The notes under the pieces: generated by a model
Told to the model about the DNA's origin: nothing
What the model saw: the letters and a program-made list of their open reading frames with translations, nothing else
The model's database searches: none
Made by a program: the position numbers and the translations under genes
In this document: piece after piece, positions 1 through 64,000 of the stretch
Numbering within the stretch: position 1 is the first letter of the stretch
Layout: each line of letters starts with the position of its first letter
NCBI GenBank assembly: GCA_905339405.1
Contig: CAJPGC010000034.1
Coordinates: 3,052 to 67,051, forward strand
Direction of reading: 5' to 3'
Source of the DNA: an uncultured bacterium
GTDB lineage: Bacteria; Desulfobacterota; GWC2-55-46
Length of the DNA: 64,000 nucleotides

Positions 1-228
1 GATTGGCCCAGGGTAAAAAGGCTTCTCGGCTCGTGGGGCATAACCGACAGGTGGGGAGACTACGAGCTCATTTTCGGCGCGGCCAAGCTTCACCTCAGGA
101 TAGTCGAGGTGCCGGTCCATTACCTTGAGAGGACCTACGGCGAGACGAAGATGACGAAGCGTTTCCAGAACGGCCTCATCATGCTGAGGATGTGTTTCGC
201 CGCTTTGAAAAAATTCAAATTCGTATAA
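1..228 (+). CDS. Glycosyltransferase family 2 (dolichyl-phosphate sugar transferase-like), C-terminal fragment; the 5' end lies outside the window
   Basis: Frame 1 is open from base 1 to TAA at 226-228. The translation ...ELIFGAAKLHLRIVEVPVHYLERTYGETKMTKRFQNGLIMLRMCFAALKKFKFV resembles GT2 C-termini. Confidence 0.5.
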   Translation, partial: DWPRVKRLLGSWGITDRWGDYELIFGAAKLHLRIVEVPVHYLERTYGETKMTKRFQNGLIMLRMCFAALKKFKFV

Positions 229-231
229 AAG

Positions 232-1302
232 GTGCAAATGAAAAAAATTCTCGTGACAGGCTCAAGCGGGCTCATAGGCTCGGAGGCGGTGCAGTACTTC
301 TCGAAAAAAGGCTGGTTCGTCTACGGCATAGACAACAACATGAGGGCCGACTTTTTCGGGCCCAAGGGAGACACCCTCTGGAACCTTGAGAGGCTGCGCT
401 CTAGCGTCAAGAACTTCGAGCACCGCACGATAAACATCCTCGACAGGCCTGCAATCATGGACTTTTTCAAGACAGTTGACGTTGACGCCGTCGTCCACTG
501 CGCCGGGCAGCCTTCGCACGACCTCGCCAAGGACAGGCCGTTCGACGACTTCGAGGTGAACGCCGTCGGCACGCTGAACCTTCTGGAGGCATGCCGCCAG
601 TTCCGCAGGGACTCGCCTTTCGTCTTCATGAGCACAAACAAGGTCTACGGAGACGCCCCCAATTACCTGCCTTTGAAGGAGCTGGACAAGAGGTGGGAGT
701 ACGCCGACCCGAAGGACTTCGGCGGCATCAACGAGTCGTGCAGCATAGACCAGTGCAAGCACAGCCTCTTCGGCGTCTCGAAGGCCGGGGCCGACCTCAT
801 GGTGCAGGAGTACGGCCGCTACTTCGACATGCCGACCGTCTGTTTCAGGGCGGGCTGCATGACCGGGCCAAACCATTCTGGCGTCGAGCTCCACGGCTTT
901 TTGAGCTATCTCGTGAAGGTCATCGTCTCGGGCGGCACCTATACGGTATTCGGGTACAAGGGCAAGCAGGTCAGGGACCAGATACACAGCGTGGACGTCG
1001 TGAGCGCTGCCGAAGCCTACATAGCTGCCCCCAGGCCCGCAGGCGTCTACAACCTCGGCGGCGGCAGGGAGAACAGCGCGTCCATCATGGAGTGCGTGGA
1101 GCTCATAGAGGAGTACTCCGGCAAGAAGTTCAAATCCACATACGACCCGAAAAACCGCGAAGGCGACCACATCTGCTACATAAGCGACCTCACGAAGTTG
1201 AAGCGCGACTACAGCGGCTGGACGATAACAAGGGGCCTCAAGGAGATAGTGAGGGAGCTCGTGGACTTCGAGACGGGGAGCCGCCAGACGGCCGCGAAGT
1301 AA
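232..1302 (+). CDS. NAD-dependent epimerase/dehydratase (nucleotide-sugar epimerase family)
   Basis: N-terminal Rossmann motif VTGSSGLIGSE. Catalytic YxxxK context (YGVSKAGADL). Length 356 aa is typical of SDR-type sugar epimerases. Confidence 0.85.
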   Translation: MQMKKILVTGSSGLIGSEAVQYFSKKGWFVYGIDNNMRADFFGPKGDTLWNLERLRSSVKNFEHRTINILDRPAIMDFFKTVDVDAVVHCAGQPSHDLAKDRPFDDFEVNAVGTLNLLEACRQFRRDSPFVFMSTNKVYGDAPNYLPLKELDKRWEYADPKDFGGINESCSIDQCKHSLFGVSKAGADLMVQEYGRYFDMPTVCFRAGCMTGPNHSGVELHGFLSYLVKVIVSGGTYTVFGYKGKQVRDQIHSVDVVSAAEAYIAAPRPAGVYNLGGGRENSASIMECVELIEEYSGKKFKSTYDPKNREGDHICYISDLTKLKRDYSGWTITRGLKEIVRELVDFETGSRQTAAK

Positions 1303-1303
1303 G

Positions 1304-2029
1304 ATGTCAAAGGAGATACTGGACAGCCACAGGGAGATATGGAACAAGAGGCGGCTCACGAGGTATCTCTACAACGGCTGGTACCGTGATATAGAAAAGG
1401 AGCTCTCGCGGGGACTGACGATAGAGCTCGGGGCCGGGACAGGCAACTTCAAGGAGTTCATGCCTGAGTGCGTCTCAACCGACCTCGTCTGGTGTGAATG
1501 GCTCGACATGGTCCACGACGCCTCTGTCCTGCCTTACAGGGACGGGACTGTCGGCAACTTCGTCCTCATCGACGCCATACACCACATAAGCGACCCCGTA
1601 GCCTCGTTGGCCGAGATGGAGCGGTGCCTTAAAAAAGGCGGCCGCGTCGTTATCCTCGACGTCTTCATCTCGCCCTTCTCCTACCTTTATTACAACTATT
1701 TCCACAAGGAAGACGTCGACCTATCCGCAGACCTCTTTGATTTGAAGGACGCGCGCACTGAGAAAAAGCCCTTCGAGTCGAACCAGGCCATAGCTACCCT
1801 TCTTTTCTTCAGGCAGCTCGAACGCTACTCGGCGAGGTTCCCGTGCCTCAAGCCCGTTAAGAGGGAAGTGAGGGAGTTCCTTCTCTACCCAATGAGCGGC
1901 GGGTTTGAAGGGGCGCAGCTCGCGCCGTTTTTTTTGAAGGGCTTCCTTTCGGCCATCGACAGGGCGGCGATAAAGACGCTGGGCCGCTTCATCGCTGGCC
2001 GCTGCCTCGTGGTGCTCGAGAAGGCTTAA
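1304..2029 (+). CDS. Class I SAM-dependent methyltransferase
   Basis: Motif I LELGAGTGNF and GGRVVILD. The start lies within 2 nt of the upstream stop (1302), suggesting translational coupling with the epimerase. Confidence 0.75.
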   Translation: MSKEILDSHREIWNKRRLTRYLYNGWYRDIEKELSRGLTIELGAGTGNFKEFMPECVSTDLVWCEWLDMVHDASVLPYRDGTVGNFVLIDAIHHISDPVASLAEMERCLKKGGRVVILDVFISPFSYLYYNYFHKEDVDLSADLFDLKDARTEKKPFESNQAIATLLFFRQLERYSARFPCLKPVKREVREFLLYPMSGGFEGAQLAPFFLKGFLSAIDRAAIKTLGRFIAGRCLVVLEKA

Positions 2030-2044
2030 GAGAATAAAAAAGGC

Positions 2045-2077
2045 CGCGGCGCTTTAGCTCCGCGGCCTGAAAAAGCG
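2045..2077. terminator. Bidirectional intrinsic terminator (GC hairpin flanked by an A-run and a T-run)
   Basis: ggccgcggcgctttagctccgcggcc hairpin. It is preceded by aaaaaaa on + and followed on the minus strand by a T-run. It sits between the convergent methyltransferase (+) and usp (-) genes. Confidence 0.5.
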
Positions 2078-2083
2078 GTTTTG

Positions 2084-2533
2084 TTATCTTTTCGCCGGCG
2101 GGATGACAAGCACCGGACAGGTCGATTTCCTGAGGATCCTTTCGGTAGTGCTGCCGACAAGAAGCCTGTCGATGCCTCCCTTGCCGTATGAGCCCATGAC
2201 GACGAGGTCGCATTTGCTCGATTTTATCGCGCCGAGTATCTCCCTGTAGGGCACGCCGCTGAGGACCGCTGTCTTTACTTTATCATAGCCCTTGAACTTC
2301 CTTGCGGCGAACTTCTTTAATTCCTCCTGGGCTTTTTTTGCCGCCTTCTTCTCGAATTCCATCGAAGAGACGAGAGGGATGATATCGTCGCTTACGCTGA
2401 CGACGTGCACTACGTGGAGCTCAGCGTCGTCTCTTTTGGCGAGCATCAATGCGTATTCGGAGGCCTTTTCCGAATACTCGGTGAAGTCTACCGGCAGCAG
2501 TATGTTCGTGAAACCTGTCCTGGTCCTTGTCAT
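2084..2533 (-). CDS. uspA: Universal stress protein (UspA family)
   Basis: NILLPVDFTEYSEKA ... VVMGSYGKGGIDRLLVGSTTERILRKSTCPVLVIP is the canonical Usp ATP-binding C-terminus. Confidence 0.85.
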   Translation of the reverse strand: MTRTRTGFTNILLPVDFTEYSEKASEYALMLAKRDDAELHVVHVVSVSDDIIPLVSSMEFEKKAAKKAQEELKKFAARKFKGYDKVKTAVLSGVPYREILGAIKSSKCDLVVMGSYGKGGIDRLLVGSTTERILRKSTCPVLVIPPAKR

Positions 2534-2685
2534 TGGCTTGCTCCTTTCCGAATGGACGTATTGTCATTTGTCAGCAAGCCACATGATATTTCAGGACAGG
2601 TGATTTTTCAACCTTTTTCGGACGGTAAAAGAGGAAGACGGCAGGCGAGCGCCGCGAGTGCGCGGCCTAAGTCTCAGGGGAACCC

Positions 2686-2722
2686 CCTTCCGCCGGACGG
2701 AAGGGGGTTTTTATTTTTCAGG
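2686..2722. terminator. GC hairpin followed by a T-run on the + strand, with no + strand gene upstream (orphan or bidirectional terminator)
   Basis: cccccttccgccggacggaagggggtttttattttt. It is located just 3' of the stop of the minus-strand gene 2718-3170. Confidence 0.4.
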
Positions 2723-3170
2723 CGGCTTTTTTCCAGACCTTGTTGTCTATGCACTCTTCTACATAGGTCAGGTGGCGCTGCTCGTCCCTGTAGTTCTTTT
2801 CGATGACGCTCCTTATGTTCGCCGGGAAGTCCTGGTCGATTGCCTTTGCGTAACGCTTGTTCGTCAGGTTCTCTCCTCCCTTGAGCGACTTCAACGCGCC
2901 CTCTGTCCCTGAAAGGCTTCTTATCTTGGAGAAGACGTCGAGCATGTAGCCCTTGAGGTCGGGGGAGAAGTCAGGGGCCTTTTCCTTGTAGGAATGGATC
3001 AGGGCGGAGAGGTCTTTGATATGGCGTTCATGGTCCGCCCTGTAATGCTCTATCTGCCTTTTTACCTCCGGGACGTCGATGTGATGGAGGCATTCGTTAT
3101 ACGCGTGTACCGCGTCGATATCGAGCTGGCACAGGCTCTTGAGTTCCTTTATTATTTCGCTGTTCTCCAT
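2718..3170 (-). CDS. Ferritin-like four-helix-bundle protein (DUF2383/PA2169-like)
   Basis: 150 aa, charged helical protein with repeated H/E residues (HAYNECLHH, HYRADHERH, RDEQRH) typical of ferritin-like stress proteins. The family assignment is from memory. Confidence 0.5.
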   Translation of the reverse strand: MENSEIIKELKSLCQLDIDAVHAYNECLHHIDVPEVKRQIEHYRADHERHIKDLSALIHSYKEKAPDFSPDLKGYMLDVFSKIRSLSGTEGALKSLKGGENLTNKRYAKAIDQDFPANIRSVIEKNYRDEQRHLTYVEECIDNKVWKKAA

Positions 3171-3299
3171 ATGACCCTCCTTTGTCGATTTGTTATAAAA
3201 AGAGTATAATCCGGATCCTGAGTAGATGTGGGAAAAAAGACCCGGATGCGCGGCGCCCCGTTGAGCAGCCGCGTTACCGGGCCTTGATTTGAAGACTCC

Positions 3300-3992
3300 T
3301 CAGGCTGCCCTGCCTGTCTCGTCTTCCAGCTTCTTCTCCGCTTTTTCAGCCGTCTCGGCTGCCTTCTCCCTCAAGGCCGAACCGGCCTCGCCAAGCACTT
3401 CGCGTTCTTTTTCAGTCACCGGCAATCCGAGCCCCAGGGCAGAACCTATGGCGAACGCGGCAGCAGCGAAAGCCAGCGGGTTGTTCTCCAGGAGGTCTTG
3501 GAAAACTCCTTTTACCTCACCGGCCTTTCCCCGCAGTTCTTCTCCGGCAACCCCGGTCTTACCGCTTACGCTGCCCCTGAGCCTTTCGGCCTTTTCGCGG
3601 GCCTTGCGGCTGATGTCGTGGACCTTTTCGGTGATTTCACCGGCCTTGCCTTCGCCAGTGACATCCATTCCGGTTTCATGGCGTCTGCCCTCGGAGCCTC
3701 TGGCGAAAAGGAGTATCAGCCCGGCTCCGGCCATCGCCGCAGGTATGGGGTTGTTTCGTATTGTGTCGACGAGAGTCGAGCCGGTATCCCTTGCCTTTGA
3801 GCCCGGCCTTGTCATCGACCTTATCTCGTCCCATGCCCGGTCTTTCAGCCGCTCTGCCGAGAACCTGTCCATTATCTCGTCAATGGTCCCGCTCAGGCGG
3901 GCGCGGCTCCGCACTATTTCCTGGTGGATTTCCCTGCGCTCCTTGTGGAACTCCTTGCGGGAATCATCCCTTATACTTTTTCTTTCAGCCAT
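3300..3992 (-). CDS. Stress-associated membrane-anchored protein (DUF883/DUF3618-like)
   Basis: Highly charged coiled-coil-like sequence with a single hydrophobic segment (IPAAMAGAGLILLF). It is clustered with other YqjD/ElaB-like genes. Confidence 0.4.
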   Translation of the reverse strand: MAERKSIRDDSRKEFHKERREIHQEIVRSRARLSGTIDEIMDRFSAERLKDRAWDEIRSMTRPGSKARDTGSTLVDTIRNNPIPAAMAGAGLILLFARGSEGRRHETGMDVTGEGKAGEITEKVHDISRKAREKAERLRGSVSGKTGVAGEELRGKAGEVKGVFQDLLENNPLAFAAAAFAIGSALGLGLPVTEKEREVLGEAGSALREKAAETAEKAEKKLEDETGRAA

Positions 3993-4396
3993 TTCTCGTC
4001 CTCCCTGAGTGTAGAGATGGTCTCGCGCGGCGTGATGTCGATTTTCCGCATGTCACGGACGCCTTTCTTGACCATGTAGTAGCCGATAAAGCAGGCGGCC
4101 GCTCCTACTATAAGCGCGGATAGCCAGTACGAGAGCACGTTACCGAGCAGCAGGACCGCTGCAGCAACTATCGCGAAAAACCCGGCGTGGAGCACCGCGC
4201 CGCCAATGGCCGCCGACTTCATGTCGCCGGCGGCGCGCGTAAGCTTCGCCGTCATCTCGTTTTTGGCGAGCAGCATCTCCTGCCTCAGGAGGTCTCTGAC
4301 CTCCCAGGACAGGTCGGTCAGGAGCTCGTTGAAAGTCCTTTCCCTCTCCCTTTCCTCTTTTCTTACATAAGACATGGTAGCCTCCTGGGTGGTCAA
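3971..4396 (-). CDS. Putative holin-X / YqjE-like small membrane protein (Phage_holin_3_6-like)
   Basis: 141 aa. Two TM helices (AAIGGAVLHAGFFAIVAAAVLLLG / WLSALIVGAAACFIGYYMV) sit between charged N- and C-terminal regions. The start overlaps the upstream gene end. Confidence 0.5.
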   Translation of the reverse strand: MTTQEATMSYVRKEERERERTFNELLTDLSWEVRDLLRQEMLLAKNEMTAKLTRAAGDMKSAAIGGAVLHAGFFAIVAAAVLLLGNVLSYWLSALIVGAAACFIGYYMVKKGVRDMRKIDITPRETISTLREDEKWLKEKV

Positions 4397-4986
4397 TGCT
4401 CCCGGGTCTCCTGAGCTCCGCTCTTCATGAAGCGCGCGAGCAGGAACCCGGCCGCCAGCGCCCCTCCTATGGCAAGTGCCGGCCTTTCCCTTATGTAGTC
4501 CTCGGCGTCGTTTATCGCCTTGTCGGCGTCACCGTCCCTGAACCGGGCCGAGTACGATTCGATCTGTTCGGCTGACTTGTCTACGAACCTGGCGGTATCG
4601 TCGTAATGCCGGTCGTGAAGGCTCCTCGATGCCTCGTGAAGGGCGGTAGAGACGGCGTTTACCGTGTCTGCCAGGTCGCGCTGTCTGCCTGAGAAAATTT
4701 CCTTGGCGTGGCTCTTCGACTTTGACACAGCCCGCTCTCCAGCTTCGCGGACCTTTTCCCCGGCTTCGTGCTTCTCGCCTGTCCGTGGGAGCTCTTTTTC
4801 GGGCCCGGACGTCTCATAACCCAGCCGCGCCTCGACTTTTATGTATTTTTCCGGGTTCGCGTCGAACAGGGCCTTGCACTGGCGGGTGTCGAACCAGAAT
4901 TCCCGCTCTTCATGGCGGCTGCTGAACCTTTCTTTTTGCATATCTACTTCATTGTTGCATACAGGGTCTTTAACCATGTTCATCAC
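4393..4986 (-). CDS. YHS/TRASH-domain protein fused to a DUF883 (ElaB/YqjD-like) C-terminal membrane anchor
   Basis: N-terminus DPVCNNEVDMQKERFSSRHEEREFWFDTRQCKALFDANPEKYI is YHS-like. C-terminus YIRERPALAIGGALAAGFLLARFMKS is typical of the DUF883 tail. Confidence 0.55.
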   Translation of the reverse strand: MMNMVKDPVCNNEVDMQKERFSSRHEEREFWFDTRQCKALFDANPEKYIKVEARLGYETSGPEKELPRTGEKHEAGEKVREAGERAVSKSKSHAKEIFSGRQRDLADTVNAVSTALHEASRSLHDRHYDDTARFVDKSAEQIESYSARFRDGDADKAINDAEDYIRERPALAIGGALAAGFLLARFMKSGAQETREH

Positions 4987-5156
4987 CTCGTTTTGCGCGT
5001 TCTTTTACAACTCATAACTGACCCTACCGCTGTTCCTTTGTTGGAGCAAGTACGCGTCTTGAAAGGCTTTTCTCGGGCGTTGCAAGGCGGCTGTTTGACA
5101 AGGCTTGCTGGAATGGATAAGCTTCACACTCGAATTCGGGATTACAAGGAGATGAG

Positions 5157-5873
5157 ATGACTTTAGAAGGAATTACAGACCTCAGCGAAAAAGGGGCCGT
5201 GAAGGACGGAGTGCGCCAGGCGAGTGACAGGAGGCTTTTCATGCAGCTTCTTGTTTTCGGCGGCTGCAAGGACACTGCCCCTCTCGTCGATTCATTAAAA
5301 AAAAGCGGCATCCCTTCTGTCCTGTACGCCGACGTAAACAACCCGCAGGGCGTCGGGCTCCTCACAATGAGCGAAGACCCGGCGTTTTTTGTGACGGGGC
5401 TTCGCGGCCTGCTTGGCGGCAAGGAATTTTCTTCCCTTGAGCTCAAAAGCGAATATACGATGCTCGGGCGGACCTACTCGCTCGGCCATGAGGAGAACCT
5501 CGAGGACTGGCTCGTTGGCCGCCCCCCGAGGGTCGTTGCCAACCCCGCGTGGCAGTGGGCTGTCTGGTACCCGCTCCGGAGGAGCGGCTCTTTCGCGCGC
5601 CTTCCTTCCAGAGAGCAGGGCGAGATACTGATGGAGCACGGGGTGATAGGCCGCGCCTTCGGGAAAGCCGACTTGGGCCACGACATACGCCTGTCTTCTT
5701 TCGGCCTCGACAAGAACGACAACGACTTCGTCATCGGGCTCATAGGTAAAGAGCTCTACCCGCTTTCGGCCCTTGTCCAGACGATGCGCAAGACCGTCCA
5801 GACATCGACCTATATCGACAGGATGGGCCCTTTTTTCATAGGCAAGGCGCTCTGGCAATACGGCGGGAAATAG
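5157..5873 (+). CDS. Chlorite dismutase family protein (Cld/HemQ-like heme-binding fold)
   Basis: 238 aa. Recognised from overall resemblance to Cld/HemQ family members. The function in this organism is unknown. Confidence 0.6.
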   Translation: MTLEGITDLSEKGAVKDGVRQASDRRLFMQLLVFGGCKDTAPLVDSLKKSGIPSVLYADVNNPQGVGLLTMSEDPAFFVTGLRGLLGGKEFSSLELKSEYTMLGRTYSLGHEENLEDWLVGRPPRVVANPAWQWAVWYPLRRSGSFARLPSREQGEILMEHGVIGRAFGKADLGHDIRLSSFGLDKNDNDFVIGLIGKELYPLSALVQTMRKTVQTSTYIDRMGPFFIGKALWQYGGK

Positions 5874-5936
5874 GAGAGCCCTTTTTTTTCTGAATCCATG
5901 CCGGACTCTTGACGGTTTCTGGTGTAGAATCCGTTC

Positions 5937-6173
5937 ATGGCAAGGATTCCCGTAAAGGTGAACTCGTATTCCGGCTACAAGGGCGAGGAAAGGCCTGTCT
6001 CCTTCACCATAGGGGACAGGACTTTCCAGGTAGTCGACCTCATCGACAGCTGGTACGGCGAAGGGCACGACTACTTCAAGGTGAGCGCCGACGACAGGTG
6101 CGTCTATATCCTACGCTACGACAGGGACATGGACGAATGGGAGCTCACCATGATGGAAAGCCCTGCCGATTAG
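5937..6173 (+). CDS. Small conserved hypothetical protein (78 aa)
   Basis: Clean ORF with ATG start and no signal peptide. Charged/aromatic composition. No family recognised. Confidence 0.35.
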   Translation: MARIPVKVNSYSGYKGEERPVSFTIGDRTFQVVDLIDSWYGEGHDYFKVSADDRCVYILRYDRDMDEWELTMMESPAD

Positions 6174-6321
6174 CGTTTACAAATCCTTTTCCGTCCTTTC
6201 CCGCATCTTCCGCTCGCTGACTTCCCGCTGAAAAAGCTCTGCTATACTTAAATTTTGCGACTTTTGCGCGTTTACCGTCTGTTTTACCAGCGACGAGGGC
6301 TGACCCGAAAGGAGGCTTTTT

Positions 6322-8193
6322 ATGAAGCTATTGCCGCTCGAGAAGCTCGGTACGAGAGAGTTGGGAAGTGGCAGCGTTCAGTTCGGCATTTTCCTGCCCT
6401 GGGTCAAACCCGAAAACGGCCACAGGCTCTGGGTCAAGGTGATACACGAGAAGGACCAGTTCCTTCAGGACATCCAGCCGCTGATGTTCGAGATGAGCCA
6501 CGAGCAGGACGCCGAGTACGGGGATTACTGGTCAACAAGGGTGGAGATAAACGCGGGGCAAAAGCCGCGTGAGAACTCCGCGTGGGGGACCGAAGGCAGC
6601 TACGTCTACCGCTACTTCCTCGAGAACCCCAGCGCCTCGCGCCTCCAGGACCGTCATATCGACTGGATAATAGACCCCTTCGCAAGGGAATTCGGCGTTG
6701 GCAAGCTCTCTGCCTTCACTCTCGGCTACAAGGCCCGCCAGTGGGACGAGAACGAGTACAGCTGGAAGGTCCCCAAAATAGAGGACGTCGTCCTCTACGA
6801 GCTCATCATCTCGGAGTTCGGCGGCGACATCGAAAAGACCATCGCGCACCTCGATTATCTCACCGACCTCGGGGTCAACTGCATACAGCTCATGCCGGTC
6901 TCAAACGTCTCTAACGTGGTCGACTGGGGTTACCTGCCCATAGGCTATTTCGGAGTTGACGAGAGGTTCGGCAAGAGGGCCGACATGCAAAGGTTCATAG
7001 AGGAGGCGCACAAGAGGTGCATGGCCGTAATCGTGGACTCTGTCTACGGACATACGAGCGAGCATTTCCCTTACTCGTACGTCTACAAGAGGCTCGGCTA
7101 CCACGACAACCCGTTCATAGGGCATTTCGCAAAGGACTACTACGGCGAGAGCACGGATTTCAGGAAGACCTTTACGCAGGACTTTTTCTTTACCGTTAAC
7201 CGCCACTGGCTCGACTGCTACCACGTCGACGGCTTCCGCTACGACTGCGTGCCCGACTGGTGGGACGGCCCGCTCGGCACCGGCTACGCTAACCTTACCT
7301 ACGCTACCTACAAGGACGTGCAGTCTCAGGAGGGCAGGAGCCACTGGCAGCGGTTCATGGTGGAAGGCGGCCTTTCCTTGATCCAGTGCGCCGAGCAGCT
7401 CGAAGGGCCCAGGGAAGTCGTAGAGAGTACCTATACGAACTGCACCTGGCAAGACGAGACGCTCGGGGCCGCTGAAGACGTTGCGAAGGGCAGCAACGAG
7501 GCGCTCCGGCGACTCGGGCTCCAGTTCGGCCTCATAGGCTACCCTGATACGGTCTCCTACAACGGCGACAGGATAAAAAAGACGGCGGTCCAGTACATAG
7601 AGAACCACGACCACGCCCGCTTCATTTGCAACTTCAAGACGTTCCTCAACGGTAACGAGCTTTTGGCCGAGGGGGACAGGTCGCTTTGGTACAAGCTCCA
7701 GCCGTACCTCATCGGCCTTTTCACGGCGAAGGGCATCCCGATGCTCTGGCAGGGGCAGGAGTTCGGCGAGAACTACAACGTGCCGGACCAGGGCTGGGGC
7801 AGGGTGGCCATGTTCAGGCCGCTCAGGTGGGAGTACTTTTACGACGAAGTGGGAAAGAGCATGGTCGGCCTCGTCAGGAAGCTCGTGAAGGTGCGCCAGA
7901 AGGGCGGCCAGTTCAGGGCGGGCGAGCACTTCTTCCATAACGACGACAAGTACATCTCGAGGGGAGTCCTCATTTTCTCGAGGAGGCACGAGGGCGCGTT
8001 CAGCCTTACGGCCTTGAACTTCAGCGACACAGAGCAGACCGTCCCGTATACGTTCCCCGTCGGCGGGGACTACATGGAGGAGCTGCACGGCAGGGAAGGG
8101 GCCGACATAAACCTCTGGAACATCCATGAGGGTGCCGAAGTGGACCTTCCCATACCCGGCAACTACGGTCGCGTGTGGACCGTGGGAGCTTGA
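6322..8193 (+). CDS. Alpha-amylase family glycoside hydrolase (GH13) with an N-terminal CBM48/E-set-like domain (TreZ/GlgX-like)
   Basis: RBS aaaggagg precedes the ATG. GH13 region has DVVLYELIISEFGG, GVNCIQLMPV, GFRYDCV and other conserved blocks. There is no signal peptide. Confidence 0.85.
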   Translation: MKLLPLEKLGTRELGSGSVQFGIFLPWVKPENGHRLWVKVIHEKDQFLQDIQPLMFEMSHEQDAEYGDYWSTRVEINAGQKPRENSAWGTEGSYVYRYFLENPSASRLQDRHIDWIIDPFAREFGVGKLSAFTLGYKARQWDENEYSWKVPKIEDVVLYELIISEFGGDIEKTIAHLDYLTDLGVNCIQLMPVSNVSNVVDWGYLPIGYFGVDERFGKRADMQRFIEEAHKRCMAVIVDSVYGHTSEHFPYSYVYKRLGYHDNPFIGHFAKDYYGESTDFRKTFTQDFFFTVNRHWLDCYHVDGFRYDCVPDWWDGPLGTGYANLTYATYKDVQSQEGRSHWQRFMVEGGLSLIQCAEQLEGPREVVESTYTNCTWQDETLGAAEDVAKGSNEALRRLGLQFGLIGYPDTVSYNGDRIKKTAVQYIENHDHARFICNFKTFLNGNELLAEGDRSLWYKLQPYLIGLFTAKGIPMLWQGQEFGENYNVPDQGWGRVAMFRPLRWEYFYDEVGKSMVGLVRKLVKVRQKGGQFRAGEHFFHNDDKYISRGVLIFSRRHEGAFSLTALNFSDTEQTVPYTFPVGGDYMEELHGREGADINLWNIHEGAEVDLPIPGNYGRVWTVGA

Positions 8194-8232
8194 GTTAACC
8201 AGTAGGCGGCCCTTCTTTATGGAGGGTTTGGA

Positions 8233-8262
8233 GCCGCGGCGTATGCCGCGGCTTTTTCTTTG
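8233..8262 (+). terminator. Intrinsic terminator downstream of the GH13 gene
   Basis: gccgcggcgtatgccgcggc hairpin followed by tttttctttg. Confidence 0.6.
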
Positions 8263-8299
8263 TTGAGGGGACGGCGTCTTTTGGGATAGACTCTTTTTC

Positions 8300-8719
8300 A
8301 TGATAAGGATAACCGGGAACATCTGGATAGACGAGGGCGAGGTCAGGGAGGAGTTCATAAGGGCTTCCGGCCCAGGCGGCCAGCACGTGAACAAGGCCTC
8401 TACAGCCGTGCAGCTGAGGTTCAACGTCGACTCTTCTCCGGGCCTTCCTTCAGACGTGAAGGCGAGGCTCAAGGCTCTGGCCGGCCAGAGGCTGACGTCG
8501 GAGGGCGACATCATCATAACGTCGCGCGAGTCCAGGAGCCGCGAGCAGAACAGGCAGGAAGCCCTCGACAAGCTCGTCGAGCTCATTGAAAAGGCGGCAC
8601 AGAGGCCCAGGGCCAGAAGGAAGACGAAGCCGACGAAAGGGTCGAAGGAAAGGCGTTTAAATGAGAAGGCCAAAAGGGGGGCTGTAAAGAAGATGCGCGG
8701 GAAAAAGGGTGAGGAGTAG
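8300..8719 (+). CDS. arfB: Alternative ribosome-rescue factor ArfB (peptidyl-tRNA hydrolase, YaeJ family)
   Basis: GGQ motif (ASGPGGQHVNK) and a basic C-terminal tail (RKTKPTKGSKERRLNEKAKRG), about 139 aa. Confidence 0.85.
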   Translation: MIRITGNIWIDEGEVREEFIRASGPGGQHVNKASTAVQLRFNVDSSPGLPSDVKARLKALAGQRLTSEGDIIITSRESRSREQNRQEALDKLVELIEKAAQRPRARRKTKPTKGSKERRLNEKAKRGAVKKMRGKKGEE

Positions 8720-9068
8720 GCGGCGAAATCGCCAGCCGGTTTCACGTTGAGCCGGGCAGCACAGGAAGGAGCAGATGAAGCATTACCCGACCTGGTTCGT
8801 GGTTAAAAAGTACGGCCTCATGATATTCGCCGAACAGCCGAAAAGAGCATAGGCGCGGTGAGTCGCTGCTTCGCCCAGGTGACGCAGGCAGCTACAGTTG
8901 TTCTAATTTTGCGCTTGCCTTTTAACTGTTTTTTTAATATTCTTTGTGAATCCATATAAATAAAGAGTCCTCCACGGCCGATGACGCTTCTTGGCCGCGC
9001 TTTTGAATACATTTCAATGGCAGGAGAAGCATAGTCGGGCTCCGGCTTGTGTTTCTACCAATAGAGTC

Positions 9069-11657
9069 ATGGGACAAACCGGAACACCCAGTAAGAACCA
9101 TCTCATCCTGGCTTTTTTCTTTCTGACCGGCCTTACCGGGCTTGCGTACGAGCTTGTCTGGATAAGGCTCCTCATACTCTCCTTCGGTTCGACCCAGTTC
9201 GCCATAACTACCGTCCTTGCGACCTTCATGGCGGGGCTTGCCCTCGGGAGCGTGCTTTTCGGCCGCTTTGTCGACAGGTACCCGTATCCGCTCAAGGTCT
9301 ACGGTGTAATAGAGATAATACTAGGCATATATTGCATCATCTCGCCTCTCATATTCCATGTCGTAAAAGACCTGTACCTTTACGCCTCTCCAATTACCCC
9401 TGAGACGTCTTTCAGGGCCGATTTCGAGACCACCCAGTTTTTGCTTTCGCTTCTCGTGCTCATCGTGCCCACGACCCTCATGGGAGGCACTCTCCCGGCA
9501 CTGGTGAAGTACCTGGCCAGGTCGGAGAAAATAGGCTTCAACATTGCGCTGCCTTACGCCGTGAACACGCTCGGCGCGGTCACTGGCTGCCTGGCGACCG
9601 GGCTTTTCGCGCTCTACTATTTCGGCGTGAACGCGACAGTGTACCTTGCCGGGGCAGCCGATATCGTCGTCGGCGTACTGATACTGGTCCTCTACAGGGA
9701 CGCGGGGCGCGTGGAGAGCAAAGAGGCAAGCGCTGTTCCATACGTCCCGGTCCCTGCCGCGAAGGCCTCGAAAAGGCGGCTCAACGCTGTCGTCATCGGG
9801 GCCTTTTACTTTTCAGGATTCGCGAGCCTCGCTTACGAGGTCCTCTGGACAAGGGTGCTCTCGCTTGTGCTGGGCTCTTCGGTCTACGCCTTCACGATAA
9901 TGCTGGCGACCTTCCTTGCCGGGATAGGCATCGGCAGCGTGGTATTCGCCCCGTTCGTGGACAGGTGCAAAAGGCCGGTCTTCTGGTTCGCCATGCTCGA
10001 AGCTGTCATCGGACTTTTCGCGCTCGCCTCCATATTTATCTACAGGGAGCTGCCCTTCATATTCTTCAACCTCAAGCAGGCCTTCGGCACCCAGTTCTGG
10101 CTCTTCCTGGCCTTGAAGTTTCTCATCGCCTCTGCGGTCATGATAGTGCCGACGCTCGCCATGGGCGCCATCTTCCCGCTGGTGAGCAGGATATACGCTG
10201 AGGGCACCAGCACCATCGGAAGGAAAGTCGGCGACATATACATGTGGAACACGGCGGGGGCCATACTCGGCTCTTTCGCGGCCGGTTTCTTCCTCATCCC
10301 TTCGACCGGAGCGCAGACCGGGGTCATGCTCATAGCGGGCCTCAACATCGCCCTCAGCATCGTCATACTCTCCATGAGCGTCCTTGAGGCGAGATGGAAG
10401 TACGCGGCTGGCGTCCTACTTGCGGCCGGGTACGCCGTTGTGGCCTTCAGTCTTCCTTCGTGGGAGAAGATGGCGATGACCACCGGGATGTACGTCAACG
10501 ACTACGGCGACAAAGAGGACGCCTCGTTCGAGAACTGGAGGTTCGGCGAGAAGCTCCTTTACTACCATGAAGGGCTGAACGCCATAATAACCGTCCGAGG
10601 CTCGGGGCCCTCCGGCGAGGTCATAACATATGAGGCGAACGGCAAGACCGAAGCGCGGAGCGAAAACGGCAAACCTCCGAAAAGCTGGGCCATACTGGGA
10701 CACCTCCCGGCCATGCTGCACAAGGAAGAACCAAAGGAGGCCCTGGTCATCGGCCTCGGCTCCGGCGTGACGCTCGGTATGATGGGCCACTACCCTTACA
10801 AATCTTTCGACGTCGTGGAGCTCGAGCACGCCGTGGTAGACGCGGCCCGCTTTTTCTCGAAGGCCAACCACAACGTCCTTGACGACCCGAGGGTGCGCCT
10901 CCACGTGACTGACGGCAGGAGCTTCCTGGCGTCGGTCGACAAGAAGTACGACGTCATCGTCTCGGGCGTTTCCGACCCCTGGATATCCGGAGTCTCCAAC
11001 CTCTTCACCTACGATTATTTCACGGAGCTCAAGAGCAAGCTGAACGAAGGCGGCATCGTCGCCCTCTGGTTCTCCAATTACCGCAGCACGCCAGAGGACT
11101 TCAAGATGGGGCTCAATTCCTTTGCCGCCGTCTTCCCGAATACGAGCGTATGGTTCCATTATACGATGTCCCTTGACCTTGTCGTCATAGGCTCGGTTGG
11201 CGAGCACGCCCTCGACCTTGACAGGCTCAACGCCCTGTTCGAGCGGCCCGAGGTGAGATACGAGCTCGAAGCTATAGACCTGAAGTCGCCTTACGACGTT
11301 TTCTCGCTCTATCTTGCCGGGGGCAAGGACCTGCGGGACTTTTTAGGGGAGGCAGGGATAAATACGGACGAACGCCCGATACTCGAGTTCTCTTTGCCCA
11401 AGAGCCTTTACGGGAAGATAAACGGGCCTGAGCGGGTGCGCGAGCTCCTGGCTGCGTCCACCGCCGTCGCTCCGCCTGTCGAGCTTCACGGCCTCGACCC
11501 TTCTGATTTTTACCTCGAGCTCGGCAAAAACTACAACAAGTACGAGTTCAGGCTACCGCAGGCTCTGAAGGCCTTTGAAAAGTCGCTGGAACTGAACCCC
11601 GGCCAGAAGGAAGCCGCCACTTACGCAGGGCAGTTGAGGCGGGAGCTGGGCAGGTAG
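9069..11657 (+). CDS. Fused polytopic membrane domain + spermidine synthase-like (polyamine aminopropyltransferase family) protein with C-terminal TPR-like tail
   Basis: About 12 predicted TM helices in two MFS-like halves, followed by spermidine-synthase fold motifs (VIGLGSGVTLG, DVIVSGVSDPW). The six-frame ORF starts at 8991, but ATG 9069 (MGQTG...) is the more likely start. Confidence 0.75.
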   Translation: MGQTGTPSKNHLILAFFFLTGLTGLAYELVWIRLLILSFGSTQFAITTVLATFMAGLALGSVLFGRFVDRYPYPLKVYGVIEIILGIYCIISPLIFHVVKDLYLYASPITPETSFRADFETTQFLLSLLVLIVPTTLMGGTLPALVKYLARSEKIGFNIALPYAVNTLGAVTGCLATGLFALYYFGVNATVYLAGAADIVVGVLILVLYRDAGRVESKEASAVPYVPVPAAKASKRRLNAVVIGAFYFSGFASLAYEVLWTRVLSLVLGSSVYAFTIMLATFLAGIGIGSVVFAPFVDRCKRPVFWFAMLEAVIGLFALASIFIYRELPFIFFNLKQAFGTQFWLFLALKFLIASAVMIVPTLAMGAIFPLVSRIYAEGTSTIGRKVGDIYMWNTAGAILGSFAAGFFLIPSTGAQTGVMLIAGLNIALSIVILSMSVLEARWKYAAGVLLAAGYAVVAFSLPSWEKMAMTTGMYVNDYGDKEDASFENWRFGEKLLYYHEGLNAIITVRGSGPSGEVITYEANGKTEARSENGKPPKSWAILGHLPAMLHKEEPKEALVIGLGSGVTLGMMGHYPYKSFDVVELEHAVVDAARFFSKANHNVLDDPRVRLHVTDGRSFLASVDKKYDVIVSGVSDPWISGVSNLFTYDYFTELKSKLNEGGIVALWFSNYRSTPEDFKMGLNSFAAVFPNTSVWFHYTMSLDLVVIGSVGEHALDLDRLNALFERPEVRYELEAIDLKSPYDVFSLYLAGGKDLRDFLGEAGINTDERPILEFSLPKSLYGKINGPERVRELLAASTAVAPPVELHGLDPSDFYLELGKNYNKYEFRLPQALKAFEKSLELNPGQKEAATYAGQLRRELGR

Positions 11658-11681
11658 TCCCTCCAAAGGGTATTTTCCACG

Positions 11682-11711
11682 TTGACCTGACTTGGCCTTT
11701 TAAAGTATAAT
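11682..11711 (+). promoter_or_regulatory. Sigma70-like promoter upstream of prfC
   Basis: TTGACC, an 18-nt spacer, then TATAAT. Confidence 0.4.
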
Positions 11712-11764
11712 TTTATCAATCGGAATGGGCCTCCAGGGCCCATTTTTTTATTATCAGGGGAACC

Positions 11765-13348
11765 ATGCATAAGCACCATCAAAAGGAAATAGACAGGCGG
11801 AGGACCTTCGGCATAATAAGCCATCCGGACGCCGGCAAGACGACTCTGACTGAAAAGCTCCTCCTCTACGGAGGCGCAATACAGCTCGCCGGGGCCGTCA
11901 AGGCCAGGAAGGCCGCGCGCCACGCGACCAGCGACTGGATGTCGATAGAAAAGGAGAGGGGCATCTCTGTCACTACCTCGGTCATGAAGTTCAACTACCG
12001 GGACTTCGAGATAAACCTCCTCGATACGCCCGGCCACCAGGACTTCTCTGAAGACACCTACAGGGTATTGACCGCGGTCGACAGCGCCCTCATGGTCATA
12101 GACAGCGCAAAGGGCGTCGAGCCGCAGACCGAAAAGCTCATGGCCGTCTGCCGTATGAGGAACACTCCGGTCATAACCTTCATCAACAAGATGGACAGGG
12201 AGGGCATAAACCCGCTTGACCTCCTCGCCGACATAGAAGACAAACTGCAGATCGAATGCTCGCCCCTTTCCTGGCCAATAGGCTCGGGCAAGGGCTTCAA
12301 GGGCGTCTACAACCTCTACAGGAAGGAACTGCAGCTCTTCACGGCGGGGCAGGAGACGAGGCACAGGGACGGCCTTGTCATAAAAGACCTCTCGGATGCG
12401 AAGCTCGACGAGATCCTGGGCGGCCAGGCAAAGGAGCTCCGCCATGACATAGAGCTCCTCCACGGCGCGGCAAACCCGTTCTCCCTTGAGGACTACCTTA
12501 AAGGCATCCAGACCCCGGTATTTTTCGGGAGCGGCATAAACAACTTCGGCGTAAAAGAGCTTCTCGACGCAGTCGTCGAGCTCGCCCCGCACCCTGGGCC
12601 GAGGCAGGCGGTCGAGAGGGTCGTGTCCCCTTACGAGGCCGCTTTCAGCGGCTTCGCCTTCAAGATACAGGCGAACATGGACCCGGCCCACAGGGACAGG
12701 ATAGCCTTCATACGCATCTGCTCGGGCAGGTTCCACAGGGGCATGAAGGTCATGCACCACAGGATGGGCAAGGAGCTCATACTTTCGAACGCCACGATAT
12801 TCATGGCGCAGGACAGGGCCAACGTGGAAGAGGCCTTCCCCGGCGATATCATCGGCATACACAACCACGGCACGATAAAAATTGGCGACACCTTCACCGA
12901 AAAGGAGCCGCTGAAGTTCACAGGGATACCGAACTTCGCGCCCGAGCACTTCAGGAGGGTCATCCTGCGGAACCCGCTGAAGGCGAAGCAGCTTCAAAAG
13001 GGGCTCGCCCAGCTCACGGAAGAGGGCGCTGTGCAGGTCTTCAGGCCGGTTGCCGGTAACGACTACATACTGGGCGCTGTCGGCGCTCTCCAGTTCGACG
13101 TCACCATCGCGAGGCTCAAGGACGAGTACGGGGTAGACGCCACGTACGAGGCGTTCGAGGCACAGAGGGCCCGCTGGGTGGAGGGAGAAAGGAAGATGCT
13201 CGACGAGTTCGAGAAGAAGAACTCCACGCGCCTTGCCAGGGACATGGAAGGCAACCTCACGTACCTTGCGCCGAGCGAGTGGCAGCTCAACTACATGATG
13301 GAGCAGTGGCCGGATATGGTCTTTCACAGGACGCGCGAACACAACTGA
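11765..13348 (+). CDS. prfC: Peptide chain release factor 3 (translational GTPase)
   Basis: G1 motif [17 protein letters not shown] and the RF3-specific N-terminal [10 protein letters not shown]. 527 aa. Confidence 0.95.
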
Positions 13349-13500
13349 GCCTTCCTGCTAATGCGGTCATTGCGAGGAGCGAAGCGACGCGGCAATCTAA
13401 GAGGTTGGTTCAGGAAAAAGATGAGATTGCTTCGCTGCGCCCGCAATGACGAATTGGCGCAATGGTTTCATAGGTTTCGACAGGACGAGGGAGCACAACT
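13349..13500. repeat. MITE/REP-like palindromic intergenic repeat (family copy 1, gtcattgcg...cgcaatgac type)
   Basis: Inverted termini gtcattgcgaggagcgaagcgacgcggcaatc ... gattgcttcgctgcgcccgcaatgac. It is related to the copy at 29425-29575. It is flanked by an imperfect direct duplication of the prfC 3' end (caggacgcgcgaacacaactgagc / caggacgagggagcacaactgagc). Confidence 0.55.
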
Positions 13501-13542
13501 GAGCTTTGAAAAATGCTATTTTTCAGTCAGGTTTCATGCTTG

Positions 13543-13578
13543 AAAGCCGCTGGATTTTCCAGCGGCTTTTTTTTATTT
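13543..13578 (+). terminator. Intrinsic terminator
   Basis: aaagccgctggattttccagcggcttt hairpin followed by a T9 run. Confidence 0.7.
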
Positions 13579-13751
13579 CTCCCTTCGGCCATATTCTTTT
13601 TTTCTGGAAAGTAGCCGCTCCAGCTGTTAATATTTAGCGTTCCCATTGATTGTAGGCGTACAAAGGCGTAAAATCATTACGGACCCTGAAAGTTGCTGAA
13701 AACCGACCGCGAATCTTGAAACCTGCCCAAAGGAGGCGCTCGAATAGCTCC

Positions 13752-15389
13752 ATGAAAAAGGAATCCCTTTTCGTAATAGGACACAAGAACCCTGACACCG
13801 ACTCCATCGTATCGGCCATAGGACTCGCGGAGCTCAAGGCAGCCGCAGGCGAGACGAACGTATCTGCCGCGAGGGCAGGGGACCTGAACCCGCAGACCGA
13901 GTTCATACTCAATTACTTCAATATCCCGGCCCCCAAGTACCTGCCGGACGTGAGGCCCAAGTCCAGGGAGATAATGTCGGTCGACGTCGTCACCGTCTCC
14001 GAGCACGCGCCTTTCCACAAGGTCCTGGAGCTCATGAGGGAGCAGGAAGTAAGGTTCATGCCCGTCCTCGACGGCGACGGCAGGCCAAAGGGCGCCGTCA
14101 CGCTCATGGAAGTGGCAAAGAGATACCTTCAGGCCGAAAGCTCCATAGAGGTCACGACCTCTTTGAAGAACATAGTCGAGACCCTCGGCGCTAAGGTCAA
14201 GAACGACCTTCTCGGCGACAGGGAGCAGGCCTTCTCCGTCTATATCGGCGCGATGTCCGAAGAGGCGTTCCTCTATATCCTCGGCGGCAAGGACCCTAAA
14301 AGCTGCGCCGTCATAGTAGGGGACAGGGCGGACATACAGAAGAAGGCCGTTGAGAAGGGCGTGGGCATCCTCATAATATCCGGCGGCTTCGACGTCGAAG
14401 AGAGCATACTGAAGTCCGCTAAGGCGAACGGCGTCAGCATAATAGTCTCGCCGCACGACTCCGCGACTACCTCCATGCTGGTGCGCGTGAGCACGCCGGT
14501 GCGCCTCATATGCGACCCCAAGGTCGAGAGCGTCTCCCCGGACGAGCTGGTCGAGGACATCAAGTTCAAGGCGGCAGGAGTCGCCGGGCTGGTGGTGCTC
14601 GGCAACGACGGCGTCATGCAGGGCGTCATCACCAAGACGGACTTCCTGAAGAGCTCGTCGACCTGCCTCATCCTCGTCGATCACAACGAGCTCTCGCAGG
14701 CCATAGACGGGGCCGAGAAGGTCAACATAGTCGAGGTCGTTGACCACCACAGGATAGGCAACTTCACCTGCCAGAACCCCATACCGTTCATCTGCGAGCC
14801 GGTCGGCTCGACCTCGACCCTCGTGGCCGAGCTCTACAGGAGAAAAGGCGTCGCCATAAAAAAGGAGATAGCCGGAATACTCCTCGGGGGCGTCCTTTCC
14901 GACACAGTCATATTGAAGTCCCCCACGACGACCGACAGGGACAAGGAGATAGTCAAATGGCTGGAGGAGCGCTCCGGCCTTGAGCACGCATCCTTCGGCG
15001 CGGAGATATTCGGCTCCGCCGGTGGCATAAAAAAGAGGGGGCCCGAAGCTGTCGTCGGCAGCGACTACAAGGTCTTCGAGGCAAAGGGCAAGAAGTTCGG
15101 CGTAGGCCAGGTCGAGACAATAGGCTTCGACGAGTTCTTCGACGAGAAGGCGAAGCTCATGGACGAGCTTGCGAAGGTGAAGGCCAAAAAAGAGCTCCAG
15201 CTTTCGGCCCTCCTCGTCACGGACATTGCTCTGGGCACTTCGCTCTTGCTGGCCATCGGGGACAAGGAAGTGATGTTCAGCCTCAATTACCCGAAGGTAA
15301 AGGACGACGTCTTCGAGCTCAAGAACGTCCTTTCGAGGAAAAAGCAGGTCGTCCCGCATATACTTAATGTTTTCAATGAGATATTCTAA
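13752..15389 (+). CDS. ppaC: Manganese-dependent inorganic pyrophosphatase (family II, DHH/DHHA2) with inserted CBS domain pair
   Basis: N-terminus FVIGHKNPDTDSIVSAIG is the DHH motif. CBS-like region in the middle. C-terminus DHNE...VDHHR and the GGVLSDT DHHA2 motif. ATG 13752 (MKKESLF) is chosen over the 13716 ORF start. Confidence 0.85.
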   Translation: MKKESLFVIGHKNPDTDSIVSAIGLAELKAAAGETNVSAARAGDLNPQTEFILNYFNIPAPKYLPDVRPKSREIMSVDVVTVSEHAPFHKVLELMREQEVRFMPVLDGDGRPKGAVTLMEVAKRYLQAESSIEVTTSLKNIVETLGAKVKNDLLGDREQAFSVYIGAMSEEAFLYILGGKDPKSCAVIVGDRADIQKKAVEKGVGILIISGGFDVEESILKSAKANGVSIIVSPHDSATTSMLVRVSTPVRLICDPKVESVSPDELVEDIKFKAAGVAGLVVLGNDGVMQGVITKTDFLKSSSTCLILVDHNELSQAIDGAEKVNIVEVVDHHRIGNFTCQNPIPFICEPVGSTSTLVAELYRRKGVAIKKEIAGILLGGVLSDTVILKSPTTTDRDKEIVKWLEERSGLEHASFGAEIFGSAGGIKKRGPEAVVGSDYKVFEAKGKKFGVGQVETIGFDEFFDEKAKLMDELAKVKAKKELQLSALLVTDIALGTSLLLAIGDKEVMFSLNYPKVKDDVFELKNVLSRKKQVVPHILNVFNEIF

Positions 15390-16305
15390 GGAAATGAGGT
15401 CAGGCATGAAGTTTCTCCCGGCACTCGCGGCCGTTTTTTTTCTTCTCTTCTGGGCTGTCGACGACTCTTACGCAAGGGCCGGCAGAAGCGGCGGCTCATT
15501 TGGGTACAGGGGCTCGAGGACTTATTCAACTCCCGTAAAGCAGGCCCCTGCGCGCCAACAGACAACCCAGCAGCAGAGCGGCGCTACGCAGCAGCAGCCG
15601 ATGGCTCCGCCGAGGGCAGGGGGCCTTTTCGGAGGACTTGCAGGAGGGCTCGCGGGCGGCATACTCGGCGGCCTTCTTTTCAGCTCGCTTGGGCACGCTG
15701 CAATGGGCCCGGGCGGCCCTGGCGGCTTGGGTTTCCTTGACATACTCTTAATTGGCGGCGGCATATTCCTCCTCATACGGTTTTTCAGGAGGAAGAAGCA
15801 GGCTACCGGCGATTTCCTCGGCGGCAGGAAGGCGGCCGGCTTTTCCGCTCCGGCACCTGGCGGCCTCGATGAAGGGCTCGGCGACATCCGCCGCATGGAC
15901 GGCCATTTCGACGAAGAGCATTTCATGACCGAGGCTATAGACATATTCTTCAACGTCCAGTCGGCCTGGGGCACAGGGGACATCGACCAGCTGAGGCCGG
16001 TCATCGCACCCAGGGCCCTCGAGACATTGAGGGGCGAGCTGGAAGAGTTGAAGAAAAAGGGGCTCGTCAACAGGGTCGAGGGGCTTGCGATGAAAGACGC
16101 TGCAATAACCGAGGCCTGGCAGGAGAAGGGCACCGACTACATAACCCTGAAGTTCACCGCGAGCGCCATCGAGTATATGGCGGACGCCAGCGGCAAGGCC
16201 GTCGAGGGGTCCAGGACCGAAGCCGCCGAGTTCACCGAGTACTGGACGTTTGCCCGGGAGATAGGCAAGGACTGGAAGTTGTCGGCCATACAGCAGCCCT
16301 CATAG
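15367..16305 (+). CDS. Tim44-like domain membrane protein with Gly-rich linker
   Basis: Signal/TM at the N-terminus, Gly-rich low-complexity region, then C-terminal Tim44-like domain (HFDEEHFMTEAIDIFFNVQSAW...). The true start may be the downstream ATG (MKFLP, about 15406). Confidence 0.6.
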   Translation: MFSMRYSKEMRSGMKFLPALAAVFFLLFWAVDDSYARAGRSGGSFGYRGSRTYSTPVKQAPARQQTTQQQSGATQQQPMAPPRAGGLFGGLAGGLAGGILGGLLFSSLGHAAMGPGGPGGLGFLDILLIGGGIFLLIRFFRRKKQATGDFLGGRKAAGFSAPAPGGLDEGLGDIRRMDGHFDEEHFMTEAIDIFFNVQSAWGTGDIDQLRPVIAPRALETLRGELEELKKKGLVNRVEGLAMKDAAITEAWQEKGTDYITLKFTASAIEYMADASGKAVEGSRTEAAEFTEYWTFAREIGKDWKLSAIQQPS

Positions 16306-16491
16306 TCTCTGGCCTTTGAACACACATAACGAGCGCATATCCCAGCGGCTCTGCCGCGGGGAGCTTCATAATTGTTTTAAGCATCCTTTTAGGCTCTCGA
16401 AGGGCCCTCGTGTAAATTAATGCCCGTTCTTTCGCCCAAGACTGTTCACCATGTCACATCAGGGCGTTCATCTTCCTGCTATACTCTTTTC

Positions 16492-16794
16492 GTGAACGAA
16501 CTTACCGGCCGCCAGAAAATAATAGAGGCTTTGAAGGGCCAGATGCTTACAGCCCGTGAGATATCCCAGGCCGTCGGCATAAAGGAAAAAGAGGTTCTCG
16601 AGCACCTGCCGCACATCGCCAGGTCTCTAGGCGCGCATGGAACCCAGGGGCCATCTCTTTTGGTGGAGCCGTCGACGTGCCTTGCGTGCGGCTTTGTCTT
16701 CAGGAAAAGGGAGAGGCTCAAGACCCCATCGAAGTGCCCTGTATGCAGGTCCGAGGAGATAACCGAGACAAGGTTCGGGGTCTTTGAACAATGA
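16492..16794 (+). CDS. Transcriptional regulator with HTH domain fused to a C-terminal Zn-ribbon (COG3357-like)
   Basis: HTH region LTAREISQAVGIKEKEVLEHLPHIARSL plus CLACG...CPVCRS Zn ribbon. A likely GTG start at 16492 is chosen over the ORF-track start at 16420. It overlaps the next gene start (ATGA). Confidence 0.55.
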   Translation: MNELTGRQKIIEALKGQMLTAREISQAVGIKEKEVLEHLPHIARSLGAHGTQGPSLLVEPSTCLACGFVFRKRERLKTPSKCPVCRSEEITETRFGVFEQ

Positions 16795-17726
16795 TAAAAC
16801 AACTGGCCTCAGCCATTGCCGCAGCTTCCATACCGCTTTTGCCGCTTTGCGCCCATGCCGCCCCGGAAAGCCAGGAGCTTTCAATATCCATCGGCAAAAG
16901 GTCGGACAACCTCGACTGGAACATAGCGGGCCTCTCTCGGTCAGGGGATTTCGTCAACGTCCTTTCCGAGCTTACATGGTCGGACGTGGAAAGCCAGGAG
17001 ATAAGGGGCAGCGCTAGGGTCTTCATGAACAGGTATTTCCTCAAAGGCGAAGCCGGGGTCGGCTTCATCACCGGAGGAGTGAACCAGGACTCGGATTTCC
17101 TCAATAACAACAGGACATTCGAGTACTCGAGGTCGAACAACTCCTCCGACGACGGCACTGTCTGGGACTTGTCCGGCGGTCTTGGCTACCTTTACGAATT
17201 CAAGGCGCTGGGCGGCAGGTTCGACCTCATTCCCATTGCCGGGCTTTCATACCACAAGCAGAACCTCACCTTGACCGACGGGGTCCAGACCATATCCACG
17301 CCAGGGCTGACCGGGCCGCTTGGTCCTTTCTCCGGTCTTCACAGCACCTACGAGGCCCGCTGGGCAGGGCCCTGGGCAGGGGCCGATTTTTCTTATCAGA
17401 GGGGAAAACTCAAGGTTTACGGGAGCTTCGAGTACCATCTTGCCTATTATTTGGCACAGGCCAACTGGAACCTCAGGGGGGATTTCGCCCACCCGGTGAG
17501 CTTCGAGCACTGGGCTACCGGAAAGGGGATTGTCTTTTCAGCCGGCACGGAGTATAATATCGCCCGTAACTGGTCTTTTGCCGCTGGCTTCGAGGCAAGC
17601 GACTTTCAGGCAACTGACGGGACGGACAGGACCTATTTCTCCGGAGGCGGGGCCGCAGACACGCCCCTTAACGAGGTCAACTGGGATTCGCTGTCAGGCT
17701 TTTTCGGCTTCAATTACAGGTACTGA
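16791..17726 (+). CDS. Outer-membrane beta-barrel protein (omptin/OMP-like fold) with signal peptide
   Basis: Signal peptide ...PLCAHAAPE. Alternating amphipathic beta-strand pattern. C-terminal aromatic ...FGFNYRY, an OMP signature. The next gene starts 3 nt after its stop. Confidence 0.5.
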   Translation: MIKQLASAIAAASIPLLPLCAHAAPESQELSISIGKRSDNLDWNIAGLSRSGDFVNVLSELTWSDVESQEIRGSARVFMNRYFLKGEAGVGFITGGVNQDSDFLNNNRTFEYSRSNNSSDDGTVWDLSGGLGYLYEFKALGGRFDLIPIAGLSYHKQNLTLTDGVQTISTPGLTGPLGPFSGLHSTYEARWAGPWAGADFSYQRGKLKVYGSFEYHLAYYLAQANWNLRGDFAHPVSFEHWATGKGIVFSAGTEYNIARNWSFAAGFEASDFQATDGTDRTYFSGGGAADTPLNEVNWDSLSGFFGFNYRY

Positions 17727-17728
17727 AG

Positions 17729-18127
17729 ATGGACCGAAACCTCTCCGGCTTTGCCGTCTTCCTTTTGCTCTTCGCGTATTCCACGATTACATTCGCAGAG
17801 CCGCTTCCGTCCTCGCTTGACCCGGGGAGCGCCGAGTGCGTCTCATGCCACCAGGACTCGATAACAGTAAACGAGCCGTTCGAGGTATGCCACCAGGGCG
17901 GCTGCGACCATCCTGTCGGGGTAAGCTATCAGTCGTTTTCTTCGCGGAACAGGGGGCTCGTCCCTGCCGATAAGCTCGACCCGGCCATAACTCTCGTGGA
18001 CGGCAAGATGGGCTGCCTTGCCTGCCATACGCCCTATGACGCGGCCGCCCACGAGACGGCCGGAAATTCCATGCTCTCGGTCGACAACAAAGGCAGCGCG
18101 CTTTGCGCGGCCTGCCACAGGAAATAG
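17729..18127 (+). CDS. Periplasmic triheme c-type cytochrome (paralog 1)
   Basis: Signal peptide. Three CxxCH motifs (CVSCH, CLACH, CAACH) plus a conserved C-x4-CDHP motif. Confidence 0.75.
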   Translation: MDRNLSGFAVFLLLFAYSTITFAEPLPSSLDPGSAECVSCHQDSITVNEPFEVCHQGGCDHPVGVSYQSFSSRNRGLVPADKLDPAITLVDGKMGCLACHTPYDAAAHETAGNSMLSVDNKGSALCAACHRK

Positions 18128-18251
18128 CCGCTCAAGTTTTTGACCGCACGGCCGAAGTAATCCTCAGGAACATCCCCGCTCCATGAGAGAGCCTTCACGT
18201 GGGTTCGCCTTCTAACCGTCTGCAAGCAGACCACCATTCGCGAGTGTACTC

Positions 18252-18668
18252 ATGAATTACGCTTTTGCAGCCCTTTTGTTCTCCATCCTCACACTGTTCG
18301 GCCTCTCCGGCACCTCCGGCGCGATGGACAAGGAATCTCTCGAATGCCTCGGCTGCCATGACGCTGCCGTGGCAACCGACGTGACCTTTCAGGTCTGCTC
18401 GGAGCCGGACTGCGACCACCCGTTCGGGATAGACTATCTTACCCTTGCGCTGTCGAACAAGGGCCTCAAAAACCCGTCGTTGCTGCCCCAGCCGATAAAG
18501 CTCGTCAACAACTCGACGATAGGCTGCGGCACGTGCCACGTACCCTTCAAGAAGAACGACCACTCCATACTCTCCAGCATGAGGAACCTTTACCCCGAGA
18601 TACCCGACCCGATGCTCGTCATGGACAACAGGCAGAGCCAGCTTTGCTTCGGCTGCCATTCAAAATAA
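18252..18668 (+). CDS. Periplasmic triheme c-type cytochrome (paralog 2)
   Basis: Signal peptide. CLGCH, CGTCH, CFGCH and the same C-x4-CDHP motif. It is collinear with paralog 1. Confidence 0.75.
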   Translation: MNYAFAALLFSILTLFGLSGTSGAMDKESLECLGCHDAAVATDVTFQVCSEPDCDHPFGIDYLTLALSNKGLKNPSLLPQPIKLVNNSTIGCGTCHVPFKKNDHSILSSMRNLYPEIPDPMLVMDNRQSQLCFGCHSK

Positions 18669-18675
18669 TTGAAAA

Positions 18676-18800
18676 TCGCTATTTTCCCTGATCTCTTCGT
18701 CAGGATGAAAATAAAAATGCTCTCATATTGACATATATGTTCCGCTTTTTATTTTCACCCTTCCTTGACCTCAGAAAAAAATAGCTGATTTTCAGGGTAC
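18676..18800. repeat. Intergenic element of about 125 bp, copy 1 (duplicated at 20376-20500)
   Basis: tttccctgatctcttcgtcagg...aaataaaaatgctc.catattg.c.atatatg...cgctttttatttt..cccttcct.gacctcagaaaaaa. About 85 percent identity to copy 2 by eye. It contains a cctga/tcagg hairpin and a TTGACA box. Confidence 0.55.
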
Positions 18801-18846
18801 CCATCAGTAGAAAAATAAGGAGGCGTGCCAGCCGGGAATAAATCCC

Positions 18847-18875
18847 TTGACACCCCGGCTAAGTTGTATTATAAA
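18847..18875 (+). promoter_or_regulatory. Sigma70-like promoter driving the SAM riboswitch leader
   Basis: TTGACA (18847-18852), a 17-nt spacer, then TATAAA (18870-18875). The riboswitch starts about 20 nt downstream. Confidence 0.55.
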
Positions 18876-18895
18876 TCACACTACATTTTAATAGC

Positions 18896-19060
18896 AGTAT
18901 CTTATCACGAGTGGCAGAGGGACTGGCCCGTAGAAGCCACAGCAACCGGTTCCGCGCAAGCGGAATGTCAGGTGCTAACTCCAGCAAGGCTTGCAAGCCT
19001 TGAAAGATAAGAACAGGTCAAGCCATTGAGCCTCTTCTTATCAAGAAGAGGTTTTTTTTT
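18896..19060 (+). ncRNA. SAM-I (S-box) riboswitch with terminator expression platform
   Basis: tcttatcacgagtggcagagggactggcccgtagaagccacagcaacc...ggtgctaactccagcaagg...gaaagataaga matches the S-box consensus (P1 cttatca/gataag, GGGACUGGCCC core, GGUGCUAA). It is followed by cctcttcttatcaagaagagg plus a T9 terminator. Confidence 0.85.
19029..19060 (+). terminator. Riboswitch-controlled intrinsic terminator
   Basis: cctcttcttatcaagaagagg hairpin plus ttttttttt. The 5' arm (tcttatcaaga) can alternatively pair with the P1 3' strand, forming an anti-terminator. Confidence 0.75.
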
Positions 19061-19106
19061 GTCTTCCGCCGGGCACCGGGGTGGAATAATAAGGAGGAGA
19101 ACACGG

Positions 19107-20363
19107 ATGAGCTACATGAAGGCGTTGAAATGCAGGGAGTGCGGGAAGGAATATCCCAAGGAAGCGCTCCACGTCTGCGAGCTGTGCTTCGGCCCGCTTG
19201 AGGTCGCTTACGAGTACGAAAAGATAAAGGGCGTGCTCACTAGGGAAGTGATAGAGAAGAGGGCTCCCAACATGTGGCGCTACAAGGAACTCCTCCCCAT
19301 CGACGGAGAGCCTACAGTCGGAGCGCAGGTCGGGTACACGCCTCTCGTGAAGGCGGACAACCTCGCGAAGGCTTTGGGCGTAAAAGAGATATACATAAAG
19401 AACGACGCGGTCAACTACCCGACGCTCTCGTTCAAGGACAGGGTCGTCTCCGTGGCCCTCTCGAGGGCAAGGGAGCTGGGCTTCAAGATAGCGGCCTGCG
19501 CCTCGACCGGCAACCTCGCCAACTCGGTCGCGGCCAACGCCGCTGCCGCCGGCATGGAAAGCTTCGTCTTCATCCCCTCTGACCTCGAGCAGACCAAGAT
19601 AGTCGGCACGCTCGTGTACGGCGGCACCGTCGTGGGCATCAAGGGCACTTACGACGAGGTCAACAGGCTCTGCAGCGAGATAGCCGGAAAATACGGCTGG
19701 GCCTTCGTGAACATAAACATCAGGCCTTACTACGCCGAGGGCTCAAAGACCTTCGGGTACGAGATAGCCGAGCAGCTCGGCTGGAAGCTCCCGCAGAACA
19801 TAGTAGTGCCGATGGCCGGGGGCTCTCTTATAACCAAGATACACAAGGCCTTCAAGGAACTCTCTATACTTGGCTTCGTGGGCCCTGTAACCACAAAGGT
19901 GTTCGGCGCGCAGGCAGCAGGGTGCTCGCCCATAATCAACGCCGTGAAGGAAGGCACCGAGCTCATACGCCCGGTCAACAAGCCCAATACCATAGCCAAG
20001 TCGCTGGCCATTGGAAACCCGGCCGACGGCTACTACTCCGCCAAGGTCATGAGAGAGTCCGGCGGTTGGGGCGAGAACGTAACCGACGAGGAGATAATAG
20101 ATTCGATGAAGCTCCTCGCGGAGACCGAGGGCATATTCGCGGAGACCGCCGGCGGGGTCACGCTGGGCTCGGCCAGAAAGCTCATCGACAGCGGCAGGAT
20201 ATCCAGGGACGAGTCGATCGTCGTGTGCGTGACTGGCAACGGGCTCAAGACCCAGGAAGCGCTCGCGGGCAAGATAAACCCGCCGACCATAATAAACGCC
20301 AGGCTTCAGGAGTTTGACGACCTGGTGAAGGCGGGCGGCAAGGAGTACGCTGTAAGGGCGTAG
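19107..20363 (+). CDS. Threonine-synthase-family PLP enzyme with N-terminal Zn-ribbon; candidate MetM-like O-phosphohomoserine-dependent homocysteine synthase (or threonine synthase)
   Basis: RBS aaggagga then ATG 19107 (MSYMKALKCRECGKEY). PLP lysine region SFKDR. Fold-type II PLP motifs. It lies immediately downstream of a SAM riboswitch and upstream of sulfur-carrier genes. Confidence 0.8.
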   Translation: MSYMKALKCRECGKEYPKEALHVCELCFGPLEVAYEYEKIKGVLTREVIEKRAPNMWRYKELLPIDGEPTVGAQVGYTPLVKADNLAKALGVKEIYIKNDAVNYPTLSFKDRVVSVALSRARELGFKIAACASTGNLANSVAANAAAAGMESFVFIPSDLEQTKIVGTLVYGGTVVGIKGTYDEVNRLCSEIAGKYGWAFVNINIRPYYAEGSKTFGYEIAEQLGWKLPQNIVVPMAGGSLITKIHKAFKELSILGFVGPVTTKVFGAQAAGCSPIINAVKEGTELIRPVNKPNTIAKSLAIGNPADGYYSAKVMRESGGWGENVTDEEIIDSMKLLAETEGIFAETAGGVTLGSARKLIDSGRISRDESIVVCVTGNGLKTQEALAGKINPPTIINARLQEFDDLVKAGGKEYAVRA

Positions 20364-20375
20364 GCTGTCTTTCGG

Positions 20376-20500
20376 AAATCGTTCTTTTTCCTGATCTCTT
20401 CGTCAGGGCGTAAATAAAAATGCTCACATATTGCAATATATGCTGCGCTTTTTATTTCCGCCCTTCCTCGACCTCAGAAAAAAGCTCCGATTTCGAGAGT
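20376..20500. repeat. Intergenic element of about 125 bp, copy 2
   Basis: See copy 1. It is located directly after the stop of the ThrC-like gene. Confidence 0.55.
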
Positions 20501-20611
20501 AAGCCTTGGGCCATTTTCCGCTTCTATTTTCAGCCTTTTTTCTGGTATCATGGTACCATCCGAATTGGCCGCAAGCACGGCAAAGAGAGCGAAGGGAGAT
20601 TACTGTTTAAA

Positions 20612-21568
20612 ATGACAGACCATTTCATAGAAGATAAGACTACAAAAGTGACTGTAGCCGTCGACGGCACAGGGGCGGCGCAGAAGATAGACTTCAACGA
20701 CCTGAAGTCTGGCGGCTTCATAAAGCAGAGGCAGAAGGACCTGTTTACCGTGCGCCTGAGGTGCCCGGGCGGCAGGCTTTCAACCGAAAAGCTCGTCGAG
20801 ATATCGAAGATAGCCCACAAGTACAGCAAAAAGGGAGTGGTCCACTTCTCTTTCCGCCAGTCCCTCGAGATACTCTACGTAGACTACAAGGAGTTCAGCA
20901 CCGTCGTGGCCGAGCTCGAGAAGATCGGCCAGAAGGTCGCCTCCTGCGGCCCCAGGGTGAGGGTCCCGACCGCCTGCGGCGGCTGTGAGTACAACCCCAA
21001 CGGCCTCACTGACACGCAGAAGATGGCTGATATGGTCGACAAGACCTTCTTCGGCACGCCCACGCCGCATAAGTTCAAGACCTCTTTTTCCGGCTGCCCC
21101 ATCGACTGCGCCAGGACGAAGGAGATGGACATGGGCTTCCAGGGCGTAGTAGATCCGAAGTGGGAAGAGGAAGCCTGCACGGGCTGCACCATCTGCTCTG
21201 AGGCCTGCAAGGAAGACGCCATAGCCTCCGACCCGGACACCGGCAAGCCGATATTCGACCCCATAAAGTGCATATTCTGCGGGGACTGCATAAGGGCCTG
21301 CCCGACCGAAGCGTGGAAGCCGAAGAGGTACGGCCACATAGTGAGGCTCGGCGGCAAGCACGGCCGCCATCCGATGGAGGCCGTCGAGGTCTGCCAGTTC
21401 CTTCCGGACGAGAAGGTCGGGGATGCCATCAAGATGACCATCGACTGGTACAACGCGAACGGCAAGAGGGGCGAGAGGATAGGCAATACCATAAAGAGGG
21501 TAGGCCTCGAGAGCTACCTGAAGCACATGGAACCTGTATTCCAGAACGCCGCGAAAGCCGGGGCATAG
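20612..21568 (+). CDS. Dissimilatory-type sulfite reductase-like protein (nitrite/sulfite reductase siroheme half-domain with inserted 2x[4Fe-4S] ferredoxin domain)
   Basis: Siroheme/FeS coupling cysteines (SCGPRVRVPTACGGCE ... FSGCPIDCAR). Ferredoxin motifs CTGCTICSEAC and CIFCGDCIRACP. ATG 20612 (MTDHFIE) is chosen. Confidence 0.7.
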   Translation: MTDHFIEDKTTKVTVAVDGTGAAQKIDFNDLKSGGFIKQRQKDLFTVRLRCPGGRLSTEKLVEISKIAHKYSKKGVVHFSFRQSLEILYVDYKEFSTVVAELEKIGQKVASCGPRVRVPTACGGCEYNPNGLTDTQKMADMVDKTFFGTPTPHKFKTSFSGCPIDCARTKEMDMGFQGVVDPKWEEEACTGCTICSEACKEDAIASDPDTGKPIFDPIKCIFCGDCIRACPTEAWKPKRYGHIVRLGGKHGRHPMEAVEVCQFLPDEKVGDAIKMTIDWYNANGKRGERIGNTIKRVGLESYLKHMEPVFQNAAKAGA

Positions 21569-21575
21569 GAGCCAT

Positions 21576-21800
21576 ATGAGCGACTCTACTATAGACTTGC
21601 GCGGGGTCATGTGCCCCATAAACTTCGTTAAGACGAAGCTGAAGCTCGAGATGATGGAGCCCGGAGAGATACTCGAGGTCATACTCGACTCCGGCGACCC
21701 CATCCAGAACGTGCCCAAGTCGATAAAGGAAGAGGGGCACAAGATTGTCGAAGTAAAAAAAGAGGGCGATTTTTTCCGGCTTAAAGTCCAAAGAAGCTGA
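21576..21800 (+). CDS. tusA: TusA/SirA-family sulfurtransferase
   Basis: 74 aa. DLRGVMCPINFVKTKL has the CPxP active-site motif. Confidence 0.85.
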   Translation: MSDSTIDLRGVMCPINFVKTKLKLEMMEPGEILEVILDSGDPIQNVPKSIKEEGHKIVEVKKEGDFFRLKVQRS

Positions 21801-21935
21801 TCAGACTGCTGAAAACGCTCCATCTGTGTTGTTGTCTTCGTCGCTCGTCATTGCGTCGTACAAGCAACGTACGCCTCATGCCTCGCTCCTCGACGCCTGG
21901 CATCTGAAGCGTTTTGAGCAGCCAGAATAAAGACG
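21801..21935. repeat. MITE-like element (family copy, CAGRCTGCTGAAAAC terminal inverted repeats)
   Basis: tcagactgctgaaaacg ... cgttttgagcagccaga inverted termini. Internal ccatctgtgttgttgtc head and gtcattgcgtcgtac...gtacgcctcatg palindrome. Confidence 0.5.
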
Positions 21936-21976
21936 CAGTTAAGTAAACTGAATTATATACAGGAGGAACCAGAAGT

Positions 21977-22258
21977 ATGTCGATAAAGGTCAGGATACCG
22001 ACCCCGCTCAGGAAGCTTACGAACGGCTCTGACGAGGTCAGCGCAACAGGCAGGAACGTAGGAGAGATAATCGAGGACCTCGAGAAGGCCTATCCCGGAC
22101 TCAAGGAGAGGATCTGCGAAGGGGACGGCAAGCTCCGCAGGTTCGTCAACATCTACCTGAACGACGAGGACATCAGGTTCAAGAACAACCTTGAGACCGA
22201 GCTCAAGGAGAACGACGAGCTTTCCATAATCCCAGCCATAGCGGGAGGCGCAGCTTGA
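21977..22258 (+). CDS. MoaD/ThiS-family sulfur-carrier protein (CysO/HcyS-like) with GG-AA C-terminus
   Basis: 93 aa beta-grasp-like protein ending ...IIPAIAGGAA. There are two residues after the Gly-Gly, as in HcyS-Ala type carriers that need JAMM processing. Confidence 0.8.
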   Translation: MSIKVRIPTPLRKLTNGSDEVSATGRNVGEIIEDLEKAYPGLKERICEGDGKLRRFVNIYLNDEDIRFKNNLETELKENDELSIIPAIAGGAA

Positions 22259-22491
22259 AAAAAAGGGTGTATCTCACCTATCCGAAGGAACAGGTCAAGG
22301 AACCGCTCCTTTACCAGGTAGGGAAGAACTTCGAGGTCGTGACCAACATCAGGCAGGCGAGCGTTTCCGACAAGCTTGGCCTCGTGGCTCTCGAGCTCGA
22401 CGGCGAGCCTGAGGAGATCGAGAAGGCGATACAGTTCCTTGTGGACAAGGGCGTCAAGGTCGAGCCCATAGAGCTCGACATAATAGAGTAG
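22255..22491 (+). CDS. Stand-alone NIL-domain protein (MetN C-terminal-like regulatory/ligand-binding domain)
   Basis: 78 aa. TTG start overlaps the carrier gene stop (TTGA). LLYQVGKNFEVVTNIRQASV...LGLVALELDGEPEEIEKAIQFL resembles the NIL domain. Confidence 0.55.
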   Translation: MKKRVYLTYPKEQVKEPLLYQVGKNFEVVTNIRQASVSDKLGLVALELDGEPEEIEKAIQFLVDKGVKVEPIELDIIE

Positions 22492-22763
22492 CCCTGGAGG
22501 TCCGGACTCTCTCAAAACCGCCGGTCCGGGTACTGTACAGGGCAGGTCATGAGAGCGAAAAGGATTGTTTTTTCTTGAAAAACCCCGGCATTCAGCTGCC
22601 GGGGTTTTTTTTATTTCCAGAGGCGCCAAGCCGCTCAAATTATCTTGACAGGGCTACTAAGGTATTATAAACTTGAGAAGCTTACTAAGGTATTTTTCCG
22701 CTCAGGCAGCGCCCGAAATCCCGGTTCAGGAAAAGTTCACCCCCCGTGGGGAGGTATTATAAT

Positions 22764-23717
22764 ATGAGAGGACAGAGGCTGCTTGAAAACCAGCCAGCAA
22801 GGCAGTATTCAATGGCAAAAGGCTCAGTAATAAACCTTGTCGGAAATACCCCGTTAGTCAGGATAAACAGCATAACAAGGGACCTGCCTCCCGAGGTAGA
22901 AGTTTACGCCAAGCTCGAGGGCTATAACCCAGGAGGCTCGGTCAAGGACAGGGCCGCCCTCAGCATGATACTTGACGCCGAGGCGAGCGGCAGACTGACC
23001 CCCGACAAGATAATCCTTGATTCGACCTCAGGCAACACAGGCATAGCCTACGCGTGGATAGGCGCCGTGAAGGGCTATAGCGTCGAGCTCGTCGTCCCGG
23101 CCAACGTAAGCGAGGAAAGAAAGAAGATTTTGAACGCTTTCGGCGCCCATGTCATCTATTCGAACCCTCTGGAGGGTTCTGACGGCGCCATCAGGCTCGC
23201 CTGGAAACTCTACGTCGAAAACCCCGAAAAATACTGCAAGCTCGACCAGTACAACAACCCCTCGAACCCGCTCGCCCATTTCAACGGCACAGGGGCCGAG
23301 ATAATAGAGCAGACCGAGGGCAGGGTAACTCATTTCGTGGCCTCGATCGGCACCGGCGGCACCATCATGGGCACCGGCAGAAGGCTCAAGGAATTCAACC
23401 CCGACATACAGGTACAGGCCGTCGAGCCTGCCACGGCCTTCCACGGCCTCGAAGGGTTGAAGCACATGGCCTCTTCGATAGTCCCCGGCATATACCACGA
23501 AGAAGAGCTCGACGAGAAGATACCTGCCCCGACCGAAGAGTCGTATACGATGGCCAAGAGGCTTGCAAGGGAAGAAGGCCTTCTTGTCGGCCAGTCTTCC
23601 GGGGCTGCCATGTGGGGAGCCCTGGAAGTCGCCAAAAAGCTCAAGAAGGGCGTAGTGGTCGTCATATTCCCGGACGGCGGAGATAAGTATCTGTCAACGC
23701 GCCTCTGGGAAGCGTAA
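22764..23717 (+). CDS. cysM: Cysteine synthase (CysM/CysK family, PLP fold-type II; probable thiocarboxylate-dependent O-phosphoserine/O-acetylserine sulfhydrylase)
   Basis: GNTPLVRI, the PLP lysine in NPGGSVKDRAA, and the GTGGT glycine loop (SIGTGGTIMG). RBS ggggagg lies upstream of ATG 22764. Confidence 0.85.
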   Translation: MRGQRLLENQPARQYSMAKGSVINLVGNTPLVRINSITRDLPPEVEVYAKLEGYNPGGSVKDRAALSMILDAEASGRLTPDKIILDSTSGNTGIAYAWIGAVKGYSVELVVPANVSEERKKILNAFGAHVIYSNPLEGSDGAIRLAWKLYVENPEKYCKLDQYNNPSNPLAHFNGTGAEIIEQTEGRVTHFVASIGTGGTIMGTGRRLKEFNPDIQVQAVEPATAFHGLEGLKHMASSIVPGIYHEEELDEKIPAPTEESYTMAKRLAREEGLLVGQSSGAAMWGALEVAKKLKKGVVVVIFPDGGDKYLSTRLWEA

Positions 23718-23720
23718 ACA

Positions 23721-23940
23721 GGCTGCTGAAAACCCATAGCGAGCGTAAGCGAGCGAATAGAAAACGTTATTTCCTTAGGTTTCGAAGCTCACTGCGGCTT
23801 GCCGCTGGGAGCTTCAAAAATCTATCTCCATCTGCTTTGTTGTCTTTGTCGCGCGTCATTGAGGCGTACAAAAGAGTACGCCTCATGACTTGCTCCTCGA
23901 CGCCTCGCATATGGAGTTTTTGAGCAGCCTGAACAAAGTC
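23721..23940. repeat. MITE-like element (same family as 21801-21935) carrying a ~90-bp nested insertion
   Basis: caggctgctgaaaac ... tttttgagcagcctg inverted termini. Extra segment ccatagcgagcgtaagcgagcgaatag...ggagcttcaaaa lies between the TIR and the conserved ctccatctgctttgttgtc block. Confidence 0.5.
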
Positions 23941-23980
23941 GGAATTTTCCAGTAATCAGCTAAAAAGGAGTGACCCTCAG

Positions 23981-24436
23981 ATGGGGCTTTTCGGTTTCGG
24001 CAAGACAGCCGTACACATATCCAGGTCGGTATACGAGGAAATACTCAGTCACGCGAAGGAAGCTTACCCGAACGAGTGCTGCGGAGTGCTCGTCGGCGCG
24101 AACTACGGCGGCGAGCGCAAGATATTCGAATCCCACAGGGCGACCAACGTCAACACGGACAGGGCCCACGACAGGTACATAATCGACCCGAGGGAGTTCA
24201 ACCTCATCGACAAGATGGCAAGGTCGCAGTCGATGGACGTCATGGGCTTTTACCATTCTCATCCAGACCATCCGGACAAGCCCTCCCAGACCGACAGGGA
24301 ATGGGGACAGACCGGCTACTCCTACATCATCGTCGCCGTCAAGGGCGGCAAGGAGACTTCGATGAGGAGCTGGATGATAGAGGACGACACGGCCCCGTTC
24401 ACTGAAGAGAAGATAAAGGTACTCGAAAACCAGTAA
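23981..24436 (+). CDS. JAMM/MPN+ metalloprotease (Mec+/CysO-cysteine peptidase, HcyD-like)
   Basis: JAMM motif HSHPDHPDKPSQTD (H-x-H-x7-S-x2-D) and upstream conserved Glu in NECCGVLVG. Confidence 0.85.
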   Translation: MGLFGFGKTAVHISRSVYEEILSHAKEAYPNECCGVLVGANYGGERKIFESHRATNVNTDRAHDRYIIDPREFNLIDKMARSQSMDVMGFYHSHPDHPDKPSQTDREWGQTGYSYIIVAVKGGKETSMRSWMIEDDTAPFTEEKIKVLENQ

Positions 24437-24558
24437 GCTTTTTTATATATAAAACGAACTCATCGGCCCGGGGCTTTGAAGCCTTGCGGCTTTGGTGCGC
24501 CCCCGAGGGGCATTTTCGCATTTATACTCTGTATATATGAGCCGGAGGAGCCTGTACA

Positions 24559-25383
24559 ATGGATTTCACAGAAGAGCAGATTGAGCGGTATTCGAGGCAT
24601 ATAATACTCCCGGAGGTGGGGGGCAAGGGGCAGGCTAAGCTCCTTAAAAGCAAGGTCTTCGTGCTGGGCGCGGGCGGCCTGGGCTCGCCTTCGCTCCTTT
24701 ATCTCGCGGCTGCCGGCGTGGGCACCATCGGCATAGCCGACGGCGACTCGGTCGACATGAGCAACCTCCAGCGCCAGATAATCCATAACAACGAGCGCGT
24801 CGGAGTGCCAAAGGTCCACTCCGCGAAAGAGACCATAAACAAGCTGAACCCCGACGTCAACGTGCAGCCCTTCCACGGCAGGCTCACCGTCGACAACATA
24901 AGGGAGATAATAAGGGATTACGACGTCGTCCTGGACGGCTCGGACAACTTCCCCACCCGCTTTCTCATGAACGACGCCTGCTTCTTCGAGCAAAAGCCCC
25001 TTGTCTCGGGCTCGATGTTCAGGTTCGACGGCCAGGTCTCGGTCTTCCACCCGAGAAAGGGCTTCCCGTGCTACAGGTGCCTGTACCCGGAGCCCCCGCC
25101 AAAGGGGCTCGTGCCGAGCTGCCAGGAAGCGGGAGTTCTCGGAGCGCTCGCCGGAGTCATCGGCGTACTCCAGGCCGTGGAGACAATAAAACTCCTCCTT
25201 GGCATCGGTGACACCCTCGAGGGCCATCTCATGATATTCGACGCCCTCAAGATGAACTTTCGCAAGGTCAGGGTCAGGAAAGACCCCGAGTGCGCCCTGT
25301 GCGGAGAGAACGCCACAATAAAAGAACTCGTGGCCTATGAAGAACAGGCCTGCGAATACAAACCGGTCACCTGCGAACACTAA
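24559..25383 (+). CDS. MoeB/ThiF-type E1 adenylyltransferase for sulfur-carrier activation (no rhodanese domain)
   Basis: YSRHIILPEVGGKGQAKL. Glycine-rich ATP loop VLGAGGLGSP. CxxC pairs (CYRC ... CALC). 274 aa, so it lacks a C-terminal rhodanese module. Confidence 0.85.
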   Translation: MDFTEEQIERYSRHIILPEVGGKGQAKLLKSKVFVLGAGGLGSPSLLYLAAAGVGTIGIADGDSVDMSNLQRQIIHNNERVGVPKVHSAKETINKLNPDVNVQPFHGRLTVDNIREIIRDYDVVLDGSDNFPTRFLMNDACFFEQKPLVSGSMFRFDGQVSVFHPRKGFPCYRCLYPEPPPKGLVPSCQEAGVLGALAGVIGVLQAVETIKLLLGIGDTLEGHLMIFDALKMNFRKVRVRKDPECALCGENATIKELVAYEEQACEYKPVTCEH

Positions 25384-25588
25384 ACCGGCAGGCTCGCTGA
25401 TTTATTGAGAGAACCTTTTTGTAAAAAGGTTCTCTCAAACTCTCTCCAAAAACTTATAGTTCTTCCCGGGACAACCCCCTTAAGGGGGCTGTCCCGGGAA
25501 CTTAAAGTCTTTGAAGGGGGTCTGGGGGAGACTTTCTACAGAAAGTTTCCCCCAAAAAATCCAGCGGTCTGACGGGCAAGCGAGAATA

Positions 25589-26788
25589 ATGCACAATTAC
25601 CTGGACAATCCGGCGTCCCTCAAGATAGACCTGATGCTTCGGGGCATAAGGATGGAAGACCCCGTCGTGAAGGCCTGGGCCTGCGGCTGTTCGGGCATTG
25701 ACATGCTTCTGCCGCAGGACACGCTCGTCAACATACCCTGCATGGAAGAGTTCACGAGGAACTCGCCGTACACGGTGAAGAGGGCGGGGGAGAGGTATTT
25801 CATTACGGACGGCAGGGCCGAGGTCGAGGTGAAACTCGTGGAAAGGCCGGCCTTCTATTCGAGGAAGACTACCTCCGGGGTGCAGTTCTCGGAGATTGCC
25901 TCCGTTCACGGCAGCTACACGGTAATAACGCCTTCGCCGAGGTGCGACTTTTTCAACCGCAGCATCGAGTGCAGGTACTGCGCCGGGAATTTCGACGTAA
26001 AGGGCTCATCCGACGTCGTCTACACGATAGAGGACATACTGGAGACGGTCGAGGCGGTCCTCAAAGAGAAGGCCTCGGAGGTCATATACCTGTCCATCGG
26101 CTTCAGCCAGGGCGACGACGGCGGAATAGCGTTTTTGAAGCCTTACATACAGGCCATTAAGAAGAGCTTCAACTGCCTTGTGGCCGTGGAGGCGCTGCCG
26201 CCCAGGGACAACCGCTGGATAGACGAGACGTACGCGATGGGGGCCGACTCGGTCCTTTATAACCTCGAGATATTCGACAAGGAGCTCTTCGAGCTGATAT
26301 GCCCGGGCAGGGCTTCCCTCGTGGGGCGCAAAAGATACCTCGAGTCGCTGAAGTACGCCGCGAAGGTATTCCCCAACGGCACTGTGGCTTCCCACCTCAT
26401 TGTGGGGCTCGAGCCTCCCGGGTCTACCTGCATGGGGATAGACTGCTTCACGGACATGGGAGTAGTGCCCATCCTTCCCATCTACAGGCCCTCGGCCGGG
26501 AAGGCGTTGAGGATAGAGCCTCTGACGACTGAGATAATACTGCCGGTCTACAAGCACCTTTACAACGCTGTCAAGAAAAACGGGATAAACCTCTCCTGGG
26601 TGCGTGACATAAGCATGGTGACGACCCCGGCCGAGATACGGGGCCTGGTCGACGGCGGCAAGGGCGGCACTCTCATGGAGAGCTTCTACAAGTCCAGGAT
26701 CGGGCTCAAGGCCGCCTGGGGGCTCTCTACGATAAGGAGGAAGCTCAGGGTCGTAGGCAGCGATGACTCAGACCCTTCGAAACACTGA
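25589..26788 (+). CDS. Radical-SAM-like TIM-barrel protein with atypical cysteine motif (C-x8-C-x2-C); function unknown
   Basis: SPRCDFFNRSIECRYCAG followed by rSAM-like glycine-rich and beta/alpha barrel blocks (VIYLSIGFSQGDDGG, HLIVGLEPPGS). ATG 25589 is chosen. Family not recognised. Confidence 0.4.
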   Translation: MHNYLDNPASLKIDLMLRGIRMEDPVVKAWACGCSGIDMLLPQDTLVNIPCMEEFTRNSPYTVKRAGERYFITDGRAEVEVKLVERPAFYSRKTTSGVQFSEIASVHGSYTVITPSPRCDFFNRSIECRYCAGNFDVKGSSDVVYTIEDILETVEAVLKEKASEVIYLSIGFSQGDDGGIAFLKPYIQAIKKSFNCLVAVEALPPRDNRWIDETYAMGADSVLYNLEIFDKELFELICPGRASLVGRKRYLESLKYAAKVFPNGTVASHLIVGLEPPGSTCMGIDCFTDMGVVPILPIYRPSAGKALRIEPLTTEIILPVYKHLYNAVKKNGINLSWVRDISMVTTPAEIRGLVDGGKGGTLMESFYKSRIGLKAAWGLSTIRRKLRVVGSDDSDPSKH

Positions 26789-28235
26789 TGCTGGAGTTCT
26801 TTGCGTGAGTTTACAAATCGACACCCGGCCAATCTGGCTGATACTGGCCATCAAATGCCTGAGGCCGGTATTTTTCCTGGTCCTTGCCTCGCTGTTCCTG
26901 TATTTCATCTGGATGCCCGCACCCGTGGGCCTCTCAATAGAGGGCCAGCGGGCCATCGCCGTATTCCTCCTTTGCCTCGTCCTGTGGGTATCTAACGCGA
27001 TACCGCTGGCGATAACGGGCATACTCGCCATCGTGCTGGTGCCGGTCCTAGGGATACTCCCGAACAAGGTCACTTATTCCCTTTTCGGGAACGAGGCCGT
27101 CTTTTTCATACTCGGCGCGTTCATCCTCGCGGGCGCGGTCATGCACTCGGGCATATCGAACAGGCTCGCCCTGTACATACTCGACAGGTTCGGGGGCTCG
27201 CCGAGGGGTCTTCTCATAACGGTATTCCTGCTGGCGGCTGCGCTCTCGTTCATAATGTCCGAGCACGCCGTGGCGGCCATGCTCTTCCCCATAGTCATCG
27301 AAATATCCAAGAGCCTGGGCCTCAAGCCCGGGAAGTCCAATTATGGTAAGCTCCTTTTCTTCTCCATGGCCTGGGGTTGCATAATCGGCGGCGTGGCGAC
27401 GTTCCTGGGGGGGGCGAGGGTGCCGCTAGCCGTGGGCATATTGAAGGAGACGACCGGCAGCCAGATAGGCTTTCTCGACTATTCCATCGCCGTCTTCCCG
27501 CTCGTCGTCATACTCCTTTTCGCGGGCTACATGCTCCTTACAAGGATATTCCCCATCGACATAACCGGGGTCGAGGAAGCCCACGGGGTCCTGAAGAAAA
27601 GGCTCAAGGCGCTTGGAAAACTGAGCTTCAGCGAGTACTCGGTCGGGGCGGTCCTCGCCATTACGGTCTTCGCCTGGATAGTCCTGGGCGAGAAGTTCGG
27701 GCTGGCGGCCATCGCGCTGGCCTCTGTCGTGGCCCTTTTCGTCTTCAGGATGGTAAGGTGGAAAGATATAGAAGAATACGTCAATTGGGGTATAATACTC
27801 ATGTACGGCGGGGCCATCGTGCTGGGGTCTGCCCTCGACAAGAGCGGCGCGGCCAAGTGGCTCGTCGGCATGGCTATAGGAGACTGGGCGAGCGAGCCCT
27901 GGGCGGCTTTCGCGCTCTTCTCGTTCCTTTCGATACTGCTTACGGCCGCCATGAGCAACGCGGCCGTCATCGCCGTGCTCCTGCCTGTGAGCATCGGCAT
28001 GGCTCAGACGCTCTCCATCGACCCCGTCATGCTCACTTACGCCATAGCGGTACCGGCAGGCCTCGATTTCATGTTCCCGATGGGCACGCCGGCCATCGCG
28101 ATAGCGGCCTCCTCGAACTACATAACCGTCAAGGAGAGCGCCAAGGGCGGCTTCGTCATGTTCGTCGCCGCATGGGTCGTTTTCAACCTCGTGGCGGCCT
28201 TCTGGTGGCCGCTCATAGGCATGGGCTATAGATGA
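26763..28235 (+). CDS. DASS/SLC13-family anion:Na+ symporter (candidate sulfate permease)
   Basis: Polytopic protein with duplicated hairpin-loop architecture, about 14 TM. The context is next to APS reductase and ATP sulfurylase. The start may lie downstream of 26763 (it overlaps the previous gene). Confidence 0.75.
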   Translation: MTQTLRNTDAGVLCVSLQIDTRPIWLILAIKCLRPVFFLVLASLFLYFIWMPAPVGLSIEGQRAIAVFLLCLVLWVSNAIPLAITGILAIVLVPVLGILPNKVTYSLFGNEAVFFILGAFILAGAVMHSGISNRLALYILDRFGGSPRGLLITVFLLAAALSFIMSEHAVAAMLFPIVIEISKSLGLKPGKSNYGKLLFFSMAWGCIIGGVATFLGGARVPLAVGILKETTGSQIGFLDYSIAVFPLVVILLFAGYMLLTRIFPIDITGVEEAHGVLKKRLKALGKLSFSEYSVGAVLAITVFAWIVLGEKFGLAAIALASVVALFVFRMVRWKDIEEYVNWGIILMYGGAIVLGSALDKSGAAKWLVGMAIGDWASEPWAAFALFSFLSILLTAAMSNAAVIAVLLPVSIGMAQTLSIDPVMLTYAIAVPAGLDFMFPMGTPAIAIAASSNYITVKESAKGGFVMFVAAWVVFNLVAAFWWPLIGMGYR

Positions 28236-28747
28236 AGAAGATACTCCTCGTGCTGTCGTACTCGGGTTTTTCAGGCAAGGCCATCGACGAGGCCGTAGCC
28301 AGGGCCAAAAAGGAGAAGGCGGCGCTTGCCGCCCTTTACCTTCTGGAAGGCGGGGCGGCCGAGAGCGTCTTCGACAAGTTTTCGGATATCGGCTTCATGG
28401 GCGACAGGCCTTCCGAGGACCTCTCCAGGCTCCTCATGAAGGAGTCGAGGCAAAGGGGTTACGAAGCGCTCGGCAAGGTGCAGATAAAGGCGATGGAAGA
28501 GGGCGTCCCGTTCGAGCCGCTGGTGGAAGAGGACGCAACTGTTGAAAAGGTCCTTGCGGTCATCGAAAAGACAGACCCTTCCGCCGTCTACGTGCTCAAG
28601 AGGAAGCAGAGGGCGTTTTTCAAGTATTTTACAAGATCGCTCGCCGACGAGCTTGCCGAAAGGGCAGGCTGCGAGGTGGCGGTGATTACCGAAGAAGGCG
28701 AACAGGAAAAGGAGGACGGTAATGTCAAAGGTATGGACGGAAAGTGA
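28232..28747 (+). CDS. Usp-like alpha/beta domain protein
   Basis: 171 aa. Usp-like N-terminus (KILLVLSYSGFSGKAIDEAV) but no clear ATP-binding glycine motif. Acidic tail. Confidence 0.4.
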   Translation: MKKILLVLSYSGFSGKAIDEAVARAKKEKAALAALYLLEGGAAESVFDKFSDIGFMGDRPSEDLSRLLMKESRQRGYEALGKVQIKAMEEGVPFEPLVEEDATVEKVLAVIEKTDPSAVYVLKRKQRAFFKYFTRSLADELAERAGCEVAVITEEGEQEKEDGNVKGMDGK

Positions 28748-29420
28748 ACTGAAAAATATAAGCGAAAGCCTCGAAGGAAAGGCGCCCGAAGAAGCGGTAA
28801 GGTGGGCGGTAGAGAACTTCGGGAAAAAAGAGCTTTCACTGGCGTGCAGTTTCGGGGCCGAGGACGTCGTGCTGGTAGACATGCTCGTGAAGATAAAGCC
28901 GGACGCGAGGATATTCTACCTGGACACGGACCTGCTCTTCAAGGAGACCCACGAACTCATGGAGAGGGTAAAAGCGAAATACGGCGTTGCCCCCGAGAGG
29001 TACGGCGCGAAAGCAACGCTTGAGCAGATGGAAAAGGACCTGGGCCCGGAGCTCTGGAAGAGGGAGCCGGACAAGTGCTGCGATATTAGGAAGATGGTCC
29101 CGCTGGCCGAGGCGCTATCCGAGCTCCGCTGCTGGATAACCGGCATAAGGCGCGACCAGGCCCCGACGAGGGCTAACGCTCCGGTCGTGAGCTGGGACGC
29201 GAAGTTCGGCCTCGTGAAGGTCAATCCGCTCGTCAGGTGGACCACTAAAGACGTCTGGGACTACATCACGAAGAATAACGTGCCGTACTGCACCCTTCAC
29301 GACAAGAACTTCCCGTCGATAGGCTGCGAGCCCTGCACCAGGCCGGTGGCTCCCGGGGAAGACCCGAGGGCCGGCAGGTGGGCCGGTTTCCAGAAGACCG
29401 AGTGCGGCCTTCACAAGTAG
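28722..29420 (+). CDS. cysH: Assimilatory adenylylsulfate (APS) reductase, thioredoxin-dependent, [4Fe-4S]-containing CysH
   Basis: PAPS/APS reductase fold with the C-terminal ECGLH motif. CC (KCCDIRK) and CxxC (GCEPC) cysteine pairs are characteristic of APS-specific enzymes. Confidence 0.85.
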   Translation: MSKVWTESELKNISESLEGKAPEEAVRWAVENFGKKELSLACSFGAEDVVLVDMLVKIKPDARIFYLDTDLLFKETHELMERVKAKYGVAPERYGAKATLEQMEKDLGPELWKREPDKCCDIRKMVPLAEALSELRCWITGIRRDQAPTRANAPVVSWDAKFGLVKVNPLVRWTTKDVWDYITKNNVPYCTLHDKNFPSIGCEPCTRPVAPGEDPRAGRWAGFQKTECGLHK

Positions 29421-29424
29421 GAAA

Positions 29425-29575
29425 AGATTTGTTGTCATTCTGAAGGAGCAAAGCGGCTGAAGAATCTCGTGCCTGCATCAAAAGACGAGATTCTTCGCTG
29501 CGCTCAGAATGACGAAATTTATAAGCATGAATCATTGTGGCAAACCGGAGCAATACTGCATTTGCTCCGCCCGCG
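29425..29575. repeat. MITE/REP-like palindromic repeat (gtcattctga...tcagaatgac type; related to 13349-13500)
   Basis: ttgttgtcattctgaaggagcaaagcggctgaagaatctcg ... cgagattcttcgctgcgctcagaatgacgaaattt. Confidence 0.55.
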
Positions 29576-29620
29576 ATGTTCTTTATCCTATAAAAAGAAA
29601 ATCCCCAGGAGGTATTTTTT

Positions 29621-30788
29621 CGTGGAAGGACTCATAAGGCCGCACGGCGGAGTGCTCGTAAACAGGATCCTCGAAGGCAAGGAGAGGGAGGACGCCGCCA
29701 ACAGGGCCGCCGGACTCAGGAAGATACGCCTCAACGAAAGGGAGATATCAGACCTCGAGATGATCTCCATCGGGGCATTGAGCCCCCTTGAAGGCTTCAT
29801 GGGCAGGGACGACTACCATTCGGTCATGGACACCATGCACATGAAGAACGGCCTGCCCTGGACGATACCCATAACACTTTCGGTCACGGCCGAAGAGGCT
29901 GGAGCCCTGAAGGCCGGTATGGAAGTGGCTTTGACCGACGGCGAGGGAACCGTGCTGGCCGTCATGTCGATAGCCGAGATATTCCCCCACGACAAGGAAA
30001 AGGAAGCGATACAGGTCTACGGCACCAGCGAGGACAAGCACCCCGGCGTCAAGAAGGTCTACGAGATGGGCGAGATGCTCCTGGGCGGCAAGGTGTCGAC
30101 CATAAAGAGACCTGTGCACACGAAGTTCATGGAAGAGAGGCTCGACCCGAAGGACACGAGGGCCCTGTTTACAGAGAAGGGCTGGAAGAAGGTCGTCGGT
30201 TTCCAGACTAGGAACCCCATACACAGGGCGCACGAGTACATCCAGAAGTGCGCTCTGGAGATAGTCGACGGCATACTCATACACCCGCTCGTCGGCGAGA
30301 CGAAGTCGGACGACATCCCGGCCGAGGTGAGGATGAAGTGCTACAAGGCCCTCATCTCCGGTTACTACCCGAAGGACAGGGTCGCCCTCGTCGTCAACCC
30401 GGCGGCCATGAGGTATGCCGGGCCCAAAGAGGCGGTTTTCCACGCCCTCATCAGGAAGAACTACGGCTGCACCCACTTCATAATAGGCAGGGACCACGCC
30501 GGGGTCGGCAACTACTACGGCACCTTCGACGCCCATTACATCTTCGAGAACTTCGACCCGCTGGCCATCGGCATAACGCCGCTGTTCTTCGACTACACCT
30601 TCTTCTGCAAGTGCTGCGGCGGCATGGCTTCGTACAAGACCTGCCCGCACGAGTCGGCGAACCACATAATCCTGTCAGGCACAAAGGTCAGGGAGATGCT
30701 GAGGAGCGGCGTTTGCCCGCCGCCGGAATTCTCAAGGCCGGAAGTTGCAAAGATTCTGATAGAGGCCATGCAGGGCCAGGCCCAGTAG
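29621..30788 (+). CDS. sat: Sulfate adenylyltransferase (ATP sulfurylase)
   Basis: QTRNPIHRAHE and GRDHAGV motifs. RBS ccaggagg precedes GTG 29621. The ORF-track start at 29469 would read through the repeat element. Confidence 0.9.
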
Positions 30789-30855
30789 TACACAAAAGCC
30801 GCTCTCTGACAGAGAGCGGCTTTTTTTTGACTAATAAAGGGGAGAGGTTTTTTTT

Positions 30856-32034
30856 ATGAGGGAGCTGAGAGAGGAGTACCTGAAGACCGCCGAAGGACTC
30901 AAGGAAAGGCTCACAGCCTTGAGCGACGATTTTTTCAGGAACCCGGAGCTCGGGCTCGAGGAGGAGCGCACCTCCGCCATGATGCAGGATGTTTTGAAAG
31001 AGGCGGGCTTTGTTGTCGAGCCGCACGTTGCAGGGATGAAGACCGCCTTCAAGGCTTCAATCGGCTCCGGGAGCCCAAGGATAGCCTTGCTTGCCGAGAT
31101 GGACGCCCTGCCGGGCATTGGCCACGGCTGCGGCCATAACATCGGAGGGACGGCTTCGATAGGCGCTGGAATAGCGCTGGCCAAGACCCTTTCGGGCCGC
31201 CTCAAACCCGGCCAGGGCACGCTGTTGGTGCTGGGCACCCCTGCAGAAGAGCTCGGCAAGGGCAAGATAGAGATGGTGAAAGCCGGGGTCTTCGAAGGCA
31301 TAGACGCCTCGATGATGGTACACGGCTCATCCAAAAGGACCGTGTTGAAGCACTTCCTCGGCCTTGAGAGGCTGAGCTTCACTTTCCACGGCCGCTCGTC
31401 ACACGCTTCCGCCTATCCGGAGGAAGGCATAAACGCCCTGGACGCCGTGATACTCCTTTTTAACTCAATAGGTCTTCTCCGCCAGCAGGTGAGAAGCGAC
31501 GTGCGTATACACGGCATCATAACCGACGGCGGCAGGAAGCCGAACATCATCCCCGAGAGGGCTGCCGCAAGCTTCTACGTCAGGGCGAACGACCTTAAGG
31601 AGCTGGCCTCGGTAAAGGAACGCGTCATCAACTGCGCCAGGGGAGCCGCGGCCGCTTCGGGCTGCACCGTGGAAGTTGCCAACGGAGGCGACCTGAACGC
31701 TCCGATGAAGATAAACATGGCCTTCATAGAGCTGTACAGGGGCGTATTGAAGTCTTTGGCCCTCAAGGAAGACACCCAGCCGCCCGAGAAGAACGTAGGC
31801 TCCTCGGATATCGGCAACGTCTCGCAGATAATACCGACCATACACCCGCACGTGCCCATTCGTGAGGGGATAAACATCCATACGCGCGAGTTTGCCGAGG
31901 CCACGGCCACGCCGGACGGCCACAGGGCCCTCATGGAAGGCGTTTGCACCCTCGGACTTACCGCAATCGAGCTTCTTTTCAACAGGGAAGCGCTCGAGGC
32001 CGTAAAAAAGGACTTCACAGAAAGCCGGCCCTGA
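30856..32034 (+). CDS. M20D-family amidohydrolase (N-acyl-amino-acid amidohydrolase/hippuricase-like)
   Basis: Metal-binding blocks LLAEMDALP, GHGCGHN, and the dimerisation domain. Confidence 0.8.
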   Translation: MRELREEYLKTAEGLKERLTALSDDFFRNPELGLEEERTSAMMQDVLKEAGFVVEPHVAGMKTAFKASIGSGSPRIALLAEMDALPGIGHGCGHNIGGTASIGAGIALAKTLSGRLKPGQGTLLVLGTPAEELGKGKIEMVKAGVFEGIDASMMVHGSSKRTVLKHFLGLERLSFTFHGRSSHASAYPEEGINALDAVILLFNSIGLLRQQVRSDVRIHGIITDGGRKPNIIPERAAASFYVRANDLKELASVKERVINCARGAAAASGCTVEVANGGDLNAPMKINMAFIELYRGVLKSLALKEDTQPPEKNVGSSDIGNVSQIIPTIHPHVPIREGINIHTREFAEATATPDGHRALMEGVCTLGLTAIELLFNREALEAVKKDFTESRP

Positions 32035-32234
32035 AAAAGCCCGTTATTCATTTCGGGCCGGCGCACATCCAGAGAACTCATCCCGCATTAAACCCTAAAT
32101 TGTTTCAGTGTTTTTGCCGATTTGTACCCAACGGCACAGCCTCCGGGAGAGGTTTGTGGTAAGAGGTGGTTGGCTCTGGTGCACGGAGGCGGCCCCCACA
32201 AAATGGCCGCCATTTTGAAGGAGATTCGGAGTCT

Positions 32235-32822
32235 ATGATAGATTTGAGGAACTTCACCAGAAGAACGATAATGATCAAGCCCGACTACCAGTTGAGGCTT
32301 GCCGTCAAGGTCTCGTTAAGCATCATCCTGTACTCGTTCATACTGGGCTTCATAATCTTTTACCCGCTCTACCAGGACCTCATGTCCGCCGCAACCATCG
32401 AGAAGCAGGCGGTCATCTCTTCAGTCGTGCTCTATTTGCACAAGAGCTTCTGGCCCGGGTTCGTCCTCGTGGCTCTGCTCGCGGGGCTTCAGGCCATCTG
32501 GTCTTCGCACGCTCTGGTGGGCCCGATGTACAGGTTCGAAAAGACGGTGCAGGAGCTCATCTCCGGGAACTACTCCATCAGGATAAAGATAAGGAAAAGG
32601 GACGAGTTCAAGGAGATGGAAGGGTTCCTGAACAAGCTGGCCGCGACCCTGGAAGAGGCCAGGACCAGGGACAACCAGTTCTACCATGACGCAAGGATAA
32701 AACTTGAGACGATAAAGGCGATGCTCGAGGCTGAAGGGGCGGAATATCCCGCTGACGTCAAAAGGCTCGCGCAGGAGCTCATCTACGAGCTCGACGCGAG
32801 GGACGCTTACCGCGCAAGGTAG
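32235..32822 (+). CDS. Membrane protein with two TM helices and a HAMP-like domain
   Basis: Two TM segments followed by HALVGPMYRFEKTVQELISGNYSIRI (HAMP-like) and a coiled coil. Confidence 0.4.
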   Translation: MIDLRNFTRRTIMIKPDYQLRLAVKVSLSIILYSFILGFIIFYPLYQDLMSAATIEKQAVISSVVLYLHKSFWPGFVLVALLAGLQAIWSSHALVGPMYRFEKTVQELISGNYSIRIKIRKRDEFKEMEGFLNKLAATLEEARTRDNQFYHDARIKLETIKAMLEAEGAEYPADVKRLAQELIYELDARDAYRAR

Positions 32823-32833
32823 ACCGGACAAAG

Positions 32834-33313
32834 TTGATGACGACCTACGTCAGGGCTTTTAAAACGGCTGGAAAGCAAAAAGGCTTCACTCTTTTGGAGC
32901 TTCTCATCGCCGTAGCCATTGTGGCCGTTCTCGCGGCAATCGCAGTGCCAGCCTACATCTCTTTCATCCAGAGGGCGAAGGAGACGGCCGTCATATCCTA
33001 TCTCACGAAGATGAGGTCAGCACAGGAGACTTATAAGCTCGACGACGCCTCGAGCTTCTATTCGGGAAGTTTCGACGAGCTCGAGACGACCGGGTTCATC
33101 CCGGCCGCAGCCGGGGCCGCCTCAAGGGTGGAGCACGAATATCAGCTCGACCTTACAGCCGGTGTATTGGGCGGCGAGCCTTTCTGGAACGTCCTGGCAG
33201 CCCCGCTTTCCGCGAGCCCCAAGGCAAGACACTTCTACGCAGACCAGACAGGGATTTTAAGGTACGCCGTGGGCGCACCGGCAGGCCCTGGCAGCGCGCC
33301 TGTCGGCAGGTGA
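32834..33313 (+). CDS. Type IV pilin-like protein (prepilin-type N-terminal cleavage/methylation domain)
   Basis: GFTLLELLIAVAIVAVLAAIAVPAY, with G-1/F+1/E+5. Confidence 0.75.
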   Translation: MMTTYVRAFKTAGKQKGFTLLELLIAVAIVAVLAAIAVPAYISFIQRAKETAVISYLTKMRSAQETYKLDDASSFYSGSFDELETTGFIPAAAGAASRVEHEYQLDLTAGVLGGEPFWNVLAAPLSASPKARHFYADQTGILRYAVGAPAGPGSAPVGR

Positions 33314-33440
33314 TGTTTTCCCAGTATAATCAAGCTGTTCCGTTCTTGGCTGATGACTTTGGCCGCTGAATGTGCTATATAGTTTTTGCAGGCCACGCGC
33401 GCTTTTCCGCCCGGCCGGCCTGCTGAAAAAGGAGGCGTCG

Positions 33441-34613
33441 ATGAAGCACAGAGCCCTCTGTCCCGGGCACAATCCCGGCATCTTTTTCACTCTGCTCGTA
33501 TCCCTGTTCCTCGCGTTCCTTTTACCCGTTGCTGCCAGCTCTGAAGAACAAATGACAATCGATTCGACCGGCACAGCCTCGATAAGCCCGGGCGGCCCAG
33601 CTTCGGCGAGGGACGCCGCAATAGCCGACGCGTTGAGGAAAGCCGTCGAGCAGGCCGCAGGTACTCTGGTGGCCTCCGACACGCTCGTTGAGAACTTCCA
33701 GGTATTGGAAGACAGCGTCTATACGAAAAGCCAGGGCTTCGTCAAGAGCTACTCCATAATATCCGAGGGGCAGCAGGCCGGGTTGTACGAGGTCAGTGTA
33801 AAGGCTGTCGTTGCAACAGGCGCCCTCGCTGGCGGCCTCGACGCGCTTGGCCTCTTGCAGAAAAAGGCGGAGCGCCCGCGCGTGCTTTTCATGGTGGCTG
33901 AGAAGGGATTTGCCTTGAGCGAGTACGATTATTGGTGGAACAACGAAGGGCGAGCGCGCCGGATTTCAGCAACAGATGCCGCTCTCAAACAGGCCTTTAT
34001 TTCAAAGGGCTTCAACGTAGTCGACGGCAGGGCAATAGATGGTCTGCTGGGCCCCATTGGCGTTGACGTTACGGAGCAGGACGCGGCAAGGATGGGCAGG
34101 GCGCTCGACGCTGAGGTCGTCGTCTTCGGGAAAGTCTTCATCGAGGAGGGGCCGTCCTCAGGGGCCACTTCCATCGTAACCTACATGGCGGACATGACGG
34201 CCGAGGCCGCGAGGGTCGACGACGGGGTTGTGCTCGCCTCCCAGAAGGGTCGCGGAATCTCAAGGCACATATCAGCCGTGACGGGCAGCGGGGAAGCGGT
34301 AAGCAGGGCCGCCGCGATAGTCGCGGAAGGGCTCACAACGCAGATAGCCGAGAAGTGGGCAGGCCCGCAGACCATCCGCATAACCCTCAAAGGCATGGAC
34401 TACGGAAAGGCGGTCGAGTTCAAGCGTTTCCTCAAGACCAGGGTGAGGGGCATAGAGGCCATCTACCAGAGGCGGCACGCAGAAGGGGAGACCGCCCTAG
34501 AAGTGGAAGTCAAGACAGGCGCGCAGGCTGTGGCCGACGAGATAGCGAGGCACGGGAAGTACAGGGTCATTGGTTTCAGCGCCCACGCGTTAGAGGTCGA
34601 GGGGGCTGAATAA
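33441..34613 (+). CDS. LPP20/FlgT-like periplasmic/lipoprotein
   Basis: Signal peptide, then repeated LPP20-like alpha/beta modules (ASARDAAIADALRKAVEQAAG...). RBS aggagg precedes ATG 33441. Confidence 0.5.
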   Translation: MKHRALCPGHNPGIFFTLLVSLFLAFLLPVAASSEEQMTIDSTGTASISPGGPASARDAAIADALRKAVEQAAGTLVASDTLVENFQVLEDSVYTKSQGFVKSYSIISEGQQAGLYEVSVKAVVATGALAGGLDALGLLQKKAERPRVLFMVAEKGFALSEYDYWWNNEGRARRISATDAALKQAFISKGFNVVDGRAIDGLLGPIGVDVTEQDAARMGRALDAEVVVFGKVFIEEGPSSGATSIVTYMADMTAEAARVDDGVVLASQKGRGISRHISAVTGSGEAVSRAAAIVAEGLTTQIAEKWAGPQTIRITLKGMDYGKAVEFKRFLKTRVRGIEAIYQRRHAEGETALEVEVKTGAQAVADEIARHGKYRVIGFSAHALEVEGAE

Positions 34614-35375
34614 GTGCGTTTTCCAGCTGCGAGGCTTTTTTTCCTTCTCGGCATCGTGTTTGTCTTAGCCTCTTGCGCGGCGCACACGCCCCGGTACGCC
34701 CCTGATTATTCAAACCCCGTCTACACGGTAGCGGTGCTGCCGTTCTACAACGTCACGAACGACGTGGGCGGGGCGATGGGGCTCCGTGAGGATTTTCAGA
34801 GGAGGCTCGAGCACAGGCACTACAAGTTCATGCCCTTGAAGGAGGTCGATGAGATCCTCCTCAACAGGATGGGCATAACACTAGGCGACCAGCTAGAGAT
34901 GACCGACGCCATGGAGCTCGGCAAGGTACTCGGTGTTGACGGCCTGGTCTACGGCTACGTGCTCGACTTCGACGACGTAACGACCGGCGTTTACAACGTG
35001 AAGAAGGTGAGGGCAGGGTTCAAGCTCGTTGACGCGAAGACTGGAAAAGTCCTGTGGACCGGCGCCAGGGGCGTCAAGAGCGTCATCGCGGGAGGCAAGG
35101 CTGGCGTCGGCATAAGCGTTCTTAAGGAGGCGGCTGGCGAGGACAGCTTCAGCTCCTACGGGATAAAGGGGCTCGACGAGATAGAAGGGCTGGACGACTG
35201 GCACATAATACGCGCGGGAGCGACGAAAAGGTTCGAGGACGCGGCGATGCTCTCGCTCGGTGAGATGCTCATAACGAAGGCCTTTGGCGTCCACCTGTGG
35301 CTCGAGTCGAACACGATGATGGAGATGGTCATGAGGGGCTTCCCTTCAGGGCCGGGGACGCCGAGGCACGAATAG
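34614..35375 (+). CDS. DUF799/GNA1162-like lipoprotein
   Basis: Lipobox LASCA. YTVAVLPFYNVTNDVGG resembles the DUF799 family found with CsgG-like genes. Confidence 0.55.
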   Translation: MRFPAARLFFLLGIVFVLASCAAHTPRYAPDYSNPVYTVAVLPFYNVTNDVGGAMGLREDFQRRLEHRHYKFMPLKEVDEILLNRMGITLGDQLEMTDAMELGKVLGVDGLVYGYVLDFDDVTTGVYNVKKVRAGFKLVDAKTGKVLWTGARGVKSVIAGGKAGVGISVLKEAAGEDSFSSYGIKGLDEIEGLDDWHIIRAGATKRFEDAAMLSLGEMLITKAFGVHLWLESNTMMEMVMRGFPSGPGTPRHE

Positions 35376-35410
35376 ACGGCACAACACGCATTCATTCAAA
35401 GGAGGCAGTG

Positions 35411-36373
35411 ATGAGGTTCAATTTTAACAGGTTCAATGGTCTGCTTGCCGTCTCTCTGGCGGCCGGCGTCTTTTTCGCTGGCTGTTCGCCCACAACGACG
35501 GGTTCGGTCAAAGAAGACGTCTCCCTGACGGGGCAGACGCAGGCATTGAAGGAGACGGGCACCCAGTACAGGGGCCCGGAGTACAACATAGCCATACTCG
35601 AGTTCGAGAACAAGACCCCGAGCAAGAGCCTCGGCGTCGGCGAGGCCGCAACCGACATCATGCGCACGATAGTGAAGCAGGCCGGGCTCGAACCCATCGT
35701 CGTGACTAAAACCGAGCTCAAGGAGCAGGAGAGGCTCATGGAGCTCCAGCAGTCCGGGGCCGTGAAAACTGGCCTCAAGAAGGCGGACGAGGGATACGAT
35801 TCGCTCGACTACAGGATAGCCGGTTCCGTGACGGCGTATCACGAGGTCGAGGAATCTTCCAACGTGCTCTTAAGCCAGAAAAAGACGCGCATCGCCAGGG
35901 TGCAGGTCGATTATTCGCTCGTGGACGTTGCCACGGGCAAGTCCCTGGTCTCGGATTCCGGCATGGGCGAGTACACCAAGACCACCGGCGGGATGCTCGG
36001 CATGGGCTCCAAGTCGACGGCAGACCCGGGCCTGCGCGACGGCGCGTTGAGGGACGCTCTGGCGAAGGCGTTGACCAGCATGGTCGCGAAGCTCAACGAG
36101 ATGCCCTTCACCGGCAAGGTCCTCCACGTTGACGGCAGGAGCGTCACCATAAGGGCCGGCACTAGGAGCAGGGTAGAGCCCGGCACGGTATTGTCGGTCT
36201 ACAGCACGGGGGTCGACCTTGTCGACCCTGACACCGGAAGGGTCATCGGCAAGAGGGAGAAGCTCATAGGCGAAATCAAGCTTGCCGAGCACCAGGGCGA
36301 GAGGATATCCGAGGCCGAGGTGAGTTCAGGCACAGGCTTCAAAGTGGGAGACGTGGTAAAGGTTAAAAAGTAG
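35411..36373 (+). CDS. CsgG-family (curli production assembly/transport component-like) outer-membrane lipoprotein
   Basis: Lipobox FAGCS and the conserved CsgG block NIAILEFENKT...GEAATDIMRTIV. About 320 aa. Confidence 0.7.
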   Translation: MRFNFNRFNGLLAVSLAAGVFFAGCSPTTTGSVKEDVSLTGQTQALKETGTQYRGPEYNIAILEFENKTPSKSLGVGEAATDIMRTIVKQAGLEPIVVTKTELKEQERLMELQQSGAVKTGLKKADEGYDSLDYRIAGSVTAYHEVEESSNVLLSQKKTRIARVQVDYSLVDVATGKSLVSDSGMGEYTKTTGGMLGMGSKSTADPGLRDGALRDALAKALTSMVAKLNEMPFTGKVLHVDGRSVTIRAGTRSRVEPGTVLSVYSTGVDLVDPDTGRVIGKREKLIGEIKLAEHQGERISEAEVSSGTGFKVGDVVKVKK

Positions 36374-36382
36374 GAGGTCGGC

Positions 36383-37582
36383 ATGAAAAGCCTCTTCAAG
36401 GGCGTTCTGTTCGCGTCCGCTGCGCTTTTGCTCGGCGCGGGCTGCGCCAAGCCTGTAGTGAAGTGCCCGTCCCCAGGGGACAGCCCTCAGCACCATTACA
36501 TTGCGGGCATGGAGCTCCTCGAGCAGGGAAGCCTTGAGGAGGCCGCCTCGAAGTTCGAGCGGGCCTCTTTTTGCGACGGGGAATACGGCCCGGCCCACGC
36601 CGGAGCCGCTCTCGCGGCCGTATTGAAGGCAAAGGAAGTAGCTGACCCTGATTACAGGAAGATAGACCTTGAAAAGGCCGCCGAGCGAATGAAGGCCGCC
36701 TGGAAGAATTCCAGGACCCCTGAAGACAAGGCCGCCTATCATCTCGCGTCAATGCGCATGGAGACCGCCCTCAAGCAAGGTGACTGGCTCGAAGGGGTTG
36801 AAGACGCCAAAAAAGCCGCCGTAAAGCTCGATACAGACGAGGAGAAGTTCCTTTATTACAAGGTGCCGGAGGCGGCCGATTATTTCATGGGCAGAGCGTA
36901 CCTCGAGGCCGGGGAGTTCCAGAAGTCGAGGGACAGCTTCGGCGCTGTCTTGAACGCCCGTTCTTCGGGCAAGTGGCACGGCGCTGCCGACAAGGCGTGG
37001 AAGCGGACCGACAAGGTCGTAAGGGCGCTTTCCGGCATGACCCTCGGGGACGCAGGAAAGAGGATAGCGGTGCAGGAGAGCGTCACCAGGGCCGAGATGT
37101 CCGCGCTCCTCGTCGACGAGCTTAAAATAGATAAACTCTTCGCCGGACGCATTCCTGCAAAGCCCAGGGACGGCGGTTTCGTCCCCATGGACCTCAACTC
37201 AAGCCCGTTCAGGGAAGAGGCCGCTACCCTCATTAAATGGAACGTCCGGGGGCTCGAGCCCTCGTATGACGCTTCAACGAGGGCGTACCTCTTCAGGCCG
37301 GAGGAGCCCGTGAAGAGAAAAGAACTCGCGATGGTCCTCGAGGACGTTGTCGTGAAGCTCACCGGAGACGAAGGCGCCTCTTCGGCCTTCCTGGGCCACC
37401 GTGCTTCGCCGTTCCCGGACATAGAGCCGACTTCGGCGTGGTATAACGCCACAATGAGCGTGACCACGAGGAACATGATGGAAACGGAACTTACAGGCGA
37501 GTTCAGGCCGGATGACGTGGTCGACGGCGCTGAAGCCGTCATGGCGATAAGGGCGTTGAAGTACAGGCTGAACATCAATTAG
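36383..37582 (+). CDS. Lipoprotein with N-terminal TPR-like helical domain and C-terminal SLH-like repeats
   Basis: Lipobox LGAGCA. TPR-like helices. Three SLH-like motifs (VTRAEMSALLVDEL, VKRKELAMVLEDVV, DVVDGAEAVMAIRAL). Confidence 0.45.
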   Translation: MKSLFKGVLFASAALLLGAGCAKPVVKCPSPGDSPQHHYIAGMELLEQGSLEEAASKFERASFCDGEYGPAHAGAALAAVLKAKEVADPDYRKIDLEKAAERMKAAWKNSRTPEDKAAYHLASMRMETALKQGDWLEGVEDAKKAAVKLDTDEEKFLYYKVPEAADYFMGRAYLEAGEFQKSRDSFGAVLNARSSGKWHGAADKAWKRTDKVVRALSGMTLGDAGKRIAVQESVTRAEMSALLVDELKIDKLFAGRIPAKPRDGGFVPMDLNSSPFREEAATLIKWNVRGLEPSYDASTRAYLFRPEEPVKRKELAMVLEDVVVKLTGDEGASSAFLGHRASPFPDIEPTSAWYNATMSVTTRNMMETELTGEFRPDDVVDGAEAVMAIRALKYRLNIN

Positions 37583-37596
37583 CCAGGAGGCTTGCA

Positions 37597-38412
37597 ATGA
37601 GAAAACTCCTTCTTTTAACGCTCCTTTTCCTCCTTGCGGCTTTTCCTGCGCACGGCGAAACTCCCCGGGAGACCAGGGACGCCAATGAGGCCTTCGTGAA
37701 CGGAGCCATAGTCGTCAAGGGCGAAGGCGCTTCCCCGCAGGGCTTTTTCACCGTCGCGCAAAAAAGGATAATGGCCCTGAGGGCGGCAAAGGCTGGCGCG
37801 TTCAGGGAGACGGCGGAGATACTCGACGGCGTGACAGTCTCGGGCGAGACGACGGTGCTGAACGCCTCCGCGGAATCGGACGTCGTCAGGACGAGCGCGG
37901 AAGGCATAGTGAAGGGCGCAACCGTTGTAAAAGAAGAGTACGACCCTGTAACCGGCATTGCGGCAGTATACCTTTCAGTGCCTATGCAGGGGGTGGCGGC
38001 GGCCCTTGTTCCGCAGTTCTCAGGCATGGTCTCGGCTGTCCCGGCATATTCCCCGGGGATGAACGCTTCCACTGCAGGCTACGACGGGCTAATAGTAGAC
38101 GTACGCGGCCTCAAGTTCAAGCCGGCCCTTTTCAACAGGGTCCTTTCCAAGAACGGCGAAGCCCTTTTCGACCCTGCCAGGACAGGGCAGGGCGCATCCG
38201 GCGGAGCGATGGCCGCGTACACCAACAGCCTGACAGACGCGAGGGCCATCCTTACCAAAAAGGGCTCGGCAAACCCGCTTGTCGTCAAGGCCTCGGCGGT
38301 GGCGGCGTCGACCGACGCCGAGCTCGGCCCCATTGAGGCGGCCGCGGTCTTCTATTCCAACCAGAACCCCAGGTTCCTCGAGGCGGCCAAAGTGGTTTTC
38401 GTCCTCGATTGA
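37597..38412 (+). CDS. LPP20/FlgP-like secreted protein
   Basis: Signal peptide. AQKRIMALRAAKAGAFRETAEIL is an LPP20-like motif. Ala/Gly-rich. Confidence 0.5.
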   Translation: MRKLLLLTLLFLLAAFPAHGETPRETRDANEAFVNGAIVVKGEGASPQGFFTVAQKRIMALRAAKAGAFRETAEILDGVTVSGETTVLNASAESDVVRTSAEGIVKGATVVKEEYDPVTGIAAVYLSVPMQGVAAALVPQFSGMVSAVPAYSPGMNASTAGYDGLIVDVRGLKFKPALFNRVLSKNGEALFDPARTGQGASGGAMAAYTNSLTDARAILTKKGSANPLVVKASAVAASTDAELGPIEAAAVFYSNQNPRFLEAAKVVFVLD

Positions 38413-38448
38413 GTCCGCGTAAATAATCAAAACTCCAGGGAGGCATGC

Positions 38449-39180
38449 GTGAAAAAGCTCGGGGCACTATTGTTTCTGGCAACTCTTTTTACCGCGTCAA
38501 ACGCCTTCGCCGTCGTCGACGTCGAAGGCAGGTACTGGCTTACCACCATGGACGACGAGATCAGATCAGGGGCCTCGGGGACGGACATCAACCTGGTCGA
38601 CGACCTCAGGGTCGACGACAAGGAGAACTTTTTCGATTTGAGGGCCACCCTCGAGCTCGGCAGCCACAAGCTCCGCTACGGGTATATGCCCTTGAGCTGG
38701 GAAGGGGCAACTACTACCGGCGCTCCCATTAACTTCGGAGGCGTGGTCTTCCCTGCGGCTGCCACGAGCACGAAACTCGACATCGACTACCACCGCCTCG
38801 GCTACGAATACGATATAATAGATACTTTGAACAACCGTCTCGGGGTCATATTCGAGATAAAATACTTTGACATCGACGCGAGCCTCTCTTCTCCAGGCCT
38901 CGCACAGACCGCGAGCGTGAAGGCCCCTGTGCCCACTATTGGGGTTGCCGCCCAGGTAGGGCTGCCCTTCCTTCTGAGCGTCGGTGGAGAGGTCACCGGT
39001 ATAAGCCTCGGCTCGGCTGCCTGGCTCGTTGACGCTGAAGCCGGCGTGAACTTCAAGCCAGCTCCTTTCGTGGTCGTCTCTGGCGGGTACAGGCTCCTGA
39101 AGTTCCATTTCGATTATGACGACGACCTTGTAGATATTTCGGTCAACGGGCCGTTCGTCATGCTGAGGGCCGATTTCTGA
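38449..39180 (+). CDS. Outer-membrane beta-barrel protein
   Basis: Signal peptide ...SNAFAVV. Alternating strands. C-terminal ...FVMLRADF. Confidence 0.5.
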   Translation: MKKLGALLFLATLFTASNAFAVVDVEGRYWLTTMDDEIRSGASGTDINLVDDLRVDDKENFFDLRATLELGSHKLRYGYMPLSWEGATTTGAPINFGGVVFPAAATSTKLDIDYHRLGYEYDIIDTLNNRLGVIFEIKYFDIDASLSSPGLAQTASVKAPVPTIGVAAQVGLPFLLSVGGEVTGISLGSAAWLVDAEAGVNFKPAPFVVVSGGYRLLKFHFDYDDDLVDISVNGPFVMLRADF

Positions 39181-39190
39181 AGCCGAGTTG

Positions 39191-39240
39191 TACAGAGGGA
39201 GCCACTTGTGGGCTCCCTCTGTGAATTTGTTCATTTTCAT
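39191..39240 (+). terminator. Intrinsic terminator after the lipoprotein/OMP cluster
   Basis: cagagggagccacttgtgggctccctctg hairpin followed by a T-rich tract. Confidence 0.55.
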
Positions 39241-39358
39241 GCCTGAAACTATCCATCTGCTTTGTCAGGGCTGCGGGTCTGAATCCTCACATACTTCAAA
39301 GTATGTGAGGTTCAGCCCCTTGCCCTTCCTTGCATCTTGATGTTTCGAGGCATGAAGT
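39236..39358. repeat. MITE-like element (ttcatgcct...aggcatgaa terminal inverted repeats; shares the ccatctgctttgt block with 21801/23721 copies)
   Basis: ttttcatgcctgaaactatccatctgctttgtcagg...gaatcctcacatacttcaaagtatgtgaggttcag...tttcgaggcatgaag. Confidence 0.5.
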
Positions 39359-39815
39359 AATATAACCAGCTAAATACCGGCGTTTTCTTCAAAAAAGGTC
39401 CTCTCAAGAACTCTCAGGGCTTTTGAAAGGCACGTTTCCCGTCATCTCGTCTGGTTTCCCCGTTTACAGCTAGCACCCTGATTTTTGCTTTTTTGCATCC
39501 TGGCCAGTGTGACCCGGGGCGGGCGTCCTGTTTTTGATATAACCTTTTAGAAGGAGTTCCCTGAGCGGAAGCGGGCTGTATGCGGCTGGTCAATTGGGCA
39601 GGCTTTTATAGAATATTTTTGATTTTGGAATGATTATGGTTTATAAATAAGAATTTCATGTCAGAGGGGCCCCCTTTTTGGCGGGGCAGGGTTAAAGTGT
39701 CAAGGCGGCGCGCCGGACGGCCGATGAGTCTGAATGGCCGCCAATTCGCTTGCGTGTGGCCATGTGTTCAATTCAGGAAGCCGTGAAGTAAAGCCCTAAA
39801 AGGGTTCGGAGAGAA

Positions 39816-40880
39816 ATGAAGCCCAGAATATTAGCGGTAGACGACGACGAGAGGAACCTGGCGCTCCTTACCGCCAAGCTCGAGCGGGAAGGCTATGAGC
39901 TCGACACGGCCAGGAACGGCGTTGAAGCGCTCCAGAAGGTAGCCGTTTTCCTTCCCGACCTCATCATAATGGACGTCATGATGCCCCAGATGGACGGCTA
40001 TGAGGCATTAAGGCACCTGAAATCGAGGGAAGAGACCAGGTACATCCCCGTCATAATGCTGACCGGCAGGGCTGAGATAGAAGACAAGGTCCTGGGCTTC
40101 GAGGTAGGGGCCGAGGATTACATCAACAAGCCTTACAGCCTTCAGGAGGTCGCGGCCCGTGTAAAGTCGCTCCTTCGCATGCGCTCTCTGCAGACCAAGC
40201 TCCGCGAGACAGAGAAGGTCGCAGCGCTCGGCGAGATGGTCGACGGCATAGCCCACGAGATAAGAAACCCCCTTACCGCAATAGGCGGCATGGCCAGGCG
40301 TCTCTATGAGGGAGAGGCGGACCCGCAGCACAAGGAGTACGCCCAGTGGATAATAAGGTCGGTCGAGCGGCTCGAGAGAATGCTCCAGAGGATAGACGAA
40401 TATAAGAGGATACTCGTCTCCACCCTGTCGAAGGGCGACATAAATATGGCGGTGGAGGCCGCCGTAAAGGACGTAAAGGACTTCATAGATGGCCACGGAA
40501 AGCAGATATCCGTGAAGATGAGCCTCATGCCAGAGCCTCCGCCGGTGAACTATGATTACGGCAACATGAAGACCGCCCTCCTCAACATCCTCCAGAACTC
40601 GGTGGAGGCGATAATGGGGGAGGGCGCGATAACCGTCGAGACGCTCCCGATGGCTGACGAGACGATAGCCATAAGGGTGACGGACACAGGCATAGGCATG
40701 GAAAAAGAGGAGATAAGGAAGATATTCAACCCCTTCCAGTCTACCAAGTTCGAGGGTGCCGGGCTGGGACTGACGATAACCTACAGGATTATACAGGACC
40801 ACGGCGGGGAGATAGAGGTTGAGAGCACAAAGGGCTCCGGCACGGCAGTCACGGTGAGGCTCCATCCCGCCAAGCAATAA
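39816..40880 (+). CDS. Hybrid response-regulator receiver / histidine kinase (REC-HisKA-HATPase)
   Basis: REC with D-D...K pattern (ILAVDDDERN, MDVMMP). H-box HEIRNPLTAI. G-boxes DTGIGM and GAGLGL. Confidence 0.8.
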   Translation: MKPRILAVDDDERNLALLTAKLEREGYELDTARNGVEALQKVAVFLPDLIIMDVMMPQMDGYEALRHLKSREETRYIPVIMLTGRAEIEDKVLGFEVGAEDYINKPYSLQEVAARVKSLLRMRSLQTKLRETEKVAALGEMVDGIAHEIRNPLTAIGGMARRLYEGEADPQHKEYAQWIIRSVERLERMLQRIDEYKRILVSTLSKGDINMAVEAAVKDVKDFIDGHGKQISVKMSLMPEPPPVNYDYGNMKTALLNILQNSVEAIMGEGAITVETLPMADETIAIRVTDTGIGMEKEEIRKIFNPFQSTKFEGAGLGLTITYRIIQDHGGEIEVESTKGSGTAVTVRLHPAKQ

Positions 40881-40892
40881 ATCTCTGGTTTT

Positions 40893-42485
40893 TCAGATTG
40901 TTACGACTGTATCCTTAAGGAACTTCTCATCGCGTTCTGGATAGTCGGTGTTGTAATGTAGCCCGCGCGATTCCTTTCTCTGGCGGGCTGATTTTATTAT
41001 GAGTTCGGCGACGGTTGCGATGTTGCGCAGCTCGACCAGGTTGCTCGTTATGGTGAAGTCCCAGTAGTACTCGTTTATCTCGTTCTTCAGGAGGTTTATC
41101 CTCCGCTCGGCCCTCTCCAGGCGCTTGTCCGTCCTTACTATGCCAACGTAGTTCCACATGAAACGGCGTATCTCGTCCCAGTTCTGGGTTATGACCACGG
41201 CCTCTTCGCTCACGACGGCACCGCCGGTCTGCCAGGCCGGGATGGCCGGGACCCCGGCCTTTTCAGCCCTGACCATATTGACCGCGTGATTTGATGCCCG
41301 TTCAGCGAATACCAGTGCTTCCAGCAGAGAGTTGGAGGCGAGCCTGTTAGCGCCGTGCAGGCCGGTGCAGGCCGTCTCTCCAATAGCGTAGAGGCCCTTG
41401 ACGCTGGTTTGGCCGTCGGCGTCGGTTTTGACCCCGCCGCAGGTGTAATGCGCGGCCGGCACCACCGGGAGCGGCTCTTTTGTCATGTCGAAGCCGAATT
41501 CCATGCATTTGGCGTATATGTTCGGGAACCTGTCCCTGACGAAGCTCGCGGGCTTGTCCGTAATGTCGAGGTAGACGCAGTCGTCTCCGCTTTTTTTGAG
41601 CTCGCTGTCTATTGCCCTGGCTACTATGTCCCTGGGAGCGAGGTCGGCCATGGGGTGGTGGGCCTTCATGAAGGCCGTCCCGTCCTTGAGGCGCAGCACC
41701 GCTCCTTCGCCGCGCACCGCCTCTGATATGAGGAAGCTCTTGGCCCTGGAATGGTACAGGCAGGTCGGGTGGAACTGGATGAACTCCATGTTCGCTATCT
41801 TCGCGCCGACCCTGTAGCTCATGGCTATGCCGTCGCCGGTGGCAATGTCCGGGTTGCTGGTATAAAGGTACACTTTCCCGGCCCCGCCGGTTGCGAGCAC
41901 GGTCGCCTTCGAAAGGAATGTATGTACCAACCCGGTCTCCTTGTCGAGGGCGTACGCCCCCCAGACAGATTCCTGTCCGGAGGAGGCCACGAACTTGGAG
42001 TGGGAGATGAGGTCTACCGCGATGTGGTTCTCGTAAACGGTTATGTTGGGGTTGGACCTTACGGCGTCGACCAGCGCCTGCTCCACGGCCCGGCCAGTGA
42101 GGTCCTCGGCGTGGACGATCCTCCTCTTGGAATGGCCTCCTTCCTTGCCGAGGTCGAGCCCGGCCCCCTTGCCGGACCTCTCGGAGAACTTCACCCCGAG
42201 CTCGATGAGCTCGTTTATCCTCGCTGGGCCGTCCTTTACGACCATCTCGACGATATCAGTGTCGCACAGGCCAGCTCCGGCGTAGAGGGTGTCTTTGATG
42301 TGCGCCTCGAAGGTGTCCTCCTCGCTCAAGACAGAGGCTATGCCGCCCTGTGCATAAAACGTCGCTGATTCCGCTATGTTCCGTTTGGTCAAAAGCGCGA
42401 CGCGGCCGCTTCTGGCCGCTTTCAGGGCGAAGTCGAGGCCGGCTATGCCGCTTCCTATGACGAGGAAATCGGACCTTACTTCCAA
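40893..42485 (-). CDS. nadB: L-aspartate oxidase
   Basis: FAD motif DFLVIGSGIAGL. Fumarate reductase/succinate dehydrogenase flavoprotein-family blocks. 530 aa. Confidence 0.9.
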   Translation of the reverse strand: MEVRSDFLVIGSGIAGLDFALKAARSGRVALLTKRNIAESATFYAQGGIASVLSEEDTFEAHIKDTLYAGAGLCDTDIVEMVVKDGPARINELIELGVKFSERSGKGAGLDLGKEGGHSKRRIVHAEDLTGRAVEQALVDAVRSNPNITVYENHIAVDLISHSKFVASSGQESVWGAYALDKETGLVHTFLSKATVLATGGAGKVYLYTSNPDIATGDGIAMSYRVGAKIANMEFIQFHPTCLYHSRAKSFLISEAVRGEGAVLRLKDGTAFMKAHHPMADLAPRDIVARAIDSELKKSGDDCVYLDITDKPASFVRDRFPNIYAKCMEFGFDMTKEPLPVVPAAHYTCGGVKTDADGQTSVKGLYAIGETACTGLHGANRLASNSLLEALVFAERASNHAVNMVRAEKAGVPAIPAWQTGGAVVSEEAVVITQNWDEIRRFMWNYVGIVRTDKRLERAERRINLLKNEINEYYWDFTITSNLVELRNIATVAELIIKSARQRKESRGLHYNTDYPERDEKFLKDTVVTI

Positions 42486-42745
42486 GGGGGGCTCCTTTAT
42501 GGTGAAAAAAACTAAATGTTCTGCAGGTTTGGACGATATGTGGAACAGCAGTAAAGATTAATGCAAGCCCCTGGTTTTGTCAATTTATAAATGAAATTCG
42601 GCGCGTGATGTGACAAAAAGTCCTTGCCCTTTTGGCACCTGCATTGTAGACTATCTCAAGGAATTCTGAAGGTTTGTAGCCCGAGGGGCACGCTTTTCAC
42701 CAGTCAGGCCTTTTCCCTCGCGCAACAGACCCCAGGCAAAACGCC

Positions 42746-43348
42746 ATGAAAAAAACGATAACCATAGCCTTTCTCATAACGGCTTTTTTCGCTGGCGCTT
42801 CCGGCGCCAGGGCCGACTTTTTCCAGTACACCGACGACGCCGGGGTTGTGCACATCACGAACGTCCCGACCTCCAAGAAGTACAAATGGATGATGGAGGA
42901 GAGAAGGCTTTCGGTCCTTTCCCCCATGAACCCGGCCTACAAGAAGATATCGAAGCAGAAGTTCGACGAGATGATAAGCAACGCGGCCGCCAGGTACGGC
43001 ATAGACCCGCACCTTGTGAGGGCCATCGTGAAGGCCGAGAGCGACTACGATGAAAAGGCCGTCTCCAAGAAGGGCGCGACCGGTCTCATGCAGCTAATGC
43101 CCGCCACTGCAACGAGGATGGGGGTTAAGAACATCCACGACCCCGAGGACAACGTCGAGGGCGGCATAAAGTACCTGTCCAAGCTCTTGAAGATGTTCGA
43201 CTGGCAGGTCCCGCTTGCCGTCGCGGCGTACAACGCCGGAGAGAACGCGGTCGTGAAGTACGGCAACAGGATACCGCCTTACAACGAGACGCAGACCTAC
43301 GTCAAGAGGGTGCTCCACTACTACAAAGATTACAAGGGCTCCGACTGA
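42746..43348 (+). CDS. Lytic transglycosylase (SLT domain) with N-terminal DUF4124-like region
   Basis: Signal peptide, FFQYTDDAGVVHITN, then SLT catalytic ESDYDEKAVSKKGATGLMQLMPATA...AYNAGEN. Confidence 0.8.
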   Translation: MKKTITIAFLITAFFAGASGARADFFQYTDDAGVVHITNVPTSKKYKWMMEERRLSVLSPMNPAYKKISKQKFDEMISNAAARYGIDPHLVRAIVKAESDYDEKAVSKKGATGLMQLMPATATRMGVKNIHDPEDNVEGGIKYLSKLLKMFDWQVPLAVAAYNAGENAVVKYGNRIPPYNETQTYVKRVLHYYKDYKGSD

Positions 43349-43911
43349 TGCGCACCTCAGGCGCCCTGAACCTCCCAAACAGCATATCCCTCATCAGGAT
43401 AGGCATGACCCCGGTCCTGGTGGTCATGCTCCTTTCGCCGGGGCCGACGATGTCGCTCGTGTCGGCGGTGATATTCGTGCTCGTGTGCGCCACCGACTGG
43501 CTTGACGGCTACATCGCCCGTAAAAAGGGCATAATAACCTCCCTGGGCAAGTTCCTCGACCCGCTGGCCGACAAGCTCCTCATTACCGCGGCTTTCATCA
43601 TGCTCATCCCGCTCGGCAGGGTGCCTGCCTGGGTCGTGGCTTTGATGATAGGCAGGGAGATAGCCGTGACCGGGCTGAGGGCCATAGCGGTCGACTCCGG
43701 AGTGGTAATAGCGGCAAGCCAGCTCGGCAAGCTCAAGACCGTCGCCCAGATAGTCTGCCTCGTGCCCCTCATAGTCCACTACCCCTGGGGCGGAGTGGAC
43801 TTCCAGGCCATTGGGACAGTCCTCCTTTACGCCGCCTTCGCCCTTACGATGTGGTCGGGCCTCGACTATTTCCTCGGTTTTTTCAGGGCCGGCGCTTCTT
43901 CTCAAAATTGA
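43348..43911 (+). CDS. pgsA: CDP-diacylglycerol--glycerol-3-phosphate 3-phosphatidyltransferase
   Basis: CDP-alcohol phosphatidyltransferase motif DWLDGYIARKKGIITSLGKFLDPLADKLL. Confidence 0.85.
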   Translation: MRTSGALNLPNSISLIRIGMTPVLVVMLLSPGPTMSLVSAVIFVLVCATDWLDGYIARKKGIITSLGKFLDPLADKLLITAAFIMLIPLGRVPAWVVALMIGREIAVTGLRAIAVDSGVVIAASQLGKLKTVAQIVCLVPLIVHYPWGGVDFQAIGTVLLYAAFALTMWSGLDYFLGFFRAGASSQN

Positions 43912-44015
43912 CAAAAACCTCCCGGCAGGGTAGAATCCTTCAATCCCCGCGCATCCTGAATCCGCATCCTGAAACCTTGTCCTTCTAAATCCAAGAGGGC
44001 TATGGGTTCTCCTTT

Positions 44016-45965
44016 ATGCGCCTCAAGCTTTCCAACAGTTTCATATTCCTCATAGGCGCCGTCCTCCTGGCCGGCATCACAACCCTCTTTTTTTTCGATT
44101 ACAGGTCCGACACCCTGCTCCTCGAGGAGATGGGCGTCGGAGAAGCGAGGAAGCTCGCCAACGCCATTTTCGATCAATTGCATACCTCGATGAGGCTCGG
44201 CGGAGGCCGTCTCGAGAACCGGGCGATAATGGAACGGTTCAGGAAGATAGAGGGCATAGAGGAGATACGGGTAATCCACGGCTCCGCCGTTGACAGCGAG
44301 TACGGCATGGAAGATGACGAGCTCCCGGTCGACGCCCTCGACAGGGCCGCCCTCGGCGGCAGCCAGCCTGAAAGCGTGACCAGGTCTCCGTCCGGGTACA
44401 AGGTCGCCAGGACGGTCATGCCTTTCCTGTACGATAAAAGCTGCATGAAGTGCCATTCCGGCAGGATAGGAGACGTCTCGGGCGCGGTCTCGGTGACCGT
44501 GTCGATGAAGGATTACGAGAGCATCATCTGGAGCCACAGGATAAAGTTCTTCGTCTGGGGCGGCGGCATACTGCTCGCGACTTCCCTTTCTGTCCTTTTG
44601 CTCGTCCACAGGAGGCTGCTGGAGCCGCTGGATAAGCTGAGGCGCGGGGCGGTGGAGCTGGCCCACGGCAGGTTCGACTACAGGGTGGGGATCGCCTCCG
44701 GTGACGAGTTCGAGGAGCTTGGCAAGGCGTTCGACGGCATGGCCGCCTCTCTGTCGGCAGTCTCCGAAGACCTCCGTGAGCTCGGCGGCAAGTACTCCAG
44801 GCTCGTTGACATGGCCGCGGATGCCATACTCCTGCGTGACCTGGAGACAGGGCTGTACTCCGAGGTGAACCAGGCCGCTCTCGTGCTCTCGGGCTACTCC
44901 CGCGACGAGCTTCTGGGCAAGGGCCCCAGGGACCTGTTCCCGCTCAATAAGCTCTCCGAGTACAACCTCGCGGTGCGCCGCTGGGTACATGACGAGAAGG
45001 GCTATCTCCATGACGCGATGGTCTTGAAGAAGGACGGCTTCCTGGTGCCGGTCGAGATAGCGGCATCCCTCATAGAGATAAAGGGCAGGCAGTACCTGCA
45101 GGAGATATGGAGGGACATATCCGAGAGGAAAGGGCTGGAGGAGACAATAAGGCGCCAAATCGGGGTCCTGGAGGAGATGGTCAAGGTGAGGACCTCCGAG
45201 CTCGGGAGCTCGGTAAAGGAGCTCGAGGAGGCGTACAGGAAGCTACAGAGCTCCGAGCAGATGCTCATTCAGTCGGCCAAGCTCATATCCCTGGGCGAGA
45301 TGGGCGCTGGCATCGCCCATGAGCTCAACAGCCCTCTTGCCGGGATACTCAGCATCACTGAAGTGCTCCTGTCCCGGACGTCTAAGGAAGACAGGAACTA
45401 CTTCCTTTTCGAGAAAATACGGGACGCCGCCGTAAGGTCCAAGTACATCATCCTCGACATGCTCACCTATTCCAGGCCCACGAGGGAAGGGTTCGCGCCC
45501 ATATACCTGAACGAGTGCATACGTGCCACGCTGACCATATTCACCTCTGAGGTAAAGACCAAATCCATCGAGATAGCCGAGAAGTTCGACCCCGAGCTCC
45601 CGAAGGTGCTGGGGAACAAGGGGCAGCTGATGGAAGTCGTCCTGAACATCCTGAAGAACGCCAGGGACGCCATGAGCGGGTCAGGGACGGTCTTCATATC
45701 GACTTCGGCGATCGAGGAGAACGGGAAGCCCTTTGCCGTGGCCGAGTTCAGGGACACCGGCACAGGCATACCTGACGGCGTGAAAGACCAGATTTTCGAC
45801 CCTTTTTTCACCACGAAGGAGAAGGGCGGCGGGCACAACATAGGCCTGGGGCTTTCGATATCGCACAGCATAATAAAGGAGCACGGCGGCAGGATAGAGG
45901 CGGCTAACAGCCCTGAAGGTGGAGCAGTCTTCCGCGTTTATCTACCTGTTTACATGGGCGGTTAA
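44016..45965 (+). CDS. Sensor histidine kinase with periplasmic heme-c (CxxCH) sensor domain, HAMP, PAS, HisKA and HATPase
   Basis: TM1, then a periplasmic domain containing CMKCH, then TM2, HAMP, PAS (LLRDLETGLYSEVN), H-box HELNSPL and G-boxes. Confidence 0.8.
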   Translation: MRLKLSNSFIFLIGAVLLAGITTLFFFDYRSDTLLLEEMGVGEARKLANAIFDQLHTSMRLGGGRLENRAIMERFRKIEGIEEIRVIHGSAVDSEYGMEDDELPVDALDRAALGGSQPESVTRSPSGYKVARTVMPFLYDKSCMKCHSGRIGDVSGAVSVTVSMKDYESIIWSHRIKFFVWGGGILLATSLSVLLLVHRRLLEPLDKLRRGAVELAHGRFDYRVGIASGDEFEELGKAFDGMAASLSAVSEDLRELGGKYSRLVDMAADAILLRDLETGLYSEVNQAALVLSGYSRDELLGKGPRDLFPLNKLSEYNLAVRRWVHDEKGYLHDAMVLKKDGFLVPVEIAASLIEIKGRQYLQEIWRDISERKGLEETIRRQIGVLEEMVKVRTSELGSSVKELEEAYRKLQSSEQMLIQSAKLISLGEMGAGIAHELNSPLAGILSITEVLLSRTSKEDRNYFLFEKIRDAAVRSKYIILDMLTYSRPTREGFAPIYLNECIRATLTIFTSEVKTKSIEIAEKFDPELPKVLGNKGQLMEVVLNILKNARDAMSGSGTVFISTSAIEENGKPFAVAEFRDTGTGIPDGVKDQIFDPFFTTKEKGGGHNIGLGLSISHSIIKEHGGRIEAANSPEGGAVFRVYLPVYMGG

Positions 45966-46012
45966 AAGCGCTTAAGGCTATTGGAAATGAGCCGATAAGA
46001 TAGGAGGTTCGA

Positions 46013-46390
46013 ATGGCTGTCAAGCTGGAAAAAAAGGTCCTCATAATCGACGACGAGGAGACCGTGGGCATAGGAATGTCCGAGATGCTCAAGGACGCGG
46101 GTTACAAGGCCCAGTACGTTACCAGCGGAAAAGAAGGCCTGAATGTGCTGAAAGACACAGATTGTTCGCTGGTTTTCATGGATATGATAATGCCCGGCCT
46201 TAACGGACTCGAGACTTTCAGGGAAATCAAGAAGGTACGCCCGGGCATCACGGTGGTGCTCTTCACCGGATACTTTAAAGACGCGGACCGCGACATATTC
46301 CAGGGCGTAAAGGAAGGCATGATAGACGCTTATATCAGGAAGCCCTTCTTTTCAGAGGAGATAGTCTCGACGGCCGCAAAGTACGCCTGA
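46013..46390 (+). CDS. Single-domain response regulator (CheY-like receiver)
   Basis: LIIDDEE ... DMIMPGLNG ... K; 125 aa. Confidence 0.8.
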   Translation: MAVKLEKKVLIIDDEETVGIGMSEMLKDAGYKAQYVTSGKEGLNVLKDTDCSLVFMDMIMPGLNGLETFREIKKVRPGITVVLFTGYFKDADRDIFQGVKEGMIDAYIRKPFFSEEIVSTAAKYA

Positions 46391-46463
46391 GAAGGCGGTG
46401 CCGTAAAAATTTCCAGCAATATCAGGTAGTTTGGGGCATGAGGCGGTATTCTAAGAACCTGCC

Positions 46464-46511
46464 TTGACAGCTTGGAGTGAATTTACTATCATAAACTGAC
46501 AATTTTTGTCA
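46464..46511 (+). promoter_or_regulatory. Sigma70-like promoter with overlapping TGACA-N5-TGTCA palindromic operator upstream of pilB
   Basis: TTGACA (46464-46469), a 17-nt spacer, TATCAT (46487-46492), then the palindrome TGACAATTTTTGTCA (46497-46511). Confidence 0.5.
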
Positions 46512-46529
46512 CCAACACTATCAGGGACG

Positions 46530-48230
46530 ATGACAGACAGAATAGGCGAGCTACTGCTCAGGGAACGACTCATAACCACCGACCAGCTCAAGAAGGCCAT
46601 CGATGAGCAGAAAAAAAGCGGTGGACGGCTCGGCTATAACCTTACGAAACTGGGGTTCATAACCGAGAAGGATTTGACCGGCTTTTTAAGCCGCCAGTAC
46701 GGCATCCCCACCATTGACCTTTCCAGCCATGAAGTAGACCATGAGATAGTCAAGCTCATCCCCGAGGACGTCGCGCAGAAATACCAGGTCATCCCGGTGA
46801 GCAGGACGGGCTCGACCCTCGTCGTAGCGATGGCCGACCCGTCGAACATATTCGCCATCGACGACATAAAGTTCCTCACGGGCTACAACGTTGAGCCTCT
46901 GGTAGCCTCCGACGCCTCCATCAAGACAGCCATAGAGAAGTACTACGAAGCCTCCGAGATGGGCGGGCTCGAGGGCGTCCTCACCGAGTTCGACGAGGGC
47001 GAGATGGAAGTCGTGCAGGACGAGGAAGAGGTCGACATCTCTGACCTCAAGAAGGCCGTCGAGGACGCCCCGGTCGTCAAGCTCGTCAACCTCATACTCA
47101 CGGACGCCATCAAAAAAGGCGCCAGCGACATACACATAGAGCCCTACGAGAAGACCTTCCGGGTAAGGTACAGGATAGACGGAGTCCTTCATGAGGTCAT
47201 GAAGCCTCCCATAAAGCTCAAGAACGCGATAGTCTCCAGGATAAAGATAATAAGCCAGCTCGACATCGCCGAGCGCAGGCTCCCGCAGGACGGCAGGATA
47301 AAGCTCAAGCTCTCCAAGAACAAGGAGATGGACTACAGGGTGTCCGTCCTCCCGACGCTCTTCGGCGAGAAGGTCGTCATGAGGCTCCTTGACAAGTCTA
47401 ACCTCCAGCTAGACATGACCAAGCTCGGCTTCGAGCAGAAGGCTTTGAACGACTTCATGGGCGCCATACATAAGCCCTGGGGCATAGTGCTGGTCACGGG
47501 GCCCACGGGAAGCGGCAAGACGACGACGTTGTACTCGGCCCTTTCCGAGCTCAACAAGACCTCAGAGAACATCTCGACCGCTGAAGACCCGGTCGAGTTC
47601 AACCTCCTGGGCATCAACCAGGTGCAGATACACGAGGACATCGGGCTTAACTTCGCGGCTTCTCTCCGCAGCTTCCTGAGGCAGGACCCAGACATCATAA
47701 TGGTCGGAGAGATAAGGGACTACGAGACTGCAGAGATAGCGATAAAGGCCGCCCTCACGGGCCATCTCGTCCTTTCTACTCTCCATACCAACGACGCGCC
47801 TTCGACTGTCAACAGGCTCCTCAACATGGGTATCGAGCCGTTCCTCGTCTCTTCGGCCTGCAACCTCATACTTGCCCAGAGGCTCGCCAGAAAGATATGC
47901 AAGGACTGCAAAACTAAGATGCCTAGCGCGGAGAAGGTCCTCATCGACCTCGGCGTCCCGCCGGCCGAGGCCGCCAGGATGGACGTCTTCAAAGGAAGCG
48001 GCTGCGCCACCTGTGGAGGGACCGGATACAAGGGCAGGATAGCGCTTTACGAGGTCATGCCATTCTCAGAGCCCGTAAAGGAGCTCGTTTTGAACGGCTC
48101 TTCCACGGCCGAGATAAAGAGGGCGGCCATAAGGGACGGCATGAAGAGCTTGAGGATGAGCGGCGTGACAAAGGTCGCCGAGGGAGTGACCACCATCGAG
48201 GAGATATTGCGGGTCACGATGGCCGATTGA
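46530..48230 (+). CDS. pilB: Type IV pilus assembly ATPase PilB (GspE family, with N-terminal GSPII_E_N domain)
   Basis: Walker A GPTGSGKTTT, Asp/His boxes, and tetracysteine motif CKDC...CATCGG. Confidence 0.9.
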   Translation: MTDRIGELLLRERLITTDQLKKAIDEQKKSGGRLGYNLTKLGFITEKDLTGFLSRQYGIPTIDLSSHEVDHEIVKLIPEDVAQKYQVIPVSRTGSTLVVAMADPSNIFAIDDIKFLTGYNVEPLVASDASIKTAIEKYYEASEMGGLEGVLTEFDEGEMEVVQDEEEVDISDLKKAVEDAPVVKLVNLILTDAIKKGASDIHIEPYEKTFRVRYRIDGVLHEVMKPPIKLKNAIVSRIKIISQLDIAERRLPQDGRIKLKLSKNKEMDYRVSVLPTLFGEKVVMRLLDKSNLQLDMTKLGFEQKALNDFMGAIHKPWGIVLVTGPTGSGKTTTLYSALSELNKTSENISTAEDPVEFNLLGINQVQIHEDIGLNFAASLRSFLRQDPDIIMVGEIRDYETAEIAIKAALTGHLVLSTLHTNDAPSTVNRLLNMGIEPFLVSSACNLILAQRLARKICKDCKTKMPSAEKVLIDLGVPPAEAARMDVFKGSGCATCGGTGYKGRIALYEVMPFSEPVKELVLNGSSTAEIKRAAIRDGMKSLRMSGVTKVAEGVTTIEEILRVTMAD

Positions 48231-48342
48231 CGCGGCGGTTTAATCAGTCTTTGTAACTTAAGTCCTTACGCCTGAGTGCCATATTCTTTAATATTTCAGA
48301 ATGGACAAAGGCGGGGCTTTAAACGTGATGCAAGGAGAAGTG

Positions 48343-49467
48343 ATGGGCGTAGAAGGCGGCGCACCGAAGTACAATCTGCAGGAGCTCCTCAGGATAATGC
48401 TGGACCAGGGGGGAAGCGACCTGCACATAGCCGCGGGTTCGCCCCCGAGGATAAGGGTCCACGGCAAGCTCAACCCCATGACGAGCCCGGCCCTCACCGG
48501 CATAGAGTCCAAGCAGATATGCTACTCCGTCCTCACGGACACGCAGAAGCACAAGTTCGAGGAGGAGAACGAGCTCGACTTCTCGTTCGGCCTGAAGGGC
48601 CTCTCCCGCTTCAGGGGCAACCTGTTCGTGCAAAGGGGCACCGTCGCGGGCGTCTTCAGGACCATCCCGTTCAAGATAAAGTCCTTCCAGGAACTCGGCC
48701 TGCCTCCTGTAATAGAGGATCTCGCGAAAAAGCCCAGAGGCCTTGTGCTCGTCACCGGCCCCACTGGCAGCGGTAAATCGACCACGCTGGCCTCGATGAT
48801 AGACAAGATAAACACCGAGAGGCCCGAGCACATCATCACGGTTGAAGACCCGATCGAGTACCTGCACAACTCCAAGACCGCCCTCGTGAACCAGAGGGAA
48901 GTCGGATACGACACGCAGGCGTTCAAGAAGGCCCTCAAGTACATACTGAGGCAGGACCCCGACGTCGTCCTCCTCGGAGAGCTCCGCGACATAGAAACCA
49001 TAGAGACGGCACTGACGATAGCCGAGACGGGCCACCTGTGCTTCGCCACCCTGCACACTAACTCCTGCGTGCAGACCATAAACAGGATGGTGGACGTCTT
49101 TTCAGCCGACCAGCAGCCGCAGGTCAGGGCGCAGCTCTCGTTCGTGCTCGAGGGCGTCGTCTCGCAGCTCCTCCTTCCGAGGGCAGACGGCAAGGGAAGG
49201 GTTGCGGCCGTGGAGATAATGGTCCCGAACGCGGCAATAAGGAACCTCATCAGGGAAGGGAAGATACACCAGATGTACTCGCAGATGCAGGTAGGCCAGG
49301 CGAAGTTCGGCATGCAGACCATGAACCAGTGCCTGATGAACCTGTACTCAAGAAGACTCATAACCCTCGAAGAGGCGCTCGGCAGGAGCCAGGAGCCTGA
49401 CGAGCTTCGCCAGATGATGGTCAACGCCGGGGTCATGCGCACCGGCCCGGCCGGGAGGACAGTGTAA
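48343..49467 (+). CDS. pilT: Twitching motility retraction ATPase PilT
   Basis: SDLHI, GPTGSGKSTT, and PilT-specific AIRNLIREGK. RBS aaggagaag lies before ATG 48343. Confidence 0.9.
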   Translation: MGVEGGAPKYNLQELLRIMLDQGGSDLHIAAGSPPRIRVHGKLNPMTSPALTGIESKQICYSVLTDTQKHKFEEENELDFSFGLKGLSRFRGNLFVQRGTVAGVFRTIPFKIKSFQELGLPPVIEDLAKKPRGLVLVTGPTGSGKSTTLASMIDKINTERPEHIITVEDPIEYLHNSKTALVNQREVGYDTQAFKKALKYILRQDPDVVLLGELRDIETIETALTIAETGHLCFATLHTNSCVQTINRMVDVFSADQQPQVRAQLSFVLEGVVSQLLLPRADGKGRVAAVEIMVPNAAIRNLIREGKIHQMYSQMQVGQAKFGMQTMNQCLMNLYSRRLITLEEALGRSQEPDELRQMMVNAGVMRTGPAGRTV

Positions 49468-49470
49468 GCC

Positions 49471-50691
49471 ATGCCCACGTTCGTCTATTCAGGAAAGACG
49501 GTTGCAGGAGAGATGAGGAAAGGTGAGCTTCAGGCGGCAAGCCTCGCGCAGGCCACGTCCATGCTGAGGCGCCAGCAGATACTGCCTTCTTCCATTTCGC
49601 AGAAAAAGTCCGGCATGATGAACATGAACATAAAGCTGCCCGGTCTCGGCGAGAAGGTCAAGACGAAGGACCTTGTCATATTCAGCCGCCAGTTCGCAAC
49701 CATGATCGACGCCGGGCTGCCGCTCGTCCAGTGCCTCGACATTCTCGCTTCCCAGCAGGAGAAGGCGGAGTTCAAGAGGGTCCTCCTGGACGTCAAGTCG
49801 TCCGTCGAGGGCGGGTCGACCTTCGCAGACGCGCTGAAGAAGCACCCCAAGGTTTTCGACGACCTTTACGTCAACCTCATCGCAGCCGGAGAGGTGGGCG
49901 GCATACTCGACACCATCCTCAACAGGCTCTCGGGCTTCCTTGAGAAGGCGGAGAAGTTGAAGGGCAAGGTAAAAGGCGCGATGACCTATCCGACGGCCGT
50001 CATAATCATCGCCAGCCTCGTCGTCACAGGTCTGCTTCTCTGGGTCGTCCCCATATTCGAGGACATGTTCGGAAGCTTCGGTCAGGCCCTTCCGGCCCCG
50101 ACCAGGGTCGTCGTCAACATGAGCAAGTTCCTCCAGCACTACTGGTACACGATAATCGGCTTCATCGTCGGCTCCTTCATAGGCATCAACAGGGCCTACA
50201 AGACTTCCAGGGGAAGGAGGATAATTGACCAGCTCTTGCTCAAAGGGCCGGTCATAGGCGACCTCATCAGGAAGACGGCGGTTGCCAGGTTCACCAGGAC
50301 TCTGGGGACTATGCTCGCCAGCGGCGTGCCCATTCTTGAGGGGCTCGAGATAGTCTCCAAAACGGCCGGCAACGTCATCATAGAGGAGGCCATCATGAAG
50401 GCGCGCGCCTCCCTCAGCCAGGGCAAGACGCTCGCGGACCCTCTCATGGAGACGAAGGTCTTCCCCGGCATGGTCACGCAGATGATAGCGGTCGGAGAAT
50501 CTACCGGCGCGCTCGACAATATGCTCACGAAGATAGCCGACTTTTATGAAGAGGAGGTCGACCAGGCGGTCGAGGCTCTTACGTCGCTGATTGAGCCTAT
50601 GCTCATGGCCTTCCTCGGCGTGGCCGTCGGCGGCCTCGTCATAGCCCTGTATCTGCCGATATTCCAGATAGCCGGCGCCGCCGCTGGCTAA
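49471..50691 (+). CDS. pilC: Type IV pilus platform protein PilC (GspF family)
   Basis: Two GspF repeats. 406 aa polytopic. Confidence 0.9.
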   Translation: MPTFVYSGKTVAGEMRKGELQAASLAQATSMLRRQQILPSSISQKKSGMMNMNIKLPGLGEKVKTKDLVIFSRQFATMIDAGLPLVQCLDILASQQEKAEFKRVLLDVKSSVEGGSTFADALKKHPKVFDDLYVNLIAAGEVGGILDTILNRLSGFLEKAEKLKGKVKGAMTYPTAVIIIASLVVTGLLLWVVPIFEDMFGSFGQALPAPTRVVVNMSKFLQHYWYTIIGFIVGSFIGINRAYKTSRGRRIIDQLLLKGPVIGDLIRKTAVARFTRTLGTMLASGVPILEGLEIVSKTAGNVIIEEAIMKARASLSQGKTLADPLMETKVFPGMVTQMIAVGESTGALDNMLTKIADFYEEEVDQAVEALTSLIEPMLMAFLGVAVGGLVIALYLPIFQIAGAAAG

Positions 50692-50692
50692 G

Positions 50693-52372
50693 GTGAGCCA
50701 GCCTTTGCAGGAATACACCCGGGGGACATTGAAGTCCAGGCTCCTGGCCATGATGATACTCCGGGTGGTGCTCGCGCTGGCGTTCCTCGGCATCACCGCG
50801 TGGTTCCAGGTAAAGGAGTACTCCTTTGCCAGCCTCAACTTCTATCCGCTTTACGTAATAGTCGCGGTCGTAGGGCTGCTAACGATAGTCTACGCGCTCC
50901 TCCTGAACCGGGTGCGCAGCCTCAGCCTTTTCACCTATTGCCAGATAACAATCGACATCGCGCTTGCAACCGTTATCGTCTACATAACCGGCGGCACTGA
51001 AAGTTATCTCCACGCCCTCTACCCGCTTTCGGTCGTAGGGGCAGCCATCCTCCTTAACAAGTCCGGCGGGTTTTACGCGGCGTCGGTTTCGAGCATAGCC
51101 TACGGGGTCCTCATCGACATGGACTTCTACGGCATGCTCCCCCTGAAGTACAAGATTATCGACAACCCGGCCGTGCCAGCGTGGGAAGACGTCTTTATGA
51201 CCGTCTCCACGAACATACTCGCTTTTTTCACGGTCGCGTACCTCACCGGGTACCTGGCCGAGCGTACCGCGAAAGTTGAAAGGGAACTCGAGGAGAAGGA
51301 GATAGATTATGAGAAGCTCGAGGCCCTCAACAGGCAGATAGTCGGCAACATCACGAGCGGCATAATGACGCTCGACGGGAAGGGTAGGATAACCTCTTTC
51401 AACAGGGAGGCCGGGGTCGTAACCGGCTATACTCTCCGGGACGTCTATTACAGGGACGTCGAGGAGATTTTCCCCGGCATGCACGAGAAGGGCAAAAAGG
51501 CCGCCCTGGCAGGCGGCAGGGTCGAGGAGAGATATAAAAACAAGACCGGAGAGGAAATATACCTGGGGTTTACGATATCGCCGGGCCAGGGCGAGGAAGT
51601 CGACAGCATCGTCATCTTCCAGGACCTGACCAGGCTCAAGGCGATGGAAGAGGAGCTCCGGCGCGACGAGAAGCTGAAGGCCCTGGGCGAGCTTTCCGTG
51701 GGGATAGCGCACGAGATAAGAAACCCGCTCGCGTCCATCAGCGGCTCCATACAGATGCTCAGGGAAGAGGTGAGCCTGGCGGGCGACAGCAGGAAGCTCA
51801 TGGACATAATCCTCCGCGAGACGGAACGCTTGAACCAGCTCATAACCGACTACCTCCTGTTCGCGAAACCCGCCAGGGAACTTAAAGACACGATAGAGCT
51901 CGGAACGCTGATAAACGACACGATGGATGTCTTCAGGAACTCCCCCGACGCCTCGAATATCGCCATAGAGTGCCATGTCGACGGCGGCTTGCGCGTCCTT
52001 GGAGACTCCCGCCAGCTCGGGCAGGTCTTCTGGAACCTTTTCGTGAACGCAGCCCACGCCATGCAGGGCAGGGGCGCTCTTACGGTTTCGGCAGCCTGCG
52101 TCACGGCCGAGCCAGCCAGGGGCAGGGCCCCGCTTGATTACGTGGAGGTCACGGTTTCGGACACGGGCAGGGGCATAGCCCCGGAGGACCTCAAGAGGAT
52201 ATTCGACCCGTTCTTTTCAACGAAGGACGAAGGGACCGGCCTGGGCCTTTCAATAGTGCACAGGATAATAGAGAGCCACAACGGCAGGCTTGAGGTCCGA
52301 AGCAAAATCGGCTCCGGCACTTCATTCAGGATACTTCTCCCGGTTGAAAGCCGGGCGCTTGTAAAGGTTTAA
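50693..52372 (+). CDS. pilS: Sensor histidine kinase PilS
   Basis: Six TM N-terminal domain, PAS, H-box HEIRNPLASI, G-boxes. GTG start abuts the pilC stop. Confidence 0.8.
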   Translation: MSQPLQEYTRGTLKSRLLAMMILRVVLALAFLGITAWFQVKEYSFASLNFYPLYVIVAVVGLLTIVYALLLNRVRSLSLFTYCQITIDIALATVIVYITGGTESYLHALYPLSVVGAAILLNKSGGFYAASVSSIAYGVLIDMDFYGMLPLKYKIIDNPAVPAWEDVFMTVSTNILAFFTVAYLTGYLAERTAKVERELEEKEIDYEKLEALNRQIVGNITSGIMTLDGKGRITSFNREAGVVTGYTLRDVYYRDVEEIFPGMHEKGKKAALAGGRVEERYKNKTGEEIYLGFTISPGQGEEVDSIVIFQDLTRLKAMEEELRRDEKLKALGELSVGIAHEIRNPLASISGSIQMLREEVSLAGDSRKLMDIILRETERLNQLITDYLLFAKPARELKDTIELGTLINDTMDVFRNSPDASNIAIECHVDGGLRVLGDSRQLGQVFWNLFVNAAHAMQGRGALTVSAACVTAEPARGRAPLDYVEVTVSDTGRGIAPEDLKRIFDPFFSTKDEGTGLGLSIVHRIIESHNGRLEVRSKIGSGTSFRILLPVESRALVKV

Positions 52373-52378
52373 GAGGCG

Positions 52379-53791
52379 ATGCCAAAAGACAGGATACTCA
52401 TAGTAGACGACGAACGGGACATGCGCGAGCTCCTCGAGATAATGCTGAGGAAGGAAGGCTATGAGCCCGTCGGCATGCCTTCGCCGAAGCTCGCGCTCGA
52501 GAGGCTCAAGGAAGAAGACTTCGACCTCGTCATCTCCGACGTGAAGATGCCGGTCATGGACGGCATCGAATTCCTCAAGGCCCTTCGCGAGATGAACCCA
52601 GAGGCGCTCGTTATAATGATAACGGCCTACGCCTCGGTTGAGACTGCCATAGAGGCGATGAAGGCCGGCGCGCACGATTACTTCATAAAGCCCTTCAACC
52701 TCGACGAGGTGAAGCTGACGATAAGAAAGGCGCTCGACCTCAAGAGGCTCCAGCGGGAGAACCGCCTGTTAAAAAAAGAGCTAAAGACGCGTTTCGGCTT
52801 CTCGAACCTCGTCGGCACCGGCCAGAGGATGGCGGAGATATATTCTCTCATAATGAGCATAGCCAAGACCAAGACGAACGTCTTCATAACTGGCGAGAGC
52901 GGCACAGGCAAGGAGCTTGTTGCCAGGGCCATCCACATGGAGTCCGATCGGAAAGACAAGCCGTTTGTTGCTGTCAACTGCGGGGCAATACCCGAAAACC
53001 TCCTTGAAAGCGAGCTCTTCGGCCACATGAAGGGGGCCTTCACCGGGGCGGTGGCGAACAGGGAAGGGCTTGCGGAGCAGGCCGACGGCGGAACTCTTTT
53101 TCTCGACGAGATAACGGAGCTGCCTTTGCACCTGCAGGTCAAGCTCCTCCGTTTCATACAGGAGCGGAGTTTCAGGAGGGTAGGCGGGACGGCCGATACG
53201 TCAGTTGACATAAGGCTGGTGGCCGCGTCCAACAGGGAAGTCGAAGCCGAGGTGAGGGCCGGGAGGTTCAGGGAAGACCTCTTCTACAGGCTCAACGTCA
53301 TCAGGATAAACACGCCTGCCCTTCGCGACCGCAAGGAAGACATACCTCTTCTGGCTCGCCATTTCCTGAACAAATACAACCAGGCCCTCGGCAAGGACGT
53401 AAAAGGCTTCTCCGAGGAGGCGATGAGGCTAATTATCGACCATGATTATTCGGGAAACGTAAGGGAACTGGAGAACATCATAGAGCGGGCGGTGACGCTC
53501 GGCCAGGGCGACGAGGTCGGGCTGGAGTGCCTGCCCGAGTACCTGAGGGGCGCCCAGGGCGAGACAAATGCCGCACCCGCTCCAGCTGCAGCCGCTGGTC
53601 AGGGCCAGGGCGCTGGCGTACCCGAGGGCGGCATGGACCTCGAGAAGACGATTGAAGACATGGAAAAAGTCATCATCATGGACGCGCTCAAGAAATCGGG
53701 CGGCGTGAAGAAGAAGGCGGCCGAACTCCTGGGGCTTTCTTTCAGGTCCATGAGGTACAAGCTCAGCAAGTACGGCATCCCGGATATTTGA
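52379..53791 (+). CDS. pilR: Sigma54-dependent response regulator PilR (REC-AAA+-Fis HTH)
   Basis: REC, Walker A GESGTGKE, GAFTGA motif, and C-terminal HTH. Confidence 0.9.
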   Translation: MPKDRILIVDDERDMRELLEIMLRKEGYEPVGMPSPKLALERLKEEDFDLVISDVKMPVMDGIEFLKALREMNPEALVIMITAYASVETAIEAMKAGAHDYFIKPFNLDEVKLTIRKALDLKRLQRENRLLKKELKTRFGFSNLVGTGQRMAEIYSLIMSIAKTKTNVFITGESGTGKELVARAIHMESDRKDKPFVAVNCGAIPENLLESELFGHMKGAFTGAVANREGLAEQADGGTLFLDEITELPLHLQVKLLRFIQERSFRRVGGTADTSVDIRLVAASNREVEAEVRAGRFREDLFYRLNVIRINTPALRDRKEDIPLLARHFLNKYNQALGKDVKGFSEEAMRLIIDHDYSGNVRELENIIERAVTLGQGDEVGLECLPEYLRGAQGETNAAPAPAAAAGQGQGAGVPEGGMDLEKTIEDMEKVIIMDALKKSGGVKKKAAELLGLSFRSMRYKLSKYGIPDI

Positions 53792-53814
53792 GGACTCTGC
53801 CCTAAAATGGCAAA

Positions 53815-53852
53815 TTGACATTAATTGTCATCCCAACTGACAAAAATTGTCA
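53815..53852 (+). promoter_or_regulatory. Tandem TGACA-N5-TGTCA palindromes (putative PilR upstream activating sites)
   Basis: TGACATTAATTGTCA (53815-53829) and TGACAAAAATTGTCA (53838-53852), about 65-100 nt upstream of the sigma54 promoter. Confidence 0.55.
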
Positions 53853-53915
53853 GTTTCTCTCTCCCTTAAAACCCCCTGAAATACAAACTGCTTGAAATTA
53901 CTGAGTTTTTAGAGA

Positions 53916-53931
53916 TGGCACGGCCGTTGCA
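53916..53931 (+). promoter_or_regulatory. Sigma54 (-24/-12) promoter of pilA
   Basis: TGGCACggccgTTGCA is a near-perfect consensus with GG-N10-GC spacing. Confidence 0.8.
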
Positions 53932-54030
53932 ATGTAAGAACTGTAGATTGATTAAAGTTTCCTGACACAGTTCCGAAGAGTAGAAAAAGCCTTTAAATAA
54001 AATGCAGGGCACAAAAAAGGAGGAATTAAA

Positions 54031-54423
54031 ATGATTCAGAACATCGTGAAAAGAATAAAGAGGGAAGAAGGCTTCACGCTCGTCGAGTTGCTCATCGTCG
54101 TCGCCATCATAGCCATCCTGGCGGCCATAGCCATCCCGCAGTTCTCGGCCTACAGGAAGAGGGGTTATGTCGCCTCCCTTAACGCCGACATTAAGAACGC
54201 CTACACCGCCGCCCAGGCCTACCTGGTCGACGATCCGGGCGCGACCCTTACCTGCGCGAACCTCACGACCGGCGGCTATAACGCCACTGACGGCATAACC
54301 TGCACCAGCGACATAGAGCAGTCCGACGGCGGCATCACCCTGACCGGCGATTCGGCCTGGGGCCTGACCACCGACGAAGCCATCGTCGACTTCTCCGGAG
54401 TCATCACGCCTGCCGCTCTGTAA
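54031..54423 (+). CDS. pilA: Type IVa major pilin PilA (Geobacter-like N-terminal alpha-helix)
   Basis: Leader MIQNIVKRIKREEG. Mature N-terminus FTLVELLIVVAIIAILAAIAIPQFSAYR, nearly identical to the Geobacter PilA helix. RBS aaggagg. Confidence 0.85.
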   Translation: MIQNIVKRIKREEGFTLVELLIVVAIIAILAAIAIPQFSAYRKRGYVASLNADIKNAYTAAQAYLVDDPGATLTCANLTTGGYNATDGITCTSDIEQSDGGITLTGDSAWGLTTDEAIVDFSGVITPAAL

Positions 54424-54441
54424 TCCCGGCAGCAGGAAAGC

Positions 54442-56220
54442 TTGAAAGAAGCATGGAAAAGGGAGGGCATCAGCCCTCCCTTTTCCATGTTTGATGAGAA
54501 TGCCATGCCGATTTCGAGCGGCCGGGGACAACCCGGCCGCTCAATGTCGTTCAAAGAGGCAACGTTCCCGCAACGACAGCCTGGACGGTTGCAGATGTTT
54601 GAATTCGCTTTAAAAAAGAACGCGGCCGGACACAAAAGGCTCGAGGCCGCCATCGGCGCTCTTGCCGCCGTCGTTACGTTCCTCGTCTACTTGCCTTCCC
54701 TCGCGAATGATTTCGTGAACTGGGACGACCAGATGTACGTCTACCTGAACGCCAATATCAGGAGCTTCGATTTAGAGTTCCTGAAGTGGGCCTTCAGGAC
54801 AGACATGCTGAACGCCTACTGGCACCCGCTCACGATGATATCGTATGCAATCGACTACCAGATACTCGGGCTCAACCCGGTCCAGTACCATCTCACGAAC
54901 GGCATATTCCACGGCCTCAATACCTTACTTGTTTTTTACCTCGGCGCGGCCCTTTACAGGTCAATGCGCCCGGACGCGGTAGATGCGCGCGTATTCAACG
55001 CCGGTGCCGCGGCGGCAGGGTTCGTGAGCGCGCTCCTTTTCGGCCTCCATCCGCTCCACGTGGAGTCGGTGGCGTGGATATCGGAGAGGAAGGACGTATT
55101 GTACGCGTTTTTCTTCCTCTTGAGCGTGCTTTCGTACCTGAAGTACGCGCGGCCGCAAGCCGGGCGAAAAGCGCTTTATTACTCGTTGTCGCTCATTTTC
55201 TTCGTGCTCTCGGTAATGAGCAAGCCGATGGCCGTGACTCTGCCGCTCATGCTGCTGATACTCGACTGGCATCCGCTGGCGAGGTTTTCCTGGTCGAGCC
55301 GCGCCGAGTTTCTGAAGGTCGCGGTATTAGAGAAGCTTCCTTTTTTCTGCGTAAGCCTCGCTTCCGGTCTCCTTACCGTCTCTACGATGTACGGCCATGA
55401 GAACGTGACGGCCGGGCTATCCCTGTTCGTCCGGGCAATTGTCTCTGTGCGCGGCTACATATTTTACATCTACAAGATGTTTTTGCCCTTTGATCTCGCC
55501 CCGGTCTACCCGTATCCACAAAAAATCTTTCTATTCGAGCTCGATACGATCGTCCCGGCGGCGGCTTTCATTCTCATCTGCGTTTTCTGCCTCCTGACGT
55601 TCAGGCGGCAGAAATTTTTTACGGCGGCGTGGCTTTCATATCTCATCATGCTTCTGCCTGTCATTGGGATAATACAGAACGGACATCAGTCGGCGGCCGA
55701 CCGCTACACGTACCTTCCGTTGCTCGGTTTTTTCTTTATCGCCGGTTTCGGAGCCGCGAGGCTCATGGACAGGGCAGGAGGATATCTGAGGTTGATTGCG
55801 GCTGTTCCGGTGCTCATCGTCTTTATTTGCCTGTCGTACCTGACGTTAAAGCAGGAGGCGGTCTGGGGCGGGCCGGTCTCATTGTGGAGCAGGCAGATAG
55901 AAGTATATCCGGGCCAGCCCTGGACGGCTCATTACTTCCGGGCGCTTGGTTACGCCAAAAACGGCGAATTCGAAAAAGCGCTCAGAGATTATGAAATCCA
56001 CATGGCAAGCGGAGAGTTCGACCCGAATGACGCGGTAAAATACGTTGAGCGCGGGTCGCTCCACATTGAGTTGAACGACTGCGGGGCGGCTTTGAAGGAT
56101 TTCGAGACGGCGCTCAAGATAAAGCCGGAGTTCGAGAGCGTGGTCTTCGCGAGGCCCGTGCTGGAAGCCGGAGGCGGCAGGTGCCGCCAGGCGGTGGAAG
56201 GCCTCAAAAGCGGCCTTTGA
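54442..56220 (+). CDS. TMTC/DUF1736-like polytopic membrane protein with C-terminal TPR repeats (GT-C-fold protein O-glycosyltransferase candidate)
   Basis: Multiple TM helices with a YHLTNGIFHGLNTLLVF-type motif. C-terminal TPR region. The true start is possibly ATG 54595. Confidence 0.6.
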   Translation: MKEAWKREGISPPFSMFDENAMPISSGRGQPGRSMSFKEATFPQRQPGRLQMFEFALKKNAAGHKRLEAAIGALAAVVTFLVYLPSLANDFVNWDDQMYVYLNANIRSFDLEFLKWAFRTDMLNAYWHPLTMISYAIDYQILGLNPVQYHLTNGIFHGLNTLLVFYLGAALYRSMRPDAVDARVFNAGAAAAGFVSALLFGLHPLHVESVAWISERKDVLYAFFFLLSVLSYLKYARPQAGRKALYYSLSLIFFVLSVMSKPMAVTLPLMLLILDWHPLARFSWSSRAEFLKVAVLEKLPFFCVSLASGLLTVSTMYGHENVTAGLSLFVRAIVSVRGYIFYIYKMFLPFDLAPVYPYPQKIFLFELDTIVPAAAFILICVFCLLTFRRQKFFTAAWLSYLIMLLPVIGIIQNGHQSAADRYTYLPLLGFFFIAGFGAARLMDRAGGYLRLIAAVPVLIVFICLSYLTLKQEAVWGGPVSLWSRQIEVYPGQPWTAHYFRALGYAKNGEFEKALRDYEIHMASGEFDPNDAVKYVERGSLHIELNDCGAALKDFETALKIKPEFESVVFARPVLEAGGGRCRQAVEGLKSGL

Positions 56221-56222
56221 CG

Positions 56223-57110
56223 CTAAACGTCTTTTTTAAGGGCCGGGGCGTCAGTCAGTTCTTTTATATCGACCGATGTGTGTCCGAACTGCTGCAGGCG
56301 GTTGGTCTTGACCTTTATATCGCAGGGGTTGCATCTGCCGTAAGCGTCGCAGACCCTGTAGACGTCCTCGAGCTCGAAAGCCGGGTCGATTATGTTGCCG
56401 ACCGGCTCTCTTCCTTCATAAAGGTCGCTGTGGCACTTGTACACGCCCCCGTCGCTCCCCATGATGAGCTCGGTCGTCTTGCACAGGACAGTCCTTTCAA
56501 AGGCCTTTGAGCAAGCCCCCTCGTATTTGAAAGTCCCGTACATAACTCCCTCGTGCTCGCCTAAAAATTCCTTGAAGCGGAAATCTATGCCGGCCGAAAG
56601 GCAGTACGCCTGCGCCTTCCTGATTATCTCTTCCTGCGAAGGGTGGAGGACCCCCCATATGCCGATGGAGAACCCGGCGTCCTGCATCCTCAGCACCTTT
56701 TCGACCAGAGCTGCGAGCTCCATCTGCTCCGGGTGATAGCTGACCCTGATGGAAGCGTAGGGGGCGTTCCTCCTGAGCCTTTTCGGGTCGACCTTGCTGA
56801 TGAATTCCTCGACGTCGAACTGAAGGTTGGTGAGGATGTCGATGTGTAGCTCGGGCTTCAGGTTGTTTATGAGGTAGATGAAGTCCTTGTGTAGGCTCGG
56901 CTCCCCTCCCTGGAGGGTTAATGGCAGGTCGTCCCTCGAGACGATCCTGTTCAGCCATCTGACCCATTCCTGCCCGCTGAGGCGCTTTCTCGCCGGGCCC
57001 TCGCTGCCGTAGTGGTTTATGCAGTAGCTGCACTTCAGGTTGCACGCGAGCGTGAGGAAAGCCGCGATATAGTTGTAGTGGTCAGGTATTTTTATGGATT
57101 TGAGTTCCAT
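56223..57110 (-). CDS. Radical SAM protein with C-terminal Cys-rich (SPASM/twitch-like) region
   Basis: CNLKCSYC (Cx3Cx2C). C-terminal cysteines CHSDLY...CDAYGRCNPCD. Confidence 0.7.
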   Translation of the reverse strand: MELKSIKIPDHYNYIAAFLTLACNLKCSYCINHYGSEGPARKRLSGQEWVRWLNRIVSRDDLPLTLQGGEPSLHKDFIYLINNLKPELHIDILTNLQFDVEEFISKVDPKRLRRNAPYASIRVSYHPEQMELAALVEKVLRMQDAGFSIGIWGVLHPSQEEIIRKAQAYCLSAGIDFRFKEFLGEHEGVMYGTFKYEGACSKAFERTVLCKTTELIMGSDGGVYKCHSDLYEGREPVGNIIDPAFELEDVYRVCDAYGRCNPCDIKVKTNRLQQFGHTSVDIKELTDAPALKKDV

Positions 57111-57113
57111 GTC

Positions 57114-58043
57114 CTATTCCGCCAGAAGTTTTTCTATATGCCCGAGCACTGTCGCCGGTTTTATCTCGTACATGCACGGCCGCTCTTTCAGGCAGACCGT
57201 TGAAAGGCAGGGGAGGCAGTCGTAATCCTTTTCGGGCAGCAGCTTGACGCCGTGCTTGACGTAGACTTCGCTGGAGAGAGTCGGGCCGAACAGGGCGACT
57301 ATCTTCTTGTCGAGGGCGTGCGCTATGTGCAGGCCCAGGCTGTCGTTAGTCACGAGGAGCCTGCACGAGTTGACCCACTCGATGTACTCTTCTATCGATT
57401 TGAGGCCCTGCTGCCAGGAGACCGAATACTTGCTGCGTATGAGAGTCTCGAGCTCTTTCCAGTACTCCATTGGCCACGCCTTTATCGGCCATTTCTCGCC
57501 CACGTTGAAGTTGAAGCCTATGTCATGGATTACTTCAGAGGACGGCTTGTAGCCTATGACGGGTATCTCGCCCTGCCATTTGCCGCCGACCATTTCGAAG
57601 AGGAAGTCCTCCCAGTACTTCTTGTTGGAGAGCTTCTCTTTCTCGTTGATGCACATCTCCAGGACGTGCTGCGAGCCGTCGTAGGCTTTGGCTTCTCCGG
57701 CTTCGGGGTCGAACCTGAAGCCGTACCGCCTCCAGGCTGTAAGCGAGTCGGCGAAGGCGCATATACCGGCGACCTTCTCCAGGTTTATTACCGTGTCGAA
57801 CCTTTCGGCCCGAAGCTGCAGGACCGAGGTCAGGTCGTAGGGCATTATCCTCGTGATGTACTGGTTGCCCTTCAGGAGGGCTATGGCCTTCTCGTCGACC
57901 AGCCAGGTTATGTGCGCGTCCTTGTAGCGCGGCAGCAAAACGGTGCTGCGGAGCACGTCTCCGAGGCTGGTCTTCCTGCTTATCTCGCCCACGAGCGTCT
58001 CGGAGTAGCCAAGCTTGATTATGAGGACCTTTTCAGCGGCCAT
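57114..58043 (-). CDS. Glycosyltransferase family 9 (heptosyltransferase-like)
   Basis: N-terminus KVLIIKLGYSETLVGEI...LGDVLRSTVLL is typical of the GT9 N-terminus. Confidence 0.7.
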   Translation of the reverse strand: MAAEKVLIIKLGYSETLVGEISRKTSLGDVLRSTVLLPRYKDAHITWLVDEKAIALLKGNQYITRIMPYDLTSVLQLRAERFDTVINLEKVAGICAFADSLTAWRRYGFRFDPEAGEAKAYDGSQHVLEMCINEKEKLSNKKYWEDFLFEMVGGKWQGEIPVIGYKPSSEVIHDIGFNFNVGEKWPIKAWPMEYWKELETLIRSKYSVSWQQGLKSIEEYIEWVNSCRLLVTNDSLGLHIAHALDKKIVALFGPTLSSEVYVKHGVKLLPEKDYDCLPCLSTVCLKERPCMYEIKPATVLGHIEKLLAE

Positions 58044-58539
58044 CGCGGCAAAATCCCTCCCTTGTCATTCTTGCGGCTTCGGTGTAGAGCCCGGCCGGGT
58101 CGAGCCCCCGGGCCTCAAGCATCTTTTTCCTAATGAAGTACTCGGGCAGCGAATGCGCCCTCGCGGTCCCAATCCCGTTCTTGAAAAGCGACACAAGGTC
58201 GAGGAGTATGTGAAAAACGAGGCCCAAACAGACCGCAAACAGCGGGGCAGAGCCAGTAAAATACGCTGCAACGAAAAGAGGCACGATGAACTCTACCGTG
58301 TGGAAGAGCTCGACGTTCAAAAACTCCGGGCTGTGCCATTTTCTGTTGATGAGCCTGTGGTATTCGAACATGCCCTTGAAGCTGAAGTCGGTGAACCTGT
58401 TGTGCCATATGTAGTCGAGATAATGGTCGAGGTCGATGGCAACTGAGGCGGCCCAGAAAAGCAGGCTCCCGGCCCCGAGCGCCGGGTAGAGTGCGGCGGC
58501 CCCAACAGCGCCGTATACGACGTGCTCACGAGGCCTCAT
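58033..58539 (-). CDS. Membrane-bound metal-dependent hydrolase-like protein (YdjM/DUF457-like)
   Basis: Hydrophobic four-TM protein with conserved His/Asp (DLDHYLDY, HTVEF). Confidence 0.4.
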   Translation of the reverse strand: MRPREHVVYGAVGAAALYPALGAGSLLFWAASVAIDLDHYLDYIWHNRFTDFSFKGMFEYHRLINRKWHSPEFLNVELFHTVEFIVPLFVAAYFTGSAPLFAVCLGLVFHILLDLVSLFKNGIGTARAHSLPEYFIRKKMLEARGLDPAGLYTEAARMTREGFCRDGR

Positions 58540-60062
58540 GAGACTTTTTTCATCTCCTCTTTCGAGAATATCTCTTCCGTGTGCTTGAACTTCTCCAGGA
58601 CGAAGCTCTCGTAGACGCCCCTTATGGTGTTGAGGACCGAAAACTTCATAGGGTAGATGCGCGTCTTCACGAGATAGGCCTTTACGAAATAGTACATCAG
58701 GAAATCTACCCTGTTCATCGGCAGTTTTATGAGGTGGTTAACGACGAGGTTACGTAGTGAAGGCTTCCAGAGGACTACGGTCGAAAGGAGCGAGAGGTTC
58801 CTCTGGAGGAGCTTTTCCTTTTGAGTGAAGCAGGTCAGCGGCGAAGTAGACTGGTAGCTCATGTGGAGCTTGTCGAAGTCCCCGTCGAACGCGCCCATCT
58901 TGATGGCGTAGTTCGCCAGCTCCGTCTTCGGATATGGGAAAAAGAGCGGGAACTCGCCGAAGGTGACGCGGCATCTGAGGTTCAAGTCGAGCGATTCGAT
59001 GTCTTCCTTGAGCGTGGTGCCCGGGATGGCGAATATGGTGTTCGAGAAGGTCGGGACGCCGTGCTTGTGGCAGAGGTCGAAAGCCGCTATAAGGGTCTCC
59101 TTCGCCATGTTCCTCTTCAGAACGTCGTTGCGCACGCGGTCGTTGCCGCTTTCTATCGACATGCTCATTGAGGCGAGCCCGGCGGCCTTGAGCTTCATGA
59201 GGATGGGTTCAGTGAGGAGGTTGGCCCTCATGAGGCAGTGGAAGGGCACGCCAATCTCCCTGGGGTACCTTTCCGAAAACTCGTCGAGCCACTCGTCGTC
59301 TTTCATGACGAAGATGTCGTCGTAGAACTTTATGAACTGTGTCTCGTAGCTGCCCTTGAGCTCCTTGAGCTCGGCGATTACACGGCCCACGCTCATCCTC
59401 GAGTGGAGCGCGCCCTTGCCCTTGTAGAGCATGTTGTACTTGTGGTTGAAACAGTAGGTGCACTTGTACGGGCAGCCGCGCGAGACCATGAAGCTCCTCA
59501 TGGGGAAGCGGCCGAGCCTCGTCGACGAGTAAAAGAGCCCCCTGTCGAGGAAGGGCAGGTCGTCGAGCGCACGCCTCCTCTCCCTCATGACAGGCGGTAC
59601 GCCAGGCTTGAAGTTGCCCTTCGTCACTATGTTGGGGATGTTGTCTATCGAAGTCCTGTTTACGAGGGCCGTCAGGAGCTCCGGCCACGCGTCGTCGCCT
59701 TCGCCAACGCACAGTGCGTCTATGTCGTGCTGCGAGATAATCTCAGGGAAGAAGGTCGGGTGCGGCCCGCCGATGACCGTGAAGATATTCTTGTCGATCG
59801 CCTTTATCTGGTTGTTGGCAGCAAGATAATACTTGTGCTCGCCGGTTTTGGCGCTGAAGGCCACGACGTCCGGGCCGAAGGCAAGGACGTCCTCCTTGAG
59901 CTTGCCGTCGGCCAGGACTGAGACGGCGGTCGTGTGCCCTTTCTCCTTCGCCAGCGCGGAAAGGAGCATTATGCCCATCGGGTCGATGTACTCGACGTCT
60001 TTTATGACGAAAAGCACCTTCACCGCGCGCCCGACGCCTCCGCTTTCGACGGTTTGCCGCAA
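58536..60062 (-). CDS. B12-binding radical SAM (class B) enzyme
   Basis: N-terminal cobalamin-binding domain (KVLFVIKDVEYIDPMGIMLLSA) and rSAM motif SRGCPYKCTYC. Confidence 0.85.
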   Translation of the reverse strand: MRQTVESGGVGRAVKVLFVIKDVEYIDPMGIMLLSALAKEKGHTTAVSVLADGKLKEDVLAFGPDVVAFSAKTGEHKYYLAANNQIKAIDKNIFTVIGGPHPTFFPEIISQHDIDALCVGEGDDAWPELLTALVNRTSIDNIPNIVTKGNFKPGVPPVMRERRRALDDLPFLDRGLFYSSTRLGRFPMRSFMVSRGCPYKCTYCFNHKYNMLYKGKGALHSRMSVGRVIAELKELKGSYETQFIKFYDDIFVMKDDEWLDEFSERYPREIGVPFHCLMRANLLTEPILMKLKAAGLASMSMSIESGNDRVRNDVLKRNMAKETLIAAFDLCHKHGVPTFSNTIFAIPGTTLKEDIESLDLNLRCRVTFGEFPLFFPYPKTELANYAIKMGAFDGDFDKLHMSYQSTSPLTCFTQKEKLLQRNLSLLSTVVLWKPSLRNLVVNHLIKLPMNRVDFLMYYFVKAYLVKTRIYPMKFSVLNTIRGVYESFVLEKFKHTEEIFSKEEMKKVS

Positions 60063-60784
60063 TAGCGGGCCCGCTCTTTTATTCTTACGTCCCAGAAAAG
60101 GGTCATGATTGCCTTCACAACGCTCACGACGTTCTTGACCGCGAACGCCTTTGTCTTGCCAGAGCTCCTCTGGGCAATCTCGACGCCTACCTCCGAATAG
60201 CTCGCGCCGGATTTCAGCAGCCTTACGAGTATGGCCGCCATGTAGGCGAAGCCCCAGGTCTTCAATGGCACTTTTTTTAGCAGCCTTGATTTCACGAGAC
60301 AGGTGCCGTTGTAGTAGGTGACGTTGAGCCCGAACATCGCGTTGATGAGCGCGACGAAGGCCCTCGATATGACCCGTCTCGAAAATGGCCTTACCCCGGG
60401 GTTGGCCGTGTAAGGGATGATGACGTCTGCGTCCCCCGCCTTAGCCATGACTTTTTCAATGGCCTTCAAAGGTATCTCGTTGTCTCCTGGCACCATCATT
60501 ATGTAATCTTTCGAGGCCCTCTTGACGCCGTCGGTGTAGTTGAACCCGAAACCCATGTTCTTTGGGTTGTGTATGACCTTGACGTTTTTTTCCTTTTTCG
60601 CTATCCCGTCCGCGAGCGCTCCGGTCGAGTCCGTCGAGCAGTCGTTGTAGATAAGTATCTCGTGGCTGGAAAACCTGTTCACGGAGGAAAGAGCGCCCTT
60701 GACGGCCTCTATCGTGCCCTTGAGGTTGCCTTCCTCGTTATAGCAGGGGACGATTATCGATATGCTAGGCTTTTCTTTCGCCAT
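60020..60784 (-). CDS. Glycosyltransferase family 2 (polyprenyl-phosphate sugar synthase-like)
   Basis: SIIVPCYNEE, and DXD in MMVPGDNE. Confidence 0.8.
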   Translation of the reverse strand: MAKEKPSISIIVPCYNEEGNLKGTIEAVKGALSSVNRFSSHEILIYNDCSTDSTGALADGIAKKEKNVKVIHNPKNMGFGFNYTDGVKRASKDYIMMVPGDNEIPLKAIEKVMAKAGDADVIIPYTANPGVRPFSRRVISRAFVALINAMFGLNVTYYNGTCLVKSRLLKKVPLKTWGFAYMAAILVRLLKSGASYSEVGVEIAQRSSGKTKAFAVKNVVSVVKAIMTLFWDVRIKERARYCGKPSKAEASGAR

Positions 60785-61820
60785 GTCCTGCGGTCTTCCT
60801 CGCGGCCTCGATTATGTCGTCTTTGCCAGGGTAGTACGCCTTCTCTAGCGCCGGGCTCGCCGGGGTGGGGGCTTCCGGCAGGTTGACCCTCATGAAGGGG
60901 GCCTTCAAAGAGACGCCCGCCTCTGCGACCTTTGCAATGACCTCGGCTCCCACGGCGCACTCTTTCCAGCCGGTGTCGGCAACGATGAGCCTTCCGGTCT
61001 TTTTTACCGACTCGATAACTGTTGACGAGTCCATCGGCTTTAGAGTCCGGAGGTCTATGACCTCCGCGTCTATCCCCTCGGCCGCCAGCGCCTCTGCCGC
61101 CTGCATCGCTTCGTGAGCCATGTGGGAGACCGCAACTATTGTCACGTCCTTGCCGCTCCTACGCACCGACGCCTTGCCGAGGGGCACTTCGTACATCTCT
61201 TCGGGCACGTGGCCCACGTGGTCGTAGAGCCACCTGTGCTCTATCATGATGACGGGGTTGCCGTCGCGTGAGGCGGCGATGAGGAGCCCTTTGGCGTCAT
61301 AAGGTGTTGCGGGCATTATTACTCTCAGGCCGGGTATGTTCATGAACATTGCCTGCAGGCTCTGGGAGTGCTGGGCCGCCGAGCCCCAGCCCCTGCCGAT
61401 GATGCTGCGTATGACGAGCGGGACATTCACCGTCCCGCCGAACATGTAGTTCCATTTCGCGGCGTGGTTGACTATCTGGTCGAGCGAGATAGGCAGGAAG
61501 TCGACCCTCATGTGGACGAGTATGGGCTTCATCCCGGCAGCTGCCGCGCCCACGCAGACCCCTGTCACGCCGTTCTCGGCAAGCGGGCTGTCCATGACGC
61601 GCTCCTTGCCGAACTCTTCCTGAAGCCCCTTTGTGGTGCCGAAGACCCCGCCGGAGTCGTCGACTCCTTCGCCTATTACGAAGACCGACTTGTCGGACGC
61701 AAGGAGCTGAGCGGTAGCCTCCCTGATGGCTTCCTTGTAGGTAATGCCGCGAAGCCCGGGCGTGTCTTTCAGGGCCTTTTCAAACTCGGTCCTGCTGCCG
61801 TATATTTTAGTCCAGGGCAT
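60765..61820 (-). CDS. TPP-dependent 2-oxoacid dehydrogenase E1 beta-like (transketolase Pyr/C-terminal domains)
   Basis: FVIGEGV...MDSPLAENGVTGVCVGAAAAGMKPI, typical of E1 beta. Confidence 0.8.
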   Translation of the reverse strand: MPWTKIYGSRTEFEKALKDTPGLRGITYKEAIREATAQLLASDKSVFVIGEGVDDSGGVFGTTKGLQEEFGKERVMDSPLAENGVTGVCVGAAAAGMKPILVHMRVDFLPISLDQIVNHAAKWNYMFGGTVNVPLVIRSIIGRGWGSAAQHSQSLQAMFMNIPGLRVIMPATPYDAKGLLIAASRDGNPVIMIEHRWLYDHVGHVPEEMYEVPLGKASVRRSGKDVTIVAVSHMAHEAMQAAEALAAEGIDAEVIDLRTLKPMDSSTVIESVKKTGRLIVADTGWKECAVGAEVIAKVAEAGVSLKAPFMRVNLPEAPTPASPALEKAYYPGKDDIIEAARKTAGHGERKA

Positions 61821-62830
61821 TATTTACCGGCCTTGTGATAGACGTCCTCGAGGAGCCTGGACGCGTGAGGGTAGGGGCTTGCCTTGGCGAACTCGACAGC
61901 CTCCGTCAATTCGGCGTTAATCGCGCTCTTCGCCTGTTCCATTTCCTCTGTGGTCAACGCGCCTTTTTCAAGGAGGAGATTGGAGAACCTCTTTATGGGG
62001 CACTGCTCCTTCCAGTAGTCGAGCTCCTCTTTGGGACGGCAGCCCTTTGTCCAGTCTTCTTCAGGGCCGACGTGCCCCTTCCACCTGTAGGTCTTCGCTT
62101 CTATCAGCGACGGCCCGCCGCCCTTGCGGCCGAGGCCGACGGCTTCTTGGGCCGCCTTGTACACGGCCAGCACGTCGTTACCGTCAACGCAATGGCCGCG
62201 CGAGTCGAATGAAGCGGCCGATTCCGATATCCTGCAGCCGCTCTGGCGCGCAGACTGGTGCGAGTTCGTAGCGTAGAAGTTGTTCTCGCATACGAAGACG
62301 ACTGGGAGTTTTTTAAGGGAGGCGAAGTTGAACGATTCGTAGAACGCGCCCTCGTCGAAGGCCCCGTCGCCGAAAAAGACCACGGTGACGCGCTCCTCAT
62401 CCCTCATCGAAGAGGCAAGGGCCGCTCCGACGCCCATCGGTATGCCGCCGCCTACAATGGCGGAGGTGCCGAGTATGCCGTTTGCCGCGTCTATGATGTG
62501 CATGGAGCCGCCTTTGCCGGAGCTGCACCCGGTTTCCTTGCCGTAGAACTCTGCCATGAGAGGGGCCATTGCCGCGCCTTTCGCCAGGCAGTGGCCGTGT
62601 CCGCGGTGGTTGGAGAAGACGTAGTCGTTCTTGAAGAGGTGCGCGCATACCCCGGCGGCAATGGCCTCCTGGCCTATGCACAGGTGCACAGGGCACTTCA
62701 TCTCCTGTTCTGGATAGAGCTCTACGATCTTCTCCTCGAACATCCTTATCCTGAGCATGGAACGATACAGGTCGAGGAGGATTTTTTTTGTGAGGGTGTT
62801 CAGCCCGTATTTGCTGAGTATCTCTTTCAT
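61820..62830 (-). CDS. TPP-dependent dehydrogenase E1 alpha-like subunit
   Basis: TPP-binding GDGA...EG..NFA region (VVFFGDGAFDEGAFYESFNFAS) and HRGHGH motif. Confidence 0.8.
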   Translation of the reverse strand: MKEILSKYGLNTLTKKILLDLYRSMLRIRMFEEKIVELYPEQEMKCPVHLCIGQEAIAAGVCAHLFKNDYVFSNHRGHGHCLAKGAAMAPLMAEFYGKETGCSSGKGGSMHIIDAANGILGTSAIVGGGIPMGVGAALASSMRDEERVTVVFFGDGAFDEGAFYESFNFASLKKLPVVFVCENNFYATNSHQSARQSGCRISESAASFDSRGHCVDGNDVLAVYKAAQEAVGLGRKGGGPSLIEAKTYRWKGHVGPEEDWTKGCRPKEELDYWKEQCPIKRFSNLLLEKGALTTEEMEQAKSAINAELTEAVEFAKASPYPHASRLLEDVYHKAGK

Positions 62831-62834
62831 GTCG

Positions 62835-63977
62835 TCAGATGAAGTTCACGTGGAGGGAAGGGTTTTTGAGCTCCCAGAGGTAACGGTTCACCTCGTCCAT
62901 CCTGCAGTTGACGCGGCACTCAGAAGTGTCGAGCTCTTTCATCACGAACTCCATAACCTTTTTGCGCCGCTCGCCCTTCCATATCTCCTCGAAGGTGTTT
63001 TCAGTGATGTTGCCCATGAGGAACCTTTCGTCCCCGAGGAACGCGCTGCACGCCCACACGCCGCCGCCGGCGTCGATATACGACCAGAATGGGATGGCGA
63101 GGCATTTGCCGTAGCGCCTTTTTTTCTCCTCGAGCCTGGTCATTGCGTTGTGCCTGAATATGACGTTGAACCTCTTGTCCGAGATTTTTCTGAGCTCGTC
63201 GCCTAGGTAGAGGTAGTCGTTATACTTAAGGCCGTCGTAGACCCTGGTCTTGCTCTTGAGGTGCTGGGAGTATGACTTTATGACGAGGTAGTCAGCCCCG
63301 ATGTCCTTCGCTTTTTTCGCAAGGAGGACCGCCTCATGGACGTTCTCAGGCAGCAGGATCATCTGCATGCCTATGGTCGAGGTGAGCCCCTCGGCTTCCC
63401 TGAACTTCACGGCACCGCTTATGTTTTTAAGGACTTTATCGAAGTCCTCTTCCTTTGTCCTGTGTATTTTAGCGTAGGTCGCCGCTGTCCCCGCGTTGAA
63501 GCTAACTTTTATCCATGTGATGGAGGCGAGGCACTCCTTGAAGACCTTCTCGGTGAAAAGGACCCCGTTGGAGGTCACGGCAACGTCTATGCCTGATTTT
63601 TTGGTGTGGTTTATAATCGCCGGGATGGACTTGTGGAGAAAGGGCTCGCCTTCACCGGCGTACATTATCGATTTGACGCCGAGCCTTCCCATCTCAATAA
63701 GCCTTGCCTTGAGGAGTTCAGTGTCGAGCTGGCGGGCCTGGTATTCCATGTAGTCCAGTCCGCAGTAGGTACACCGGTGGTTGCAGGCCCCGATCGGGGA
63801 GACTTCCATGTATACCGGGTATACGTCAACGCCCTTGAGCCAGTCGTTAACCCTGCCGACGTGGTACATGAGCTTGTGACTGTCGATCCTGAACTCGTCC
63901 ATCAGCTGGATGCGTTGTCCCTTGCAAGGTATTGTATTCTCGATAGAAAGATAACACAGGTAACGCGCTATTAACAA
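62835..63977 (-). CDS. Radical SAM protein with SPASM/twitch-like C-terminal domain
   Basis: CNHRCTYC and C-terminal CSAF...CRVNCRMDE. Confidence 0.75.
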   Translation of the reverse strand: MLIARYLCYLSIENTIPCKGQRIQLMDEFRIDSHKLMYHVGRVNDWLKGVDVYPVYMEVSPIGACNHRCTYCGLDYMEYQARQLDTELLKARLIEMGRLGVKSIMYAGEGEPFLHKSIPAIINHTKKSGIDVAVTSNGVLFTEKVFKECLASITWIKVSFNAGTAATYAKIHRTKEEDFDKVLKNISGAVKFREAEGLTSTIGMQMILLPENVHEAVLLAKKAKDIGADYLVIKSYSQHLKSKTRVYDGLKYNDYLYLGDELRKISDKRFNVIFRHNAMTRLEEKKRRYGKCLAIPFWSYIDAGGGVWACSAFLGDERFLMGNITENTFEEIWKGERRKKVMEFVMKELDTSECRVNCRMDEVNRYLWELKNPSLHVNFI

Positions 63978-64000
63978 TATGAAAGTTGGCTGGCCGGCCG

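Follow-up and report, generated by a model that had tools for sequence, protein, structure and literature searches.

A SAM-I riboswitch upstream of a predicted MetM-type homocysteine synthase gene in an uncultured deltaproteobacterial lineage

The 64 kb of DNA analysed here (the window) carry a SAM-I riboswitch directly ahead of a gene for a ThrC-family enzyme, and this arrangement is very probably an OFF switch on a methionine-branch operon whose first gene encodes a MetM-type, carrier-dependent homocysteine synthase. The MetM/MetO pathway is known from Streptomyces albulus (Hasebe et al. 2024, Appl Environ Microbiol 90:e01247-24), and the concept of a SAM riboswitch controlling metM was already published in 2024 for Streptomyces and is left unchanged by the present locus, which matches that pathway and is hence a further example of it and not a new system.

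The leader RNA and its competing folds

The preliminary description of this DNA had recognised a SAM-I consensus aptamer and had suggested comparing it with Rfam. The comparison bore this out: the leader matched RF00162 (SAM-I) at 18899-19013 on the forward strand with 87.4 bits, well above the gathering score of 44.4 (E 2.3e-19), the alignment spanned model positions 1-108 of 108, and all of the motifs quoted at the time were present (GAGGGACUGGCCC, GGUGCUAA and P1 UCUUAUCA / GAUAAGA). The aptamer was the sole Rfam match within the 64 kb window. One open reading frame that runs across the aptamer (18825-19010, 61 aa, GTG start) was treated as spurious. The elements of the leader and the gene that it precedes are as follows.

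18847-18875 (+), sigma-70-like promoter: -35 TTGACA (18847-18852), 17-nt spacer, -10 TATAAA (18870-18875); consensus match only
18899-19013 (+), SAM-I (S-box) aptamer, RF00162; P1 formed by 18900-18907 with 19006-19013
19006-19042 (+), predicted antiterminator: GAUAAGAA (19006-19013) with UUCUUAUC (19035-19042), P1 open
19028-19062 (+), expression platform: intrinsic terminator with a 12-bp stem, the loop AUC and a U9 run
19107-20363 (+), metM-like gene: PLP enzyme of ThrC fold whose N-terminus carries a four-Cys zinc ribbon; predicted homocysteine synthase dependent on O-phosphohomoserine

The promoter was read by eye, as the consensus scanner demands a T at the last -10 position and hence missed it, and the predicted transcription start lies about 15-25 nt ahead of P1. 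The minimum-free-energy fold of the leader consisted of the four-way aptamer, with its four helices, followed by the terminator hairpin (-60.8 kcal/mol, z = -4.2 against shuffles). The aptamer pairing is supported by covariation across 34 homologous metM-linked leaders, in which 93.2% of cells were paired and 15 pairs showed compensatory changes; none of 500 shuffles attained the observed pairing and covariation values, and sliding the partners by 1-3 columns, as a control, left 39-47% paired.

The terminator hairpin (19028-19054) comprises the core CCUCUUCUU / AAGAAGAGG and the loop AUC, followed by the U9 run. Its 5' arm, given as tcttatcaaga, had been described as a duplicate of P1. Positions 19036-19046 do repeat the P1 5' strand (18900-18907), but the repeat runs from the end of the 5' arm through the loop and into the first bases of the 3' arm, so that this part of the description needed a small correction. 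The terminator/antiterminator switch proposed with it was nonetheless recovered in silico: with the P1 5' strand omitted, the minimum-free-energy fold of 18996-19062 was the antiterminator, at -20.7 kcal/mol compared with -14.7 kcal/mol for the terminator alone, and the two structures are mutually exclusive in these predictions, with the P1 3' strand as their common element. Binding of SAM would close P1 (18900-18907 with 19006-19013), leaving the hairpin at 19031-19051 and the U9 run to stop transcription before the coding region; when SAM is scarce, the P1 3' strand would pair with 19035-19042 as the antiterminator, and polymerase would enter the first gene.

The enzyme and its clade

The metM-like open reading frame encodes 418 aa and has an ATG start and an AAGGAGG ribosome-binding site. 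Its product proved to be a ThrC-family PLP enzyme with a zinc ribbon, as had been claimed from the outset: it scored 230.8 bits against PALP, the ribbon motif CxxC...CxxC is formed by Cys9, 12, 24 and 27 (three invariant and one nearly invariant among homologues), the PLP lysine K110 in SFKDRVV is invariant among homologues, and the predicted structure (mean pLDDT 89.3, pTM 0.90) has the ThrC fold, with a target-normalised TM of about 0.86 to solved threonine synthases.

A tree against validated ThrC proteins had also been proposed, and in a neighbour-joining ordering the window protein fell within a clade apart from the validated threonine synthases, with 55-84% identity to the multi-phylum clade members that show carrier synteny and 35-38% identity to four validated solved threonine synthases (2zsj, 1uim, 6cgq and 2d1f). 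Near the PLP lysine and in the phosphate-binding loop this clade shows distinct motifs, namely SFKDRVV, STGNLANSV and N(I/V)N(I/L)RPYYAEGSKT, whereas the validated threonine synthases have SFKDRGM, ASTGNTSASA and VN-SVNPxR(I/L)EGQKT. The window protein lacks the active-site motifs of validated threonine synthases: it has SFKDRV and N-I-N-I-R-P-Y-Y in place of SFKDRG and N-S-x-N-P-x-R, and where the Thermus enzyme has Arg160 it carries Tyr209, which is invariant. Omi et al. (2003) are said to have assigned roles to the residues N154, S155 and R160 in the phosphate-binding loop of T. thermophilus threonine synthase.

Judged by its sequence, the window protein would belong to the MetM clade and not with the validated threonine synthases. 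Its assignment to the MetM family is based on an actinomycete locus of the same layout, together with the 51.6% identity that has been published for S. albulus MetM and a clade member from a cyanobacterium (PMC12172450). In the actinomycete Nonomuraea, an RF00162 match (68.7 bits) lies upstream of the metM-like gene and a MetO-like gene directly downstream, which is the layout reported for S. albulus; the Nonomuraea protein is 55% identical to the window enzyme over its full length, including the zinc ribbon. No Streptomyces homologue was present among the proteins and loci returned by a search seeded with the actinomycete representative and by tblastn of plasmid records, the former giving only Micromonosporaceae among its named matches and the latter Nonomuraea and haloarchaeal thrC genes.

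The association of the enzyme with a sulfur carrier and with the riboswitch is conserved well beyond the window. Among 80 related loci from many phyla, a ThiS/MoaD-type carrier gene was found nearby downstream of the metM-like gene in 72, directly after it in most, and a SAM-I riboswitch was found upstream in 34, that is, in 34 of the 52 non-cyanobacterial loci; it was also found upstream in two actinomycete loci. In the 34 loci it was always on the strand of the metM-like gene, 10-256 nt upstream in 33, and a cross-check with Rfam in 14 loci placed all 14 above the gathering score. SAM-I control is absent from the cyanobacterial clade members, and outside Actinomycetota SAM-I-controlled metM is widespread. 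Twelve loci lacking SAM-I were checked for other SAM riboswitch classes and gave no Rfam match of any family.

Carrier genes and the extent of the controlled transcript

The genes for the carrier, a JAMM protease and a MoeB-type E1 all lie within 5 kb downstream of the metM-like gene on the same strand, in two putative transcription units. These genes and the other features around them are as follows.

18670-18800, family D2 palindrome, copy 1, just upstream of the riboswitch promoter
20374-20500 (+), family D2 imperfect palindrome, copy 2, 127 nt, between metM and the next gene
20612-21568 (+), small sulfite-reductase-like protein: NIR_SIR domains with an inserted 2x[4Fe-4S] ferredoxin domain
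21576-21800 (+), TusA-family sulfurtransferase, Cys in motif CPIN; PF01206 80.6 bits
21977-22258 (+), ThiS/MoaD-type sulfur-carrier protein (MetO/CysO-like); NF041918 66 bits, PF02597 63.5 bits
22255-22491 (+), stand-alone NIL-domain protein, 78 aa; PF09383 59.4 bits
22577-22610 (+), strong intrinsic terminator: 14-bp stem, 7 GC pairs, T-run; first strong forward-strand terminator after the riboswitch
22764-23717 (+), CysM-type cysteine synthase; TIGR01138 386 bits, TIGR01136 355 bits
23981-24436 (+), JAMM/Mec-type metalloprotease (desampylase-like); NF041370 91.9 bits, PF01398, PF14464
24559-25383 (+), MoeB/ThiF/MoeZ-type E1 adenylyltransferase (carrier activation); NF006444 415.8 bits, NF047750 345.6 bits
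25589-30824 (+), rest of the second transcription unit: radical SAM protein, DASS anion symporter, Usp, CysH (APS/PAPS reductase) and sulfate adenylyltransferase

In the mechanism proposed for this locus, the MetM-type enzyme would eliminate phosphate from O-phosphohomoserine and add sulfur at the gamma carbon to yield homocysteine, the sulfur donor being the C-terminal thiocarboxylate of the ThiS/MoaD-like carrier. The carrier (21977-22258), which is 48% identical to the Nonomuraea MetO-like protein, ends in ...IPAIAGG-AA, so that its C-terminus needs trimming; the JAMM protease is predicted to remove the Ala-Ala tail and to free the product from the carrier, and the trimmed carrier would then be adenylated by the MoeB-type E1. 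The adjacent small sulfite reductase and TusA would supply its sulfur and would themselves be fed by Sat and CysH, encoded in the same cluster; the carrier would probably also serve the neighbouring CysM in cysteine synthesis.

The transcript under riboswitch control likely ends at the terminator at 22577-22610. The absence of a strong terminator between this element and the riboswitch is the one ground for taking the genes past metM as co-transcribed, which would make the SAM-controlled transcript probably metM-sir-tusA-carrier-NIL. The genes from cysM onward would have their own promoter and lie outside this transcript: a promoter-like site at 22645-22673 stands ahead of cysM, with a TTGACA...GTATTATAAA at 22645-22671 that is similar to the promoter of the riboswitch leader (consensus match only), and a strong terminator at 30794-30824 closes the second transcription unit. 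On a weaker reading, SAM control may extend to the sulfite reductase, TusA and the shared carrier, in which case SAM would restrain the loading of sulfur for cysteine as well as for methionine.

The two D2 copies share 87% identity, and their predicted hairpins gave z = -6.1 and -6.5. D2 may represent a mobile or REP-like sequence; alternatively, it may form an RNA hairpin in the gap that follows metM. The palindromic D2 and D4 elements of the intergenic gaps could conceal promoters or processing sites. As conserved regulatory elements both repeats were discarded, since they are absent from every related locus.

The gene for the NIL-domain protein has a TTG start that overlaps the carrier stop codon by 4 nt. 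A NIL gene adjoins the carrier gene in about 23 of the 80 loci, in several phyla, and in three relatives (L006, L007 and L010) NIL is fused in frame directly after the carrier Gly-Gly, a fusion that would require cleavage by JAMM, as in ubiquitin fusion processing. No report of a NIL-carrier association was found in the literature searched, and the NIL protein is tentatively put forward as a possible third member, so far undescribed, of the metM-metO module under SAM-riboswitch control. In MetN the NIL domain has a methionine-binding role, and by analogy the protein might be a regulatory subunit that senses methionine or homocysteine; another possibility is that it is a chaperone of the carrier-enzyme complex.

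Alternative readings and related systems

It is very unlikely that the first gene encodes a genuine zinc-ribbon threonine synthase and that the SAM riboswitch coordinates the making of threonine with methionine status where the two pathways branch at O-phosphohomoserine. The names and models do point in this direction: the protein exceeded the equivalog cut-offs of the NCBIfam threonine-synthase models (TIGR00260, 284.2 against 167.1; NF006050, 310.1 against 303), its predicted fold agrees with that of solved threonine synthases, source-named homologues were all labelled threonine synthase among both the best 120 matches to the window protein and the best 120 to its actinomycete relative, and a clade member from the cyanobacterium Microcystis acted in vitro as a threonine synthase and as a threonine deaminase and showed no clear MetM function in vivo (PMC12172450). 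These two models, however, do not separate the MetM clade, all of whose source-named members are called threonine synthase, and the GapMind authors, who describe the MetM/MetO/Mec/MoeZ pathway, call MetM commonly, or often, misannotated as threonine synthase (GapMind 2026, 10.1101/2024.10.14.618325, Appendix 4). Also in favour of a threonine synthase, no second ThrC was found in the 64 kb window. Pfam annotation of 20 further open reading frames there gave nothing tied to the aspartate or methionine pathways, and the called genes of about 10 kb past its 3' end, on a matching metagenome contig, included neither thrC nor aspartate-pathway genes. (This adjoining DNA encodes Rnf, a P-type ATPase and others.) Against a threonine synthase stand the low identity to validated enzymes, the differing PLP-lysine and phosphate-loop motifs, the carrier gene found in most of the related loci, and the Thermodesulfovibrio locus L024, in which the metM-like gene, carrier and NIL are followed by another ThrC whose motifs are those of canonical threonine synthases, so that the two paralogues coexist. 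An OFF switch would, moreover, cut threonine synthesis at high SAM, opposite to the plant threonine synthase, which is activated by SAM. Such a switch would fit a homocysteine-forming enzyme and not a threonine synthase, since the latter competes with methionine synthesis for O-phosphohomoserine.

The remaining alternatives concern the sulfur donor and the substrate. That homocysteine is made from O-phosphohomoserine with free sulfide from the adjacent sulfite reductase, the carrier, JAMM and MoeB serving only CysM, is unlikely. It would agree with the position of the sulfite-reductase-like and TusA genes directly after metM, the carrier not being adjacent in the window, with the second transcription unit, where CysM, JAMM and MoeB make up the classical set of the CysO type, and with a Micromonospora riboswitch-metM locus that has no adjacent carrier gene; but the carrier directly follows the metM-like gene in most related loci, many of them without cysM nearby, and MetO thiocarboxylate is the donor in the published pathway (10.1101/2024.10.14.618325). 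Another phospho-amino acid substrate, as for a cysteate synthase or an O-phosphoserine sulfhydrylase in a general sulfur-assimilation cluster, is extremely improbable. The gene does sit in a cluster for sulfate assimilation and cysteine synthesis, and cysteate synthase is likewise of the ThrC family, but the cysteate-synthase model scored 70 bits against a cut-off of 324.9, which ruled that enzyme out, CysM is already encoded in the window, and the conservation of SAM-riboswitch control across phyla points to the methionine branch. The MetM-like homocysteine synthase that the preliminary description had proposed is thus supported by the clade, its motifs, carrier synteny, riboswitch linkage, the local machinery and the literature.

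Like the window, the S. albulus system has a ThrC homologue that bears the annotation threonine synthase, together with a ThiS/MoaD-type carrier, a Mec/JAMM hydrolase and a MoeZ/MoeB E1, and its metM is preceded by a SAM riboswitch (PMC12172450, citing Hasebe et al. 2024). The window differs from it in that the sulfite-reductase-like and TusA genes stand between metM and the carrier gene, the carrier ends in a GG-AA tail, its gene is overlapped by a NIL-domain gene, the locus lies inside a complete sulfate-assimilation and CysM cluster, and the host is an uncultured 'Deltaproteobacteria/Thermodesulfobacteriota' MAG lineage. With the classical S-box (SAM-I) regulon of Bacillota the window shares the aptamer family, the terminator/antiterminator logic and control of a methionine-branch gene, but metM is outside that regulon and the host of the window is Gram-negative and uncultured.

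Two other carrier-dependent systems bear comparison. The CysO/CysM/Mec+ system of Mycobacterium tuberculosis, reportedly described by Burns et al. (2005), makes cysteine from O-phosphoserine without SAM-riboswitch control. The window has the corresponding CysM, ThiS-like carrier, JAMM and MoeB/MoeZ-type E1, with the carrier probably feeding CysM, and adds a second PLP enzyme, of the ThrC family, that would be gated by SAM. Wolinella succinogenes is said to use the HcyS/HcyD/HcyF/MetY protein-thiocarboxylate methionine pathway, attributed to Krishnamoorthy and Begley (2011), a study cited in PMC5764234. It resembles the window in the removal of one or more residues past the carrier Gly-Gly by JAMM, in its E1-type activator and in its clustering with sulfite reductase and sulfate-assimilation genes; its acceptor enzyme, however, is MetY, an O-acetylhomoserine sulfhydrylase of a different fold, in contrast to the ThrC homologue of the window, which is predicted to use O-phosphohomoserine.

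Riboswitch, carrier synteny and motif differences provide simple rules by which a 'threonine synthase' could be relabelled as a MetM-type homocysteine synthase. Such relabelling would close apparent gaps in the methionine pathway in many uncultured lineages, those concerned being Verrucomicrobiota, Planctomycetota, Acidobacteriota, Chloroflexota, Nitrospinota and this 'deltaproteobacterial' group. The distribution of SAM-I, which is absent in the cyanobacterial members, also bears on the current debate over the function of the cyanobacterial 'ThrC' paralogue.

Riboswitch, gene cluster and proposed transcription units

The leader of the metM-like gene, annotated as threonine synthase (ThrC), carries a SAM-I aptamer at 18899-19013 (+), where Rfam RF00162 matches over its complete model with 87.4 bits (gathering score 44.4, E 2.3e-19), the sole Rfam match within the 64 kb window. 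The preliminary description had recognised this aptamer from motifs, all of which were found, and had correctly noted that the terminator region duplicates the 5' strand of P1. The minimum-free-energy fold of the leader comprises a four-way junction and the terminator hairpin (-60.8 kcal/mol, z = -4.2). With the P1 5' strand omitted, 18996-19062 folds best with GAUAAGAA (19006-19013) paired to UUCUUAUC (19035-19042), an antiterminator fold of -20.7 kcal/mol compared with -14.7 kcal/mol for the terminator alone, so that the classical terminator/antiterminator design proposed earlier is present. The features are as follows.

18847-18875, +, sigma-70-like promoter read from the sequence just 5' of the aptamer (TTGACA 18847-18852, 17-nt spacer, TATAAA 18870-18875)
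19028-19054, +, terminator hairpin 3' of the aptamer, 12 bp followed by nine U
19107-20363, +, regulated ORF, metM-like enzyme, 418 aa, good ribosome-binding site
20612-21568, +, small sulfite-reductase-like protein (sir) with ferredoxin insert
21576-21800, +, TusA
21977-22258, +, ThiS/MoaD-type carrier with C-terminal end AGG-AA
22255-22491, +, NIL-domain protein, 78 aa (PF09383, 59.4 bits)
22764-23717, +, CysM
23981-24436, +, JAMM protease
24559-25383, +, MoeB-type E1
25589-26788, +, radical SAM protein (NF045502 'variant rSAM', MSMEG_0568-like)
26805-28235, +, DASS transporter (anion symporter)
28232-28747, +, Usp
28722-29420, +, CysH
29623-30788, +, sulfate adenylyltransferase (sat)

Every gene in 19107-30788 lies on the + strand. 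The only strong + strand terminators 3' of the riboswitch follow NIL (22577-22610) and sat (30794-30824), and a second promoter-like site, TTGACA...GTATTATAAA, precedes cysM at 22645-22671, which together suggest two transcription units, riboswitch-metM-sir-tusA-carrier-NIL and cysM to sat. TTGACA and the 10-mer GTATTATAAA are common to this site and that at 18847-18875, which fits two separately initiated units of the sulfur cluster. The pair of radical SAM protein and DASS symporter after moeB (25589-28235) recurs in two related loci (L006 11033-13247, L007 5551-7904).

The stand-alone NIL gene overlaps the carrier stop codon by 4 nt (cTTGA). Carrier and NIL form a single ORF in three relatives (L006 7158-7787, L007 3206-3853, L010 7279-7800), with NIL directly after Gly-Gly (...AIAGG), and about 23 of the 80 related loci have NIL as a separate gene near the carrier gene, none of these loci being cyanobacterial; in one, L017, it is upstream on the opposite strand. 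No link of NIL to the MetM/MetO pathway was found in the literature that could be searched.

Several other features were observed in the window. Directly 5' of the riboswitch, 16791-18668 encodes a Pom-family outer-membrane beta-barrel protein and two small, multihaem cytochrome-like proteins with paired CXXCH motifs, an arrangement reminiscent of porin-cytochrome modules. A 127-nt imperfect palindrome flanks the riboswitch-metM module in two copies (18670-18800, 20374-20500; 87% identical), each starting right after the preceding gene's stop codon, with predicted hairpins of z about -6 and at least one compensatory change between copies; it is absent from all related loci, and three independent metagenome assemblies (L002-L004) break within copy 2. 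Another intergenic repeat of about 125 nt, roughly 85% identical between copies upstream of the carrier gene (21812-21936) and the JAMM gene (23825-23943), contains internal inverted repeats GCUGCUGAAAAC / GUUUUGAGCAGC and GAGGCGUAC / GUACGCCUC and is absent from relatives. Three copies of a 78-nt stretch (40212-40289, 45276-45353, 51668-51745; 68-71% identical), the first inside a response-regulator/histidine-kinase gene (39816-40880), are more suggestive of paralogous sensor kinases than of a repeat element.

The metM-like protein and threonine synthases

As the preliminary description stated, the product is a ThrC-family PLP enzyme with a zinc ribbon. It is of fold type II (PALP 230.8 bits), the ribbon is N-terminal and of the form CxxC...CxxC, with every cysteine invariant or almost so across homologues, and the AlphaFold model of the protein (mean pLDDT 89.3) resembles solved threonine synthases (target-normalised TM about 0.86). 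Cysteate synthase was rejected (model score 70, cut-off 324.9).

In a neighbour-joining ordering, the protein and numerous homologues of other phyla (57-84% identity) group as one block, separate from the validated threonine synthases and marked by the motifs SFKDRVV, STGNLANSV and N(I/V)N(I/L)RPYYAEGSKT, where validated enzymes have SFKDRGM, ASTGNTSASA and VN-SVNPxR(I/L)EGQKT. The last of these forms the loop that binds phosphate in the Thermus enzyme, for which Omi et al. 2003 reportedly gave the residue roles.

A genuine threonine synthase appears very improbable. This reading is favoured by NCBIfam threonine-synthase models that pass their cut-offs (310.1 vs 303; 284.2 vs 167.1), by the name threonine synthase given to every source-named close homologue among the database matches listed, and by a Microcystis member of the clade which, according to PMC12172450, has threonine-synthase and deaminase activity in vitro, so that some dual activity within the clade is possible. 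Against it, identity to four validated, solved threonine synthases (Aquifex, Thermus, B. subtilis, M. tuberculosis) is only 35-38%, the motifs are distinct, with the invariant Tyr209 aligning with Arg160 of the Thermus enzyme, and in L024 118-3098 (Thermodesulfovibrio MAG) the metM-like, carrier and NIL genes stand immediately ahead of a second ThrC gene whose product has canonical motifs, and therefore both kinds coexist. Identity, motifs and this paralogue thus set the protein apart from real threonine synthases. No canonical thrC was found in the 64 kb window or among genes called in the roughly 10 kb by which the same sequence continues past its 3' end.

Riboswitch and carrier in related loci

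Scanning one genome per species (tblastn) gave 80 loci with relatives at 57-81% identity, from Verrucomicrobiota, Planctomycetota, Acidobacteriota, Nitrospinota, Nitrospirota, Chloroflexota, Cyanobacteria and others. In 72 of them a carrier gene lies close by downstream, and in most it immediately follows the metM-like gene; a variant dependent on sulfide instead of the carrier is considered unlikely.

A covariance model made from ten leaders detected SAM-I aptamers in 34 of the 80 loci, each on the same strand as the gene and in all but one (33/34) 10-256 nt upstream of the metM-like gene. In the remaining locus, of a Candidatus Binataceae MAG (L034 5057-7260), the riboswitch precedes a moeB-like gene and then metM-carrier-cysM-NIL, so that the entire set, E1 and CysM included, seems to be under SAM control in this lineage. 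All 14 loci cross-checked with Rfam passed the RF00162 gathering score, and covariation among the 34 leaders is strong (93.2% of cells paired, 15 pairs with compensatory changes; no shuffle matched the observed values). The riboswitch occurs in 34 of 52 non-cyanobacterial loci, the 18 negatives including 4 with upstream sequence too short to judge, and in none of 28 classed as cyanobacterial; 12 riboswitch-negative loci gave no match to any Rfam family. About 1 kb downstream of its metM-like gene, an Anaerolineae MAG (L084 5418-5517) has a PYLIS_3 match (RF02510, 42.6 bits, just over the gathering score of 38).

Nonomuraea gerenzanensis has, in order, RF00162 (68.7 bits), a metM-like gene (protein 55% identical to that of the window) and a MetO-like gene whose product ends in AGG and shares 48% identity with the carrier of the window, while Micromonospora coriariae has the riboswitch and metM-like gene with no adjoining carrier gene.

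Relation to the known MetM/MetO pathway

As summarised in GapMind 2026 (10.1101/2024.10.14.618325), which took up the pathway, Hasebe et al. 2024 described MetM as a ThrC homologue converting O-phosphohomoserine to homocysteine via the MetO carrier thiocarboxylate, with Mec and MoeZ as accessory enzymes, and MetM 'is often misannotated' as threonine synthase. PMC12172450 places a SAM riboswitch upstream of S. albulus metM and reports a cyanobacterial homologue without one; the survey agrees with both statements.

Clade, synteny and regulation support membership of the window protein in the MetM family, as judged from sequence, and the earlier reading of a MetM-like homocysteine enzyme is supported by clade, carrier synteny, riboswitch linkage and the published pathway. 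The best explanation, a probable one, is a SAM-gated MetM-type homocysteine synthase. The earlier inference is probably right, and the arrangement was already known, since the MetM/MetO pathway and the metM riboswitch are published. The window departs from S. albulus MetM/MetO in four points: its host belongs to an uncultured group with 'Deltaproteobacteria bacterium GWA2_54_12' among its relatives; metM and the carrier gene are separated by sir and tusA, as in the closest relative (L005); the carrier has a GG-AA tail; and CysM and a full set of sulfate-assimilation genes share the locus, much as in the HcyS cluster of Wolinella and the CysO/CysM system of mycobacteria.

Follow-up and report, generated by a model that had tools for sequence, protein, structure and literature searches.

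How do ThiS-type carrier systems whose E1 enzyme lacks a rhodanese domain obtain sulfur for de novo cysteine synthesis? This question is raised by a gene cluster of an uncultured Desulfobacterota bacterium, found in the 64,000-nucleotide stretch of DNA that we analyzed (the window), in which a single sulfite reductase gene (SiR) is followed at once by a gene for a TusA-family sulfur carrier. The original prediction was that SiR reduces sulfite and that TusA receives the sulfur from it in persulfide form, on the model of DsrAB and DsrC, so that free sulfide is avoided. The locus also bears on the role of the widespread group III Dsr-like sulfite reductases. We find that the SiR-TusA pairing is real and functionally meaningful; a direct, sulfide-free persulfide hand-off from SiR to TusA is a hypothesis that we weigh below against other routes.

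All genes from 19.1 to 30.8 kb are co-directional, in the order ThrC-like, SiR, TusA, ThiS-like, NIL, CysM, JAB, E1, radical-SAM, DASS, Usp, CysH and Sat. The features are as follows:

18899..19013, + strand: SAM-I riboswitch aptamer (RF00162; Rfam 87.4 bits, gathering score 44.4).
19028..19064, + strand: terminator-like hairpin, 12-bp stem and T-run, likely the riboswitch expression platform.
19104..20363, + strand: ThrC-like PLP enzyme with an N-terminal Zn-ribbon (PALP domain; NF006050, 311 bits).
20612..21568, + strand: SiR, a single-repeat siroheme sulfite reductase with a 2x[4Fe-4S] insert (Pfam, homologues and fold).
21576..21800, + strand: TusA-family sulfur carrier of 74 aa with a single cysteine, Cys13, in C-P-I-N (PF01206, 80.6 bits, cutoff 28.6).
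21977..22258, + strand: ThiS/MoaD/SAMP-like carrier (CysO/HcyS/MetO-like) with the C-terminus ...AGG-AA (PF02597, 63.5 bits; NF041918, 66 bits).
22255..22491, + strand: stand-alone NIL domain protein (PF09383, 59.4 bits).
22577..22610, + strand: terminator-like hairpin, 14 bp and T-run (consensus scan only), which may separate two transcription units.
22746..23717, + strand: CysM-type cysteine synthase (TIGR01138, 386 bits; TIGR01136, 355 bits, cutoff 344).
23981..24436, + strand: JAB/MPN+ metalloprotease, Mec+/HcyD-like (PF14464, 84.8 bits).
24559..25383, + strand: MoeB/ThiF-type E1 adenylyltransferase of 274 aa (PF00899, 280 bits, residues 11-246).
25511..26788, + strand: variant radical-SAM protein (NF045502, 184 bits, cutoff 125), its position conserved in the cluster.
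26763..28235, + strand: DASS/SLC13-type anion (sulfate?) transporter, cluster-conserved (PF00939 Na_sulph_symp in the L083/L085 orthologue).
28232..28747, + strand: Usp-like protein (PF00582 in the orthologue).
28722..29420, + strand: CysH (APS/PAPS reductase), the sulfite source (NF002537, 272 bits, cutoff 154).
29469..30788, + strand: Sat (ATP sulfurylase), from its translation and from orthologues that keep their place as last gene of the cluster; PF01747 is present in the Carboxydothermus counterpart.

The SAM-I riboswitch lies upstream of the ThrC-like gene in all seven related loci tested. Because the hairpin behind the aptamer overlaps a TTG “start” at 19026, the real start of the ThrC-like gene is the ATG at 19104; that of CysM is probably the Met at 22812. 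As NIL is followed by a strong terminator-like hairpin, the transcription unit behind the riboswitch seems to end there and to comprise the first five genes alone. Within this segment, the 176-nt spacer between TusA and the carrier showed no excess of folding over shuffled sequence (z = -0.03), the NIL gene overlaps the carrier gene by 4 nt, start over stop, and a natural ThiS::NIL fusion occurs in locus L083. The ThrC-like gene directly upstream of SiR is a conserved arrangement, and its product is probably a MetM-type homocysteine synthase using the carrier thiocarboxylate, by analogy with MetM, which is presented in a GapMind 2026 preprint (citing Hasebe 2024) as a misannotated threonine synthase. 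One to three residues follow the GG in nearly all carrier orthologues, so trimming by JAB would be needed. As originally predicted, the E1 has no rhodanese domain, ThiF being its sole Pfam domain; it has a conserved C-terminal tail cysteine in the motif YEExxCE. The assimilatory setting was likewise correctly recognized, with the SAM riboswitch, CysH, Sat, CysM and the ThrC/MetM-like enzyme together in one locus, and the function predicted from these parts is SAM-riboswitch-controlled, thiocarboxylate-dependent synthesis of cysteine and homocysteine.

This class of operon, including examples from Geobacter, Wolinella and Carboxydothermus, has been described before (Iyer, Burroughs & Aravind 2006; PMC1779556). 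Its E1 “always lacks” the rhodanese, SirA (TusA) is “always” there, and SirA/TusA was predicted to play the rhodanese role; both the operon logic and the idea of TusA in place of rhodanese were therefore already published in 2006. The window contains the complete class 4e gene set in one co-directional cluster: a carrier with GG, JAB, a rhodanese-less E1, TusA, sulfate activation, SiR and a PLP sulfhydrylase. Components and logic are the same, and the Carboxydothermus operon has the same SiR type beside TusA, but the window locus has CysM and a ThrC/MetM-like enzyme in place of MetY, and it adds NIL, the radical-SAM variant, DASS, Usp and the SAM riboswitch. The HcyS/HcyF/HcyD/Sir/MetY pathway of W. 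succinogenes, reportedly characterized by Krishnamoorthy and Begley in 2011, belongs to this class, and thiocarboxylate-dependent cysteine and methionine pathways have reportedly been reconstituted from M. tuberculosis and W. succinogenes. The CysO-CysM-Mec+-MoeZ pathway of M. tuberculosis and MetM/MetO of Streptomyces resemble the window operon in their extended carrier, JAB trimming and release, and E1 activation, and in a PLP enzyme, either CysM or the ThrC-like MetM, that accepts the sulfur; they differ in that their E1 is fused to rhodanese (MoeZ), in contrast to the TusA and dedicated SiR of the window.

The SiR gene encodes 318 aa. Its start is consistent with where the homologues begin (MTDHFIEDK...), and the ribosome-binding site AAGGGAGA precedes it. 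Pfam places NIR_SIR_ferr at residues 37-104 (55.1 bits, cutoff 24) and NIR_SIR at residues 113-308 (91.6 bits, cutoff 27), the latter interrupted by two Fer4 motifs at 182-238. The siroheme-cluster cysteines (122, 125, 162 and 166) and the eight ferredoxin cysteines (189, 192, 195, 199, 220, 223, 226 and 230) are invariant or nearly so in the 80 homologues over which we counted conservation. The prediction of an approximately 318-aa protein with siroheme-cluster cysteines and an inserted two-cluster ferredoxin domain was thus accurate, and its domains and four basic substrate-binding residues assign SiR to the siroheme sulfite/nitrite reductase superfamily. In SEED, one homologue is called “sulfite reductase, GSU1351 type.” A second homologue search, started from the distant relative P0107, returned mostly the same proteins and gained little.

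[quoted passage not shown] The best sequence match among solved structures was 7np8, at E 4.5e-41 from the single sequence and 9e-53 from the family profile. An AlphaFold2 model built on the 80 homologues (pLDDT 83.6, pTM 0.82) pointed the same way, the predicted fold matching Fsr (7npa/7np8) with TMq 0.79-0.81, rmsd 2.5 Å and E 1e-26, compared with TMq 0.67-0.71 for DsrA/DsrB and 0.55-0.62 for CysI and nitrite reductases (SiRHP 0.55-0.58). The original prediction of a Dsr-type and not a CysI architecture therefore holds for the fold, which is of Dsr/Fsr type. Other assignments failed. As DsrA or DsrB, SiR scored 71.8 bits against a cutoff of 392.85 (TIGR02064) and 80.6 against 341.5 (TIGR02066); it has Arg82 in place of Thr and C122-x2-C125...C162-x3-C166 in place of CxnCCx3C, and the cluster has one SiR gene, with neither dsrC nor dsrMK. 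As AsrC it scored 128.3 bits against 324.1 (TIGR02912), no homologue of AsrA or AsrB was found in the gene cluster, and none of ten representative relatives with Thr at position 112 exceeded the AsrC cutoff. A full Fsr is excluded by length, the 318 aa matching only about residues 330-618 of Fsr, with no N-terminal F420H2-oxidase half; and CysI/Sir, with two tandem repeats over about 570 aa, by the single repeat and a score of 32.7 bits against 457 (NF010029).

Within the Dsr-like proteins, SiR belongs by its conserved residues to group IIId (Dsr-LP), the Fsr-C type. The group is defined by coupled-cluster cysteines, peripheral and additional [4Fe-4S] clusters and four Arg/Lys residues (Susanti & Mukhopadhyay 2012). 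SiR fits this definition through C122, C125, C162 and C166, its eight ferredoxin cysteines and four basic residues, although it departs at the first cysteine pair, which is C-x2-C and not C-x5-C. That paper notes bacterial members, including Geobacter and Syntrophus, and in its available part does not mention a TusA or thiocarboxylate gene link; the class is still described as biochemically uncharacterized (Jespersen et al.). In the searchable literature we found no direct link between SiR of the GSU1351 type and TusA.

Having placed SiR, we asked what its active site predicts, mapping its residues onto those singled out in the structural study of Fsr (Jespersen et al.). The sulfite-binding residues R48, R117, K154 and K156 correspond to Fsr R355, R423, K460 and K462, R82 corresponds to Arg388 (Thr in DsrA), and C122 to Cys428; all six are invariant in the 80 homologues. 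Arg388 and Cys428 serve as marks of the assimilatory type, from which complete six-electron reduction unaided by a partner is expected (Jespersen et al.), and by these criteria Arg82 and Cys122 of SiR predict the assimilatory six-electron path. SiR differs from Fsr in lacking the F420H2-oxidase half, in its first cluster pair (C122-x2-C125, with an invariant Asn128 at the second-cysteine position of Fsr and nitrite reductases), and in an extra cysteine, Cys112, where Fsr has Glu418.

Cys112 is family-invariant, lies five residues before R117, and aligns beside the active-site loop N149-R153 of E. coli CysI. Position 112 is Cys in about half of 150 diverse SiR representatives surveyed and in all seven relatives fused to pathway components; it is also kept in SiR loci that have no TusA. 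We rejected a role as stand-in for the missing C-x5-C cluster ligand, because relatives with the canonical C-x5-C carry C112 too. Its equivalent in M. tuberculosis NirA is presumably Cys161, likewise five residues before an active-site Arg.

TusA begins 7 nt after SiR, its GGAG overlapping the SiR stop codon. The adjacency is as originally predicted, but the expected CPxP motif is C13-P-I-N. Cys13 is conserved in all orthologues, and a CPxN-FVK motif in TusA of this lineage, whereas CPMP, the canonical form, occurs in the Nitrospirota relatives. Among solved structures, TM0983 (1jdq, E 4.5e-12) is closest to TusA, and the YeeD structures 8k1r and 8j4c are among the PDB matches. We considered and rejected TusA as a DsrC/TusE protein, as it has the TusA fold and one N-terminal-side cysteine in place of two on a C-terminal arm. 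The analogy with DsrAB-DsrC extends to a related fold with a ferredoxin insert and to the pairing of a sulfite reductase with a small cysteine-bearing protein. It is otherwise weak: SiR is one subunit and not an alpha-beta pair, it has the assimilatory-type Arg82 and Cys122, and TusA is unrelated to DsrC, with a different fold and a single cysteine.

We then examined how constant the pairing is, scanning one genome per species to obtain 80 loci, 79 of which had enough downstream sequence. TusA directly follows SiR in 70 of the 79 and lies within 2.1 kb downstream in 6 more (76/79 overall), while three loci (L069, L070 and L079) have the same SiR type and no nearby TusA. This pairing is far beyond chance. 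ORF profiling showed the full gene order kept in about 67 uncultivated species of Thermodesulfobacteriota (“Deltaproteobacteria”); adjacency is conserved in at least four phyla, and the linkage extends to anammox Planctomycetota, Nitrospirota and Carboxydothermus. The anammox order is siroheme synthase, SiR, DsrE-like, CysM, JAB, TusA, the siroheme-synthase gene being immediately 5' of SiR in one such locus, which lends indirect support to siroheme binding and sulfite reductase activity; Nitrospirota have either SiR, TusA, CysH or, without TusA, SiR, AprAB-like, Sat. Genes for DsrE, DsrEFH-like and DsrMK-like proteins accompany some SiR relatives. No MnmA-type gene occurs in any annotated context, which argues against the alternative, raised with the original prediction, that TusA here serves MnmA only.

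A search of 1.8 billion cluster representatives revealed three natural SiR::TusA fusions (P0143, P0151 and P0165). Ranked by identity, they match the SiR of the window at 57, 41 and 36 %, and one of them comes from Bacillota MAGs under three accessions. SiR is also fused to ThiS in Chloroflexota and to JAB in four cultured Carboxydothermus species, and the fused genes are located in thiocarboxylate modules; in Carboxydothermus, the gene order of the operon is APS kinase, TauE, AprAB-like, Sat, ThiS, ThiF, JAB::SiR, TusA, MetY-like. Adjacency conserved in at least four phyla together with three independent SiR::TusA fusions indicates that SiR and TusA are functionally coupled, as judged from genome comparison. 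Coupling, but not direction, can be read from gene order and fusion. The operon and its SiR::TusA, ThiS::SiR and JAB::SiR fusions, some from cultured Carboxydothermus, form a compact and tractable protein set, well suited to asking whether sulfite reduction feeds a protein-bound sulfur relay.

We think it probable, if far from certain, that SiR acts as the sulfite reductase of the pathway, its product being handed on by TusA to the carrier that E1 has activated. Sat and CysH would supply sulfite, which a homodimeric, Fsr-C-like SiR would reduce with electrons delivered through its two inserted [4Fe-4S] clusters. The ThiS-like carrier would first be trimmed by JAB and then adenylated by the rhodanese-less E1, and reduced sulfur would pass to Cys13 of TusA and on to the carrier C-terminus as a thiocarboxylate. 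CysM and the ThrC/MetM-like enzyme would convert this thiocarboxylate to cysteine and homocysteine adducts, to be freed by JAB. The placement of TusA between SiR and E1/carrier is inferred, as is the chemical form of the sulfur that it carries, for which we favor a TusA persulfide. Such a persulfide could arise when nascent sulfide is caught by a TusA-E1 disulfide, or could derive from an intermediate still bound to the siroheme and only partly reduced; the conserved E1 tail cysteine would then resolve the acyl-disulfide. Speculatively, a redox-neutral cycle, in which a TusA-E1 disulfide takes up nascent sulfide to yield TusA-SSH and the E1 cysteine then resolves the acyl-disulfide, is chemically plausible.

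Free sulfide is the first competitor to this relay. SiR would carry out the six-electron reduction, HS- would attack the carrier acyl-adenylate directly, and TusA, dispensable for that step, would buffer or scavenge sulfide or feed Moco, tRNA or Fe-S thiolation. The active site of SiR, with its assimilatory-type Arg82 and Cys122 and all four sulfite-binding residues, looks like that of a sulfide-releasing enzyme, and the few SiR loci without TusA fit this route. In work on CysO of M. tuberculosis and HcyS of W. succinogenes, free sulfide reportedly turns adenylated carriers into thiocarboxylates in vitro, so the step may not depend on TusA. Fsr releases HS- and has a buried siroheme (Jespersen et al.), and this burial makes direct access of TusA to the SiR siroheme uncertain; full reduction is favored both by the burial seen in Fsr and by the active site of assimilatory type. 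The free-sulfide route nevertheless leaves unexplained the near-universal adjacency, the translational coupling and the three SiR::TusA fusions, as well as the constant co-occurrence of a rhodanese-less E1 with SirA/TusA, and we consider it rather unlikely. Should SiR simply make sulfide, the locus would be an unremarkable, if nicely complete, case of a class of pathway that was already known from 2005-2011.

Alternatively, SiR and TusA might together form an assimilatory “sulfite-to-persulfide” reductase, in which Cys112, Cys13 of TusA or both would intercept the siroheme-bound sulfur and the product that reaches the E1-activated carrier would be protein-bound sulfane sulfur and not free sulfide. 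The fusions, Cys112, the E1 tail cysteine and the occasional DsrE, DsrEFH-like and DsrMK-like neighbors keep a protein-bound persulfide route open. We regard this reading as unlikely; if true, it would provide an assimilatory counterpart of DsrAB-DsrC and a function for group III Dsr-like proteins.

The strict form of the original proposal, in which SiR would stop at S(0) and pass the sulfur straight to TusA as DsrAB does to DsrC, with no free sulfide, draws on much of the same evidence: the fusions and tight linkage, the Dsr-type genes near some relatives, and an invariant C112 that lies on the active-site loop, occurs in each of the seven relatives fused to pathway components and is replaced by Glu in Fsr. 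We find it unlikely as well, since the active-site residues of SiR are of assimilatory and not DsrAB type, TusA is no DsrC/TusE homologue and has one cysteine and no flexible C-terminal arm, and C112 is found in TusA-less loci as well.

Last, TusA might act upstream of SiR, bringing it oxidized sulfur as a Cys-S-sulfonate or thiosulfonate from a CysH intermediate or from thiosulfate, as suggested by the thiosulfonate carried by Metallosphaera TusA and DsrE homologues (abstract of PMC4175335) and by the TusA-like YeeD, which works with a thiosulfate transporter; we consider this highly improbable, as SiR retains a complete free-sulfite site, the transporter in the window is of DASS type and not YeeE and lies 5 kb off, and TusA travels with SiR and the carrier rather than with CysH.

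The single-repeat siroheme sulfite reductase (SiR) and the sulfur carrier TusA are encoded downstream of a SAM-I riboswitch, which lies upstream of the ThrC-like gene of the cluster. Because this riboswitch is kept in all seven of the related loci tested, we place SiR and TusA under SAM control. This riboswitch and the likely transcription signals between the NIL and CysM genes are placed as follows:

18899-19064, + strand: SAM-I riboswitch whose expression platform resembles a terminator, 5′ of the ThrC-like gene
22577-22610, + strand: strong terminator-like hairpin, 3′ of the NIL gene
22645-22763, + strand: promoter-like sites, 5′ of the CysM gene

The cluster may comprise two transcription units, with the riboswitch ahead of the first only.

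SiR carries distinctive cysteines. Cys112 (20945-20947) is an invariant extra cysteine five residues N-terminal to the sulfite-binding Arg117, and C122-G-G-C125 (20975-20986) is a family-specific C-x2-C cluster motif, in contrast to the C-x5-C of the F420-dependent sulfite reductase Fsr, nitrite reductases, and more distant relatives. The MoeB/ThiF-type adenylyltransferase of the cluster, E1, also has a conserved cysteine, in its C-terminal tail (25330-25383); the tail motif, YEExxCE, is kept in all E1 orthologues, about half of which have a second terminal cysteine. In this rhodanese-less E1 the tail cysteine is possibly a persulfide-handling or disulfide-resolving residue. The ThiS-like carrier and NIL genes overlap, the stop of the former and start of the latter sharing 4 nt (22255-22258), and a relative (L083, 9394-9909) encodes a natural ThiS::NIL fusion of 171 aa; the NIL domain in the window is a stand-alone protein.

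Neighborhoods of SiR vary among relatives. The anammox locus L075 (Ca. Loosdrechtia, 9199-13006) encodes, in this order, a siroheme-synthase-like protein, SiR, a DsrE-like protein, CysM, JAB, and TusA, with neither ThiS nor E1 detected nearby. TusA is absent from Nitrospirota locus L070 (9422-14198), where an Rrf2-like regulator gene and a same-type SiR precede AprA-like, AprB-like, and Sat genes. In a 57 %-identical relative (L081 / L082, about 600-11900) SiR and TusA form a pair, and the genes 3′ of it are two DsrE-like genes, a DsrEFH-like set, another TusA gene, and DsrMK-like genes, then those for AIRS, GcvH-like, and radical-SAM proteins and for LplA. Together they make up a sulfur-relay and lipoate module similar to modules of sulfur oxidizers.

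Other genes lie in and beside the cluster:

25511-26788, + strand: “variant radical SAM” protein (NF045502, 184 bits)
17729-18127 and 18252-18668, + strand: a pair of small ORFs, paralogous to each other, with three CxxCH heme-binding motifs apiece

The variant radical-SAM gene is kept between the E1 and transporter genes in more than 40 related loci, and the paralogous pair sits directly 5′ of the riboswitch.

Follow-up and report, generated by a model that had tools for sequence, protein, structure and literature searches.

Six tightly packed genes (g3 to g8; positions 33441-39180, + strand) within a 64-kb window, the whole stretch of DNA that was analyzed, were tentatively interpreted as encoding a ring scaffold in the periplasm, anchored in the outer membrane and tethered to the wall. 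The parts of the cluster resemble flagellar motor outer rings plus a wall anchor more closely than a pore for curli secretion, and the cluster represents an extended form of the functionally uncharacterized CsgG/GNA1162/LPP20 clusters. Clusters of a CsgG-like protein, GNA1162 (DUF799) and a small lipoprotein are widespread in Gram-negative bacteria, and the literature on them upheld the statement of an earlier sequence-only reading of this DNA that CsgG/DUF799/LPP20 trios are known but functionally uncharacterized outside curli.

Eight consecutive co-directional open reading frames (ORFs; g1 to g8) were present on the + strand from 32235 to 39180, as the sequence-only reading had described, and gene calls on a separate, 99%-identical contig agreed with all eight. 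Starts had been placed a few nucleotides from the preceding stops; this was found at six junctions (gaps of 0-36 nt, including every gap within g3-g8) and not at the junction between the pilin gene (g2) and g3, which measured 127 nt. The start of g4 abuts the g3 stop (GTG directly 3' of TAA, with the ribosome-binding site GAGGGGG). A promoter-like motif of the extended -10 type (GACTT-N11-TGTGCTATATA; 33355-33381, + strand), 87 nt upstream of g3, was the sole conserved block in an alignment of the pilin-g3 intergenic region. It was found upstream of g3 in 13 of 57 loci, the pilin-less loci L010 and L016 among them, with 15 matches in total across 2.3 Mb of loci sequence. The terminator hairpin noted earlier at 39191 was confirmed as an intrinsic terminator after g8 (39191-39223, + strand; 13-bp stem with 8 GC pairs; dG −29.8 kcal/mol, z −6.2), and 0 of 200 shuffles folded equally well. 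Given the 0-36 nt gaps, the promoter-like motif kept without the pilin, and the strong terminator, g3-g8 look like one co-transcribed operon.

The first of the two genes upstream, g1 (32235-32822, + strand), encodes a 195-aa membrane protein with two transmembrane (TM) segments; it also has a HAMP-like region and a short tail predicted as coiled coil, without an output domain. Its description as a HAMP membrane protein stood for the two TM segments; the HAMP region is weakly suggested by a Pfam score of 13.7 bits, under the cut-off of 25, and by an NCBIfam alignment with the TM2-HAMP region of BaeS (E 9e-10). The second, g2 (32834-33313, + strand), is type IV pilin-like as proposed, with a class III signal (…KQKG|FTLLELL) and a prepilin N-methylation motif (N_methyl, 37.6 bits; cut-off 21.2), and its similarity to pilin families is confined to the N-terminal helix. 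This accessory pilin is an orphan; pilA, which encodes the major pilin, is located elsewhere in the window (54031-54423). Upstream of the cluster, g1 was found in 14 and g2 in 13 of 59 related loci. Based upon this limited presence and the 127-nt gap with its conserved promoter-like motif, g1 and g2 are facultative neighbors that form a separate, optional transcription unit outside the core cluster, and the pilin was dropped from the block in which it had been included.

The pilin also bears on a reading of the cluster as a type IV pilus accessory, in which a TsaP-like collar surrounds the PilQ secretin, g6 is a PilF/Tgl-like TPR pilotin and g2 is the pilin. Consistent with this are the adjacent pilin in 13 loci, a pilBTC-pilSR-pilA locus 7 kb downstream of the cluster, and weak resemblances of the g5 C-terminal domain to TsaP beta-domains (E 6e-4) and of the g6 TPR region to PilF (E 4e-3). 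Given that these matches are weak or generic, that the cluster has no secretin gene, that the pilin is missing in 46 of 59 loci and that the Nitrospirota trio lies far from pilus genes, this reading was considered most unlikely.

The block itself begins with g3 (33441-34613, + strand), a FlgT-like periplasmic protein that carries an ordinary signal peptide. Its N-terminal domain is of the SHS2/FlgP type, its middle domain is alpha/beta and TolB-N/DUF3280-like, and its C-terminal domain is ferredoxin-like. The earlier LPP20/FlgT-like assignment of g3 agreed with Pfam FlgT_N (36.4 bits; cut-off 28.8) and with an AF2 model (pLDDT 78.7) whose best Foldseek matches were FlgT (3w1e/8z5n, E 2e-11); the NCBIfam LipL46 model covers most of the protein (E 6e-11). 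The adjoining g4 (34614-35375, + strand) encodes a GNA1162/DUF799-family outer-membrane lipoprotein with the lipobox LASC, likewise as first assigned (Pfam GNA1162-like match, 45.4 bits; profile against PDB, 4hrv, E 1.2e-14). The block had been called a six-gene lipoprotein cluster, which holds for g4, g5 and g6, where a lipobox was found, whereas g3, g7 and g8 carry ordinary signal peptides.

The lipoprotein encoded by g5 (35411-36373, + strand; Cys25) combines a CsgG/FlgT-M-type alpha/beta domain with a C-terminal FlgT-C/TsaP-like beta-domain. The Pfam CsgG threshold was passed marginally (23.1 bits; threshold 20.8), and CsgG was not found when the g5 profile was compared with PDB sequences. 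By Foldseek, FlgT of the Vibrio LPHT ring came first (E 1.5e-14, 290 columns) and CsgG second (E 3e-10, ~215 columns), with PelC, GNA1162 and LptE also following FlgT; the model was of moderate confidence (pLDDT 67.5) and the TM-scores were low (0.3-0.5), in part owing to how the domains are oriented. Identity among the matches listed was 60-96%. The segments equivalent to TM1 and TM2 are polar and invariably 17 and 16 aa long, the first being 33% charged, whereas in E. coli CsgG they measure 26 and 27 aa. The tips of these short hairpins (LL, GGxLGxG) are hydrophobic and could still enter the membrane. Given hairpins shorter than those of CsgG and FlgT as the best structural match, g5 as a membrane-spanning pore is not supported; the earlier assignment as a CsgG-family lipoprotein stands, and its "channel" label is an interpretation, not an observation.

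If g5 were nonetheless a CsgG-type (type VIII-like) channel, it would, with the lipoproteins and the barrel, export or anchor a surface fiber, exopolysaccharide or S-layer component. It shares lipoprotein status and an alpha/beta core fold with the curli channel, exceeds the Pfam CsgG gathering score and has CsgG as its second-best structural match. The PelC-like g4, the TPR lipoprotein g6 and the barrel g8 recall the PelBC module (PelC/PelBC matches in Foldseek), a layout that we presume to be also comparable to the AlgK/AlgE exopolysaccharide export module. In Acinetobacter baumannii, deletion of a csgG-like gene in a CsgG/lipoprotein/GNA1162 cluster led to loss of PNAG and CUP pili (bioRxiv 10.1101/2021.05.19.444899). 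Unlike CsgG, however, g5 has hairpin equivalents that are polar, too short and invariant in length, as well as an extra C-terminal domain. A Pfam/NCBIfam scan of g1-g8 returned no fiber subunit, curlin-like, CsgE/F-like, S-layer, polysaccharide synthase or glycosyltransferase gene, and csgE, csgF, csgA and csgB were not found with the g3-g8 cluster. The optional pilin has its own transcription unit, and pilins pass through secretins, not CsgG. Like the PelC/PelB and LptE/LptD modules, this cluster combines a TPR protein and a beta-barrel with a TolB-N/LptE-like lipoprotein fold, which Foldseek indicates for the g3 middle domain and g5 and which homology to GNA1162 indicates for g4; here, in contrast, TPR and barrel are on separate genes, the g8 barrel (~220 aa) is much smaller than known polymer porins, and no synthase or Lpt genes accompany the cluster. 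Export through g5 was therefore judged unlikely, and the proposal of a dedicated export or anchoring system for a fiber or S-layer with the pilin was not sustained.

Similarity to flagellar rings extends to g7 (37597-38412, + strand), a periplasmic protein that has an ordinary signal peptide but lacks a lipobox, and in which a Pro-rich linker is followed by a C-terminal domain of ~110 aa that weakly resembles Tp0624 (E 5e-4). It had been described as LPP20/FlgP-like; LPP20 fell under the cut-off (17.9 bits; cut-off 25.9), whereas the ortholog profile matched FlgP structures (9hmf_C, E 3.7e-15; Vibrio FlgP 8z5n_2, E 2.9e-11), making g7, by its sequence, a clear FlgP homolog. The alignment with FlgP has one single-residue gap, located before a helix, and none within the presumed ring-forming hairpin insert. 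With the flagellar H-ring/basal disk (Vibrio FlgT-FlgP-FlgO; Campylobacter FlgP), the cluster thus shares building blocks, namely FlgT N+M (g3), FlgT M+C (g5) and FlgP-type SHS2 with hairpin insert (g7 and the g3 N-terminus).

These blocks, the rank of FlgT as best structural match of both g3 and g5, and the NCBI product name of g3 orthologs ("flagellar assembly protein T N-terminal domain-containing") would suit true H-ring/basal-disk components encoded apart from the flagellar genes. Nevertheless, no flagellar genes were found among the scanned window ORFs or the annotated flanks of related loci, and no curli, S-layer or flagellar genes lie near the cluster. There is no sign of an LP-ring for g3-g8 to surround, g7 is not a lipoprotein, core conservation follows g4+g5 and not the SHS2 proteins, and none of the GNA1162, SLH-TPR and barrel partners is known as a component of flagella. 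A flagellar function was considered very unlikely.

A candidate wall anchor is provided by g6 (36383-37582, + strand), a 399-aa lipoprotein (GAGC) with an N-terminal TPR region and three C-terminal SLH-like repeats, in line with its first description. SLH scored 32.1 bits (cut-off 20.8) and was matched in 47 of 48 orthologs (TPR_2 in 36 of 48); the profile also matched an SLH entry in the PDB (8bz2, E 8e-4). Because they are borne by a TPR lipoprotein of this size, the repeats fit a wall tether over an S-layer component. OmpM (diderm Firmicutes) and SlpA (Deinococcus) tether the outer membrane to the wall by SLH (PMC10628300, PMC9388160), and SLH on an outer-membrane-anchored protein likewise implies non-covalent wall binding here. 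Unlike in OmpM and SlpA, SLH is carried by a Lol-type TPR lipoprotein and not a porin fusion, in a host of the Gracilicutes, where SLH/CsaB was reported to be "practically absent". The last gene, g8 (38449-39180, + strand), encodes a small outer-membrane beta-barrel (~220 mature residues, C-terminal …LRADF), as read earlier. It matches TIGR04219 over its full length at 62 bits, under the cut-off of 105, as do all orthologs (36/36); a search for a solved structural relative of g8 found none.

In the ring scaffold that we favor, lipid tails would hold g4, g5 and g6 in the outer membrane, suspending the complex in the periplasm from the inner face of that membrane. Soluble g3 and g7 would join the lipoproteins via SHS2-type domains, whose beta-hairpin inserts are taken to be of the type that builds the rings of flagellar basal disks and H-rings by zipping subunits together; the hairpin insert of FlgP has been tied to ring formation (PMC12222027), and Vibrio FlgT, FlgP and FlgO form concentric lipid-anchored rings under the outer membrane without a pore (bioRxiv 10.64898/2025.12.02.691832). 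The three SLH repeats of g6 would attach to the cell wall itself or to one of its polymers, and g8 would offer an integral outer-membrane foothold in lineages that carry it. From these homologies we infer an oligomeric, probably ring-shaped, scaffold linking outer membrane and wall, which may stabilize the envelope or give another envelope machine a collar or docking site, with no membrane-spanning curli-type pore. The non-lipidated g7 (unlike FlgP), the g5 score above the Pfam CsgG threshold, the hydrophobic hairpin tips of g5, and the pLDDT of 67.5 and low TM-scores of the g5 model count against a ring scaffold, as does the variation among accessory genes.

The cluster is strongly conserved and occurs in uncultured, sulfate-reducer-like bacteria (Thermodesulfobacteriota, Nitrospirota and Nitrospinota), and its six genes were co-conserved. 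g4 adjoins g5 in 78 of 78 loci, an adjacency shared with the A. baumannii "csgG cluster" and the N. meningitidis GNA1162 locus, as are a third envelope protein and the lack of curli genes. The third member is a small lipoprotein in those clusters and here the 390-aa FlgT-like g3; g5 differs by its extra beta-domain, and the operon is extended by the SLH-TPR lipoprotein, FlgP homolog and barrel.

In ~30 related loci, mlaE-mlaF-mlaD (351 aa) and a 300-aa TPR gene lie directly downstream, co-directional with the cluster. This, together with fold matches of g3 and g5 to LptE and the DUF330 (XCC0632) lipoprotein, which we take to be PqiC-like, would be compatible with an outer-membrane dock of an MCE/Mla-type trans-envelope lipid transporter (cf. 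PqiC-PqiB or LptE-LptD). This was considered decidedly unlikely, given that a search of the 64-kb window found no Mla homolog and that the adjacency is limited to one subclade, where it may be inherited synteny, and is missing in Nitrospirota and Nitrospinota loci.

The remaining genes accompany g5 in about two-thirds to four-fifths of loci (g3 in 51/64, g6 in 55/74, g7 in 45/69 and g8 in 42/63), with differences between lineages; g8 is present in 42 of 48 delta-type loci and absent in other phyla. Such variation among accessory genes means that the proposed scaffold is not a fixed machine: of the six genes, Nitrospirota loci retained only g3 (middle domain), g4 and g5, and the metagenome-assembled genome L008 lost g3 and g6.

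Eight co-directional open reading frames (ORFs) were found on the forward strand between positions 32235 and 39180, as the sequence-only reading had described, and genes called independently on a public contig of 99% identity (GCA_030834745.1) agreed with them in content and length. The first gene (g1, 32235-32822) encodes 195 aa with two transmembrane segments and a HAMP-like region matching the TM2-HAMP part of the NCBIfam model BaeS (E 9e-10), and the second (g2, 32834-33313) a pilin-like protein with a class III signal (KQKG/FTLLELL; G-1, F+1, E+5) and an N_methyl score of 37.6 bits. In g3 (33441-34613) the FlgT_N domain scored 36.4 bits against a cut-off of 28.8, and a model of Leptospira LipL46 covered most of the protein (E 6e-11). 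A GNA1162-like (DUF799) lipoprotein is encoded by g4 (34614-35375; 45.4 bits), and the profile of its orthologs matched the GNA1162 crystal structure 4hrv (E 1.2e-14). The lipoprotein g5 (35411-36373) passed the CsgG family PF03783 marginally (23.1 bits, cut-off 20.8). The SLH-like repeats proposed for the TPR lipoprotein g6 (36383-37582) were recovered as three stretches scoring 32.1 bits, with SLH matches in 47 of 48 orthologs (best 9e-16). The profile of g7 orthologs (37597-38412) matched the FlgP structures of C. jejuni (E 3.7e-15) and Vibrio (E 2.9e-11). Finally, g8 (38449-39180) matched the outer-membrane barrel family TIGR04219 end to end, as did 36/36 orthologs; no solved relative of g8 was found. 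Lipoboxes were predicted only in g4, g5, and g6, and ordinary signal peptides in g3, g7, and g8. The domain assignments made by eye were thus largely upheld in Pfam and NCBIfam, the exceptions being HAMP in g1 and LPP20 in g7 alone, both sub-threshold in Pfam.

Gaps within g3-g8 were 0, 35, 9, 14, and 36 nt, and the GTG start of g4 directly follows the g3 stop, with its ribosome-binding site inside g3. The close spacing of starts and stops reported for the whole block therefore holds within g3-g8 and fails at the junction of the pilin gene and g3, which are 127 nt apart. When this intergenic region was aligned across relatives with only 46-70% protein identity, one conserved block was recovered, GA[CT]TT-N11-TnTGnTATAnA (33355-33381), which by its sequence looks like an extended -10 promoter. 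Of 57 loci, 13 carried the motif ahead of g3, two of them without a pilin gene, and it occurred only 15 times across the 2.3 Mb of collected loci. Given this conserved motif, its presence in pilin-less loci, and the 127-nt gap, the sequence supports an operon of their own for g3-g8, with g1-g2 as a separate pair. The best-scanning sigma-70-like site (33303-33330) was dropped in favor of the 33355-33381 motif because it was not conserved among relatives. A sigma-54 promoter search returned no credible site for g1-g3 and only the pilA promoter at 53916. The terminator hairpin noted at 39191 was confirmed as a strong structure (39191-39223; dG -29.8 kcal/mol, z -6.2).

Conservation was determined around homologs of g5. 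A protein search returned 454 matches at E≤0.001; among the 120 listed, identity to g5 was 60-96% and every organism name was an uncultured "Deltaproteobacteria" or Thermodesulfobacteriota, plus one Nitrospirae MAG. A scan with one genome per species yielded 186 relatives, of which the best 80 loci were kept (numbered with the prefix L); these belonged to Thermodesulfobacteriota, Nitrospirota (including Ca. Manganitrophus), Nitrospinota, and a few contigs labelled Gammaproteobacteria. Per-gene counts, which took in only loci with enough flanking sequence, placed g4 next to g5 universally (78/78), g3 in 51 of 64 loci (the Nitrospirota versions consist of the middle domain only), g6 in 55 of 74 (0/11 Nitrospirota and 6/6 Nitrospinota, the latter with the order of g6 and g7 swapped), g7 in 45 of 69, and g8 in 42 of 63, all of the delta type. 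From these counts the universal core is g4 and g5, usually with g3; the six-gene form is an elaboration of Thermodesulfobacteriota and the pilin pair is optional. Synteny was accordingly conserved for g4/g5 and, in most loci, for g3 and g6-g8, and not for the pilin (13/59) or the HAMP gene (14/59), whose insertion always lies between an M20 peptidase gene and g3. With the 127-nt gap and the promoter-like motif in pilin-less loci, the pilin was removed from the cluster to which it had been assigned.

Two departures from this layout were observed. In MAG SJ296 (L008:5700-7900; g5 79% identical), all that is left of g3 is an ORF remnant of ~70 aa with the signal peptide and C-terminal tail, and g6 is wholly absent, with g4, g5, g7, and g8 intact; this natural double loss suggests that g3 and g6 either can be dispensed with or are linked in function. 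In one subclade (L044, L053, L056, L060-L062, L071, L080), g4-g5, a divergent g6 (~30% identity), and g8 were present and neither g3 nor g7 was detectable, so SHS2-domain proteins can be missing together. Other variants were long g3 orthologs (550-566 aa in some lineages, where a Pro-rich linker leads into an additional ~150-aa domain at the C-terminus), a g7-like gene ahead of the g6-like gene in Nitrospinota, and g4 orthologs of 450-550 aa with an added domain, faintly matching DUF4412 in L003; these were seen in L038, L042, L048, and L050-L052 (Nitrospinota) and in L072, L070, L068, and L081. Most matches retrieved with the "Ca. Tenderia" homolog were Nitrospirota MAGs, and a 4.7-Mb contig from a metagenome assembly (L091) carried only the trio of CsgG-like, GNA1162, and LPP20-type genes. 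All hosts found were uncultured, and no cultured host was recovered in the searches run.

The CsgG-family channel that had been proposed for g5 was not borne out. PF03783 was a precomputed match on nearly all g5 homologs, and the lipobox cysteine (FFAG-C25) was invariant in 45 sequences, so g5 shares with the CsgG pore of the type VIII secretion system both its Pfam family and its N-terminal lipobox Cys. A profile of the 45 homologs searched against PDB sequences found neither CsgG nor FlgT; its sole match was a weak one between g5 residues 244-320 and the beta-domains of TsaP (E 6e-4), a pilus secretin-associated protein. Direct comparison of the g5 profile with E. coli CsgG in hhalign gave 1.5% probability. 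Because both searches were negative, the relationships of g5 to CsgG and FlgT rest on Pfam and on the predicted fold. The AlphaFold monomer model (pLDDT 67.5) was best matched in Foldseek by FlgT (3w1e crystal; 8z5n, Vibrio LPHT ring) at E 1.5e-14 over 290 aligned columns, followed by CsgG (E 3e-10, ~215 columns) and then PelC, HpaA, GNA1162, and LptE. These structural matches describe g5 as the alpha/beta core common to CsgG and FlgT-M, plus a FlgT-C-type beta-domain.

Hairpin segments were compared between the conserved motifs that flank them, and hhalign against E. coli CsgG confirmed the register. The bracketed segments of E. coli CsgG are 26 and 27 aa long; we take them to be the membrane-spanning hairpins (TM1, TM2) that build its 36-strand transmembrane barrel. 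Their g5 equivalents are 17 aa (HEVEESxDxLLxQxKKx, 33% charged) and 16 aa (TKTTGGxLGxGSKSTA) in all 41-42 sequences with both flanking motifs, and in the g5 model a single extended hairpin is seen, polar and tipped by Leu-Leu. Judged by sequence, these segments are too short and too polar to cross the outer membrane in the manner of CsgG, whose defining pair of ~25-aa hairpins g5 lacks; the hydrophobic tips may insert shallowly, and a pore function is unlikely. No cluster protein matched Curlin, CsgE, or CsgF (compare the E. coli csg locus), and no curli gene was found among the window ORFs scanned. With short hairpins and no csgE-, csgF-, csgA-, or csgB-like partner, the curli idea was set aside. 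Curli-like export or anchoring in the broader sense, which we regard as unlikely, keeps some weight because g5 passes Pfam CsgG, because a csgG-like cluster in A. baumannii is required for PNAG and CUP pili (bioRxiv 10.1101/2021.05.19.444899), and because the set of a PelC-like lipoprotein, a TPR protein, and a barrel is reminiscent of exopolysaccharide porin modules.

The stronger likeness of g3 and g7 is to flagellar rings. The g3 model (pLDDT 78.7) was matched best in Foldseek by FlgT (3w1e/8z5n; E 2.4e-11, 378 columns), and its N-domain weakly matched FlgP, including the hairpin region, which is a low-confidence part of the monomer model. A beta-hairpin insert has been linked to ring formation in the FlgP family (PMC12222027, a Campylobacter motor study). 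The g7-FlgP alignment contains a single one-residue gap, placed before a helix, and none in the stretch taken as this insert. The cluster thus shares with the flagellar H-ring and basal disk a FlgT-like fold in g3 and g5, FlgT_N in g3, and FlgP homology in g7. It differs in that g7 and its orthologs carry signal-peptidase-I type signals (…AHG/ETP) with no cysteine, lacking the N-terminal lipidation of FlgP, and in that no flagellar genes lie beside it: neither the scanned window ORFs nor the annotated flanks of related loci contained a flagellar family. This context and the missing lipidation make it very unlikely that these are true flagellar ring parts encoded away from the flagellar genes. 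The C-terminal domain of g7 (residues ~160-271) is conserved and has no Pfam match; its only match, a weak one (E 5e-4), was to the envelope protein Tp0624 of Treponema pallidum (residues 126-260), tentatively within the previously uncharacterised tandem-domain unit of that protein.

The S-layer component suggested for the block was likewise rejected, since the only SLH protein is the 399-aa lipoprotein g6. OmpM and SlpA use SLH repeats to fasten the outer membrane to the wall (PMC10628300, PMC9388160), and SLH domains are common to these tethers and g6. In OmpM-type tethers, however, SLH is carried on the porin, whereas here a TPR lipoprotein carries it and the barrel g8 is encoded separately. 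Tethering systems have been surveyed, and SLH/CsaB were described as "practically absent in the Gracilicutes" (bioRxiv 10.1101/2021.05.31.446380), which makes it unusual for these lineages to have a conserved SLH lipoprotein. No CsaB pyruvyltransferase was found among the window ORFs scanned.

The nearest known system is the uncharacterised CsgG-like/GNA1162/small-lipoprotein cluster, widespread among Gram-negative bacteria, of which this locus is an extended variant. Adjacent CsgG-family and GNA1162 lipoprotein genes are common to both (here g5 and g4); what is additional here is the FlgT-like architecture, the FlgP-type partners, and the SLH anchor. A possible counterpart of the third small LPP20/DUF4810-type lipoprotein is g3, which has an LPP20-related FlgT_N domain but is a 390-aa, three-domain protein with no lipobox. 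The statement that such trios are functionally uncharacterised was sustained, as the A. baumannii preprint was the sole functional study retrieved in literature searches on DUF799, DUF4810, and GNA1162.

The most likely mechanism, which we put forward tentatively, is an oligomeric, probably ring-shaped scaffold between the outer membrane and the wall. In such a scaffold g4, g5, and g6 would hang by their lipid anchors beneath the outer membrane, g3 and g7 would supply SHS2 domains zipping the subunits together, the SLH repeats of g6 would hold the assembly to the wall, and g8 would provide an extra integral membrane foothold. The scaffold could serve a structural purpose by itself, or act as a collar or dock for some other machine. 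What the data show is gene content, homologies, predicted signal types, operon layout, and conservation; we infer oligomerisation, geometry, wall binding, and role. A bolder and rather doubtful extension is a flagellum-independent organelle resembling the H-ring or basal disk, lipid-anchored and SLH-pinned to the wall in Gracilicutes thought to be without SLH tethering, and representing an ancestral CsgG/GNA1162/LPP20-type pool later recruited into the FlgT, FlgP, and FlgO rings and the curli pore. The surprising elements are a "CsgG" that is probably not a pore and an SLH lipoprotein in Gracilicutes; in Thermodesulfobacteriota and Nitrospinota a Lol-type lipoprotein thus bears a putative wall anchor of three SLH repeats. 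A "CsgG" with FlgT architecture directs the search toward rings and envelope defects, not secreted fibres, and the tie between the trio and FlgP-type ring formers bears on the origin of flagellar motor outer disks. The present value of the scaffold is as a hypothesis generator, not a result.

Downstream of the cluster in L005 (11224-14694) and ~30 other loci (L013, L020, and L024 among them), co-directional mlaE-mlaF-mlaD and a 300-aa TPR gene were observed, with an unusually long MlaD (351 aa) and a response-regulator kinase gene after the block. Their position directly downstream raises the reading of the cluster as an outer-membrane dock for an MCE/Mla lipid transporter, which is nonetheless quite unlikely given that the 64-kb window contains no Mla gene. 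The mlaEFD-TPR block is absent from the window and its closest relatives, and the window has a 636-nt non-coding gap at this position (39181-39815).

A collar or pilotin role for a type IV pilus has a very small probability; the weak similarities to TsaP and PilF, the optional pilin, and a pilB-pilT-pilC-pilS-pilR-pilA locus lying 7 kb downstream are consistent with it. The region 46506-56220 contains this locus, a complete type IV pilus gene block of pilB (46506-48230), pilT (48301-49467), pilC (49471-50691), pilS (50693-52372), pilR (52379-53791), and pilA (54031-54423, 130 aa), followed by a gene (54442-56220) for a polytopic membrane protein of 592 aa whose C-terminal part has TPR repeats. 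A perfect sigma-54 -24/-12 element, TGGCACGGCCGTTGCA (53916-53931), lies 100 nt upstream of pilA.

The upstream flank (19026-32034) is a conserved sulfur-assimilation neighbourhood, also found in relatives, including two PLP-dependent (cysteine synthase-like) genes, a sulfite/nitrite reductase-like gene, ThiF, radical SAM, a Na/sulfate symporter, PAPS reductase, ATP sulfurylase, and the M20 peptidase. Further upstream, a 311-aa protein (16791-17726) strongly matched the "Protochlamydia outer membrane protein" (Pom) porin family at 194 bits, unexpected outside Chlamydiae, and an 888-aa protein (8991-11657) is a fusion of MFS-type transporter and spermidine/spermine synthase domains.
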